Source: Amphiscolops sp. MND2022 (taxonomy: Eukaryota). From it: a stretch of DNA of 64,000 bases. The stretch covers positions 48,794,001-48,858,000 of the forward strand of contig OZ076413.1 of assembly GCA_964187785.1 (NCBI GenBank), written 5' to 3'. The notes beneath the pieces were generated by a model. It worked only from the letters and a program-made list of their open reading frames with translations, did not search any database and had not been told where the DNA came from. How positions within the stretch are numbered: position 1 is the stretch's first letter; each line of letters begins with the position of its first letter. The position numbers and the translations under genes were made by a program. Positions 1 to 64,000 of the stretch are shown in pieces.

Positions 1-1440
1 ATGTAAAAATACGTTCTCGAGAATCGTGAATCGCAGAGTCCATTCGCTCTGATATCGAGACGAGCTTCATCTTCAGTGCAAGTTGATTTATATTCGAAGG
101 ATTCTCCTTCTAACCTCTGAAAATTCGGCTCCACCTCGACGTCGAAGCAAACGTCTTCCATTATCTTTGCGAACGTATCGCGTATTTCGTCATGTCTGTT
201 GTGAGTGTAGCATCCTTTTCCGCAGTGTAGGGAATGGGCAACAGTGAAGGGTTCACCACATGGGCATTTGACAGGTACGTTTTTTGGCTCCCAACCGTAG
301 CGCAGCGCGAGACCGTCCCGAATTTCAGACTTCGTAAGAGTGAAACCATAGCGTTTCAGTGGGAGGGCTGCTAGCCAGCTGGATGCTCCTTTTTCCGAAA
401 CAAGTGTAACTGCGTGTCGTTGTTCGTCATTCAAGTTGCATTTGACTTCTTCAAGCTTAGTTTTTATGAATTTCCTGCTTCTGTTTCTTTATCATGTTTA
501 CTGTTGAGTGTTGCTTCGCTTCAGCGGTGGTTAGATCTTCTTCATCTAGATGAGAAGTAACACCCTTTGACCACTGCAGATCGTTTCTTCTGTCTTCCGG
601 TGAAAGGATATTCAGCCCACCTTTGCTGAGCGGTAGGGAGAAAAGAGAACGTTTTGCTATAGATAACTGACCACGGCCGGTGATGTTAGGTATCAGTTTG
701 TTTCGTCGTTAAGAGAGATTCGGTGTTTTGCAGTGTGTTTTCCATGTCAGGTGTTGTTCTCGACAGGAAGGTGAGTTTGTGTTGAACACTTTTTGAAAAT
801 GCATGATAGACATTCTGTGGTGACTTTTTCGCATGTGACGCAAGTTTGTTTACAATGTTCGTGTACTCAGCGAGTTTGGAGGACTGGAAAGTGTGACAGG
901 CCTCGGACGATCCAATAACGGACCCCAGTACACGGTGTCCTCCCACTAGTTCAACATCTTCGTCTTCAAAGAGGTGTTTTGCTTTGTCAAGGGAGGAATC
1001 TTTCGTGATGAGATGGCATTTAGTGATGTTGTATCCAAATGCGGGACCGTGGAGCTTCAGTTTTTCGAAGAGATTTCGGAGCGATTCGATGCTACCGGCA
1101 ACATTGCCATCGTCAGCATACCATTTTTGAAGCACTCCTTCTTCGTTCACGAGGTCAATTAGCGGTAGAAGCGCAATGCCATACATGGACATAGCCAAAG
1201 AGTCGCCTTGAGTTGTTCCTTCTTGCGAGAAGAGAGTTTTCCCATTCACGTAAAGGTTTGAAGGTGTGCCATATGAGTTTCGGAGCGCTGTTATGATGGA
1301 TGGTCAAGTTTTCTGAATACTTTTCAGGGCCAGATCCCTATTTAGACTATTGAACGCGTTTTTAGCGTCAATCAGAAGAAACCCTTCTGACTCTGGCAGC
1401 TCGAACGTCTCACGTAGACTGTGAATGTCTCACGTAGATA
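1..1440 (-). mobile_element. Degenerate CRE-like (RLE-type) non-LTR retrotransposon fragment, RT region
   Basis: Minus-strand translation gives LLIDAKNAFNSLNR (~1330-1390), then GTTQGDSLAMSMYG and WYADDG (ORF 686-1249), the RT motifs of CRE-type elements. Frame breaks present; runs toward the window start. Confidence 0.8.
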
Positions 1441-1589
1441 ATGCTGAACACTAGTAACGCAAATTCTGATTCCTCACAACCATTGGTGAAGCAAAAGTAA
1501 CGAAAACATGCAGCCATTCTGCTGCAAATGAGTTAGGAATCTTTTTCAAAATCAACCATTCATTCGAAAATCAAAATATTGTTTTAATC

Positions 1590-1790
1590 ATTTTTTTCCT
1601 CTATCAGATATCATGGATCTCCGTCATCAATCAAGTGCCATGTGTATCATCATGTTGGGGGAGAAGATACACACCCATGGTCTGCAACGAAAGTAGGGAA
1701 CCCCATACCAGCCACTATCCCAGTAGCAAACTGAAACAACCAACAAACTATTCATACCGGCCACTATCGCAGTCGACAGGTAGAATTTTC
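1590..1790 (-). repeat. 3' UTR/poly(A) end of the CRE family seen at 25350-26928
   Basis: Matches 25365-25565 (tatcagatatc...tcatcaatcaagtgccatgtgtatcatca...gaaagtagggaaccccataccagcc); A-rich tail on the minus strand at ~1590-1600. Confidence 0.7.
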
Positions 1791-2116
1791 TTTTCGAAAG
1801 TTTTTCGAAAGTCATTTCTAGTCACCATGACGCAGTTATTAGCTTTGGTGACAAGCAGCCACATATGAATCAGCAAAGTCGCTCAAAGGAGCTGATTCTC
1901 TAACTTGAATTTTGTTTGATCAAGACATCAAAAATGCATGTCACAAGTTTCCTCTGAGTTGCGTAGGAGGGTTGTTTAGAGAACAATGTGCCCCGAATGT
2001 GAGCGAGACTACGTGGGTCAAACCATACGCCACTTACAAATGCGTATCAAGGAACACATGGCGAAGAACAGTTCTTTGGATACACTTTTGTGAATGTGAA
2101 TCCGTTCTCGTTTTGT

Positions 2117-2664
2117 GGATTCTGGACGTTTCGGCGACAATATGGCGGCGGACGTTTCGGCCACAAAGTGTCGCCGAAACGACTTTGTTGCCGAAACGTC
2201 CTCTAAAAAGCTACAAACGTTCGTTCTGGAAGCGAAAGTTCTATAATATGGGGCATATGCTGTGTATGCACGCTCGCCCTCACCGTCGCAAAGACCAGCT
2301 CCCACTACAATCGCGTCGCGATCTCCGTTCCCGCTAGGTCTTTGCTCCTGTTCGACCTTACTGAGCAAGATGGGAACATAAGCAGCCCCAAGGGGCCGCG
2401 GGGAACTAGAGGAAATGGGGACATATCCGATGCACGATTTATACTTTTCAAATGATATCTTCTATATGATGTATACAAAACCAAGTCTCCTGATAATCTA
2501 TGTTGCAACCTCCATGAAAATGTTTCCGCCCATCCTATGAAGAGACGTTTCGGTGACAGCTTTCCTCCCACCTTGTTAAGAGACGTTTCGGCGACACTTT
2601 GTTGCCGAAACGTCCAATGACACGTCTGTCGCCGAAACGTCTGTCGCCGAAGCGTCTTGTTCCC
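2117..2664. mobile_element. MITE with GG termini and 8-bp TSD (MULE-like, superfamily uncertain)
   Basis: TSD CGTTTTGT at 2109-2116 and 2665-2672. Ends GGATTCTGGACG / GGGAACAAGACG (revcomp). Subterminal GACGTTTCGGC repeats in both orientations. Confidence 0.85.
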
Positions 2665-3299
2665 CGTTTTGTAACGTCAGGCAGGGTGGGCGGAACTAGG
2701 TCGAAGGAACGGGATCGAAAATCAGAGTTAGTTCTCGGGTCGACGTACCAAATTTTTGAATGGGATCGAAACAACTCGGATCGAAAGTTTGATTTTTGGG
2801 AAACAAATCGAATGGATTCCGGACGTTTCGGCAAAAGACGTTTCGGCAAAAACATGGCGGCGGACGTTTCGGCAAAAAAATCTGCCGAATCGTCTCAGGC
2901 TAAAAACATTTGTCGAAACATTTCGTATGATATGTGGGGAAAATCCGATGTATGCACGCTCGGCCTCACTGTCGCAAAGAAACTGTCTTTGCCGAAACGT
3001 CCTGTTTCCGGCGTAAGGTCACGTATTTGATCGTCGACCTCGTTGACATCGTCTAATTTGCTTATCTGCGATGTGGACAGGCTGGCCAGCTTATTCAGCG
3101 GTACCAGGTGGTTGTGCCAATCGTTAGCTGGGGGTCGTGCCAATTCTTTGGCTGCCGAGGACCGTTCATTCTTGCCGTCCCATTTCTTCTGCGGCCTTTT
3201 GGGTGGTGGTTCTTCATCGGTCTCGGACGAACTGCTGCTCGAATCTGAAGAGCTGGATAAGTGGTGTTCACGCTGTTTCTGTGGTGTTGGATTGCGGGG
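2364..3299 (+). repeat. Long inverted repeat, arm 1 (936 bp)
   Basis: Reverse complement of 8337-9272; both end-coordinate sums are 11636, so no net indel. The 143-, 106- and 86-aa ORF translations are identical in both arms. Confidence 0.9.
2684..2813. mobile_element. Left part of the TCGA-rich MITE family (same as 26315-26667), interrupted at 2814
   Basis: GGGTGGGCGGAACTAGGTCGAAGG... is the reverse complement of the right end of 26315-26667. Related sequence resumes at ~8270-8341. Confidence 0.75.
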
Positions 3300-3512
3300 A
3301 AGTGTTCTAGGTGCAGGATTGCTAACAATTTGCTCGTTGTCTACTGGCACTTGAGCGAACAACTCAGTTGACTGTGTAATAGCAACCATTCCATTCTGCG
3401 GCGTAATAGACATCAATGTCAAATTGGCGAGGTTTGGTAACATCCCTCCGAGCTGCTTTTTGGCGGTCCTATAGAGTTGCAGAAGGGACATTTCGTCTGA
3501 GCTGATTTCCAT
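2895..3512 (-). CDS. Unknown 205-aa ORF, Ser/acidic/basic low-complexity, C-terminus running into the MITE at ~3009
   Basis: ATG at 3512, open frame, protein-like composition (SSSSDSSSSSSETDEEPPPKRPQKK, a possible NLS). No recognisable domain. Confidence 0.4.
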   Translation of the reverse strand: MEISSDEMSLLQLYRTAKKQLGGMLPNLANLTLMSITPQNGMVAITQSTELFAQVPVDNEQIVSNPAPRTLPRNPTPQKQREHHLSSSSDSSSSSSETDEEPPPKRPQKKWDGKNERSSAAKELARPPANDWHNHLVPLNKLASLSTSQISKLDDVNEVDDQIRDLTPETGRFGKDSFFATVRPSVHTSDFPHISYEMFRQMFLA

Positions 3513-3855
3513 TTCTGCCGACCGTTTGGTGCTGTTTTTTGAAGAGAAGTGATTCTATGGGTTGAAAACGATCCTTTGTGTCGTTTTGAAAAGTGGTCAC
3601 GTTTCTGACTTCTGGTGACTTCTGAAATGACTCATATGAGTCATCATACTACTACGTAATTACGTAATCATGATAAGTCGCCTCAACGCATTGTTGCCCA
3701 TCAATCTAACGGCTTGAATTATACGTTTAATATAATGTGTTATCCAAAAAAAATAAAGAATAGGTGACTAAAATTGGAATCGAAAATTTTTTTCCGATAC
3801 CCAGTGTGGGTAGGTTACAGAGATCCCCCATAAAGTAACGGAGTGTTGACATATA

Positions 3856-4050
3856 TCATGCGATTGAAACGGTTTTCTGTACTCGTTGTTCCCTGCAAGT
3901 AGGACAAAACCACTCGCCTTGAGGAGGTTTGTCAACTCCTACACACGGAAAATGAAACCATTGTATGACACAATTCGGACCGTCGCAGTCGATCATATCG
4001 GTGTTAAAAGGTCCCCCACATGTACAAAGGACCCATTGTCCTCTGACAAT
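3856..4050 (-). pseudogene. ING-type PHD finger at the C-terminus of the Gypsy integrase (frameshifted from IN)
   Basis: CTCGGPFNTDMIDCDGPNCVIQWFHFPCVGVDKPPQGEWFCPTC fits the C4HC3 pattern of ING-family PHDs. It overlaps the IN tail frame (3993-4328) and stops ~37 bp before the LTR. Confidence 0.85.
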
Positions 4051-4099
4051 TTTGGCACAGTTGGTTTGATATGTGGCTCTGATGGAAGGTAGCAAGGTT

Positions 4100-5161
4100 T
4101 AAATCTGGTTAAACTCACTCGGGTAGGGCCATTCGTGCATTGTATCAACATTGTTTTATCATTGCGTTCCAGAACAGGAAAAGAACTACTATAGGGTGCC
4201 TCCAAGGGACGCCTGGTACGATCAACTCGTAGCCAAACATGACTGCACTCCTGAAGGTCCCGAGGAACATATTGCTTGGAACCGGAATGAGGAGTCAATG
4301 GAGGTGTTGTAAATTGTAATAACTGCAAGTGCGTGGCCAGTTTAGAGACGTAATCACGAGTGAAAGTTTGTCATTGTTTTTCTTTAAAAATAGTGGGAAC
4401 AAAAGCATCCGATCCGGTTACCAGTTGAAAAGGGGATATTCCCAAGGCATCGGGCAGAATTCTATGACTGAATAAAACGACCGGTAAAGCTTGAGTCCAC
4501 GGTAAAGGTGAGGCTGCTAAAGAAGCTTTAAAGTTCGATGGTACCTTTCGATTTTACAATTGGCTTGAGGGTGAAAAGGTGTAGTACGAAGACGTGCAAA
4601 ACCAAGCAATTTGGATAATTCGGCGAACAAATCAGATTCGAACTGGCGTCCTTGATCGGTATTAATGTAGAGTGGGACTTCGAACCGCGAAAACCAAGTA
4701 GAGATAAATGTTTCAGCCACGACTTCTGCGGTGATAGAACTAATGGGAGTAGCTTCTATCCAGTTTGTTGATCGATCGATGAAGGAAAGAATATAACTAT
4801 TCGGGCAATTCGACAGTGCAGGCAGAGGACCTACTATGTCCAAATGTAAATGCTGGAGACGGGCTGGATAACCTGCGGTTGATGCAGGAGGCGTTATTGT
4901 GTGTCGTGTAACTTTGCTTTTCTGACAGTGTAAACATTCCTTGCACCAACCCTTCACATCCCAAGCCATATGCGGCCAGGTGAAACGTGCTGAAATTAGT
5001 TTATTAGTTGCCTTCCCGTTCTGATGTGACATGTTGTGAAAGTTGAGGAACAATTTTCTCCGTAACTCTGGTGGAACTATTGGGCGGGGAATGAGAGTAT
5101 TATCGCAGAGTAATTTTATATCTGGTGGAACAGTAACAATTTTGGTGCCTTGACTGTACAC
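4100..5161 (-). pseudogene. Gypsy integrase (HHCC zinc motif, catalytic core, GPY/F-like tail)
   Basis: HNMSH...[40 protein letters not shown]; tail WLRVDRTRRPLEAPYSSSFPV. Contains stops and frameshifts. Confidence 0.9.
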
Positions 5162-5562
5162 CTGGCACAGTTACTCCTTAAACACCTGTGTTTGCGCTTC
5201 AGCGATTGCCTGTAAATGGAAATGGTCATAAGTTACAGCAGATACAAGTTTCGGCTGTTGTGCGCAACTCTCTTCTTCTTCAGGACGTGATAGACAATCA
5301 GCTACCACATTGCTGTCACCAGCAATGTGAACAATGTCGTCAATAAATTCCGACAAAAACGAAAACTGCCGGGATTGTCGAGGGGAGTGGTCGGTTGTTT
5401 TTCGAAAGGACGCAACAATGTGTATGTGGTCGGTAAAAACGACACAGTAACAACCTTCAATAAACCGTCAAAAGTTCTGTGTTGCGGCAAAAATTGCTAA
5501 AAGTTCTTTATCAAACACAGAATGATTGCGTTCTGCGACAGATAATTTTCGTGAAAAGAAGG

Positions 5563-7011
5563 CTAGAGGCACGTTTGTCCCTCCGTTCTATTGTCGTGTA
5601 AAACTCCGCCACTTGCTTTGTCAGAAGCTTCAGTAGTGGGAGTGAGAGTACCATCTGGAGACAAATAGTGTAACATTGTACGTTCAGAAAGTTTGTTCTT
5701 CAATAATATCAAAGCGTCATCGTGAAAGGGTTCCCAACGCAGTGGTGTGTCGATAGTCAAATTTGAAGTACAGGATGGCTGACTATCATTGAGTAACGTT
5801 TGGAGAGGTTCGACTATTTCTGCATAATGGGAAACATGTTGTTGATAAAACGAGAACTTTCCCATCATAATTCGCAAACTTTTGTAACTCGTGGGACGCG
5901 GCCATCGTTGAATAGCTTCGACTTTGTCCGCTTTGGGTTGTAAACCTTCAGCAGTAATCAAAAATCTGAGGAATTCGATCTCATTTTTCATCCATTCGCA
6001 TATCTTTATGGAGCAGCGCAGTCCGTATTGCTTCAGGCGTTCCAACACCGTTTCGATGTCTTTTAAGTGAGTCGTTATATCGTCTGATGCATTTAGGACG
6101 TCCTCCACGAAGGTGAAAACCATATCTAATCCTTAGAAAACTCTGTTCATGAAGCGTTGGAATGTTTGTCCTGACTTTCGGAGACCAAATGGCATTCGTA
6201 GAAACTCAAAAAGACCAAACGGTGTTGTCACAGCAGTTTTCTCTATTTCATCGGGATGGACTGGTATCTGATGGTATGCTTTTACGAAGTCCAACTTACT
6301 AACAACTTTTTTGCCATAAACGTTGAAATCCGATAGTTGTAGAAGGAGGTAGCAATCCCTTTTATAGACTGATTTCAATCGTCGGTAATCTCCACAAGGC
6401 CCCCAATCGTTGTGTTCCTTTTTAGGTACCATATGCAATGGGGAGGCGCATTGGCTGCATGATGGACAACATATCCCTGTTGCTATCATGGAATCGAAAC
6501 ACTGCTTGGCGATCCTGTATTTCTCAGGGCACAAACACCTCTGGCTGCCATACTGGCTTTTACCCGTCAGTTCAATACGATGTAGCGTTTGGTGTTGAGC
6601 TGTGCTGTTGAAATCAACATCACCGAAAACTTCTGCATTTTTGATCATTATTGATTTCAGCTCGTCGTTTCCGATACCAGGTATCACTGTCTCAACTTTG
6701 TTCCCAGAGACGTGGTTGCACTTTTTAAATTGAGTTGCAGTAGACAACAATGTTGTGTTATCCTTGAGGCGGCCGTTTTTGCAATCAATTGAGAAATCGT
6801 TCGTAGACAAGAAATCAATACCAAGAATATTACACGACACGTCAGCAACAAAAAAGGTATGGCTGATGCACCGTCGTAAGGAAGGGATTTTAATTGGTAT
6901 AGTAACTTCTCCGTAAACGTTCACCGCGTCACCTTTAATGGTGGATAGAACTGCGTTGGAAGGCAGAATAGTAACTGGATGGATTAAATTGGGTTTAACA
7001 ATGGAAACCAT
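5563..7011 (-). pseudogene. Gypsy protease/RT/RNase H
   Basis: ORFs 6133-7011 and 5563-6123: VADVSCNILGIDFL, HMVPKK, TPFGLFEFLRMPFGL, degenerate YxDD (FVEDVL), TEASDKASGGVL. Confidence 0.9.
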
Positions 7012-7165
7012 TGATCCTGTGTCTATAAGAAACTTTTGCTGGCTAGAATTGATAGAGGCAGCGATCTCAATGAATAAATCACCCCCAGTGCAAGCTGCTA
7101 CTACGCTAGGGGTTCCTAGTTTGACGCTGGGTGGTTTGGGGTTGCTGGTCGTGATGAAGCATCAA

Positions 7166-7945
7166 TCAACTGTGGTTTCTGACCAAGCCACTTACACCAG
7201 GGTTTACACCGCTTCGCATTAATTGCATGGAAGACGTGAAATTGGCAAATTTTTGGTTTTTGCTCGCGCTGAAGGGAAACATCCCTCCCTTTCGCTGTCT
7301 AGGATTGGGTTGAAAGCTTCTGTTCGGGGAAGCAGAATCATGTTCGGGCTTAGGATCGGGTCTTACGGCTGCTACGTGATAATCGAACCTTGAATACTGG
7401 TATATCGTATCCGCAAATTTAGCGAAATCGTCCAAGGCCAAATTATGATGTGCGGACAGGGCAACACGTGGCGTTGGGGGTAACGCTTGGAGGAATTTGG
7501 GACGTAAAAAATGGTCATCGACGGTTAAATGGCAATCTTATAATTTGCGTTTGATGCGTAGGAAACAGACTGACGGTTTTTGGCCGTCAAGGGAAATTGA
7601 ACCTAAAGCTTCCTCCAATAACTCCTGTCGACTTTTTTGGTAGATTCCAATTATCTGCTCCTTTAGAGATTCGTAAGAAGTAACGTCCAGTGGGAGGTTC
7701 ATTGCGACGTCCTCCGGTAATGCGCCCATGACGTGGTGAAACATTGTTTGGGAACTGGTGATATTTGATAGTGCGAATTGAGACTCGAGTTGTCTGAACC
7801 AGACTTGCGGGTTGCTTCTATAGAAAGTTGGAGGTTTGATTGTTATTCTCCCCACTTGAGCATTGTTTGTGCGATCACCGCTACCTCCTTTAGATATGTG
7901 ATTATAAGCAGTGGTAGAGTCTTCCAATTGTGTTGGATCTTCCAC
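7166..7945 (-). pseudogene. Gypsy gag
   Basis: ORFs 7538-7945 and 7166-7441 with IKPPTFYRSNPQVWFRQLESQFALSNIT, a typical Gypsy gag N-terminus. Confidence 0.8.
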
Positions 7946-7960
7946 ACGTCGGTGTCACCA
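7945..7960 (-). promoter_or_regulatory. Primer-binding site, tRNA-Trp type
   Basis: Minus strand TGGTGACACCGACGTG, one mismatch from the established Trp PBS TGGTGACCCCGACGTG, 3 nt from the LTR end. Confidence 0.85.
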
Positions 7961-7963
7961 ATT

Positions 7964-8234
7964 TGTGGGGTCGAACAACAAAAAACGACTGATTCGAATG
8001 AAGGTTAAATTAATAATGAATAAATGAAAAGAAATCAACTCTATTCATACCAAATCATTGTCCCAAAGGGCAGGATTACATTCTAAACGGTACTATTAAA
8101 CCTTTCCTTTTGGACGGTGACCGTTCCTTTTGGCCGTTCTTTTTGGACGGTACCTTTCCTTTTGGCCGTTCCTTTTGGACGGTTCCACTGCTTATGGGGA
8201 AGCACTTTCCGATATCCAGTGTGGGTAGGTTACA
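7964..8234 (-). repeat. 5' LTR (271 bp) with internal GGACGG/CCGTTCCTTTT tandem repeats
   Basis: TG...CA termini on the minus strand; its first ~29 nt recur at 3791-3819. Confidence 0.8.
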
Positions 8235-8336
8235 CTGTCTTTGCCAAAACGTCCTGTTTCCAATCGAATTGCCGCAGATAGAATTTTCTAGAAAAGTATA
8301 AAACGTGTCTCAGATATGTCCACATTCCTTATTGTG

Positions 8337-9272
8337 CCCCGCAATCCAACACCACAGAAACAGCGTGAACACCACTTATCCAGCTCTTCAGATTCGAGCA
8401 GCAGTTCGTCCGAGACCGATGAAGAACCACCACCCAAAAGGCCGCAGAAGAAATGGGACGGCAAGAATGAACGGTCCTCGGCAGCCAAAGAATTGGCACG
8501 ACCCCCAGCTAACGATTGGCACAACCACCTGGTACCGCTGAATAAGCTGGCCAGCCTGTCCACATCGCAGATAAGCAAATTAGACGATGTCAACGAGGTC
8601 GACGATCAAATACGTGACCTTACGCCGGAAACAGGACGTTTCGGCAAAGACAGTTTCTTTGCGACAGTGAGGCCGAGCGTGCATACATCGGATTTTCCCC
8701 ACATATCATACGAAATGTTTCGACAAATGTTTTTAGCCTGAGACGATTCGGCAGATTTTTTTGCCGAAACGTCCGCCGCCATGTTTTTGCCGAAACGTCT
8801 TTTGCCGAAACGTCCGGAATCCATTCGATTTGTTTCCCAAAAATCAAACTTTCGATCCGAGTTGTTTCGATCCCATTCAAAAATTTGGTACGTCGACCCG
8901 AGAACTAACTCTGATTTTCGATCCCGTTCCTTCGACCTAGTTCCGCCCACCCTGCCTGACGTTACAAAACGGGGAACAAGACGCTTCGGCGACAGACGTT
9001 TCGGCGACAGACGTGTCATTGGACGTTTCGGCAACAAAGTGTCGCCGAAACGTCTCTTAACAAGGTGGGAGGAAAGCTGTCACCGAAACGTCTCTTCATA
9101 GGATGGGCGGAAACATTTTCATGGAGGTTGCAACATAGATTATCAGGAGACTTGGTTTTGTATACATCATATAGAAGATATCATTTGAAAAGTATAAATC
9201 GTGCATCGGATATGTCCCCATTTCCTCTAGTTCCCCGCGGCCCCTTGGGGCTGCTTATGTTCCCATCTTGCT
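8337..9272 (-). repeat. Long inverted repeat, arm 2
   Basis: Reverse complement of 2364-3299; left junction has CCCCGC microhomology; lies ~160 bp from the assembly gap. Confidence 0.9.
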
Positions 9273-9433
9273 AAGCGAGGTCGAACAGGAGCAAAGACCT
9301 AGCGATAACGGAGATGGCGAAGCGATCGAAGTGGGAGATGGTCTTTGCGACGATGAGGGCGAGCGTGCATACACACATATGCCCCACATTATGATAGTCA
9401 ATCGACTTGAGGCAAACAAAGAACGTTTTCGAC

Positions 9434-9633
9434 NNNNNNNNNNNNNNNNNNNNNNNNNNNNNNNNNNNNNNNNNNNNNNNNNNNNNNNNNNNNNNNNNNN
9501 NNNNNNNNNNNNNNNNNNNNNNNNNNNNNNNNNNNNNNNNNNNNNNNNNNNNNNNNNNNNNNNNNNNNNNNNNNNNNNNNNNNNNNNNNNNNNNNNNNNN
9601 NNNNNNNNNNNNNNNNNNNNNNNNNNNNNNNNN
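9434..9633. other. Assembly gap (200 N)
   Basis: Run of N. Confidence 1.
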
Positions 9634-12600
9634 AGTCTATCAACCCTGAGGGCTTCAGACACTTCGGAGGGTTGCAGGTTTTGTTGTTGTTCATCTCATC
9701 TCAACCTCGAAACCTAACCAATTGCAGGAATACCACATTTGGGTGTGTGCCAATCTTCCAAAAAACAATCACAACAGTGAAGCATTCCGATATAGAACAA
9801 AACCTTGAATTGTTAAAAAGAGTTAAAAATTTAAAATTAGGAAAATGGAGTTATCTCACCGGGTTGTGATGGTTCTTGCAGCCCAAGTGCAGCGACAAAC
9901 CAACAAAACTGCGTAAGAGATGTCGTCTAGTTGTCTCAAATTCAAATCATTGCCATCTCTGAAGCTACTTGACAAGTCTATCACAACAATTAGGCTTACA
10001 CAGGCTATGACACAAAAACTATATCAGCCAGACACTCATTCTTTGTTCGGTTATGGATGTTACGGAGACTTTTACTAAGCTCTAAACTTTCGCATATCTC
10101 GTAATCAGGAGGCAAAAGTTTTTTCCTTAGAAAGTGATTCGGTAGTAACGTTCCATGATACTTCAGAGACTGTCGATGATCTTCCAAACATAGCTGAGGT
10201 ACATGAAACATATTCGTGCTACCATTTCGTGTGAAAATCGATGAGCTCTTATGAGTGGAAACCCTTTCTACATTTTTACAAATTTTGCGTCTTGTTGAAA
10301 GAACCGCATTTTTCAAAACTCCACAAAGATAAAGATCATAAACTTTCATTATTCGGCTTCGTTCCAACAACTCATCGGACGGATATCTTCCGTTTTTGAA
10401 AAAAATAATTCGCAGTATTTTCTTTTGCAGCAGGATGTGTTCTTCAATTTACTTTTCCTCGTATACTGAGAGACCGTATTGGATGACAGGTATCATGTAA
10501 ATGTTATAATATCTGACCACTATTGATGTTATACAAAAATGTTTCAACCGCATTACCACTTATACATGCTTAGCCATTTTACCAAGTACACTTTGAACAT
10601 GGGCTTCAGAGGTCAGTTTTTCATCCAGGTGAACGCCCAGATTTTTCACAGGTTTGGGTGGAGATATAGTAGTGCTTGCCATTTTCATGCTTTCATTCCT
10701 ATAATTTTGCTTTATCTTGAAATGTCGAAGTAGCATTTGTCGGTCGAAACACATTTAGTATCACCTGCGTACTAGAAAGGTACGATATCATCACACGAGC
10801 TTCGAAACATATTGACCAATATTAGAAACAATAGCGGTCCTATATTCGATCCTTGTGGTACACCACACTCAACAGCTAGGGTGCTTGAATACTGATTATT
10901 AATAGCAACGCTTTGGGTACAATCATTGAGATACGACCTGAACATTCTAAGCAAATACCTCTCACACTATAGCTCTCAAGTTTGAATATTAAGGTTTCAT
11001 GATTTATTGTATCAAAAGTTTTTCTTAGGTCTAATAGCATACAGGATACATCAAGATGGGTACTATTCCGGATCAGTTCCGGTAAGTCCGCTGGTTCTTG
11101 CAATGTACTCATTTTGACCTGAATTCGAATTGACGACAATAGCAAAGTTCGTTCGCTTACATGATATTATACAGTCTCTCGAAAACGACCCGCTCAAAGA
11201 CTTTGCTCAGAACCGACAAAATTGGTATGGGTCTATAGTTCTCACAATTGCTCTTTTTCCCACATTCAAAGTTTGGAACCATTTTCGCAGTTTTTGAAAT
11301 CTTCGGAAAAACACCACTTGATAACGATTCGTTGACAAGGTAGGTCAGTCTATCACAGATCACATAATGACTAGCCTTTAAAATTTTAGCAGTTAGCCCA
11401 TATAATCCGACCGCTCTATGGTTCTCAAGGTTCCGTACAGTTTTAGAGACTTCCAGGGAATCAGTTGGATATAAAAAGAGAGACTTCACATTTTTAGCTA
11501 ATCCTTCAGTATTGAATGGAACAGTGGGAATTGATGCGGCTATAGTTTCGCTTTCCGAAACGAACTTCTCATTGAACAAGGTTGATACGGCAAAATCCTC
11601 TGTGTTCCATTTGCTTTCTATCTCCGTGGTTATGAAGTTAGAGTTCTTCTTTTGTCTACCATTTAGTCGATTTAACCCATTTAAAAAGCTTTTTGACGAA
11701 TTCAGGAACCGGGTGAGTCGATCAAAAAAGTATTCTCGCTTCTTCGATCGCAGGAGTTTGCAGACGAGATTTCTCATTTTTGTGTTTTTGTTTTTGTTAG
11801 ACGGAGTGCAATATCGGTTGTATCTCTTGAACGCGAAATTTTGTCGCATTTTGTTTTTCTTTACATCTTTGTCGAACAAAGATTTATTCGATTTTGCAAG
11901 CTTCATTTTTTCTTTGAAAGTGAAAACGTTGACGGCTGTTGTGAGTGCATCAGCCAGACTTTCAGTTAACCTATTGACGTCCTGTTCTAATTTTGACAGT
12001 TTCATACAAGGCATCAAGTAGTTTAAGTACTTTTCTTTATGATACCCATCTCGAAGAAATGGCATTGTTGCCCTGGTTTGTTGGAAACGAAGGGATTGAG
12101 ATCTTGTTATGTCCAAATGGACATGAGTTGCATAATGGTATAAAGTATTGGTTTTGATGACACCAAACTCAAGATTGCTTAGGCAGTCATTATGAACTAT
12201 GTGATCAAGAAGTGACATTGACGTGGGTGAAACAGGCGTAGGTTCTTTATACCTTGATAACACCCATTCAATTTCAAAGATTTCAAATACTTATTACCAA
12301 TCACAGACGTCTCAAACAGATCATTATTCATGTCACCAACAGGAAAACAGTTGCTCATCTGACAACAACTTTCACGAAGAACTTCGAAGTGCTCCAAGAA
12401 ATATTGTTTATTGACCGAGGGGGTATTGCATAAACAAACTACTTTAATTTTTCCTCTTTTATATTGGTACAACTAATTGCAATGTAATTCAAATCAATTC
12501 CAGTGCCAAATTCTATTATCTCAAAAGATTGACTCATGGACGTATATTCCCACACCTTCATTGCCAGTTTTTTCCTGGTTAAAACTTCATTGGTGCATAA

Positions 12601-13615
12601 TTATCTAAGACATACAGGTCTTCAGCAGATGATTCAACCATCCACGTTTCGGAGCAGCAAACTAGGGATGGTTTAATAACTCCAAAAGTTTTTATCAATG
12701 TTTCCAATTCTTGAAAATGGAGGTCGAATGATCTCACATTTAGGTGCAGAATCCATTTGTTTTCAACATTATCAGAGGTTACCGTTTTGCAAAATTTTTC
12801 ACATTCACGCTGTAGTTTTTTACGCTTTAGTGTATAAGTGAGAGGGTCCCCTAGCGAAAATGTAAGCTTGTCTTGCAAACAAGTTATTTGAAATCTAGAT
12901 CCTATTCATTTAGTTTGAAAGATTCTCGAAAGTAATTTTAGATTCATCAGTTTTATAAATGACAACAGGATAGATATCGGCTCGCAATCTCAGCGCTTTG
13001 GCTAATCGCGCCCTCAACAGAGTGTTGTCGTTGTTGATAAAGATTTTTTTCTTTACAATCCTTCAGTGTTTTTTTGTTCGCCATCAGCCCAATTTTTGGT
13101 TTTCTGCGTACAAATTTCACAATGATAGGGCGCCCTTCATCTTTTTTCAAGTTTCTGCTGAATACCCAGTGACTTATGCTGATGTCTGTTTTTGAACTTT
13201 GGTGTCCCACTCTCATTGCAACTTCAACACTTTTTGGAACACATTCTCGTCTGCGTTTTTGGACGACAACAACTTCTTCTAACACTCGAATATTCTGACA
13301 TTTTTTTGCCTTCTTACTCCTCATTAGAATCAGCGTTGTATAAACTGAAAAGTTCACAAGTAATTGGGGATTGCTCAGGCCCTTTGGACTGCTTCTCGCG
13401 AAGCTCCGGAACCTCAGAAGCTGCACAGAAACTACAAAAAAGGACGATTCATGAGTCTTTTTGGTATTTTATAGGGATCCACACCACACAGTCTTTTCCC
13501 TTCTGCCCTTTTCCTGTGCATTCATCTTCATCTTGAATGGATGATGCAATTCTAGTAGAAGGCATATTTCTCTCAAACTATTAAAAAAGTTTATCACAAC
13601 AATTAGGCTTATGGA
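9634..13615 (-). mobile_element. Degenerate CR1/L2-like LINE (ORF1 remnant, APE, RT, C-terminus, downstream sequence)
   Basis: APE ILHLNVRSF...CCSETW (12579-12878); NYRPIPILSVLSKVFER; LLDLRKTFDTINH; CGVPQGSNIGPLLF; C-terminal RQSLKYHG. Confidence 0.85.
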
Positions 13616-14089
13616 GTTTCTCCCTGTTCCTGACGTCTAGCAGCGGAAGGACGAATCCACAATACTGCTACTACTAAATGGTCCTTCACGTCAATATTGA
13701 CAGCTATTGATTACAAAACCTTTAGATCGAATTAGGGATATCTACAAAGAAGGGAGAAAAAGTGGTATAAATAACGACAGCACTTTAATACTTCTAATGC
13801 CTATCTTCGAAACTATTAGCGATGCATCTGATTTGTATCCTGAATTCATCTGGTGTCCATCGAGTAGTCTTCGCAAGCCTTGCGCTAAGCATGTTAGCGC
13901 CTGTTTTTGAAACCGTTGTTGCTTCCAGATTCGCCTGGGCGTTTTCTGAGAGTGCTTGTTTTTCAGTAGACTTTCAGGCAACTTTTCAGTTTTTCAAGTT
14001 GTTTTTAATGCTGTTTTGATCATTAAAGTGTTCTCGTTTCTTCGACTGCCTCAAAAAACTGAAAGAACAACTGGAAAAACTGTGAAATT

Positions 14090-16830
14090 AGTTTTTCAGC
14101 CTAATTAATGTGATAAACCTATTAAATAGTTTTCGAGACGCATGCCTTCTACTAAAATTGCATCATGCATTCAAGATGAAGATGAGTTCTCGTCACACCT
14201 GATTGAATGCACAGGAAAAGTGCAGAACGGAAAGGGCTGTGTGGCGTGGATCCCTAGTTGGCTCCCAAAAAAATAACAAAAGGATTAATGAATCGTCCTG
14301 TTTGTGCGGTTTCTGTGCAGCCTCTGAGGTTCCCGAGCTTCTGTTGAACACTCCAGCCTATTCAACGGTGATTCTAACGAACAGTATGGAAGGTGAGATA
14401 ATTCTGGCTCTTCGGAGTGAAAGAAGGAGCAGACGAGAATGTGTTCCAAAAAGTGTTGAAGTTGCAATGAGAGTGGGACACCAAATTTCAAAAAACAAGA
14501 CATCAGCATAAGTCACTGGGTATCTAGCAGAAACTTGAAAAAAGATGAAGGGCGCCCTATCATTGTGAAATTTGTACGCAGAAAACCAAAAAGTGGGCTG
14601 ATGGCGAAGAAAAAATCACTGAAAGGTTGTAAAGAAAAAATCTTTATCAACAACGACAACACTCTGTTGAGGGCGCAATTAGCCAATGCGTTGAGATTGC
14701 GAGCTGATATCTATCCTGTGGTCATTTATAAAACTGATCAATCTAAAATTACTTTCGAGAATTTTTTCAAACTATATGAATAGGATCTAGATTTCAAAAA
14801 ACTTTTTTGCAAGACAAGCTTACATTTTTGCTAAGGGACCCTCTCACTTTTACACTAAAACGTAAAAAACTACAGCGTGAATGTAAAAAAATTTGCAAAA
14901 CGGTAACTTCTGATAATGTTGAAAACGAATGGATTCTGCACCTAAATGTGAGATCATTCGACCTCCATTTTCAAGAATTGGAAAGATTGATAGAAACTTT
15001 TGGAGTTATTAAACCATCCCTAGTTTGCTGCTCCGAAACGTGGATAGTTGAATCATCCGCTGAAGACCTGTATGTCTTAGATATTTACGCACCAATGAAG
15101 TTTTAACCAGGAAAAAACTGGCAATGAAGGTGTGGTATAATACGTCCATGAGTCTCTCTTTTTTGAGATAATAGAATTTGGCACTGAAATAGGTTTGAAT
15201 TACATTGCAATTAGTTGTAACAATTTAAAAAAGAAAATAATTATGTAGTTTGTTAATGCAACCCTTCCTCGGTTAATAAACAATAATTCTTGGAGCACTT
15301 CGAAGTTCTTCGTGAAAGTTGTTGGCAGACGAGCAATTCTTTTCCTGATGGTAACATGGTTATTTATTTATTTGAAACGTCTGTGATTAGTAAAAGCTCT
15401 TTAAACTCTTTAACATTGAATGGGTGTAACCAAGGTATAAAAAGCCTACCTCCTCAAAGTCACTTCTTGATCACATAGTTCATAATGATTGCCTCAGCAA
15501 TCCTGAGTTTAGTGTCATCAAAACAAATATTACATATCATTATGCAATATATGTCCATTTGGATAGAACAAGATCTCAATCCCTTCGTTTTCAACAGACC
15601 GAGCAACAATGCCATTTCTTTGAAATGGGTGTTACAAAGAGAAATACTTAAACTACTTGAGGCATTGTCTGGAACTGTAAAATTTAGAACAGGACGTCGA
15701 TATGTTAACAGAAAGTCTGGCTGATGCACTAACAACGGCCGTCAACGCTTTCACTTCCAAAGAAAAAATGAAGCTTGCAAAATCGAATAAAATTTTGTTC
15801 GACAAAGATGTAAAGAATAACAAAATGCGACAAAATTTCGCGTTCAACAGATACAACCGATATTGCACTCCGTCTAACAAATCTAAACACACAAAAATGA
15901 GAAATCGCGTCTGCAAACTCCTGCAGTCAAAGAAACGAGAATACTTTTTTGATTGACCTACCCTGAATTCGCCAAAACGCTTTTTAAATGGGTTGAATCG
16001 ACTAAAAGGTTGACAAAAGAAGAACTCTAACTTCATAACCACGGAAGTAGAAAGCAAATGGAACACAGATGATTTTGCCGTATCAACCTTGTTGAATGAG
16101 AAGTTCGTTTCGGAAAGCGAAACTATAGCCGCATCAATTCCCACTGTTCCATTCACTACTGAAGGATTAGCTAAAAATGTGAAGTCTCTCTTTTTATATC
16201 CAACTGATTCCCTGGAAGTCTCTAAAACTGTACGGAACCTTGAGAACCATAGAGCGGCCGGATTAGATGGGCTAACTGCTAAAATTTTAAAGGCTAGTCA
16301 TTATGTGATCTGTGATAGACTGACCTACCTTGTCAACGAATCGTTATCAAGTGGTGTTTTTCCGAAGATTTCAAAAACTGCGAAAATGGTTCCAATCTTT
16401 GAATGTGGGAAAAAGAGCAATTGTGAGAACTATAGACCCATACCAGTTTTGTCGGTTCTGAGCAAAGTCTTTGAGCGGGTCGTTTTCGAGAGACTGTAAA
16501 AATTCATGTAAGCGAACAATATTCTCTATTGTCGTCAATTCGGTATCAGATCAAAATGAGAACATTACAAGCAGTAGCGGACATACCGGAACTGATCCTG
16601 AATAATACCCGTCTTGATGTATCCTGTATGGTATTACACCTAAGGAAATGTTTTGATACAATAAATCATGAAATCTTACTATTCAAATATGAGAGCTATG
16701 GTGTGAGAGGTATTGGCATGGAGTCGTTCAGGTGGTATCTCATTGATCGTACCCCTTGCGTTGCTATTAATCATCAGCATTCAAACACCTTAGTTGTTGA
16801 GTGTGGTGTACCACAAGAATCGACTATAGT
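14090..16830 (+). mobile_element. Second copy of the same CR1/L2-like LINE, head-to-head with 9634-13615
   Basis: Near-identical peptides to the minus copy (e.g. 14807-15106 vs 12579-12878; 16089-16499 vs part of 11157-12263). Breaks off at CGVPQESTI. Confidence 0.85.
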
Positions 16831-16831
16831 T

Positions 16832-19470
16832 AAGTTCAGTTGAGTTGAGTTGTACTGGCAAATATGCTATTGCCCCGCGTCAGCTCCTTTAGTTAAAGGG
16901 TCTTTCCGTCTCTATATAACACAGTCTGAATTCAAAATTCTTCCAGTGGTCATGAAGTTTCTTCTTGAAGTGACATAAATTGTCGGCGTACACTACCGAT
17001 GCTGGCAGATGATTCCAATCATTGACTACACGCACTGAGAAGAATGTCTTTCTGAGTTTTAGCTTTACTTTTCTTGTCTGTAGTTGGATGTTTTTCCAAC
17101 GGTGATTTCTATGAGAGGGCTTTATCAGTCTGTTCGATGTTTTTTTTTCATAGAGGAAGTTCCTCAGTTTGTATATCTCAATCATAGCACCTCTCATCCT
17201 TCTAAATTCCAGAGTCGGAAGCTTCAGAGTCTCTAATCGATCCTCATATGACAATTTTGGAAGAGTTGCTATCAGTCGAGTTGCTCTTCGTTAAAAATTT
17301 TCGAGTTGGGTTTTCTGTCTTTCGTATCTTGGAAATAACATTTGGTTACAGTTCTCTAGGTGCGGGCGGACTAATGATTTATACAGATTCACAACGATAT
17401 TTTCAGTCAAGTTCGAGAAAGTTTTTTTGAAGAGTGCTGTTAGCTTTTTTGGTTTTTGCGACTATATGTCTGTCAAAGTTCAGTTCTTTGTCCATTTCCA
17501 CTCCCAGATCCTTTTCCGTGCTCATTTTTTTCAGTGTTTTGCCATTAATGGAGTATATTTGGCGGAAGTCAGGTTGGCTTCTGGCGGAGTGAAGTGTCAT
17601 TTGAACGCATTTCTTTCGGTTAAACTTGAGAAGGCTCTTTTTCATCCAGTTGTGCAGGGAAATGAGCTGTAGTAATCTTTGATCTTCAGTTGTTGATATC
17701 TCGCAGAACAAATTCGAGTCGTCTGCAAAGAGTAAAAGTTTCGAGTATACGATATCTGGCAATGAATTGACATATGAAAGAAACAGTACTGGACCCACGA
17801 CCGAGCCCTGTGGTACCCCGCTGTCGATAGCGCTCCATAAGGCCTTTGTAGGTGTTCAATGACACGTTCCTCTCTTTACTTCAAAAATTGGTCTATCCAT
17901 TGACGGTTTTTGCCTCTTATCCCATATTGTTCCAGAATGTTAATTAACCGGATGTGGGGTACGGTATCGAACGCTTTTCTGAAATCGAGATAGATTACAT
18001 CAACTTCTTTCCCTCTGTCGACTGCTTCTGTCCACTCGTCCAACACATTCAAGAAATGCAAAGTGGTTGATGGCCCGGGTAGAAAACCATATTGTTTGTC
18101 GTGTAGTAGCTTTTCTTAATTTCTTATTAGGTATTTCAAAAACTGCGACCTCACCAACTTTTCCATTAGCTTACAGCAAACCGACGTCAGGCTAACTGGT
18201 CTGTAATTGTTAGGCTCTCTTTTTTCCCCTAATTTGTGGAGTGCAATAATGTTTGCCCGTTTCCAATCCATTGGAACGACACTTTCCCCCAGGATTTCCG
18301 AAACAGTAGAACTAATGCCTTGACTATTACACTTTTTGCTCATTTCAGTACCACGTTTCGTTTCATCAAAACCTGGTGATTTGGAGGTGTTCAATGATTC
18401 GATTTCTTCCGAAAGCTCGCTTTCCTCAAAATACATAACGCTCACTTCACAGGCAGTTTTTATGGGGATCTTCCAATTTCCGGGCTCTTCATGCGTAAAG
18501 ACTGAGCTGAAAACTGCGACTCTGCTTTTTCATGGTCAGACACCGTTAACTCTCCATTTTCTATTGTTAGATTTGGTGTGGATTCAGTTCGCTCTGTTTT
18601 TTGTTTTTACAAAATTCCAAAAGAGTTTTGAGTTCGATTTGAAAGCTTTTGAGATCTCAATTTCCTGACTTTCTAATTCTTCTTTTGTCATTTTTCGTTC
18701 CTTGTTTTTCAGTTTTCGGTAGTTTTCCCAATTCGTTTTAGATTTGTTGTCTTTGAATTTTTCCATGCTTCTTTCTTCGATTTGATAAGAGCGACCGACC
18801 ACTTTTGTCTTCAATGGTAGTTTTGCTTTCTTCCCTCATAAGATTTTCACAAACGGGGTTGATGCACTGAGGGCTTGTTTTACGTTGGATTTAAAAATTG
18901 TCCTGTTCTCTCTCAAATCTTTGTGCTCGAAGAGAGAGGTCCAGTCTTGGTCCAATAGCATATTCAGCAGATGGTATCGCACTTTTTATAATTTCGTTTT
19001 ATCAACAGTATCGGAGTTGACAAGCGTTTCAGGTCAAAAGTAGCGTTTATCATTACGTGGTCACTGTTTCCTAGAGGTTCCATGTACTCAACATCTATTA
19101 TGACAACTTCTGGACTGGCCAGGAGAAGGTTTAGCAGTGAAGGTTGAGTGTTTGGTGTGATCCTTGTATGTTCCTTTACATATTGAATCAGATAGGAGTC
19201 TCTGACTACCTCAAGAAACAGTGCTTCCTTACTGTCTTCTTCAGTGTTACAACTAACCTCTTCCCAAATGATTTTAGGATAATTGAAGTCTCCCAGTTTA
19301 TTATTTTTCTATCGCTTTCTTCCAGGATTTTGATTTTCTTGTTAAGTCGGTTATGGAGTTTTTTTTGGTTGTAGACTTCGGGCTTCTGTCAACTGACATG
19401 AGACATTTCACATCTCCGAGTTTCAGATCCACTATCGAGTTGAGAACCTCAGGTTCTATCAACGAGGGGC
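16832..19470 (-). mobile_element. 5'-truncated CR1 LINE inserted in the plus-strand LINE
   Basis: APE LGDFNYPKIIW...SDH (~19050-19290), YLDFRKAFDTVPH, LFADDS, RKTFFSVRVVNDWNHLP; (CAACT)n-like 3' tail at ~16832-16855. Confidence 0.88.
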
Positions 19471-20123
19471 AAAATTGATGAAAATGTAGAAAATTTTAAC
19501 ACTCATAAGAGCGCATCGATTTTCACACTAAGTTTTAGCACGAGTATGTTTCATGTACCGCAGCTATGTTTGGAAGATCATCGATAGTCTCTGAAGTATC
19601 ATGGAACGTTACTACCGAATCACTTTCTAAGGAAAAAACTTTTGCCTCCTGATTACGAGATATGCGAAAGTTGAGCGCTGAGTAAAAGTCTCCGTAACAT
19701 CCAAAACCGAACAAAGAATGAGTGTCTGGCTGATATAGTTTTTGTGTCATAGCCTGTGTAAGCCTAATTGTTGTGATAGACTTGTCAAGTAGCTTCAGAG
19801 ATGGCAATGATTTGAATTTGAGACAACTAGACGACATCTCTTACGCAGTTTTGTTGGTTTGTCGCTGCACTTGGGCTGCAAGAACCATCACAACCCGGTG
19901 AGATAACTCCATTTTCCTAATTTTAAATTTTTAACTCTTTTTAACAATTCAAGGTTTTGTTCTATATCGGAATGCTTCACTGTTGTGATTGTTTTTTGGA
20001 AGATTGGCACACACCCAAATGTGGTATTCCTGCAATTGGTTAGGTTTCGAGGTTGAGATGAGATGAACAACAACAAAACCTGCAACCCTCCGAAGTGTCT
20101 GAAGCCCTCAGGGTTGATAGACT
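19470..20123 (+). mobile_element. 3' continuation of the 14090-16830 LINE
   Basis: Reverse complement of ~9634-10290, the 3' part of the minus-strand copy. Confidence 0.8.
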
Positions 20124-20139
20124 GGATAAATTGTAGGCT

Positions 20140-20740
20140 TTGCATTAGATGGGTTCACATAAAATTCGCCAATTTATCAAGAACGGAAGCCTTGCCAAAT
20201 TTAAATGTTTTAGGTGCTCTTTAGTGTACACAATCCGTCAGTGTCAGGATGATACCTTTAGACCAGTCACCTTTTTGTTTCAGGCGTTGTTCACTTGAAA
20301 AGATTTCCTAAAAATTAACGGATCCCCCTAACTGAAAACTTGATTTCCAAAATTATTGATATTTGTGAAACCCCGTCAAATATTGCCTTGTGGTGCTTGC
20401 TGCTCTCCTCTCTAAGCTGTTTTTTGGAAAAAACACATGGAAGAGGTAAACGTCAGCGGTCATCACTTAGTGCAATTATCAACAAGCGTATTCGGGAAGG
20501 TTTCATCGAGAAAAAACCGAAACGCGACAGAAAACCGCAGCAGAAAAGCGAGTTAGATCGACGACTGCGTTCAATTTGCACTAAACTAGACGAAGGTAAT
20601 GTTAAGGCCGGAATCAGAATGGCAGTAGGCGACGACAAGATTGCAGATTTCATGGTCGACAACTACGCTGCCCTTAAGCTGAAACATCTGCAGAGGGAAA
20701 CTTGCTCTGTTCCGGACCCCACAGATAGCGATGTGACGTC
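20140..20740 (+). mobile_element. CRE-clade retrotransposon fragment, pre-RT region
   Basis: ORF 20340-20765 RRLRSICTKLDEGNVKAGIRM...AALKLKH resembles the region preceding RT in CRE elements; fused to a LINE fragment at ~20745. Confidence 0.6.
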
Positions 20741-20749
20741 TCTAACTAA

Positions 20750-23700
20750 TCAGGACTCTCCTTAACTCATGCCTATCCGCAGGTGAGTGGGTATGGGATA
20801 CTGCTGATGTTATCTTCCCCAAAATGGTCGGGAAACCAGATTAAACCAATCCAGGATCGTATAGACCTATATCAATAATCTCGTATATCGGTAAAGTGTT
20901 TGAGAAAATTATCGCCTCAAGTCTAGAGAATTTCTTCAAAGCCACTGGAATCAACGATGTTTATCAAGAATGTTTCACAAAGAAACGAAACACGGTTAGG
21001 TACCTCAACCACCTTGACAACGATATTCGGGAAGAACTGAAGGAGAAGTACACAGTTATTTGCCTTTTTATAGATTTTGAAAAAGCGTTCGATAGTGTGT
21101 GGACGCAAGGCTTAATGAAGAAGCTTGTTGATGTTGGTGTTAAATCAAATGTGTGGAAACTCATAAATAATTTTCTCTTCAATCGTAAAGTCAGACTAAT
21201 TCGTAACGATCACATTGGTAATTTTCGGGCATGTAGAGATTTCGGTCTCCCACAAGGTTCGGCATTATCGCCTATACTCTTCAAATTCTTTATCAGCGAT
21301 CTTGCTCAAGATGTCGTTGATGTGATGGTCAAGTCATTAAGCTCTTCAAATTTGCTGATGATGGTACATTGAGGATGACAGGTGTAACTACTGCTGAATG
21401 GTTGGATAACCTAGATGCTGTTTGTCGGTCATTAAACCTGTGGAGTGCAACTTGGCGTATGATGATAAATTGTAACCCATCCAAGGCGGAACTTATATGT
21501 TTTGGCACAACCGGCGAAAATCCGGATTTGATCCCTGAAACAGTCAAGCTCGGAAATTACACACTAAGATTCGTGGAAAAGACCAAGGTCCATGGACTAG
21601 TGATGGACCGGAAGCTTAACTATATAGAACACGGGAAAGAAATCAACAGGAAGATAGAATTTCGCTGGGTATCTATATGTAAATATACCAACAGGAACTG
21701 GGGATTTCGTCAACACGTTATTATACGACTGAGGGAAGTTCTGATTGCAACATGCATTCATTATGCTAGTTTTATTTGGATAAACAATAGAAGCATTCAG
21801 GAGGTAGAAAAAGTGTGGTACAAAATGCTAAAGTCGGCCATCGGAGCAGTATTTCATATCGAACAATCTCTAGCTGAAGCCACGTTGGAATCCCTCCGAT
21901 ATCAGTGGCCAATAAAGTAAATTCCACAAAACATCTTCTGAAACAAAACCTTTTCTCCCAGGAAGACGACCTCTTGAAGATTTTTGTCACAAAACATCTT
22001 TCTGGTTACAGCCACAGCTCTCTGTCGAACAAAGCTAAAGATGCCATTCAATTCCTAAAATGGAAAAGAGAGCGTTATCCTGACTGCTTCAACGCAAACG
22101 ACAGGAGTATTATTGAGACAGGTCAACTTGATCAATTTACAGAACTGTCTGTGAAAGCCTGTTCATATACGAAGGGTCAAATACAGAAATACACAGAATT
22201 ACTATGGCAATCTTCAATTGACAACAAGTTTCAGATAGAAGGCTTCTTTGGTTCTTCCAAAGTCACTACATTGGATTGAAGTTTCCACCCAGCACAACAC
22301 GAGAATTTGAAACAATGTTCTTGAGCCTGTTCTATGCCAATAATCTGATGAAGGATTTCCTCTATCGGTACGACAGCAGAAGATACAACTCTCCCAGTTG
22401 TCCATGTGGTAAGGGGTGTCAAAATTCCCACCACTTATTACTAAATTGCAAATTTATTGATGAAAAGAAAAAGTCCCTCGCAGCCGAATTTATGGGCAGC
22501 AAAGAATCCCACTACAATGACACGTATTACGGAAATGCATTCCTCAGAACTATCAATGAAGCTACACTGAAATTCTCAAAATGTAAAAAATTGTCAACCG
22601 ATTGCAAGCCATACTCGACAAACGAACTTACAGAAGCATCAAAAGTCCTTAGGAAGTAATACCTGCTAAGAAGTAATACCTGAAGAGGAACACCATCTCT
22701 AATAAAGCAATCATGGATTTAGCTAAGGAGAAGTTTGATTCCATGAGAATATCAGAGTGTCAGAAATTCATCCTCAGCAAAACACAAAACCTCAATGTTG
22801 CGCAATTTAAGCAGTTCTGGAAAGAATTTAAACGGTTATTTGCAAGTAAATCGGTTAAAAAAGTTGATCCGCTCCACTCTAATGATGATAACAATGCAAC
22901 AGATTCAAATGAGAAGGAGGATATTCTATTTGATAGCTTCTTTGCTGGAAGGCACCTCATAGAAAAAAGCCCAGATTCTGATGTGTCTTTTATGATCACG
23001 TTAATAGAATTTACAACACGATCTCAGAAGCAGACGGGGAGCACGACACAGGGCAGCAGCATTTTTTGTATGAAGAAAGTAACAACATTTTTAGATCTGA
23101 AATAACAACAGGAGAGGTTCTTAGCTTCTTCAAGAAATATGAAACTTCAAACAAAAGCTTTGATAACCATGGATTCCACCCAATCATGCTGAGACTCCTG
23201 GGAGTAAGAGCCGTGGAACTAATCAGGACTCTCCTTAACTCATGCCTATCCGCAGGTGAGTGTTTATGGGATACTGCTGATGTTATCTTCCCCAAAATGG
23301 TCGGGAAACCAGATTAAACCAATCCAGGATCGTATAGACCTATAGCAATAACCTCGTATATCGGTAAAGTGTTTGAGAAAATTATTGCCTCAAGTCTAGA
23401 GAATTTCTTCAAAGCCACTGGAATCAACGATGTATATCAAGAATGTTTCACAAAGAAACGAAACACGGTTAGGTACCTCAACCACCTTGACAACGATTTT
23501 CGGGAAGAACTGAAGGAGAAGTACACAGTTATTTGCCTTTTTATAGATTTTGAAAAAGCGTTCGATAGTGTGTGGACGCAAGGCTTAATGAAGAAGCTTG
23601 TTGATGTTGGTGTTAAATCAAATGTGTGGAAACTCATAAATAATTTTCTCTTCAATCGTAAAGTCAGACTAATTCGTAACGATCACATTGGTAATTTTCG

Positions 23701-24925
23701 GGCATGTAGAGAGTTCGGTCTCCCACAAGGTTCGGCATTATCGCCTATACTCTTCAAATTCTTTATCAGCGATCTTGCTCAAGATGTCGTTGATGTGATG
23801 GTCAAGTCATTAAGCTCTTCAAATTTGCTGATGATGGTACATTGAGGATGACAGGTGTAACTACTGCTGAATGGTTGGATAACCTAGATGCTGTTTGTCG
23901 GTCATTAAACCTGTGGAGTGCAACTTGGCGTATGATAATAAATTGTAACCTATCCAAGGCGGAACTTATATGTTTTGGCACAACCGGCGAAAATCCGGAT
24001 TTGATCCCTGAAACAGTCAAGCTCGGAAATTACACACTAAGATTCGTGGAAAAGACCAAGGTCCATGGACTAGTGATGGACCGGAAGCTTAACTATATAG
24101 AACACGGGAAGGAAATCAACAGGAAGATAGAATTTCGCTGGGTATCTATATGTAAATATACCAACAGGAACTGGGGATTTCGTCAACACGTTATTATACG
24201 ACTGATGGAAGTTCTGATTGCAACATGCATTCATTATGCTAGTTTTATTTGGATAAACAATAGAAGCATTCAGGAGGTAGAAAAAGTGTGGTACAAAATG
24301 CTAAAGTCGGCCATCGGAGCAGTATTTCATATCGAACAATCTCAAGCTGAAGCCACGTTGGAATCCCTCCGATATCAGTGGCCAATAAAGTAAATTCCAC
24401 AAAACATCTTCTGAAACTAAACCTTTTCTCCCAGGAAGACGACCTCTTGAAGATTTTTGTCACAAAACATCTTTCTGGTTACAGCCACAGCTCTCTGTCG
24501 AACAAAGCTAAAGATGCCATTCAATTCCTAAAATGGAAAAGAGAGCGTTATCCTGACTGCTTCAACGCAAACGACAGGAGTATTATTGAGACAGGTCAAC
24601 TTGATCAATTTGCAGAACTGTCTGTGAAAACCTGTTCATATACAAAGGGTCAAATACAGAAATACACAGAATTATTGTGGCAATCTTCAATTGACAACCA
24701 GTTTCAGATAGAAGGCTTTATTGATTCTCCCAAAGTCAGTGCATTGAAATTGAAATTCCCACCCAGCACAACACAAGAATTTGAAACAATGTTCTTGAGC
24801 CTGTTCTACGCCAATAATCTGATGAAGGAGTTCCTCTGTCGGTACGACAGCAGACGACACAACTCTCTCAGTTGTCCATGTGGTAAGGGGTGTCAAAATT
24901 CCCACCACTTATTACTATATGAGGC
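20750..24925 (+). mobile_element. Tandemly duplicated I/Jockey-group LINE ORF2 fragments (period ~2473 bp)
   Basis: FIDFEKAFDSVW, GLPQGSALSPILF, C-terminal CPCG..QNSHHLLL. 20750-22460 repeats at 23221-24925, with shared frameshifts. Confidence 0.88.
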
Positions 24926-25124
24926 ATGAATATGATATGTGCTTAATGAAATCATAGCTTTAACGGCTCAATGCTTCTGGGTATACGATGCTGAATTGTG
25001 GAACTGACTACCATGTGATATTATATTGAGCCCTTCATATGACACTTTCCGAGCACGATTAAACACATACCTATTCTGAACGCTTTGAGTGTTAAAAAAA
25101 GCGTCATTTACAACTTCAACTTCT

Positions 25125-25430
25125 TCTCCTCTCAACATGATGATACACATGGCACTTGATTGATGACGAAGATCCATGATTTCTGATAGAGATCCCCTGT
25201 CTTGTTTTTTCTGTTTTGGAGGATCCCCTTTGGTGTGGATGATTACCAATGGAAAAAAGTCTTACCTGTGTATAATTTTATTTATATTATTTATTTTGTA
25301 TTATATGATGATATAACCTTCTCCCCCAACCTGATGATACACATGGTACTTCTTTTTTCTTTTTTCTCTATCAGATATCTTGAATCTTCGTCATCAATCA
25401 AGTGCCATGTGTATCATCAGGTTGGGCGGA
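25125..25430. repeat. Cluster of CRE 3' ends in opposite orientations forming an imperfect inverted repeat
   Basis: gatacacatggcacttgattgatgacgaagat at ~25145 (+), a partial copy at ~25325 (+) and the reverse complement at ~25365-25420. Confidence 0.7.
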
Positions 25431-26928
25431 GTAGACACACACCCGTGATCTGCAACGAAAGTAGGGAACCCCATACCAGCCACTAAACCAGTAGACCAGT
25501 AACAAAAAAAAACAACCAACAAGTTACTCAAACCAGCCACTATGCAGTCGACCGGTAGAAATTTTCTCAAAGCTGCTATGATATAAAGGTAAAAAAAACA
25601 GGCTATATGTAATAAATTTCTTTGAACGCATCTCTGTCGCTCACAGTTCCTAGAACACAGGCCGCATTGCCGATCTGAAGAGCCATTGAAATCCGTTTCT
25701 TCAAAAAACTGCTAGCTCGTTCATTGTCGTGCGAACGACAGGGCATTTTACAGAGAGGCGTGGTGAAAATTTCACTGCTCTCGCCTAAAGAACCCTGTAC
25801 TTCTAATGCCACCGGCTGAAAAATGTATCCATTGTTTATTAATTCGCGATACTTCTCAATTTTACGCGCTTCAGCCTCGGTGGCGGTGGTTCTCGGGTTG
25901 CATAAAGAGCCTTGATTCGGGCGACTGGGTGCAAGAGCATCAACAACCGTGACATCCCACACCAGCTGTTTACCCATTTCCCAAGGAGTCATGGTAACAC
26001 CGTCTGGGCGTTTGCCATCAGTTCGGTACAGTCCACGCTGTTCGAGCATTGAAGGCAAGTCGAGATATCCCAACGTCTGCTTTATGAGAGAATTGAGAGT
26101 ACCATGACGTGAGAAGCGACCAGCACTCTTGATGAAAGAAAGAACGTGTAAACCGTCCCGTTCAACTCTTTTACCACAGTGGCACGTATGCCAAACACAG
26201 ATGTTGGCACCGAGACGCAAACCAATTGAAATTCGCTGGTTGCTGATCATCAAGTTTCAGGCCTAGATTCTTGCAAGGAACAACTTTCAGCCATTGAGAC
26301 CCGAATTTGCTTTGGGGTGACTGTATATTGGTCGAATTTTTCTGGTCGAAAGAACGGAGGTCGAACCTTTGCAGGGAATCGAATTGCAGGGATCGAATGG
26401 AATGCGGTCGAATTTATCGTATTCGTTGTATGGCTCGGTAGCTTCGCTCCCTTCGCCAAGTAGTAACATTGAGGCATGGCCATATGGCACGTCGCTCAGC
26501 TTCGCTTCGCTCCTGCACTCAGGGCACTAGGGGTATGTGAACATATCTGAGTACCTCATAAAAATTTCGATCCGAGTTGTTTCGATCCCATTCAAAAATT
26601 TGGTATGTCGACCTGAGGACTAACTCTGATTTTCGATCCCGTTCCTTCGACCTATTTCCGCCCACCCTTTGCCTTGATGAGCGTTGAAAAATTTCGAACG
26701 TTTGTCATCCATTCTAGAAATCAAATCTTGGGGGCGGTTTTGACGAAGACATGTTGTATCCAATTTTTCTGGGTTCCATCGAGAGGACTTTCCTGTTCAT
26801 TCGTCAAACTCAACCATTTCTCAAGCGCTTTTGTAAATGAAACATCTTCGAATGTTTCCGAGAAAATCGTCGTCAGAAAATCACTCGCACCAAGAGCTGA
26901 GGCCAGAAAGGCGGGATGTGCTAATAAT
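25350..26928 (-). mobile_element. CRE-clade non-LTR retrotransposon, 3' part (continues at 41604-41850)
   Basis: Zn-knuckle plus restriction-like endonuclease (CHCG...H, RH, KRPDG...VWDVTV; ORF 25603-26253); SQWLKVVP; AHPAFLAS; A-rich tail at ~25350. Confidence 0.9.
26315..26667. mobile_element. MULE-like MITE with 9-bp TSD, inserted in the CRE element
   Basis: TSD TTTGC(T/C)TTG at 26306-26314 and 26668-26676; termini GGGTG...CACCC; TCGA-rich subterminal repeats. Excision restores HQGKFGSQ. Confidence 0.85.
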
Positions 26929-27467
26929 TATAGGAAACCTATATGATTTTTTTGAAAATCAAAATAAAGAAAGAATTAAACGAAAGAAAAAAAAACGGAG
27001 AGATTTTATTGCCTAAAATTTGGCTGGCAATAAAATAATTTTTATGTGACACATCGTAAATTGAAGTTGACGGGCTCGACAACTTAGTCACATTGTACGG
27101 TCGGGGTTCGACAGTAAACGTTGATAACGTAACCACAGGCCAACGGGTTTCGACAGGTCTGTGTATAATCTTATAAAAAAACTCCCATAATGGTGGGACT
27201 CACCAACAGATTGTCTGATAAGGGGTATTTAAGGAAGTGTGGGAAGTTAGACATTTTGCTTTTGAGCTTTTCTGCGTTGAATCTTCCAACTTCCTTTCAA
27301 CCATCTTTCGCGGAAAATACACATTTCTCTATCTATCAATTTCAACCTCAACATATCTTCTAATTTAATTTTCAATATAAAACCTTCTTCAAAAAGCATT
27401 CCAGTCAACTCAACTTGTCCCGAAAACCCTTCAAATTCAACAAAACGTTCATCTCGGAACGTTACAG

Positions 27468-27480
27468 TGGTGACAAGGGA
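27468..27480 (+). promoter_or_regulatory. Putative primer-binding site
   Basis: TGGTGACAAGGGA begins 1 nt after the LTR end ...GTTACA; cognate tRNA not identified. Confidence 0.65.
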
Positions 27481-28037
27481 AAAAGAAAACGACTTATCGA
27501 CTTAGATACTCCAAATAGTATCAGACCCGCAATCAACGACGAAGAAAAAAGTTAGTTGAACATTTTATTCAAATAAGAAAAATCGAGATGTAGTGTAAAC
27601 ACAAGTAAAACTCAATTTTTCAAAATTAAATTGAGTCGATACTAAAATCGGAATCTTCGAAAATCACATAAACTTAAAACCAACTTCCATTGTACCAGAA
27701 TAATTTTTCGTTAGAACAATTTTTTTCGAGTTTATTTTGAAGACGGGTAAGAAATATTAACGAAACAACGTAGAAACTATTTTAAACGGAAAATCCTAAA
27801 AGAAAAAGAAACTGAAACAACCAAGGCGTAAAAAAGATCAAAAATTGAAAAGAAAAGAAACTAAGAAATAAATAGTCTTTTCACTGATTTTGAAAAACAA
27901 CAAGCTTTTGCTAGTGGGTCACTATCAAAGAGCTAGTGCTTAAAAATTAAGTCTTAAAAGTTGTCTAGCGTAACTTTTCACTAAGTAGATTCAGTCCACA
28001 TAAAAGAAAGAAGAGCAAGGTCGGGTTGATATCTACG

Positions 28038-29039
28038 ATGGCTACGGGTACTTCCAAGATGTTATTACCGGAACCATTCACTGGCTCCAATGACATCGAA
28101 AGCTATACAACTCATTTTGAACTGTTAGCTAACCTCCAGAACTGGGTTAGAACAGAAACTCGTGAAGGAAATGACGTACAAATTGATGATCGGCCGCATT
28201 ATTTTGCATTACGTCTACAAAAAAAATCCGCGATTGATTTCTATCGAACTTTAACTGACGCTCAAAAAGCGAGTTATGACGAGTTGAAGAAAGCTTTCAG
28301 AACTCATTACACTGAGAAACCAGTGGTATTCCGAGGACAGCTTGCGAGGAGGACGCAAAGCCCGGGGGAGAAATTAACCGATTTTCTAGGCGACTTACAG
28401 GGCTTAGCGATGAAGGCCTACCCGGGTGAATCAAAAGAGATAAGAGATCACTTGGTAGTTAGGGGATTCCTTGAAGGAATCCGTAATAGTCAAGTGAGAC
28501 TAGATCTCAGAAAGACAATTGGAGACGCTGAAATGAACATAGAGAGCATATTAAAAACGGCTCTGCACCTTGAAGCCGTCACTAGAATTGAGGAAGAAGA
28601 AAAAGAACCCAGAGTCGCTGTGCTTCAACCCGCCAACAATGACAGATTGATTAATTCTGTGAATCAATTGATAGAGAAACTCTCTTTCTCGCGAGATTCG
28701 CAAAATCACATCCGCAACAGTTTTCCGGAAAGGAAACAATACCGAAGAAATAGTTCAAGAGATAGTGATAGAAACGGAAACGGGGGAGATCGAAGTCGAG
28801 GGGGACGAAGCCGAGGACGCGGAGGATATAAAGGCAGACAGCAAACGTCCGGTAGGTCGGAAAGAGGACAAATGAAATCCCAGTCTCGAGAGAGGGTTTC
28901 AAAATCGTATCGAGCGGGAATCGCAGGGGATAGTTGTCATAGATGCGGTCAACGTGGTCATTGGGCGAGAGAGTGTAGGAGTTGCTATAACTGCGGAAGC
29001 TCACAGCATTTCAAAAAAGACTGTCCCTTTTCAAACTAA
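28038..29039 (+). CDS. gag: Gag polyprotein, uninterrupted, with two CCHC zinc knuckles
   Basis: LLPEPFTGSNDIESYTTHFE..., RG-rich tract, CHRCGQRGHWAREC and CYNCGSSQHFKKDC. Confidence 0.9.
   Translation: MATGTSKMLLPEPFTGSNDIESYTTHFELLANLQNWVRTETREGNDVQIDDRPHYFALRLQKKSAIDFYRTLTDAQKASYDELKKAFRTHYTEKPVVFRGQLARRTQSPGEKLTDFLGDLQGLAMKAYPGESKEIRDHLVVRGFLEGIRNSQVRLDLRKTIGDAEMNIESILKTALHLEAVTRIEEEEKEPRVAVLQPANNDRLINSVNQLIEKLSFSRDSQNHIRNSFPERKQYRRNSSRDSDRNGNGGDRSRGGRSRGRGGYKGRQQTSGRSERGQMKSQSRERVSKSYRAGIAGDSCHRCGQRGHWARECRSCYNCGSSQHFKKDCPFSN
29030..29036 (+). promoter_or_regulatory. Degenerate -1 frameshift heptamer
   Basis: T TCA AAC immediately before the gag stop, one change from canonical T TTA AAC; the protease ORF is in the -1 frame. 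Confidence 0.45.
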
Positions 29040-29050
29040 AACAGGCCGAT

Positions 29051-32000
29051 GTGGAAATGGCCACACATTTGCATCGATCAACTTTGGCCATTATGGGAAT
29101 GACTGAACGGAGTCAACTTAATACACACGCTTTATACACCACCTTTTTGCTGCAAGGAAAACTTACAACTGCTTTAGTCGACAGTGGTAGTAGCATCTCA
29201 CTGATCAGCTGGTCATATTTGCAAACATTAACGTTCAGTGGTAAAACTGTAGAGTATAACGGGAAGATACTCACGGCTAATAACTCGCCTCTACTGATAA
29301 AGGGTAAAGTTGAACTGATCGTTCAGCTCGAAAAGTTTACACCCGAGTTTCGGGCCACATTTTCAGTCTCGGCATTGGATTTTTTCCCGTGCCTACTGGG
29401 ATTAGATTTCATGGTTCAAAACGATTGTGTACTGTACGCGAAACAACAGAAACTATTCTGAGGAAAAATAAACCGAAGCATGGAACTAAAGTCAAATGCT
29501 AGTTAAGAGGGGTCAACATTTTTGGTAGCCAAGTCGAACCAAGCAATTCCTGCACGAACTGAGACACTAGTGCAGTGTGAGTTGAGATACGAGGATGGTT
29601 CGAAGGCTACCAAGTTAGAGGGTATAGTAAACCCCCTCGAAACCTTCCAAGAAGCGACAGGATTATGGGTTGCTCAAGGCTTAGTGAACGATGACAACGG
29701 AACGTGTTGGGTAAGACTATTGAACATACACAATGAAAATATTGTTACTCATCGGGATACTAGGGTAGGTACACTAGAAACATTGGAGTTGGATGAACAT
29801 TCTTTAAAATTACAACGACAGACAGAAGAGAAAACGAAGCGCGAGGATTTCAGCTTCGAGAGACATGTTAATATAGAAAATAGAAATCTGTCAAAGGACC
29901 AGCTGCACCAAGTAATAACATTATGCAATAAGTACGAGACAATTTTCTCGAGACACTCAAATGATTTGGTTTTCAACAATCAGATTGAGCACCAAATCAA
30001 ACTGAAACCTGACGCTCAACCTTTTAGGTGAACCTACGGAAACATGAGTTTTGATAAAGCAATGAACAAAATCGTTGAAGGATTAGCCGAAGCCGATCTA
30101 ATTGCACCAACTCATTCCGATTGGGCGGCTCCAAGCATATTGGTCCCAATAAAGGACGGGTCTTTCCGATTGGTTGTTGACTACCGGGGTTTAACCAACA
30201 GATCGAAAAAACGTGTTGGCCGTTACCTCGAATACGCGATGTAATAGACTCTTTAGAAGGAAACATGTTCTTTTCGAGCATTGATTTAACATCCGGGTAT
30301 TTCCAAATGGCATTAAAAGACGATAGTCAAATCCTCACTGCTTTAATTACGCCGATGGGTCTATTCAAATGGAAACGACTAGCATCAGCTCCAGGGGCTT
30401 TTCAGAACCTCATGGATTTGGTGTTCAGCGGTCTATCCTACGACGTTGCCCTGGTATATCTAGATGACATAATCGTTTTTGGTAGAAACTTCGACGAACA
30501 TATTGAAAGACTGGAACTGGTTTTTTGCAGACTTCAGAAAAGTGGACTAAAAATCAAACGATCAAAGTGTAAATTTCTCCAGAAGAGAATACATTTCTTA
30601 GGACATGTCATCTCTGAAAATGGGGTTGAGGTGGGTGAAGAAAAAGTGAAGGCAGTTGAGAAAATGAAATCACCAACTTCTCTGAAAGAAGTTAGAGCAG
30701 TCCTTGGGTTGGTGGGTTTCTATAGAAAATTTATTCCGGGTTTCGGAAAGACTTCAGAACCTCTGTACAATCTTCTGAAGAAAGAAAACAAATTTGCGTG
30801 GACGAAAGAATGCGAACAGGATTTGCAAGAGCTGAAACGAAAATTGTTGTCGGCACCTATTTTTGGGTATCCGAACAATCGAGAAGAGTACACTCTAACT
30901 ACGGATGCTTCACTAACGGGAATTGGGGCAGTCCTAACACAGCAACAAGAAGGAATTGATCGAGTTTTTTCTTAATTAAACTCTGAATAAAAGCCAAGAA
31001 AACTATTCAGCAACTAAAAGGGAACACTTTGCCGTTGTCCATTTTACAAATCATTTCAAAACCTATGTCTTAGGTAGAAAATTTTCAATAGTTACCGATC
31101 ACAGAGCCTTGGCATGGCTCTACAGTTTCAAAGATCCAGAAGGGATGGTTGCGTGTTGGTTGGAAAAACTTGGACAAGTTGACTTCGAAATTAAACATAA
31201 AGCGGGTAGAAGCATCCCTCATGCAGATAGTTTATCGCGAGTACTGCCGGAGGAGGAAGATCCGATAACTGTCTATGTGGCAGCACTGACAGAAAACACG
31301 ACGATGGAGGAACATCCTGCGAACCCATGGATGTTAATCCAGAATACAGATCGTATTAGTATGCAAATGAAACAGCATGAAGATAACAACATAAAGAGGG
31401 TCCTAAAATGGATTGAAGAAAAGCAGAGACCTGATCGAAAAAACATGGACGGAGCTTCTAAGGAACTATGGAAATTTTGGGTGGACTTTAAGAACCTCCG
31501 GTTGATACAAGGACTTCTCTTCAGAACGAAAAAATTAGAAGACGGAGATCGTTGGGTACATCAGCTTATTGTTGCGGAGAATCAAATTTCCAACATACTA
31601 CCATTGCTGCACGAGTCTCCGTGCACAGGCCATTTCGGAATCGAAAAGACATATCAGAGAGCTCAAGAACGGTTCTTTTGGCCTGGGATGAAGTGAGACG
31701 TGAACAGCTGAGTTCAAAGCTGTGATAAATGCTCGAGGAGAAAAGGCACCCCTCAGAAACACAGACACAGTCTGAAAATGTGGAAACCGAGCCATCCTTT
31801 TTGGGAGGTATCATTAGATGTGATGGGTACTTTGCCAGAATCCAATGGCCAAAAGTACATTTTGTTGGTTGGTGATCAATTTAGTAAATGGTACGAAGCC
31901 GTTGCCATGGCAAATCAGGAAGCAAAAACAGTCGCACAAGCATTAGTCGATAACTGGATCACGAAATTCGGATGTCCCGTGAATTTACATAGTGATAAAG

Positions 32001-33086
32001 GAACAAATTTCATGTCGGAACTCTTTACAGAGTTGTGTCGGGTTTTGGGCATTGAACGGACATCCACCACTCCTTTTCATCCAGAAGGCAATGCGATGAT
32101 TGAAAGAACAAACCGGACAATTGAAGAAAGCTTATCGAAATACATCGATGATCACCAGAGCGATTGGACCTGTTATTTGCAACTGGTCATGATGGCATAT
32201 CGCTCGTCAATTCATGCAGTCACTAAACATAGTCCAAACTATCTTGTGATGGGAACACCATTGAGATTACCGATTGATGATTGTATGTACGAGACACGTC
32301 ATACCGAATTATTCCCGACTCCGAGTGATTTCATTTACAACACAAAGAGAGAACTGCAAAAAGCTCACCATCTTGTGAGATCGCACATGGAATTAGAACA
32401 AACACGACAGAAAACGTATTATGATTACCGGGCCTATGGCCTTGTCTACCTCGTGGGTGAACAAGTGCTTATATTCTTCCCTACAGTAAAGAAGGGACAA
32501 ACAAAGAAGTTCACCTCGTTCTTCAGAGGACCATACAAAATTCTCGAAATAATCAACGATCTGAATTTTCGTTTGTGCCACGAAGAGACCAGAAAAGTAA
32601 TCAAAGTACATTACGATCGAATGAAAAAGTACAAACCGCGGGAGCGAATCTTCACAAGAATGAGCGGAACCCAGGAACACACTGAAATTCAACAAACAGA
32701 CGAATCTGAGATCATCGATGACGACCTAATAGAGGTTGAGATTGAACAGATAGGTAAATAAAGGAAGAGGGAACGAGTAGCCAGATGAGACGCAAAAAAG
32801 TACCGAAATCGAACAAGGGCCTACTGCGAGCACAATCGAGTTAAAAGAATCTGATGGCGGAGCGAGAATGAAAAGTTGTGCAGAGGGAGTTAACAATGAA
32901 TCGGTTCCATTAAAAACGCCTCAAACAAAAGTTACGAAACCAAAAAACGAGAGAAGGCCTCCAATAGTGCCACAAAGGGAGAAAAGTACTCGTATCCGAT
33001 CAGTTCCGAAAAGATTCGGTGACTATTTTGTGTACAATGACGATACTTCTTTCGATGACAACGACGTTTTTGCTTCAGGAAATTAG
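29051..33086 (+). pseudogene. pol: Gypsy pol (PR, RT, RNase H, integrase) with several stops and frameshifts
   Basis: ALVDSGSS; VVDYRGL; VYLDDII; TTDASLTG; GHFG...C..C; LHSDKGTNF; GPYKI; tail STRIRSVPKRFGDY. Confidence 0.93.
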
Positions 33087-33111
33087 GAGCAGTCAAGAAC
33101 ACGGAAAAAGA

Positions 33112-35124
33112 ATGCAAATCCCAAGAGAAAACAGAGACACAGGTAACAAGATAATACTACTTTTGATTATTATTGCCGTATCGGTGCAAGAAGAAAACAT
33201 TAAAACTGTAGGATACGACTTCGAGCAAGTTGTAGGGACCACGGTTTACTCCTTAACTGATCAAAAAAATTGTACTCGAGGTTTGAGTGAGATGGCATCA
33301 GTACCACGTGGTTCAATGGTGTTCAGCGACAACGACGGTAGGCGGGAAATGAAAACTTGTCATTATCAAGCCTCGTATACGGTGTCGTACATGAAAAAAT
33401 CATCTGTTTATGATGATGGACTGTATCTACATGAAAAAATCAAAGATTTTAGCAACATTTTACTTGATTTCGATTGAAGTTTGTCGTCATGCGTGGGCAG
33501 CAAAACCTTTCATATTACCGGGATGCAGCAAAAGTCGGTTCCAATTGAAAAAGACTGATATAGAAGAAGTTGATAATTCTCAGCATGAGTTGTTTAAGAA
33601 CTTCGACTACTCAGCAAAATTTATGAAAGCTAAAGGAAAAGGGATTGGGTTTTCAACACCAATTGACTGGACAACACCAACAGGAGAGGTAATTGAAGCG
33701 TCTGTCCTCATCAATAGACGACTGACAATTGGAAAAGTGTTCACTCAGAAGCAACTTGGCGGAAGCAACTTCCATAAGTGGAACGACCCTCTCGGAAACC
33801 CTATAACAAGCGATGACATCGAAACTGATTTCGAAAAATATTTTGTGGTTTACTTGGTGACCAAGCCAAAAGAGTGCGACCTTTATAAACTCTTCGGCAT
33901 AAAGGGAAGAAACAATGTGATCAAATTAGTTGGTGAAAAAAACAGCATGCTAACGGGAATCGTTAGCAACAGGCAAGGCAGAAAGTTTGCACTGGAAATT
34001 CATAACCAGCTCGTTCCTTTGTGTAACCTTACAGTTCACCCAACCATCATGAAGGGAATTTTCTTTTCATTCGAAGATACAGATTTAGCAGTTAAAGTTA
34101 TGAACAACATTGACGAAGAATTGCTGCTACAGAGCAAAATTGATTTCTTACATGCCCAAGGGTTACAGAAAATGGAACGAGTTTGGCAGGAATTCATCTA
34201 CCAGAGATGTCGAATTCAAGATGTGGAGGCCAGGCTCAAATTATTGTTAATTTCAAATCTCGACAGTGCAATAATTGGGGACGAGATGGTGGGAACACAA
34301 ATTGAACGTGCGGGCGAGGTTGTATACTTACACAGATGTGCAAAAATGGAAATTACACTGGCAATTTTAGATTTCTGCACAGAAGAAATCCCTGTGAGAC
34401 TTGGCGATGGGAAAGGGTCCGTGATTAAAGTCATGAATCCAGATTCAAAGATTTTTTACAACAACTACACACTGACCGAATGTAACCCAGCGTACCCCAA
34501 TTTGTATCAGTTGCTGAACGGATCCTGGGTGACGTATGGAAAAACAACCGAACTAGCGCGAGTCGAACCTGTTGTTTTTCGGAACAACTCTTCACGGGAA
34601 CTAAGGCCACATGAATTTGTGCGTTTGAAAGGTAATGGGTTGTTCACAATGGAAGAAGCAACCGCGCGCGCTCCATCCGCCATAGCCGTACAACAGTAAC
34701 CGGTAGAGAGGTGTATCTGGGTTCAAAAGGCACGTACTCACATGAAACTTTGTTTCATCTCAATTTTCCAGAGCACCAGATTGGGTCCAGCTGGAGAGTA
34801 CTACAGTGGTTTCAATCGGTAAAGAAGGAAACGCTGTTTTTTTGGTGGATAGCGAGAGAGATAGCAGTAACTATACTGACAATCACGTTATTCGGAATGC
34901 TGGTTCGACTAGGTTTCAAAATATTTTTCATAATTCGATTGAAACAGTTAGGTACGAAAACGCGATTTGCTTTGCAACCGCTCAATCCGTTTTATGAATA
35001 CAATAAATTTTTATTAGATGTTAAGGAGCTCAAAAATCAACAACCCAGATCCTCAATGCTTCTAAATGATGCACAAAACTCATCAGAAACAAAATTGCAC
35101 GTTACACTAAATGACGAACAGTAA
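33112..35124 (+). pseudogene. Env-like type I membrane glycoprotein, two frameshifts; resembles chuvirus/gB-type class III fusion proteins
   Basis: Signal-like KIILLLIIIAVSV; Cys-spaced ectodomain AGEVVYLHRC...CTEEIPV...TECNPAYPNLYQLLNGSW; N-glycosylation sequons (NCT, NLT, NYT, NGS, NNS); C-terminal TM IAVTILTITLFGMLV. Located after pol. Family resemblance is from memory. Confidence 0.75.
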
Positions 35125-35162
35125 TCATGAAACCATTAAAAATCCTTTAAACTTTTTTAGAA

Positions 35163-35606
35163 ATGGAAAACAACCGTATAAATGAATATGTATACTACTT
35201 GCCCGAACTTCATCAAATCAAATCGAAAGTGGCACCGGGCTTGTATCAAATTCAAGGATGTGTCTCGGGGATGCGAAAAAGTGCAACGGAAGACACCCTC
35301 AGTCCATCCAACATCAAGATGAGAGCGGACATTTCCACCACCCAACTTGTCGGGATTCGACAAGAGTTGGAGCTCACCAAGGCAGAAGTGAACAATCTGA
35401 AAGAGCGCCTATATTGTGAAGGAAGAAACGTGCATCAGGAGGTTGAAGATGCACGAAGGTATATCCACCAGCTTGAGATGGATGTAAATACACACAAAGA
35501 CAAGATAAGGCGACTCAGCGAAGATTTGGAAAAGCAAAGAACTCTTGTTAGAAGTATAACAACGGCGTTGTTAGTGATAAGTCGAATGATTGGTGAGATT
35601 AAATAA
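35163..35606 (+). CDS. Intact 147-aa accessory ORF with predicted coiled coil
   Basis: ATG to TAA; heptad-like IRQELELTKAEVNNLKERL...IHQLEMDVNTHKDKIRRLSEDLEKQ; inside the TSD-bounded element. Confidence 0.6.
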   Translation: MENNRINEYVYYLPELHQIKSKVAPGLYQIQGCVSGMRKSATEDTLSPSNIKMRADISTTQLVGIRQELELTKAEVNNLKERLYCEGRNVHQEVEDARRYIHQLEMDVNTHKDKIRRLSEDLEKQRTLVRSITTALLVISRMIGEIK

Positions 35607-35684
35607 GCCATTTGCTTTAATGGGTAAGGCGCTTGACTGGTAGCTAGATCTGTCTTGAGATGCAGGTTCGAGTCCTGTAATGGC
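35607..35684 (+). ncRNA. tRNA-like Pol III unit (identity unassigned, anticodon arm irregular)
   Basis: Acceptor-like GCCATT/AATGGC; A-box-like TGCTTTAATGG; T arm GCAGG-TTCGAGT-CCTGT with B box GGTTCGAGTCC; T5 run at 35687-35691. Confidence 0.6.
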
Positions 35685-35689
35685 TATTT

Positions 35690-36011
35690 TTATAGAAGTG
35701 AACGGGCGAAGGCTAAGGTCACTGAAAAACTCATCAAAGAAATAAAGCAAAAAACCTTGATTCAACATCCTTTCACCTTGTACGAGGTTCTTTTCGTCAA
35801 GGAAGATGCGGATGAAGAGACAATCAAACGGAATTACAAGAAATTAGCGTCTCTAACTCATCCTGATGTGAATGGCTGCGAAGAACAGTTTATATCTATC
35901 CACAGAGCTTATTCCGTACTTTCAAATAAAATGGCCAGAGAATTGTATAACTTGTTTGGACATGAGCGTGCTGAGGAAGAGTTGTCAAGACAATCAAGGA
36001 GGAGCGATTAA
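35690..36011 (+). CDS. J-domain (DnaJ/Hsp40-type) ORF; start codon unclear
   Basis: TLYEVLFVKEDADEETIKRNYKKLASLTHPDVNGCEEQFISIHRAYSVLSNKMARELYNLFG has the four-helix J-domain pattern with an intact HPD. Confidence 0.85.
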
Positions 36012-36470
36012 AACAAAGATATATTTGAAAAATTTTTTTTAAAAAATAAACAAAAAAGAGGGAACGGGGTTCGTTCCCTAACAAATGAAATACAAGCGAA
36101 CGGGTTGCGATCGATTGAGTAGAGATGGGTTACATCTCCTCAGGAAAAATTCAGACCGGGCTTCGCTCTGATAAAACTGGATCTAACTGCAATGAAAATA
36201 ACTGCAACAGCCTAATTGTTGTGATAAACTTATTAAATAGTTTCAGCTATTGTTTATTGTTGGTGTTGGTTGCCTCTTATTCAAAGATTTCTGTTTGAGT
36301 AGGCCGTCAGGGATTTTAGAGAGAGGCAGAAAGTGGACGAGCAAGTTTGCCCGAAAACCGACAAGAGACAGTGAAGCCCATAGTCTTCTCCAGACCATAG
36401 GTATCACGAGTCGTGTGCTTTTTCGTTTTTGTCTGGAGTAGTCTTACTTGCAAGCCCGGTCAATCCAAAT

Positions 36471-37578
36471 ATGGCTAAACAAAAAAGGGCAAAATCACAA
36501 TCCGAAAATCAAACAAAATCCGTTCCTTGCAATATCTGCGAAAAGGAAGTCTCTGAAGGCGTATGCTGTGATGGCTGTGAAAATTGGGCCCATGCCAAAT
36601 GTATCTTTCCTGGCCTCACATTCAGCATCCTGAAAAGTCCAAATTTAATCTACCGATGTGATGACTGCATCTCGCACAAGAATGTGAAGAACACTTTATC
36701 AGAGCTCAAAAGCAGTGTCGACGATCTGTCAAAAGCAATAGCACCCAGATTAGTTTTCATGCAGGAAAAATCGCAGAAGTTAGAGAATACAGTGAAAACG
36801 AACGCCACTTACGCTGAACGTGTCAAACAAGCGCCCAATCTGTCAAGCACAAGTCAGCCCCGTCAACAAAACACATGGGACGCCAAAAACTCCTTTGTTG
36901 TAAATAAAATCAGGAATTTCAATGACGCACGAGACTCGAGCAGCATTAAAACAGTCCTCAGTCACCACTTTCCACGAACTAAATTCCTGCACACCATGAA
37001 AACTGCGGATGGACGTATAATAGTAGAAACAGAAAATGAAAACACTGCCAAAGAAATAACTCAAAAATGGCCAGAAAACCTTTTTGGAGGCTCAGAGTGC
37101 AGAGAAACGAAAGCCAAGAGACCACTCAACCTCATCCTCAAAGGTGTACCATCACCAGATCACGTAAAAGACACGGGTGTTGATGAAAAAGATTTACAGG
37201 AGGAAATTTCAGGAAGTCCCAGGAAGTATCGTAACCCGCGTCAAAAGACAAGACAATACCCCATTGAAACTGCTGAAAATAACACTCGAAAATGAAGAAC
37301 AAGTGGAAGGTGTGCTCAAGTCTGGGGTGTGCATTGGAAATCTCTGGATTCAACCAGAGATTGAATACCGCCCACCCAAGGTTGTACAATGTTTCAAATG
37401 CCTCAAATTTGGGCATATTTCAGCTTGCTGCAAATCGAAGCACGAATACTGTAGCATTTGTTCGCAAGAAGGCCATAATCACAAGAACTGTACCAACAGG
37501 GAGAACGAAAAGTGTAAAATTGTAACGGAAGTCACGCTGCAGTTTCCAGGTACTGCCCAGTCAAGCAAGAGAAATTAG
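36471..37578 (+). pseudogene. LINE ORF1: PHD finger plus gag-like CCHC knuckles (one frameshift)
   Basis: CNIC...CCDGCENWAHAKC...YRCDDC; QCFKCLKFGHISAC; CSICSQEGHNHKNC. Confidence 0.85.
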
Positions 37579-37648
37579 AAGAATTATGCTCTCGAAAACA
37601 ATACCCGATTCCAAGCTGGTTGGCCAAACTAAAACATAACCGATCAAA

Positions 37649-40600
37649 ATGACGGACCACCGAACACTCTCCACACAGCACAAATCCTTGAAAGCGATGA
37701 CGGTCAACATAAATGGACTTTCAAAGCATTCCTATGAAATCGTCCACCAATATATGGTAACAAACAGCGTGCAGATCTCCTGCGTCACGGAGACGAAGAA
37801 ACAAAATACAGACGTTCTCGACTTTCCTGGATATTTAACCATACTAAACAATTCCTCTTCAAAACCTGGTCAATCAGGAGGAGTTCTTTTAGCTCTCGAT
37901 GTCAACATCAAGCCGAGCGTTTTTAATTTTGAAATCGAAATCCAGCACTCTACTTGGGCAATTTGTAACGTCTCGAGGAAAAGCATTCTAGTAGGGGGAG
38001 TTTACTGCCGTCCAAATAGTATAGAGAAATGAAAAGAGTTCTCTATGAAATTAGATCAGCAATAAAAAAGGAAAAGATTTGGGCGTGTCCAATTTTCTTC
38101 TCCTTGGCGACTTCAATGCAAGGCACCCTAGCTGGGGCGACAAAAACAATGCTCAAGGGGAAATTTTGAACGACTTCCTACAACAAGAAGAACTCATAGC
38201 TCTTAATGATGGGGAGCCCACATTCACATGCACAAATGGAAAAAGTGTAATCGACTTAGTTTTATGCAACGCCAATCTACACAGATTTTTTTGCGGCCTC
38301 GCAATAGACTATTACACTGAAATGTACACTGGCGCCCCAAACAGAGGCCATTACCAAGTTATTGCCACATTCGATATCACAGGAAACAGCAGATCCACTC
38401 ATGTAAAAGACTGAAAAAACCGACTGAAAAAAATGGAGGGAGACCCTAGAAAATTGCGTTCAATCGCGATGGCCTGAAATTGACGAATGCTATGATGCTA
38501 CATGTTTTTGGGGCATCCTGCTGCAATGTATCAGCGAAGCAGCCAATCTTACTATACCTCTCAAGCAAATCACTTCACACTCAAAGCCATAATTTAATGA
38601 AGAGTTGAAAATGCTTTCACTTCAACTCCGAAAAGCCAGGAAAAAAATGAAACTCAGATCGGACCCCATAAACACCTTCATTTATTAAACCCTCAAACGA
38701 CAATTTCGGACTACCTTGATGAAGTCAAAAGCTGAGCAATATAAAACTTGTGCGGAAACCCTAAACGCCAGCAAGGGCTCAGATTTCTGGAAAGCCAAAA
38801 ATTTGTTTACTCGTACAAGAGAATTAATACCAATGGGATGTCTTATTTCAAATGGCAAAGTTCCAGATAGTGACGCTGATAAGTTTGAACATCTTCGCAC
38901 TACGTTTTTCTCCGACAGTCATCTTCACGGAAATATGTTTGACGAATCTTGGCTGAGAAATGTCGAAGACAAACTCACGGCAAATCTCCATCCGGATTAT
39001 TTGAACCACCGAGCATACAGATAAGAGAAGAAGAGCTTGACAACGCTCTGAAGGAATCTCAAACAAGCAAGAAGTCCTCCGACCCAGGTGGCATACAACC
39101 ACTCATGCTTCGTCAAACCGGAACTTTCTTCAAAATTGCCTGCCTCAAGTTTTTTAACCTCTGCTTACATGCAGGCACCTACATTTGGAATTTAGGTAAA
39201 GTCATTTTCCTCCGAAAACCTCACAAAGAAGACTATAAAATCGCAAACAGTTACAGACCAATTACACTCACTTCCTACGTAGGAAAGCTGTTTGAACGCA
39301 TAATAGAGAGACGATTGAGAAATGACTTGGAGGCGAAAGGGCTGATCGATGACAGCCAAGAAGGATTCAGAAAGCGGAGAGGCACTGGTAGATGCATTTA
39401 TAAACTCTTAGACAATATTCAAAATATTATTGAGCAAGGAAAAGTTGCGGCTGCCCTTTTCATCGACCTCGAGAAAGCATTCGACTAGATTTGGATTGAC
39501 GGTCTCGAGTACAAACTCCGTGAAGCAGGAATAAACAGCTACATTTTGAACATCATTGACCATTATCTCCAAAACAGAAACGTTTACATCGAAATAGGCA
39601 AGAACCAATCAGAAAGCTTCAAGCCAGAAGTTGGCCTCCCTCAAGGAAGCATTCTCTCCCCAATCTTATTTATCTTTTACATTGCAGAAATGTTCCAAGA
39701 ATGCAAAGGTAAAACTGAAAAGTACGCTGAGGACGCCACACATGTTTCAGCAGGTGACTCGATTGAAGAAGCTCTGTCGCATCTTCAAAAAGATTGCGAA
39801 GAAATTACAAAATGGATTGGAAAGTGGCGTCTTAAAATCTCGGGGCCGAAAACAGAAGTTGTCATCTTTTCAAGTATCCGTGAAGAAATCCGAGAACCTA
39901 CAAAGAATATAGTGTTGCAAGGAAACACAATAAAGTTCGCGAGAGAGTCAACAGCGCTCGGTATCACAGTCGATAACAAATTGAATTTTTGAGCACAATT
40001 CGAGAAATGTTCAAGAAAAACAGGAGAAGCCATGGGAGTTTTGGAACCTCTTGTACAGAATCAATTCATCACGCCTTTCACCATTTTGAAACTTATGAAT
40101 TGCGTGGTGATCCCTGTGTGGACATACCTGAGTCATATTTGGGCCAATCCGACTGCATTCAGAACAGGCAGCTTATGGTACAAGATATTATCGAAATCTT
40201 CAAATACCAAATACAAACACGAGCTCACCAAAATGGAATACATATGTAGTCAATTTCCAATCGATCTTGAGATTCAATTATCACAAGCTAAGTTTGCCCA
40301 TAAAAACGGTTTTGACTCTGACCAGTGTTCAAGAGCCTTATCAGACTCCGATAGCAAAGTATCGAGGTCACTACATTCCAGCCTCCGAGGTTTTGCAAGA
40401 TTTTCAGGTATCGCACCGGGTGAAAAATACTCAAAACGAATCTGTGAACACTATAGAATCGAATTATGGAATCGCCGATTGAGAAATATATTGCTAGAAT
40501 TCCCTCAAATAGAATCGACAGAACCTTTGATACCAAGATATTTCAGCAAACATGCTACCAAATTGATAATGGAGATGCTCACAAACCAATGCAATCTACG

Positions 40601-41340
40601 AGACTTTCAATACCAATTATCAAGAACATCGTCACCACTCTGTATCTGCAACCACGAGGAGACGTCTACGCATTTTATCTTTTATTGCAGTTTTTACAAT
40701 AACTTGGGAAAGGAGCACATAAAGTTTGGGTCATTTGAAGGGGAAATGGTCATTTCGCCTAATGCCATTTCGCCTAAAGTCATTTCGCCTAACGTGTTTG
40801 GTCACTTCGCCTAATTTTTTTAGGCAAAACGTCTTTTACTTTGGTCACTTCGCCTATTTTTTTTTCAGAAACGTGAAAAACACATGAAATTGGAAAACAA
40901 TTAAATCGTTTTAGATCTAAAACTGAAAAGTGATATAAAATAGAAAACGTGCCTCGGATATGTCCCATTCCTTCTAGTGCCCCGCGGCCCCTTGGGGCCG
41001 CTTATGTTCCATCTTGCTAAGCGAGGTCGAACAGGAGCAAAGACCTAGCGGGAACGGAGATCGCGAAGCGATCGTAGTGGGAGCTGGTCTTTGCGACGGT
41101 GAGGGCGAGTGTGCATACACCGCATATGCCCCACATTTTGATATTTTCGCTTTCAGAAAGCCTTTTTCGAAACATGATTATTTAGACGTTATTCCCGTTT
41201 GATCATTTCGCCTAATTTTCTTAGGCGAAATGACTCAACTAAATTTTTAGGCGAAATGGCATTAGGCGAAATGACCTGCATCCATTTGAAGATTTAATAA
41301 GAAAAAGAAGCCATAGTGATATGATTAACCTGTTGGACTT
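37649..41340 (+). pseudogene. LINE ORF2: APE endonuclease, RT, C-terminal Cys/His motif
   Basis: VNINGL...CVTET, LLGDFNARH, IDLVL; YRPITLTSYVGK, FIDLEKAFD, GLPQGSILSP; CICNHEETSTHFIFYC. Interrupted by the MITE at 40741. Confidence 0.9.
40741..41283. mobile_element. MITE with GG termini and 8-bp TSD, inserted in LINE ORF2
   Basis: TSD ATTTGAAG at 40733-40740 and 41284-41291; TIR core GGTCATTTCGCCTAATGCCATTTCGCCTAA at both ends. Confidence 0.9.
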
Positions 41341-41603
41341 TATCAAAAAATCGTCCCGTTTCTGTAATTTGTGAGAACTAAAACTCACCTGATGCAAAGA
41401 AATCATGATCATTTGTAAATTTCATATATTTGTATAATCATGGCCTGCAAAGAGAGGCATTCTTTCCTGGAATTTATATATATATAACTGCAATGAACTA
41501 TACGAACGAGCGTCGTTCTCGAAAGAGATGGGTATCATCACGCGAAAATATATACTCCGAAAATCCTTCAAATTCAACAAAACGTTCATCTCGGAACGTA
41601 ACA

Positions 41604-41850
41604 TAATGATGCGGATAAACCCCGAGACCACCCATCTCAGCAGGCAGAGCCAGCTGAGTACTCGAAATATCGTCGAAGTTCACGTTACACACTTTGGAAA
41701 GCCGTTACACACGGTTTTGTCATATTTCTCCAAGAGAGCTGGATGAGAAATGTACTGGTTCTCAGGAAGTACAACAACTTTGGCAAACTGAAGCAATTTT
41801 TTCAACATAAAAAAATCTTAGTGTGCATCTAGTTTTTCAACAATCCCATT
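41604..41850 (-). mobile_element. Upstream part of the CRE element split by the Gypsy
   Basis: Minus strand LKNCFSLPKLLYFLRT...CNVNFDDISSTQLALPAEMGGLGV. Confidence 0.85.
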
Positions 41851-41935
41851 ATTTTTTTCCAGTTCATTAATTTTCTTTTCCAATAAGTCTGCTTGTGATT
41901 TCAGGCCGAGCGGTGAACCACATGGCACTTGGTTG

Positions 41936-43469
41936 CAGGGGTCCGCAATTAAAAATTGATGAAGCAATAATTGCAATTATAATTGATCAATTAATTGATT
42001 TTCTCATCTTGCATTTTTCAATTATTGGAAATTAACAAGCCAATTATTGCAATAATTGATTGAGCGCAATGCATTATCTTTTTCAGGTTTGAAATGACAT
42101 CTAAAGTTGAAGCGCCAAAAGACTACAAGGCTTTAACGAAGAAGTATTTCACTAAACTAGAGAATGATGTTTACAAGTGCCACTGTGGAAAACTTCTAAA
42201 AAGGAAAGATGGTACAGGCTGGTCTAACCTAATGCAACATATCCGTTCTCAACATGGAAACGACAATACATCTATTTCGGATCAGCAGACGCTTCGATTT
42301 ATGCATTGCCGGTCAGAGTGCTAGCGACATGTACGAATATATCTCATTCGTTTTATCGCAATATGGCAAGACCATGAACAACGTTGTAGCAATTATCGCC
42401 GACAACTGTGAAGCCAACAAATGCTTGAGTGATCAATGCGAGGTTCCACTCATCGGTTGTCATTCCCACCGACTTGCATTGGCAGTGAAAGAGTTCCTCA
42501 AACAGGACGAAGCTGTCTTGAGCAAGGTTCATGCTTTGATGGTGAAATTGGAGTCTCCCAATCTGTCGGGTGAACTCAAAAAGTATACTAGCTTGCGACC
42601 TATTGTCAATAACACTACACGTTGGCTCAGTGTTATGCAAATGATTGAGAGATACATGAAGATCAAAGATCACCTACAGCATATACCAGCAATGATATCC
42701 TTCATGCTATGCCCCGCGGAAGATGCTCGTCTCAAAGAACTCGGCGAGCTTTTGGAGCCCTTGAAATCGGTTACTCTTGCCCTTCAGCGCTCAGACATGG
42801 ATATGGCAAGTGCACGCCTTCTGCTAGATGAAATCATCAAAAAGGTGTCAATCGATGGTCGCAAGAAGTATATTCATGTCAATAGTAGCATTGTGAAAAA
42901 CAAAGACTTCGAGAATGGCGTCGTAAAAATATTGAACTCTGATGAGAATCTGACTTTGCAAGAGAACTTGGCCGTGAAAAAATTGCGGCTTCATGTCCAA
43001 GAAGTTGAAGAGATGGGGAAGGAGAATGAAGTGCCCTTGGATTTTGCCATGGAAATTCTGAGGAAGAGAAGATGCGAGCGGCGGTCAGATAAATATTTGG
43101 ACTGCAGATTTCTGGTTCCCACGTCGAACTTGATGGAGAGACTTTTCAGCCGGGCTGGATATGCTTATGATGACTTGCGACGGAAGATACAACCTATTTA
43201 TCTGGAGCAGCAGCTGTTTCTGATGTCGAACAAGAGACTGTGGGACCTGAGTCTCGTCAACGAAGTCGTCAACGCTACTGAATGACTCTTTGAGTTCATT
43301 ATTTTTGGGCAAATTTTCATCAATTTTGTCTGAATTTATGCATTGACAACTGTTGTTTTGATTTGCCAATTATTGCAATAATTGTTTCATGAAGTGTCCA
43401 ATTTTCAATTAATTGGTTTTTGAAATTTTAAATGCCAATTTAATTGCAATTAATAATTGCGGACCCCTG
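41936..43469 (+). mobile_element. hAT DNA transposon, internally deleted, 8-bp TSD
   Basis: TIR CAGGGGTCCGCAATTA at both ends; TSD CTTGGTTG at 41928-41935 and 43470-43477. The target is a short CRE 3' end (41915-41935 plus 43470-43510). Confidence 0.95.
42094..43285 (+). pseudogene. hAT transposase (BED finger, partial core, dimerisation domain)
   Basis: YKCHCG...NLMQHIRSQH; IADNC; GCHSHRLALAV; TRWLS; PTSNLMERLFS. The region carrying the first catalytic Asp appears deleted. Confidence 0.85.
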
Positions 43470-43562
43470 CTTGGTTGATGACGAAGATACATGATATCTG
43501 ATAGAGAAAAAAATTCGTATCATGTATACTACACCAAAGATAATTAACTTCTTCAGTCTGAA

Positions 43563-43746
43563 ATGAACATTTTGCCTCAAAAAAGCTGGCATGTCAGACG
43601 GAAAGAGAATGTTGAACGAGTGAGGCGAGATGAAGCCAAGGCGGAGGAACTTCGCTTGGAACAAGAACGAAGACATACAGCGGCTGAAGCAGAAGCTCTG
43701 CGATCGCGTCTGCGAATTGGCGAAACGACAACCAATGAGATTTATG
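43563..43746 (+). CDS. LENG1: LENG1-like protein (Cir_N domain), coding exon 1
   Basis: [27 protein letters not shown] matches the LENG1 N-terminus ([25 protein letters not shown]); phase-1 donor G|GTTAG at 43746/43747. Confidence 0.85.
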
Positions 43747-43889
43747 GTTAGCTTCTTCACTTCCGATATCATAGTGTCAAGGCTCGGACACTTTAAATCG
43801 TGTTTGAAACATTGAAATTTTTTGTGTAAAACGTTCAAAACTTTAGATCTATCGCTAAAATACGCTTGAAAATACGACCTAAGAACTGA

Positions 43890-44110
43890 GTTTACTGTAG
43901 TGAGCGAAGACAGAAAGCAAGTTCGTTGGCTTTCTCAATTGAGATTCGATTTCGTGTTTCGTCGTGGACGAAGCCCAGAGAGCCAAAAATATGTTCCAAG
44001 TCTGACGAACTTCGAATAAGAACCAGAAGCGCATCGGCAACTTTCATGACGTCTTCCGCCAAATTGCCCAATATTACTTGCGATTTTAGGAACTTGAAAA
44101 TATCTACAAC
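43890..44110 (-). pseudogene. hAT dimerisation-domain fragment
   Basis: Unlisted minus frame: SSSDLEHIFGSLGFVHDETRNRISIEKANELAFCLRSLQ. Confidence 0.6.
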
Positions 44111-45059
44111 TGAATTGAAAACAATTGAACAAAACGGTTTTTGCCATGTTTAAACGTGTTTTAAACACGGCATGTTTGAAACATGCGAACCCTGCGTAGT
44201 GTCCTATTACCTAAACTTCATTTTACACATAATGGTGGTGTTTGTTACATCGTTAATGCTTTTTCGTTGAGTAGTCAATCTGCTTCTGGCTTATTACGCG
44301 CGAAAGTGCATCAAAACAACGACAGGATCTAAAAGAAAAATCATAATCAGGAATTGACAACCGTGATGATGATACTGTCTAGATTGCGCTTCACAAAAAA
44401 TCCTTGAATTTGTTAAGTGCTCTACCGCTGAGTGAGTATAAATTCAACCTAAGTTCAGGTACGATATCGCTCTCAAATACGGCTTTGAAAATCCTCAAAA
44501 TCGTACACAGTAACGCACGCCAATGAAGTTAGATCCGTTTGTCAAGGTCTTTGAAGTTTGGTTTAGCGGTAGTAATAAATACCGGGAACGTCATAGACTT
44601 AAAGTAATACAGATCTAATTTTCAAACAGCAAAAGCAAGGGAGCGAAGCGACCGAGCCACCCATACAACAAATATGCTAACCTCTTCAAATAAATAAGTT
44701 CCATACATCTTGGCGGCAACAGCACTAAAAGCTAGTAATTTGAATTCTGCTGTTTTGGGATCTATTTAGTAAATTCGGTTGTATGAGTAGTCACCAGAAA
44801 TTAGATGTATTACATTGTCTGTAGTAGTTGACTCTTAAATACTAATGAGTTGTCCCGTAGTGTCGCCCTTTTATAATCTCTTTTGCCGAGAAAACCATTA
44901 TAAATGAAAAATTGCGTTGTGTCAGGGTTGTTATGTTGAATTAACAAGCCTTTTTTGAACTGTTTTTAACACCAGTTTTTTTTAACCATGTTATCAAATG
45001 TTAAAAATTCCATGGGTTTTAGTCAAAGTGTTGAAAGTATTTCTAGTTTTAAAAAGTTG

Positions 45060-45210
45060 CAATTTCGTTGGCGTCTGCCGCTTCCTTTTCAGGAGGCTTG
45101 GAACGCTGTTTCTTTATGCTGCGAACCACTTACGGAAAGTTGCGAACATTGATGGGCGTTGAGAAGGCCGGTAAACTGGCGTTTATGTACCTTCAAATGA
45201 ACAAAGTGAT
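45060..45210 (+). pseudogene. hAT dimerisation-domain fragment
   Basis: SAASFSGGLERCFFMLRTTYGKLRTLMGVEKAGKLAFMY. Confidence 0.6.
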
Positions 45211-45499
45211 AGAATCAATTTGTGAAAAAATTTGTTTTGGATGTTATTATTTTAAACATTTATAAATTTTACATTTTTAACTTACAGCTTAACAGCCCTG
45301 CGTTGTGTTGGGTTTTAATTAGAAGGGGGAAATGTGTTCGATAAGAATTTAACTTTGAAATAAGGTTTTTATTATTTTTTAAGAGTCAATGACTGATGTA
45401 CGAATTGTACGAAAAGCTTTTCACTACATTGTTTTTACTTTTTTCCCTCATAAAATGATAAAGATGATCTTCAAGCAGAGAGGTTTTTTCAAGCAAAAA

Positions 45500-46260
45500 T
45501 GTTAGATGATCTTGAGGAACACTATTAAGGAACCTTCTATCCAAATCCTTTTGTGGCACTTGTTGCCGAAGAAAAGATTCCTTGAAGATTCCCGTTTTGA
45601 ATTGTTGGAGATGAGAAAATGCTTCAATTGTTGTAATCTAAAAGGGGAAATTTTCATTCCAAAGAATTTTAAACTTGGCATCTGACTTCTTCGGCTTCTT
45701 CGGAACTCACCACACATTTGCCGGGTTTGATGATGAGCCCTACCTTTTTCATTACTGTGCCAAAAGTGGGTTAACACACTTTTGTGCTATTAAGTCACCG
45801 AAATCCACTGACATACTTTTAAACATGTATTTCACTAATTTTCATTGGATTCCGCTGTTGCCTGTTTTGGATTCCACTAACATATCTAGCTAATGTACAA
45901 AAATGTGTGCACCGAAATCCACTGCTTTTCACTGCCAACCGATTGAAGTTGGCTTCCGTCTCTAGTGTGCAGCGCATTAGTTCGGAGCCCGTGGCGCATT
46001 CAGCTATGGGGACAACGTTATCGCATATGCAATGATGCCTTTGGAAATCAAGATTTTCCGGGGCCCAAGTTGCATTTTTGCTATATTCTCTGAGCTCATC
46101 AAATACAATATTGAACAGGGTAGAGCTTAGAGGACCTGCTTGTTCAATGTTAAATTCGAGTTGTTTTGTCATACATTTCCATGATTGGATCAGGTATCCA
46201 ATCTGGTAGACCAAATGGTTTCAAACTCCTAGCAATGGAGTTGTGGCTAACACTTTTCAA
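45500..46260 (-). pseudogene. Degenerate non-LTR RT fragment
   Basis: NIEQAGPLSSTLFNIVFD resembles the RT QGxPLSxxLF motif. Confidence 0.4.
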
Positions 46261-46283
46261 AATCAATGGCTATGATGTCAGAG

Positions 46284-46661
46284 TGTCAGAGACTGTGGTC
46301 GAGCGGCTATTATAATTTAGTTTTAGAGACATTTCAGTTTTTAAGGAACTTGTTTTATTCGAATGTTCAGTTGGGTCAATTCTCCTTTGCTCAACTTTCT
46401 AACTTTAGAAAAAATACAATTTGGGTTGAAATATTAGTTTTATCATGATAAGAAAGAAAGTTATATTGAGATGAGATAATTTAGCATAGTTGAATCAGTG
46501 TAACAAGTTCTCTGTCTCTCTTTCTTCTGGTCCGCTCGTCCACCTTCTTACTTCGTCCAGTGTGTTCGATTGTCATTGGCTGTCTCTTTTAATTGGCTGT
46601 AACCTGTACTTCAACGAAATTTTGTTATTATAATACAGTTATCCATGACCTTGTCACGACA
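46284..46661 (-). repeat. 3' LTR
   Basis: Preceded on the minus strand by a polypurine tract; ~9 mismatches to the 5' LTR by manual count. Confidence 0.9.
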
Positions 46662-47577
46662 CTCCCCGCTTTTGAGAAGAGGGAATGTCCCGGGGTAGTT
46701 GGAATGTTTCAGGTGGTGATGACGAGACGGCGGCTTGAAACTGAAGAAAGACGAATCTACCAAATACAACCAAGCGAAGCCTACACAGATGCCCAAAAAA
46801 AGAAAAGTTACATATGACATAAAGAAAGAAAGCGAGAAGCCTCAAATGGAGGGAAAGAGAAAAAACGGAGCAAGAAATGTTTCCTGCATGAATGTTTCCT
46901 GCATGTTTCCTGTTATTCATGAAAAGAATGAAAAGTAAAAAGGCCAGTTACAAAAGGGGGCCAGTGAATCAGAAAAGTTGGCTTATTGACACAAGCAAAA
47001 GCCAGGCAATAACAGCATGTGGTTATTTGTACCGGATGGTCAACAAGGCGGCACGTGTCGACGTGCGCACTACGTAAATTGTTTATTTGGGGTGCAAGAT
47101 AAAGAAGTGATTTTACTAAATGAGACTTGTGCGGATCGAGCGGCACAAAAAGAGCAGAGAGCGGTAAACAATATAATAATCGATATATGCGGGTGCATAA
47201 AGAAGTGGGTATTCGTCCACTTAATGAGCAAAGAACAAAATATGGAAAGTATACAAGTAAAAGTAGCAGCAATCTCCAAGGCGAAAAGTGTACAGTAAAA
47301 GCAAATATGGATGATGGCAGCAACTGACTGTGACTCAGCCAGCTACTCAAGAAACTTGTGGCGCAGATTTCCAATTATGGAACGTTGGAGGGGTACAAAA
47401 ATGTACTTGATGAGTGAGGCACACAAAGTTTCTGATCCTTAAAAGGAAGGGGAAGTGACCTTTACAGGAAAGGTCCTTACAAGGCCGTTTCTTCAGTGTA
47501 TGAAGAGCAACGTTGGCGAGAGGGGGGAGGAGCGGTGAGAAAGCAGCACTCACGCCAGGGAAAGGTTTCGTCGCCAT

Positions 47578-48071
47578 TCAATGATTTATGAAATTGAGAT
47601 GGGACATGAAAAGTAGGCTGAAGCTGGATTTTATGTGTTTGTTTATTGTCTTTGTCTTTAAAACATGAGTAAAGGGCATGAATTTACGGAGTTTATGGTA
47701 GCGGTGAAACAAGTACATAAAAAGCAAATGCAAAAGCTTTGATATTATAAAGCTACCAAGTCCAATGAAAAATGTCATCTTTAGTGTGGAAGTTTGTGCA
47801 AGGCGTTCTTGGAATGGCTGTTTCAGTTCAATCATTCTCAGTGCTATCGGTTCCGCAATTTTACGAAGGGCGTCTGGTGATTGGGCATGAAGCAAAGAAA
47901 AGGAAAGGACGAAAAGTCCAAGACAGATGATGTGTTTGTGAAAGTACTGTTCTCAATTTGTAATGATGGAATATATACATGTGAGAAGTTCAAACAATTG
48001 GATCGGATGTTTGGTGTTCGTGTAGAGAGCATATAGAATTGTCGTTTAAGGCAAAATAGTGGCGTGTGCAA
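47578..48071 (-). pseudogene. Env-like C-terminal remnant with TM segment (duplicated at 50818-51311)
   Basis: MTFFIGLGSFIISKLLHLLFMYLF hydrophobic segment followed by a basic tail, lying between protease and the 3' LTR. Confidence 0.45.
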
Positions 48072-48719
48072 TGAAAATATGAACTTTCGAAAGATTCAAT
48101 TTGTGACCAAGTCAACGTGTCGGTGTGCTAGCAAGAAATGACCATAAAGAGTCAATCAATTATATTCGTGATCACAAATAATTTGCGCAAGAAAAGTCAG
48201 CCAAAATTGGTGATGGAATGATCAATAGGCGGTGCACTTCGGATTTGTAATATTTAAACCGGATGGTGATGCATACCATGGTCAAAGAAGCAAGTGAGGT
48301 GTTTTTGAGAAAATCATTCGTTTGAAAAACTTTTGTTCTAAGGTAGTTTGCTATTTTTTTGCTCGTCAATTTTATTTCTTCGTTTGATCGTAAACATCTA
48401 CTACTGTCACAGAACATCTAAAGTAAGTCAAGTCTAATGTTGTATTCGAGTCTTTTAGGGTCAAAAAATGAATTGCCCGTCGGCAAAGTTTGAAGAAGGA
48501 AACTTGTTGCTTCGCGTCAAATTTTACAATGGCACTGGTTACACAAAGACCAGTCTGTTTTTCAAACCGTGGGTTAGGTTCCACGATTGCTACTGTTCCT
48601 TCAGGAAAGGAATCTGTAGAAAGTACATTGGATAATTTCGGACGTATTCGGTTTGATAGAGTTTGAGCAGCATGTTAGAAAAGATTTTTCGTAGTAGTTG
48701 GTGAACTGATTTTGCCATC

Positions 48720-50387
48720 TTATTGAACCCGTTCAGTTAGTTGTATGGTCATGTTTGGCAATTTTAGAGTTCGGGTTTTCGGATGAATCAGAATATCGTG
48801 TTTTTCAAAAAACGGAAAACCTAAAATGGTCTGATTCATTGTTTCCATAAGAATGAAAGTTTCGGTAAAAGTCTCATTCGCTATTTTGAAAGAGGCTTCA
48901 AAAGTGCCATGTGTGGTTATAGATGCACAGGTGGCCACTTTTACTGTTGAAGGCTGAGGTTTATAGTTGGTTATACTTTTTGGACATAAACGTTGAAGTT
49001 TGTTAAAAATAGAAAGAGGCATGGCGCTTGAGAAAGCACCAGTATCTATAAGGGCTTTAACTGGAAAAGAAAAGTGGAGTGGTACAGAAAATGAAGTGCG
49101 AGGCTTGGAAGATAGAACGTTAATGAAGTTAAAAGGAGTACAGTTAGGAATAATAGGTATATTAGAAGTATGGGCATTGTGTGGCTTACCTAGTTGTTTT
49201 GATAGATGTTCGACTGGTTGCCATCATTTTGTGGTGTCCATGATTGTGGCATTTGGTTGATGGATGTCATCTGGGTTTGTTGTTGCTGGAACTGCTGTGT
49301 GGGCACAAACTAGGCGTTGGAAAATTGGTTGTATGGCAAGGCTGGTACATAGGTTGGTTTTGGGCGAAACCAACATTGTGAGATGAGATGGCCCAATTTA
49401 CTGCAGTAGTTGCGATACTTTTGTCCAGATTGGGCAAAGTGTGGGTTGTTATTGTTAATATGCCAATTTTTTCCACGTGGTTGCCAATTTGGGTTTCGGG
49501 GTCGGAAGTTTTGATGGTTGTTATTGTTTTTCCAATTTTGCTGATTATTTTTCCAAATTTGCTGATTATTATTTTGTTTGCTGATTGTTTTCTCGAGGGC
49601 CAAAGTTTTTGTTCCAGTTCTGACGATTTTTGTTGTTGTTATTGTTATTATTGTTGTTGTTGTTTTTGGTAGCTGCAAGTTGATTGATTGTAGGTTGAAG
49701 TGTTTTATTCAACTCTTGAAGTTCTGTTGAGAGTTTTCCGGTTTCTTCTTTCAGTGTGTCCTGTGCTTTGGACAACTCGTGTATGCCAGTCAGTAGTTGT
49801 TTTGTTGAAAAGTTACTGACCTTTTTAAATGCTGTATCGTCGTCCTCAGGGTAGAGGCGGTCAACGATAAGACGGCTGGAAACCTTGGTGCAGAGTTCAT
49901 CTATTGCCATATCTTCGGGTTGGGTCATTAGGAAACGCTTCATCTTGATGTGCATTGATCTGCGAGTTCGCTCTTGAGCACGGTTTTCAGCATTTACTGC
50001 AGGTCTTCCTCCTCCTGCAGCTCGGGCTTGAATGTCCGGGTACGCTTCGAGTGCCAGTCTTTGCAGCTCAGTGAGAAAGTCTTGCGGACTTTCGTCAGAG
50101 ACTTTCATTTTGCGTGAATTGAATAGAATTTTTTGCATTTGTATTCTCTGATCGTTTTGGTAATGATTTCGTAGGGCAGCTACGGCGGCATCGTAGTCGT
50201 TTCGCACAGCAGCTTCTTGTTGGTCAAAGAAGGTTAAGGCACCTCCTTTAAGATGAAGGTGTAAGTATCGATGACGTTGATAATTAGAAATGCCTGCTAC
50301 TTGGGTGCAACTCTCGAGTTGGCGAAGAAATTCGTTTTCAGTTCCCTTGAAGGGTTGAAGATTTACAAAAGGTTGTATGGCAGCCAT
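48720..50387 (-). pseudogene. Gag and aspartic protease (duplicated at 51961-53628; gag again at 56560-57640)
   Basis: FKGTENEFLRQLES...LHLKGGALTFF; Asn/Gln-rich tract; degenerate knuckle; DTG motif at ~49040. Confidence 0.85.
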
Positions 50388-53300
50388 ATTTGTAGAATTT
50401 GATAGTAGATTTTAGAAAGAAAATTTTATTGTGAAGATTTGGTATTTCAAGCGAGTTTTGTTGCAGTCTTGCTGTTTCAGAGAGAAGAGATATGAGCTGG
50501 TGGTGAATGGAAGATTGAAGGTTCTAGCGAGCAAATTTGTGGAGAATAAATCCTGTCACCGTGTCAGAGACTGTGGTCGAGCGGCTATTATAATTTAGTT
50601 TTAGAGACATTTCAGTTTTTAAGGAACTTGTTTTATTCGAATGTACTTGATGAGTGAGGCACACAAAGTTTCTGATCCTTAAAAGGAAGGGGAAGTGACA
50701 TTTACAGGAAAGGTCCTCACAAGGCCGTTTCTTCAGTGTATGAAGAGCAACGTTGGCGAGAGGGGGGAGGAGCGGTGAGAAAGCAGCACTCACGCCAGGG
50801 AAAGGTTTCGTCGCCATTCAATGATTTATGAAATTGAGATGGGACATGAAAAGTAGGCTGAAGCTGGATTTTATGTGTTTGTTTATTGTCTTTGTCTTTA
50901 AAACATGAGTAAAGGGCATGAATTTACGGAGTTTATGGTAGCGGTGAAACAAGTACATAAAAAGCAAATGCAAAAGCTTTGATATTATAAAGCTACCAAG
51001 TCCAATGAAAAATGTCATCTTTAGTGTGGAAGTTTCTGCAAGGCGTTCTTGGAATTGCTGTTTCAGTTCAATCATTCTCAGTGCTATCGGTTCCGCAATT
51101 TTACGAAGGGCGTCTGGTGATTGGGCATGAAGCAAAGAAAAGGAAAGGACGAAAAGTCCAAGACAGATGATGTGTTTGTGAAAGTACTGTTCTCAATTTG
51201 TAATGATGGAATATATACATGTGAGAAGTTCAAACAATTGGATCGGATGTTTGGTGTTCGTGTAGAGAGCATATAGAATTGTCGTTTAAGGCAAAATAGT
51301 GGCGTGTGCAATGAAAATATGAACTTTCGAAAGATTCAATTTGTGACCAAGTCAACGTGTCGGTGTGCTAGCAAGAAATGACCATAAAGAGTCAATCAAT
51401 TATATTCGTGATCACAAATAATTTGCGCAAGAAAAGTCAGCCAAAATTGGTGATGGAATGATCAATAGGCGGTGCACTTCGGATTTGTAATATTTAAACC
51501 GGATGGTGATGCATACCATGGTCAAAGAAGCAAGTGAGGTGTTTTTGAGAAAATCATTCGTTTGAAAAACTTTTGTTCTAAGGTAGTTTGCTATTTTTTT
51601 TGCTCGTCAATTTTATTTCTTCGTTTGATCGTAAACATCTACTACTGTCACAGAACATCTAAAGTAAGTCAAGTCTAATGTTGTAATCGAGTCTTTTAGG
51701 GTCAAAAAATGAATTGCCCGTCGGCAAAGTTTGAAGAAGGAAACTTGTTGCTTCGCGTGAAATTTTACAATGGCACTGGTTACACAAAGACCAGTCTGTT
51801 TTTCAAACCGTGGGTTAGGTTCCACGATTGCTACTGTTCCTTCAGGAAAGGAATCTGTAGAAAGTACATTGGATAATTTCGGACGTATTCGGTTTGATAG
51901 AGTTTGAGCAGCATGTTAGAAAAGATTTTTCGTAGTAGTTGGTGAACTGATTTTGCCATCTTATTGAACCCGTTCAGTTAGTTGTATGGTCATGTTTGAC
52001 AATTTTAGAGTTCGGGTTTTCGGATGAATCAGAATATCGTGTTTTTCAAAAAACGGAAAACCTAAAATGGTCTGATTCATTGTTTCCATAAGAATGAAAG
52101 TTTCGGTAAAAGTCTCATTCGCTATTTTGAAAGAGGCTTCAAAAGTGCCATGTGTGGTTATAGATGCACAGGTGGCCACTTTTACTGTTGAAGGCTGAGG
52201 TTTATAGTTGGTTATACTTTTTGGACATAAACGTTGAAGTTTGTTAAAAATAGAAAGAGGCATGGCGCTTGAGAAAGCACCAGTATCTATAAGGGCTTTA
52301 ACTGGAAAAGAAAAGTGGAGTGGTACAGAAAATGAAGTGCGAGGCTTGGAAGATAGAACGTTAATGAAGTTAAAAGGAGTACAGTTAGGAATAATAGGTA
52401 TATTAGAAGTATGGGCATTGTGTGGCTTACCTAGTTGTTTTGATAGATGTTCGACTGGTTGCCATCATTTTGTGGTGTCCATGATTGTGGCATTTGGTTG
52501 ATGGATGTCATCTGGGTTTGTTGTTGCTGGAACTGCTGTGTGGGCACAAACTAGGCGTTGGAAAATTGGTTGTATGGCAAGGCTGGTACATAGGTTGGTT
52601 TTGGGCGAAACCAACATTGTGAGATGAGATGGCCCAATTTACTGCAGTAGTTGCGATACTTTTGTCCAGATTGGGCAAAGTGTGGGTTGTTATTGTTAAT
52701 ATGCCAATTTTTTCCACGTGGTTGCCAATTTGGGTTTCGGGGTCGGAAGTTTTGATGGTTGTTATTGTTTTTCCAATTTTGCTGATTATTTTTCCAAATT
52801 TGCTGATTATTATTTTGTTTGCTGATTGTTTTCTCGAGGGCCAAAGTTTTTGTTCCAGTTCTGACGATTTTTGTTGTTGTTATTGTTATTATTGTTGTTG
52901 TTGTTTTTGGTAGCTGCAAGTTGATTGATTGTAGGTTGAAGTGTTTTATTCAACTCTTGAAGTTCTGTTGAGAGTTTTCCGGTTTCTTCTTTCAGTGTGT
53001 CCTGTGCTTTGGACAACTCGTGTATGCCAGTCAGTAGTTGTTTTGTTGAAAAGTTACTGACCTTTTTAAATGCTGTATCGTCGTCCTCAGGGTAGAGGCG
53101 GTCAACGATAAGACGGCTGGAAACCTTGGTGCAGAGTTCATCTATTGCCATATCTTCGGGTTGGGTCATTAGGAAACGCTTCATCTTGATGTGCATTGAT
53201 CTGCGAGTTCGCTCTTGAGCACGGTTTTCAGCATTTACTGCAGGTCTTCCTCCTCCTGCAGCTCGGGCTTGAATGTCCGGGTACGCTTCGAGTGCCAGTC

Positions 53301-53802
53301 TTTGCAGCTCAGTGAGAAAGTCTTGCGGACTTTCGTCAGAGACTTTCATTTTGCGTGAATTGAATAGAATTTTTTGCATTTGTATTCTCTGATCGTTTTG
53401 GTAATGATTTCGTAGGGCAGCTACGGCGGCATCGTAGTCGTTTCGCACAGCAGCTTCTTGTTGGTCAAAGAAGGTTAAGGCACCTCCTTTAAGATGAAGG
53501 TGTAAGTATCGATGACGTTGATAATTAGAAATGCCTGCTACTTGGGTGCAACTCTCGAGTTGGCGAAGAAATTCGTTTTCAGTTCCCTTGAAGGGTTGAA
53601 GATTTACAAAAGGTTGTATGGCAGCCATATTTGTAGAATTTGATAGTAGATTTTAGAAAGAAAATTTTATTGTGAAGATTTGGTATTTCAAGCGAGTTTT
53701 GTTGCAGTCTTGCTGTTTCAGAGAGAAGAGATATGAGCTGGTGGTGAATGGAAGATTGAAGGTTCTAGCGAGCAAATTTGTGGAGAATAAATCCTGTCAC
53801 CG

Positions 53803-54180
53803 TGTCAGAGACTGTGGTCGAGCGGCTATTATAATTTAGTTTTAGAGACATTTCAGTTTTTAAGGAACTTGTTTTATTCGAATGTTCAGTTGGGTCAATT
53901 CTCCTTTGCTCAACTTTCTAACTTTAGAAAAAATACAATTTGGGTTGAAAGATTAGTTTTATCATGATAAGAAAGAAAGTTATACTGAGATGAGATAATT
54001 TAGCATAGTTGAATCAGTGTAACAAGTTCTCTGTCTCTCTTTCTTCTTGTCCGCTCGTCCACCTTCTTACTTCGTCCAGCGTGTTCGATTGTCATTGGCT
54101 GGCTCTTTTAATTGGCTGTAACCTGTACTTCAACGAAATTTTGTTATTGTAATACAGTTATCCATTACTTTGTCATGACA
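53803..54180 (-). repeat. 5' LTR
   Basis: Followed on the minus strand by the PBS-like site; right flank is the CAGAG TSD. Confidence 0.9.
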
Positions 54181-54874
54181 CAGAGCTTTAGCGTTTCTTT
54201 TGGCGTACTTGAAAGCATGGTCTAGTAGTGCGACATCATATTGCAGTCCCATCTACTTTATGTAATTTTTGGAATCCCAGTTAAGCAGGCTTCAGAAGTA
54301 TACTGTTTGTGATTTTTGCGCTATTTTTGTTGGGCAATCTTATCCAGAGCGAGGTTAGTTATCGGTCGACAGTTCTGGCTTATCAGCTTTCTGCGTCTTT
54401 GAGATCAGAGTCGTGCGTCCACACTTCCATTGTTTTGGAATTTTTCTGGCTATTAGACAAGCATTGAGGACAATTAGTATGTCGCTCTTCGGAATCTGTT
54501 TGAGATTGTTTAGTTTGACGCATCAGAGCCAAGTGCTGTGTTCTTGTTAAACGTATTCCGTTATTTTGTGATCTCTTCAAGCTTTATGGCTTACTCAATG
54601 GACAGATGGCTTTTGGTGTTATGCTTCTTTTCTTACATTTTTCCAGTAGGATTCGAGGTTGTGTGGTTTGTTACTAGCGGAGAACACACTCTGCTCGAAT
54701 TCCTTGTTTATGATTTTATTTTGTCGTAAAAGTTCTTGAATTTCTGAAAAATTTTACTTGTTTTTGAAACTCAAAGAGAAGTTCGATTAAAAAAATTTCT
54801 GAAAAGTCGCATAGTGCTAAAAAGATATCAAAGGGGGCCCTCTGGTCTTTCATCTACTTTTGCAAACTTTAAAA

Positions 54875-54945
54875 ACAATGGGTTAATGCGAGACTTGAAC
54901 CCACGTACTCCTGCTTCTCAGACGGCCTTCACTAAGCCTGGAAAT
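54875..54945 (-). other. Degenerate tRNA-like/SINE-head sequence (duplicated at ~58887-58957)
   Basis: Minus strand GGCTTAGTG...GTACGTGGGTTCAAGTCTC (B-box-like) followed by TTTTT; stems poor. Confidence 0.35.
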
Positions 54946-55568
54946 CTGAATTAACAGTTAGCCAAGTGGCAGTTAGATTGTTCCAAGCTAATTATAGACA
55001 GTTTAATATTAGGCTTATTAAATAGATCGAAGGTGGATTGAGTTTCAACTCGAGGAACTGCAATCCCAGGAAAGTATTACAGTCGCTGTTGAGTGGAGGA
55101 AGCCTCTCGAGACAGCACAAACTAGTGATTTGGCACGACCTCATCAATAACACGGTTATCCCCTTCCGTGATATCCCCCATGCCCTGCTCCTGAACTGCT
55201 TAAGATCCTGAAACCGTACGAGAACCGTATCGCTGCCATAGTGTACATCCGAAGATTCGGTTTTGCCGAAATTCAACGATATCTGCGAAGCAGTGGGATA
55301 GTCGTGATTGACGCTTCCAAGCAACGCTCTGGAACAATAAATCAAAACTCGAGACGTTTGGCCCTGAACAGTTCAGAAATAAAAAAGGAAGCAACCGTCA
55401 CATAAACAGTGTAAAAAGAACCGTGGAAAAGCACTCTCTCTTAATGTAAGCATCTAGTTTAAATTGAGACGTCTAAATCCTTCATGGGCGGGAAGGATCT
55501 TTTGAACTTGAGCTTACTTAGTATGCCTGACACAACAAGAAGTCGAATGGCGTCTGTCAAGTATCTCT

Positions 55569-56538
55569 GTGGCGAATTGCAAGAATGAATGTAAAGATGC
55601 ATGCCTATCATGCACGCATTGCGGTGCTTGGTATCACGCTGGAAACTGTTCTGGAGTACCAAACAACATCTTAACAACTAATAAAATCATCAGCGGATTG
55701 ATTCGGCTCTGTGTACGATGTGAAGTTCAGGCGAAAAAGAAAGTTAGATCTGACTGGACTTCGGATTCGGCTGTCGAGTCGAAAGTTGACGAAATCAAAA
55801 GAAAGATTGCTGCTAATTTGGAATCATTGACGAAGATGTCAGATGCAATCAATGAACAGGTGGAAATTAAACTTGAGTCGATGCGTTCGTGTTTCCAATG
55901 AACTTGGACGAGATACTTGTCAAGCAAAACGAAATCCCGGGTAAATTGAAAGCATCTTGGTCGAAACAACCGAACACCAAACCCAACATCCTGAAACTGG
56001 TAATGAAAGAAACACTGGAGCAACAGGAGAAAGAAAAACATGAGATAAGAAGCAATTTTGGTACTGTTTAGAGTACCTGAAAATAAGAAAACAACCTCGG
56101 AAGGAAGACAGGAGGATGACTTGGCATTTTTCAGCGAATTCTGTTGTGATGGATTCAAACGTGGTGAAGTCCGTGTTAGAACCACAACTAGACTGGGAGA
56201 ACCTGCCGAAAAAGGTAACACCAGCGCGAAGCCTAGACCTCTGAAAAGTTTACTGGAAGACAAGGATGCCAAGGCGAGTATCTTCGGTCATTTGAAAAAT
56301 CTGAAAGGTGCTGACAGTTTCAAAAGCGTTAGTGTTTCGCATGACTACTCCAAAGAAACTCGAGAAATAATGAAAGAAAAGATCAACGCAGCGAAAGAAA
56401 AAGATGGGGAAAACGCGAAAATGTATGTTTATTTCGTAAGAGGACCGCCGTCTCATTTGGAGTTGCAACGGAAGAAAAAAATTAATACAACCGGAGCCTG
56501 AAGGGGGCAATTAATGACTACGTATACTTCAACGAACG
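55569..56538 (+). pseudogene. CR1-like LINE ORF1 (PHD-like, coiled coil, RRM-like); copy truncated by the duplication
   Basis: CKNECKDACLSCTHCGAWYHAGNC...LCVRC; VLFRVPE...RLGEP...PRPLK. Confidence 0.7.
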
Positions 56539-59500
56539 CTGGAACTGCTGTGTGGGCACAAACTAGGCGTTGGAAAATTGGTTGTATGGCAAGGCTGGTA
56601 CATAGGTTGGTTTTGGGCGAAACCAACATTGTGAGATGAGATGGCCCAATTTACTGCAGTAGTTGCGATACTTTTGTCCAGATTGGGCAAAGTGTGGGTT
56701 GTTATTGTTAATATGCCAATTTTTTCCACGTGGTTGCCAATTTGGGTTTCGGGGTCGGAAGTTTTGATGGTTGTTATTGTTTTTCCAATTTTGCTGATTA
56801 TTTTTCCAAATTTGCTGATTATTATTTTATTTGCTGATTGTTTTCTCGAGGGCCAAAGTTTTTGTTCCAGTTCTGACGATTTTTGTTGTTGTTATTGTTA
56901 TTATTGTTGTTGTTGTTTTTGGTAGCTGCAAGTTGATTGATTGTAGGTTGAAGTGTTTTATTCAACTCTTGAAGTTCTGTTGAGAGTTTTCCGGTTTCTT
57001 CTTTCAGTGTGTCCTGTGCTTTGGACAACTCGTGTATGCCAGTCAGTAGTTGTTTTGTTGAAAAGTTACTGACCTTTTTAAATGCTGTATCGTCGTCCTC
57101 AGGGTAGAGGCGGTCAACGATAAGACGGCTGGAAACCTTGGTGCAGAGTTCATCTATTGCCATATCTTCGGGTTGGGTCATTAGGAAACGCTTCATCTTG
57201 ATGTGCATTGATCTGCGAGTTCGCTCGTGAGCACGGTTTTCAGCATTTACTGCAGGTCTTCCTCCTCCTGCAGCTCGGGCTTGAATGTCCGGGTACGCTT
57301 CGAGTGCCAGTCTCTGCAGCTCAGTGAGAAAGTCTTGCGGACTTTCGTCAGAGACTTTCATTTTGCGTGAATTGAATAGAATTTTTTGCATTTGTATTCT
57401 CTGATCGTTTTGGTAATGATTTCGTAGGGCAGCTACGGCGGCATCGTAGTCGTTTCGCACAGCAGCTTCTTGTTGGTCAAAGAAGGTTAAGGCACCTCCT
57501 TTAAGATGAAGGTGTAAGTATCGATGACGTTGATAATTAGAAATGCCTGCTACTTGGGTGCAACTCTCGAGTTGGCGAAGAAATTCGTTTTCAGTTCCCT
57601 TGAAGGGTTGAAGATTTACAAAAGGTTGTATGGCAGCCATATTTGTAGAATTTGATAGTAGATTTTAGAAAGAAAATTTTATTGTGAAGATTTGGTATTT
57701 CAAGCGAGTTTTGTTGCAGTCTTGCTGTTTCAGAGAGAAGAGATATGAGCTGGTGGTGAATGGAAGATTGAAGGTTCTAGCGAGCAAATTTGTGGAGAAT
57801 AAATCCTGTCACCGTGTCAGAGACTGTGGTCGAGCGGCTATTATAATTTAGTTTTAGAGACATTTCAGTTTTTAAGGAACTTGTTTTATTCGAATGTTCA
57901 GTTGGGTCAATTCTCCTTTGCTCAACTTTCTAACTTTAGAAAAAATACAATTTGGGTTGAAAGATTAGTTTTATCATGATAAGAAAGAAAGTTATACTGA
58001 GATGAGATAATTTAGCATAGTTGAATCAGTGTAACAAGTTCTCTGTCTCTCTTTCTTCTTGTCCGCTCGTCCACCTTCTTACTTCGTCCAGCGTGTTCGA
58101 TTGTCATTGGCTGGCTCTTTTAATTGGCTGTAACCTGTACTTCAACGAAATTTTGTTATTGTAATACAGTTATCCATTACTTTGTCATGACACAGAGCTT
58201 TAGCGTTTCTTTTGGCGTACTTGAAAGCATGGTCTAGTAGTGCGACATCATATTGCAGTCCCATCTACTTTATGTAATTTTTGGAATCCCAGTTAAGCAG
58301 GCTTCAGAAGTATACTGTTTGTGATTTTTGCGCTATTTTTGTTGGGCAATCTTATCCAGAGCGAGGTTAGTTATCGGTCGACAGTTCTGGCTTATCAGCT
58401 TTCTGCGTCTTTGAGATCAGAGTCGTGCGTCCACACTTCCATTGTTTTGGAATTTTTCTGGCGATTAGACAAGCATTGAGGACAATTAGTATGTCGCTCT
58501 TCGGAATCTGTTTGAGATTGTTTAGTTTGACGCATCAGAGCCAAGTGCTGTGTTCTTGTTAAACGTATTCCGTTATTTTGTGATCTCTTCAAGCTTTATG
58601 GCTTACTCAATGGACAGATGGCTTTTGGTGTTATGCTTCTTTTCTTACATTTTTCCAGTAGGATTCGAGGTTGTGTGGTTTGTTACTAGCGGAGAACACA
58701 CTCTGCTCGAATTCCTTGTTTATGATTTTATTTTGTCGTAAAAGTTCTTGAATTTCTGAAAAATTTTACTTGTTTTTGAAACTCAAAGAGAAGTTCGATT
58801 AAAAAAATTTCTGAAAAGTCGCATAGTGCTGAAAAGATATCAAAGGGGGCCCTCTGGTCTTTCATCTACTTTTGCAAACTTTAAAAACAATGGGTTAATG
58901 CGAGACTTGAACCCACGTACTCCTGCTTCTCAGACGGCCTTCACTAAGCCTGGAAATCTGAATTAACAGTTAGCCAAGTGGCAGTTAGATTGTTCCAAGC
59001 TAATTATAGACAGTTTAATGTTAGGCTTATTAAATAGATCGAAGGTGGATTGAGTTTCAACTCGAGGAACTGCAATCCCAGGAAAGTATTACAGTCGCTG
59101 TTGAGTGGAGGAAGCCTCTCGAGACAGCACAAACTAGTGATTTGGCACGACCTCATCAATAACACGGTTATCCCCTTCCGTGATATCCCCCATGCCCTGC
59201 TCCTGAACTGCTTAAGATCCTGAAACCGTACGAGAACCGTATCGCTGCCATAGTGTACATCCGAAGATTCGGTTTTGCCGAAATTCAACGATATCTGCGA
59301 AGCAGTGGGATAGTCGTGATTGACGCTTCCAAGCAACGCTCTGGAACAATAAATCAAAACTCGAGACGTTTGGCCCTGAACAGTTCAGAAATAAAAAAGG
59401 AAGCAACCGTCACATAAACAGTGTAAAAAGAACCGTGGAAAAGCACTCTCTCTTAATGTAAGCATCTAGTTTAAATTGAGACGTCTAAATCCTTCATGGG

Positions 59501-59580
59501 CGGGAAGGATCTTTTGAACTTGAGCTTACTTAGTATGCCTGACACAACAAGAAGTCGAATGGCGTCTGTCAAGTATCTCT

Positions 59581-62500
59581 GTGGCGAATTGCAAGAATGA
59601 ATGTAAAGATGCATGCCTATCATGCACGCATTGCGGTGCTTGGTATCACGCTGGAAACTGTTCTGGAGTACCAAACAACATCTTAACAACTAATAAAAAC
59701 ATCAGCGGATTGATTCGGCTCTGTGTACGATGTGAAGTTCAGGCGAAAAAGAAAGTTAGATCTGACTGGACTTCGGATTCGGCTGTCGAGTCGAAAGTTG
59801 ACGAAATCAAAAGAAAGATTGCTGCTAATTTGGAATCATTGACGAAGATGTCAGATGCAATCAATGAACAGGTGGAAATTAAACTTGAGTCGATGCGTTC
59901 GTGTTTCTAATGAACTTGGACGAGATACTTGTCAAGCAAAACGAAATCCCGGGTAAATTGAAAGCATCTTGGTCGAAACAACCGAACACCAAACCCAACA
60001 TCCTGAAACTGGTAATGAAAGAAACACTGGAGCAACAGGAGAAAGAAAAACGAGATAAGAAGCAATTTTGGTACTGTTTAGAGTACCTGAAAATAAGAAA
60101 ACAACCTCGGAAGGAAGACAGGAGGATGACTTGGCATTTTTCAGCGAATTCTGTTGTGATGGATTCAAACGTGGTGAAGTCCGTGTTAGAACCACAACTA
60201 GACTGGGAGAACCTGCCGAAAAAGGTAACACCAGCGCGAAGCCTAGACCTCTGAAAAGTTTACTGGAAGACAAGGATGCCAAGGCGAGTATCTTCGGTCA
60301 TTTGAAAAATCTGAAAGGTGCTGACAGTTTCAAAAGCGTTAGTGTTTCGCATGACTACTCCAAAGAAACTCGAGAAATAATGAAAGAAAAGATCAACGCA
60401 GCGAAAGAAAAAGATGGGGAAAACGCGAAAATGTATGTTTATTTCGTAAGAGGACCGCCGTCTCATTTGGAGTTGCAACGGAAGAAAAAAATTAATACAA
60501 CCGGAGCCTGAAGGGGGCAATTAATGACTACGTATACTTCAACGAATGCACTACTCTACCATGTTCGAAGCTTAAATAACCGCGAAAAACGTCAGGAGTT
60601 TCCTGATTTCGTACAAGACACAATTATTACTTGATATCACTGAGACTTGGCTCACGAGGAACATCAAAAACTCGGAACGTTTTCTGACTCTTTATAATAT
60701 CCGTGCTGATAAACCAACTGCAAACAAATCGGAGACTTCGAAACACGGTGGTTGCCTTATAGCTATAGAAAAATCTTTACCTCACCTGGAACTGAACTTA
60801 GATGGATTACCTGAAAGACTTGAGGAGTCGCTACTAATAGCTAAACTGAAACAAGTAGCTCCACTCTACATAGCCAACAATGGAAATTTCATATTAGCTG
60901 GGGATTTAATCTGGTTGACACCGACTGGGATACATATAGCTCTCCTCTGACGATTTTTAAAATTTTGTTTCCAATGTTGTAGACCTTACCCTGAAACAAT
61001 GAGGATTTTAAAACAACCAGGTCTTCTTGTCTGGACCTGGTAATCTGCCGGGAGGACTCAAACATCATCGCGATGAGAGAAATTAGAAGACATGCCACCG
61101 TTTTCAAATCACTTCCCAGTATCATTGGAACTGAGCAGCTGTACTGGATATGAAACCCGCACTTGAAGCATACTATAGTTACTGCAATTGTGATTACGAG
61201 AACACGAATGCGCTGTTGACAATGCACCCATTCGAACCTTATTGCTATAGCAACTTTGATGTGACTTTGGTATCAGTTGCTTCACAAATTGATTGAACCA
61301 AACACTCCTGTTAGAACACGCAAAAGGCAACTGCATCCGCCTTGGATTACATCAAAGACATCCCATTGTCTCAACAAACTCAATACTCTACGAAGGAAGA
61401 CGCTTCGGAGTAAGGTGCAAAAACCTACAGCGCTCAATCGGTTGGAAAGGAGATGCGAAGAAATGCAATCACCAGACCGTGCAGAGTACAAGGACAACCT
61501 CTTTGCATCAAGAGATAAATAGAATAAAATAAATAGAAATAAATATTTCTTCAAAGAAGTGAGAAAGGGTGATGTGACCAACTACAGGCCTGTAAAATTT
61601 CTACCCATTGTCTGCAAAATCTTTAGAAAGCTCATATTGAGGACGTTGACGAAACAAGTAGCAAAGGTCATTAGTAGAGACCAACTCTGTTTTCTATCTA
61701 CAAGATCTGTTGATCCAACTATTGCTCAGTCTGTCGAAAATATACCAAAATATTTATGCAGCTGACGTAACAAACGGACTGGTTCTCCTTGACTTATCGA
61801 AAGCCTTCGACAAAATCAAACATTCGATTCTGTTGGAGAAGTTGCTGAGCTTACACCTTGGTGAAAGATTTTAAAACCTAATTAAAGACTATCTCAGTGA
61901 CAGAACACAAAAGCTGAGGGTGACTGGCGTTGTTCCGGAAAAGCTCAAAATTTCACCCGGTGTCCCTCAGGGATCGGTTGGAGGACCTATTCTGTTTCTA
62001 TTGTATTTCAACGACTTGCTGATTGTAGTATTCTCATCAATGGCACTGCTATTCGCTGATCTGAAATTGATCAGTAAAAACTGACTGGCTTACAAATTGA
62101 TATCAACAATCTTCATTCCTGGAGTGTGCAAAATTGCCTCCTGTTCAACTACAAAAGTGTTCCGTAATACATTCTCTTTGGGAAGAAATAAACAGCAGGT
62201 TTTTTATGTTAGGGGACAATGGAATAAAACATCGGAGTATAGCAAGAGACCTTGGACTTGAAGTTGAGGAACATCTCAGATGGACTGAACCTGTCGAAAC
62301 GCGAATCGGAGAGGCAATGCGAAGTTGGTATCTGATTAAAAGGAACACTAGCCCGATAATTACCTAATATGCGAAAATCCATCTTTACCGCGCTATAATT
62401 TGCCTAATTCTTGTTTGCATCAGAATGCTGAGACCTGAAACGGAGTGATTATCAGATCATTGAATCCTAAAAGGTTCTTCACTGGATTCCGGGCATGCAT

Positions 62501-62935
62501 GATTACAGAGAGGCTTTGATAGCTTCAAAGTTGTTACCTCCCCTCTACTTGAAAGTATTAAAGACCTACTGGTATTCTCGAAATCTGGAAATTTTGATGT
62601 TCATTTCTCGATGTTTTATGAAGTGAACTGGAGTGCCTACAGAATGAGTCAAGCTACCCGAAATTCTCTACGAAGCTCAGAGACACCACTTCTGGTACAG
62701 AACAGGATTCAGAGTGAATATCTTGCTACAAAGAAACCTTCATTTTTTCGGAAACACAGCTCAAGTCGAACTTATTAACTAATGTGGAACATTTTTCGAA
62801 GAAGCTGGAACTCTAGTAATCCATATAGTTGGATCTATTTATGTTAATGTTCAAGGTGTCGTACCAATCCAATGTCATAACCTAGGGAGCAACTCTCCCA
62901 GTGATGCACATATCACGAAGTCCTAATAATAATAG
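59581..62935 (+). mobile_element. Degenerate CR1-like LINE (ORF1, APE, RT, tail)
   Basis: ORF1 as above; ITETWL; NYRPV; DLSKAFDKI; GVPQGSVGGPILF; (TAA)n at ~62923-62934. Confidence 0.85.
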
Positions 62936-63379
62936 TGTCAGTTTGCTTGTTTTGGAAAAGATCTGCGGATATAGCGCATTTTTTCGGACTTCTGCCTCCT
63001 ACTTGATAAAACTCATTATACTTCAAGTATAACGTCAAAATTCGAATAAAGCGCAATATTTTGGAACCTCCACTTCTCTAGCGAAACACATCTTGTTCGG
63101 ATATAACGTCAAGAATTTGAATATGGCGTGTTTACCTCTTGACCAGAAGGGTGTTACTGTTTTTCAGTTAATCATTGAATCTGTCACTTCGCGTCTCTTG
63201 AAAAAGCCACTGCTATAATTGGCTTTTACTTCGTAAGCGCCTACTGAAAATGGATTCGGATGTGTCAATATTTTTCTTGTTAACTTTTCAACATGTTTCT
63301 GAAGTAAAGCAGCCGGTTGTTTTTATTCTGAGCCACCATTTCCCTAATACGTCCCCTTGAGTATCTTTGTCTTGTTTAG

Positions 63380-63630
63380 ATAAATCTGGTCATTTGAATC
63401 TGTTCGCCGATCGTGATTTCGATTTTTCTAAGCGGAACAAAGCTGAGCACAAAGAAGCAGAGACCAAAGAGGAAACAGAGAAATGGGCTCGGAAAGTTGG
63501 CATCATTGTTGGTCTCAATGACAAAATGGAGGAAAAAGACAATCATTGGGTTTTTGGAAGGAAATCTTCCAACGCACATTGTTCGGAAGTAAACGTTACC
63601 AGTCAAAACACTAGTGGGATTGACCAGTTA
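63380..63630 (+). CDS. LENG1: LENG1-like protein, next coding exon (3' boundary uncertain)
   Basis: Pyrimidine tract plus AG at 63378-63379; phase 1 matches the exon-1 donor (G+AT = Asp). HLNLFAD...NKAEHKEAETKEETEKWARKVGI resembles the LENG1 second conserved block. Confidence 0.7.
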
Positions 63631-64000
63631 ACTCGTGAGAAGGTTGGAACAATATATTTCTATGTATTCGGTAATCGTCATCTGCATGTTTTTTCTGTCG
63701 ACTGAAATTATTCTTTTCCGCCCATATTTCATCTATGAGAATGGAAGATCAAGACTTCACCCATTGTTTTTCCTAGTTTTGCCTACGTTTTTTGATCGTT
63801 CCATACAATTTTGGCATAATTTTCCAATGTTTTGTGGGCATGAATATTCACGTGGTTCAATGGCAAAAATAGCTCTTAAACATGCTATTTAAAAAGAATT
63901 GTGTTTTCCGACGGAGGAATTTTTTCCGAATGAGTATTAGATATCATCCATTTTCCCCACAGCGTACAAATTACCAAAGTTTCTTGCATTTGTAAAATCG

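Follow-up and report, generated by a model that had tools for sequence, protein, structure and literature searches.

A Helenus-type TRIM family in Amphiscolops sp. whose primer-binding site matches the 3' end of the tRNA-like sequence in its own LTR

The tRNA-like feature in the window, by which we mean the whole 64,000-nt stretch of DNA analysed here, almost certainly belongs to a solo LTR, of which it forms the tRNA-like core, and this LTR is what remains of a non-coding Helenus-type TRIM of 425 bp. Such a nested insertion is ordinary in itself. In the family behind it, however, the PBS, TGGTAGCCATTACA, is complementary without mismatch over 14 nt to the 3' end of the LTR tRNA, namely its final 11 nt followed by a non-encoded CCA, and this self-matching PBS is new, the Helenus-type TRIM kind itself being already known. 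Judging from the sequence, we find it slightly more probable than its opposite that the tRNA-like RNA of the LTR acts in trans as the TRIM's own primer of reverse transcription. The fuller reading, for which we see an even chance, is that the LTR of this animal TRIM would serve as promoter and as repeat and would also encode a private tRNA mimic, which would prime the element's own reverse transcription after CCA addition by the host.

The fold lies on the plus strand at 35606-35686 and matches the Rfam tRNA model RF00005 with 37.8 bits (E 3.6e-05, gathering threshold 29), which bears out the tRNA-like structure proposed in a first-pass annotation of the sequence. ARAGORN at default settings made no tRNA call in the 64-kb window, and the free fold of the region was not more stable than shuffled sequences (z -0.95). 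The region consists of a 7-bp acceptor stem, a D arm, an unpaired anticodon stem, a long variable region, a T arm and a discriminator A at 35686, with CCA not encoded. The first base of the acceptor stem is the final A of a TAA codon, at 35606 and not at 35607 as annotated before. An A-box-like motif is found at 35613-35623 by the consensus given in PMC10886601 (section 3.5), and in the family alignment the window copy carries a few private substitutions, one of them inside this motif. The B box GGTTCGAGTCC at 35665-35675, which is part of the Rfam match, and the T arm are both intact, in agreement with the annotation. When CCA is added to the 11-nt 3' tail at 35676-35686, the result is fully complementary to the family PBS; the solo copy itself has no PBS. 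The irregular anticodon region pointed out earlier is real in that the stem does not pair, but this is a trait of the entire TRIM family and not peculiar to the window copy.

The solo LTR occupies 35555-35694 (140 bp, plus strand) between GAAG target-site duplications at 35551-35554 and 35695-35698; both are read from the sequence and from comparison with empty host copies, which have GAAG once at the site. Compared with the family LTR of 167 bp (TATAAC...GTTATA) it lacks 27 bp of U5. The T5 run at 35687-35691, annotated as a terminator, is indeed present, but it was produced by the deletion, which joined the family T4 to the right end of the LTR; TTTTCTCA stands at the T-run site in 105 of the 125 LTR copies that are near-full. 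The window copy, which lacks a PBS and has a damaged U5, would be a dead recombination product.

The insertion of this LTR supplied a stop codon and split a coiled-coil/J-domain ORF of an env-bearing Gypsy element. The part with the N-terminal domain and the coiled coil, the latter judged from weak Pfam coiled-coil matches only, lies at 35163-35554, and the J-domain part with its HPD motif (Pfam DnaJ, E 5.5e-17) at 35695-36011, both on the plus strand. As the inserted LTR (start 35555) contributes the final 16 codons of the apparent coiled-coil ORF together with its TAA, the adjacency of fold and stop codon, to which the first-pass annotation attached meaning, has none. The insertion site is without the insert in 15 of 16 close Gypsy copies (one of these with a small unrelated duplication), and the sixteenth is without the region. 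A single stop-free frame runs across the site in 12 of the 16, the N-terminal/coiled-coil part and the J domain are both whole and in one frame in 6, and the ORF is likewise fused in three of three more distant copies. The earlier suggestion that a SINE head had split a once-fused gene was thus right about the mobile tRNA-derived insert and the split, and wrong about the kind of insert, which is the solo LTR of a TRIM. A secondary effect of the insert on this one dead Gypsy copy is possible.

The host Gypsy (plus strand) has its 5' LTR at 26929-27466 and a PBS at 27468-27479 with a 12-nt match to host tRNA-Leu(TAG) plus CCA. Its gag, protease, RT, RNase H and integrase (28038-32761) and its env-like region (33037-35124; Pfam Monjiviricetes_fusion, PF24664, E 9.5e-16) are each broken into several frames. 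A remnant of the 3' LTR at 41557-41603 is followed by a TAAT target-site duplication, other repeats and a deletion lying between 36200 and the remnant; among the insertions, at about 36200-40800, is a LINE-like element recognised from translations only (zinc-finger ORF1, endonuclease-RT ORF2). The window copy is without the second J ORF described below and most of the 3' LTR. The LTR starts with TATAGG instead of TG and ends with TACA (GTTACA), and target-site duplications are 4 bp. In one copy (L143) the PBS is lengthened from 12 to 18 nt of the tRNA-Leu complement, which suggests that a copied stretch of primer can become fixed in this Gypsy group.

In the Gypsy family, two accessory ORFs stand in tandem between env and the 3' LTR. 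Each encodes about 250 aa, in which a novel N-terminal domain is followed by a coiled coil and, at the C terminus, by an HPD-containing J domain. The two paralogues (window 35163-36011; the second at L147:922-1677) are about 37-41% alike. A J-domain search of the genome gave 73 clusters. The N-terminal 150 aa of the second J protein have only two relatives among 5.8 billion proteins, and the ESM Atlas held no match to this protein above 0.78. Retrotransposons with a captured chuvirus-type glycoprotein are described in passages of PMC7642597 and PMC10084718, and the env-like ORF of the Monjiviricetes fusion family resembles theirs; compared with those accounts, the host Gypsy additionally has the two J-domain ORFs. 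Our literature search for Gypsy elements with J-domain accessory ORFs gave no paper evidently describing such.

To characterise the TRIM family, positions 35500-35800 were searched against the element's own genome (1.07 Gb), the best 40 of 642 candidates being scored. At least 68 matches were found, all but the window itself on about 35555-35690 (a few partial), at 90-98% identity, and many of them in tandem with a period of about 258 bp. The B box and tail occur together exactly 271 times, hence at least 271 LTR copies exist, and the copies outside the host element that the first-pass annotation had proposed to count are numerous. A complete unit has an LTR of 167 bp, a 1-nt spacer, a PBS starting with TGG, a 91-bp internal part, a PPT and a second LTR (167 + 91 + 167 = 425 bp), the purine tract abutting the 3' LTR. 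LTR starts are mostly TATA, with TG in only 7 of 58. Intact LTRs score 44-46 bits with the Rfam tRNA model, and from the A box, B box and T4 a Pol III unit seems plausible for the family. In 21 two-LTR units the identity between the LTRs is 81-99%. After leaving out 17 incomplete chains of 63, the 46 complete units show a 4-bp target-site duplication that is exact in 23 and has at most one mismatch in 30; exact duplications of 3, 5 or 6 bp were found in none. Copies occur as solo LTRs, as two-LTR units and in arrays of up to 25 LTRs, the longest array (L137, G000:C11:55288500-55297500) having 25 LTRs in tandem with one 4-bp target-site duplication around the whole array.

Other classes of element were considered and rejected. 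A Tc1/mariner-type MITE does not fit, as TATA belongs to the element and the target-site duplications are varied 4-mers and not a fixed TA. A tRNA-derived SINE would have a single head, a LINE-like or simple-repeat tail and a target-site duplication of variable length; an LTR pair and a fixed 4-bp duplication were found. A decoding tRNA gene is contradicted by non-standard anticodon-stem pairs, and ARAGORN calls waver between Ser and Leu with invented introns.

Two counts of J-domain Gypsy loci with a TRIM copy within 10 kb gave 4 of 73 and 4 of 67, where about 0.1 would be expected. An unrelated repeat clusters with both, having TRIMs nearby in 4 of 11 cases (0.39 expected) and itself lying near J-domain Gypsy loci in 2 of 82 (0.18 expected); we therefore regard the clustering as unspecific and reject targeting of the J-domain Gypsy by the TRIM, shared insertion hot spots being sufficient.

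In most respects the family is an ordinary Helenus (TRIMp3) as described by Kojima (2024, PMC10886601). It is a non-coding TRIM below 1 kb with two LTRs, its 425 bp falling among the 314-580 of most bivalve, fish, brachiopod and nemertean families; each LTR holds a tRNA-like sequence with A and B boxes and a T run, which is Kojima's definition; a PBS follows the 5' LTR and a PPT precedes the 3' LTR; the target-site duplication is 4 bp as in the animal families; and solo LTRs, tandem arrays and a few hundred LTRs are found. Three differences stand out. The termini are mostly TATA...TATA here and TG...CA in Helenus (PMC10886601). Of the host tRNAs found, none fits the PBS over more than 10 nt, whereas the animal PBSs shown in Fig. 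S2 of PMC10886601 are all of host-tRNA types, a host-tRNA-matching PBS being a described property of Helenus that stands outside the definition. Finally, the PBS here complements the end of the LTR's own tRNA, which section 3.6 of PMC10886601 found in no family. A term search of the supplement to that paper did not find short motifs of the present family as such.

Two further kinds of element share some of these traits. Cassandra TRIMs, with 5S rRNA in the LTR, are similar in having a Pol III-type promoter inside the LTR and tandem arrays, but are 5S-derived and plant-specific, and the passages on them in PMC10886601 and PMC7215508 mention no PBS self-match. Tandem arrays are also given as common in ordinary TRIMs in passages of PMC10886601 and PMC6934838. 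The tRNA-derived SINEs (SINE2) likewise have a tRNA-like head with A and B boxes and a high copy number, whereas the TRIM has direct-repeat LTRs, a PBS, a PPT, inverted termini, fixed 4-bp target-site duplications and no LINE-type tail.

The self-match is carried by the family and not by single copies. A pattern for the LTR-PBS junction gave 144 matches, and among the 100 listed at least 68 have exactly TGGTAGCCATTACA (counted by eye). When each PBS was compared with the tail of its own upstream LTR, all 14 positions matched in 40 of 69 units and 13 or 14 in 62 of 69. The chance of an 11-nt templated match in register is about 1e-7. Neither tail nor PBS has a shared variant at 8% or above (58 LTRs, 36 with the internal part), and such variants are present in the D loop, U3 and the remaining internal part; the low variation is nevertheless not specific, as the anticodon arm and variable region are equally invariant in the 58 LTRs. 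No covariation of PBS with tail was found among subfamilies, the variants in 153 LTRs being private or array-specific; complementary changes in both occur in one unit (L164), too little to count. A search for a second self-matching family gave eight matches, two from the TRIM family and six not self-complementary.

A self-match of this kind may also be a structural hairpin or the product of DNA template switching. A fold-back rearrangement at the LTR-PBS junction is seen in one unit (L119). In another (L125/L127, about 1500-1547, minus strand), one duplicated old element, the PBS carries a 47-nt insert that for the most part repeats, in reverse, the 3' half of the LTR tRNA plus CCA, and a second PBS follows this insert. 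Since primer read-through and DNA fold-back explain this insert equally well, we do not count it as evidence.

We compared the PBS with the tRNAs of the host. The LTR's own tRNA pairs with it at 14 of 14 positions (-24.4 kcal/mol), the main form of host Ile(AAT) at 9 (-14.3 kcal/mol), its U72 isodecoder at 10, all contiguous (-18.9 kcal/mol), host iMet at 7 (-10.7 kcal/mol) and host Leu(TAG) at 6 (-4.7 kcal/mol). An independent gene ending in this 11-nt tail was sought with three exclusion patterns, and the 13, 12 and 8 matches that they returned were all TRIM copies or fragments; these patterns require a standard T loop and would miss some genes. The same approach recovered two tRNA-Leu(TAG) genes fitting the 12-nt PBS of the host Gypsy among 6 matches, and a looser pattern (29 matches) revealed a tRNA-Ile(AAT) gene array. 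A vertebrate-type iMet pattern had no match, and a looser one gave a gene array with 442 matches. The genome-wide Rfam tRNA search, in which the best 63 of about 118,000 candidates were scored, returned Lys and Arg arrays that are uninformative here. The host's tRNA genes form long tandem arrays of a single type (iMet with its 442 matches, Ile-AAT, Lys-TTT and Arg-TCT) with many anticodon and stem variants (L187-L198, L201-L208, L051-L080).

These comparisons bear directly on the alternative that survives best, that the family is an ordinary Helenus in which the LTR tRNA serves as Pol III promoter only and priming at a site of 9-10 nt falls to host tRNA-Ile(AAT), chiefly to its U72 isodecoders; the longer self-match would then stem from shared ancestry and a past template switch, or from a hairpin covering the PBS. 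We think this possible, if rather unlikely. It agrees with Kojima's model for all described Helenus families (PMC10886601), the Ile(AAT) gene array exists, its U72 form makes 10 contiguous pairs, the Ile(AAT) forms pairing at 9-10 of the first 10 nt, and a cis hairpin over the PBS is predicted. Ile(AAT) is moreover abundant and heavily used as primer in this genome, as it is in bivalve Helenus, and Fig. S2 of PMC10886601 has it as a known primer of Helenus and Gypsy. However, the main Ile tRNA is mismatched at position 5, and at all five positions where the tail differs from it the PBS agrees with the LTR tail. Genuine Ile-type sites in this genome look different: many LTR families (L220-L249) carry a perfect 18-nt tRNA-Ile(AAT) PBS directly at the LTR end, with 541 genome sites against 12 for the control and 18 of 18 positions kept without a spacer in 28 of 30 fetched, the pattern demanding 13 nt so that shorter Ile sites were outside its reach. 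A primer of 9-10 nt would also have to open an intramolecular hairpin of at least 11 pairs, and the body of the LTR tRNA aligns better with Leu(TAG) (score 54), the closest of the three host tRNAs aligned, than with Ile (score 41). Among the 100 listed of the 144 junction matches no PBS of Ile or iMet type was seen (counted by eye), which is not decisive because Ty1 and Ty3 inherit their PBS strictly according to passages in PMC7472051. Tails ending in GGCTA make up 13 of 84, an over-estimate as loci were picked for that variant.

A second alternative is self-priming in cis. Fission-yeast Tf1 primes with the 5' end of its own mRNA and uses no tRNA fold and no CCA. The TRIM transcript might in a similar way fold its own LTR tail onto the PBS, with the primer provided by a cut at the tRNA 3' end or by the processed 3' end of the full-length RNA; we hold this to be improbable. 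In a local fold of the 5' region the PBS pairs with the tail of the 5' LTR with a probability of 0.95, and additional pairing between the internal region and the T arm is possible (-13.1 kcal/mol, 109 of 2000 shuffles as good), but in the fold of the whole unit the pairing of PBS and tail is lost. The tandem arrays of up to 25 LTRs hint at unusual replication, a point weakened by their frequency in ordinary TRIMs. A cut in the 5' LTR would probably lose the repeated region required in first-strand transfer, and the PBS retains the TGG that pairs only with an added CCA. The likeness to Tf1, named as self-priming in a passage of PMC6934838, is that the primer would come from the element's own RNA; the candidate primer here differs in being the 3' end of a tRNA mimic.

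That the host initiator tRNA-Met primes through the 7-nt core TGGTAGC is very improbable: the first 7 nt pair and 442 iMet-type gene matches exist, but the match is just 7 of 14 (-10.7 kcal/mol) and a second pairing site is not above shuffles (21 of 100 as good). The first-pass proposal that the fold punctuates the host element's RNA at the end of its ORF, as a dedicated RNase P/Z signal, Pol III unit or insulator, has next to no chance and a mascRNA-like mimic in the host transcript is rejected, for although a genuine tRNA-like fold abuts the stop codon, that codon belongs to the insert, which is flanked by target-site duplications, dispersed in hundreds of independently inserted copies and absent in 16 of 16 close host copies, 15 with an empty site; independent insertion of a high-copy element is an outcome that the annotation had itself named as refuting its proposal, and for an insulator role we see no support.

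For priming in trans by the LTR tRNA we envisage the following course. Pol III would transcribe the LTR tRNA from its A and B boxes, and short transcripts would stop at T4, be trimmed by RNase P and Z and receive CCA, while read-through transcripts from the 5' to the 3' LTR would provide the template. A Gypsy helper would package both RNAs. The CCA-tailed RNA would then anneal to the PBS, with TGG as the toehold from which the cis fold-back is displaced, and prime minus-strand DNA. A closed acceptor stem, as seen in the present LTR, is also found by eye in LTRs of the PMC10886601 supplement that use host primers.

The host Gypsy is a plausible helper by sequence, because it shares with the TRIM the TATA start, the 4-bp target-site duplication, the 1-nt spacer and the abutting PPT, and because the body of the LTR tRNA is closest to its Leu primer. 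The Gypsy itself uses tRNA-Leu, with a PBS of only 12 nt, and no common sequence was seen beyond the shared features. No coding element with the PBS of the TRIM was found among 19 matches.

The usual view is that LTR retroelements borrow a host tRNA as primer and that, in rare cases, the element's mRNA folds back to prime itself. A self-made tRNA primer was tested by Kojima (2024, PMC10886601) and rejected for all Helenus families of that study. In our literature search, which covered mainly openly accessible papers, this negative statement was the only one on a self-encoded tRNA primer. The present TRIM family, young and numerous, is a clean counter-case to it in sequence. If the LTR tRNA does act as primer, it would be a third way of priming for LTR retroelements, and each solo LTR would be a primer gene. 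The TRIM would be independent of the host's choice of tRNA and of the primer type of its helper, a route by which a non-autonomous element could exploit helpers with other primer types, and it might possibly evade silencing by host 3' tRNA fragments. If not, what is left is a new Helenus family with a hairpin covering its PBS.

Elsewhere in the window we observed a large nested palindrome at 9634-20123, centred near 13,850, and at 46276-60338 a tandem repeat of 3.2-4.0 kb with three copies of a 272-aa ORF.
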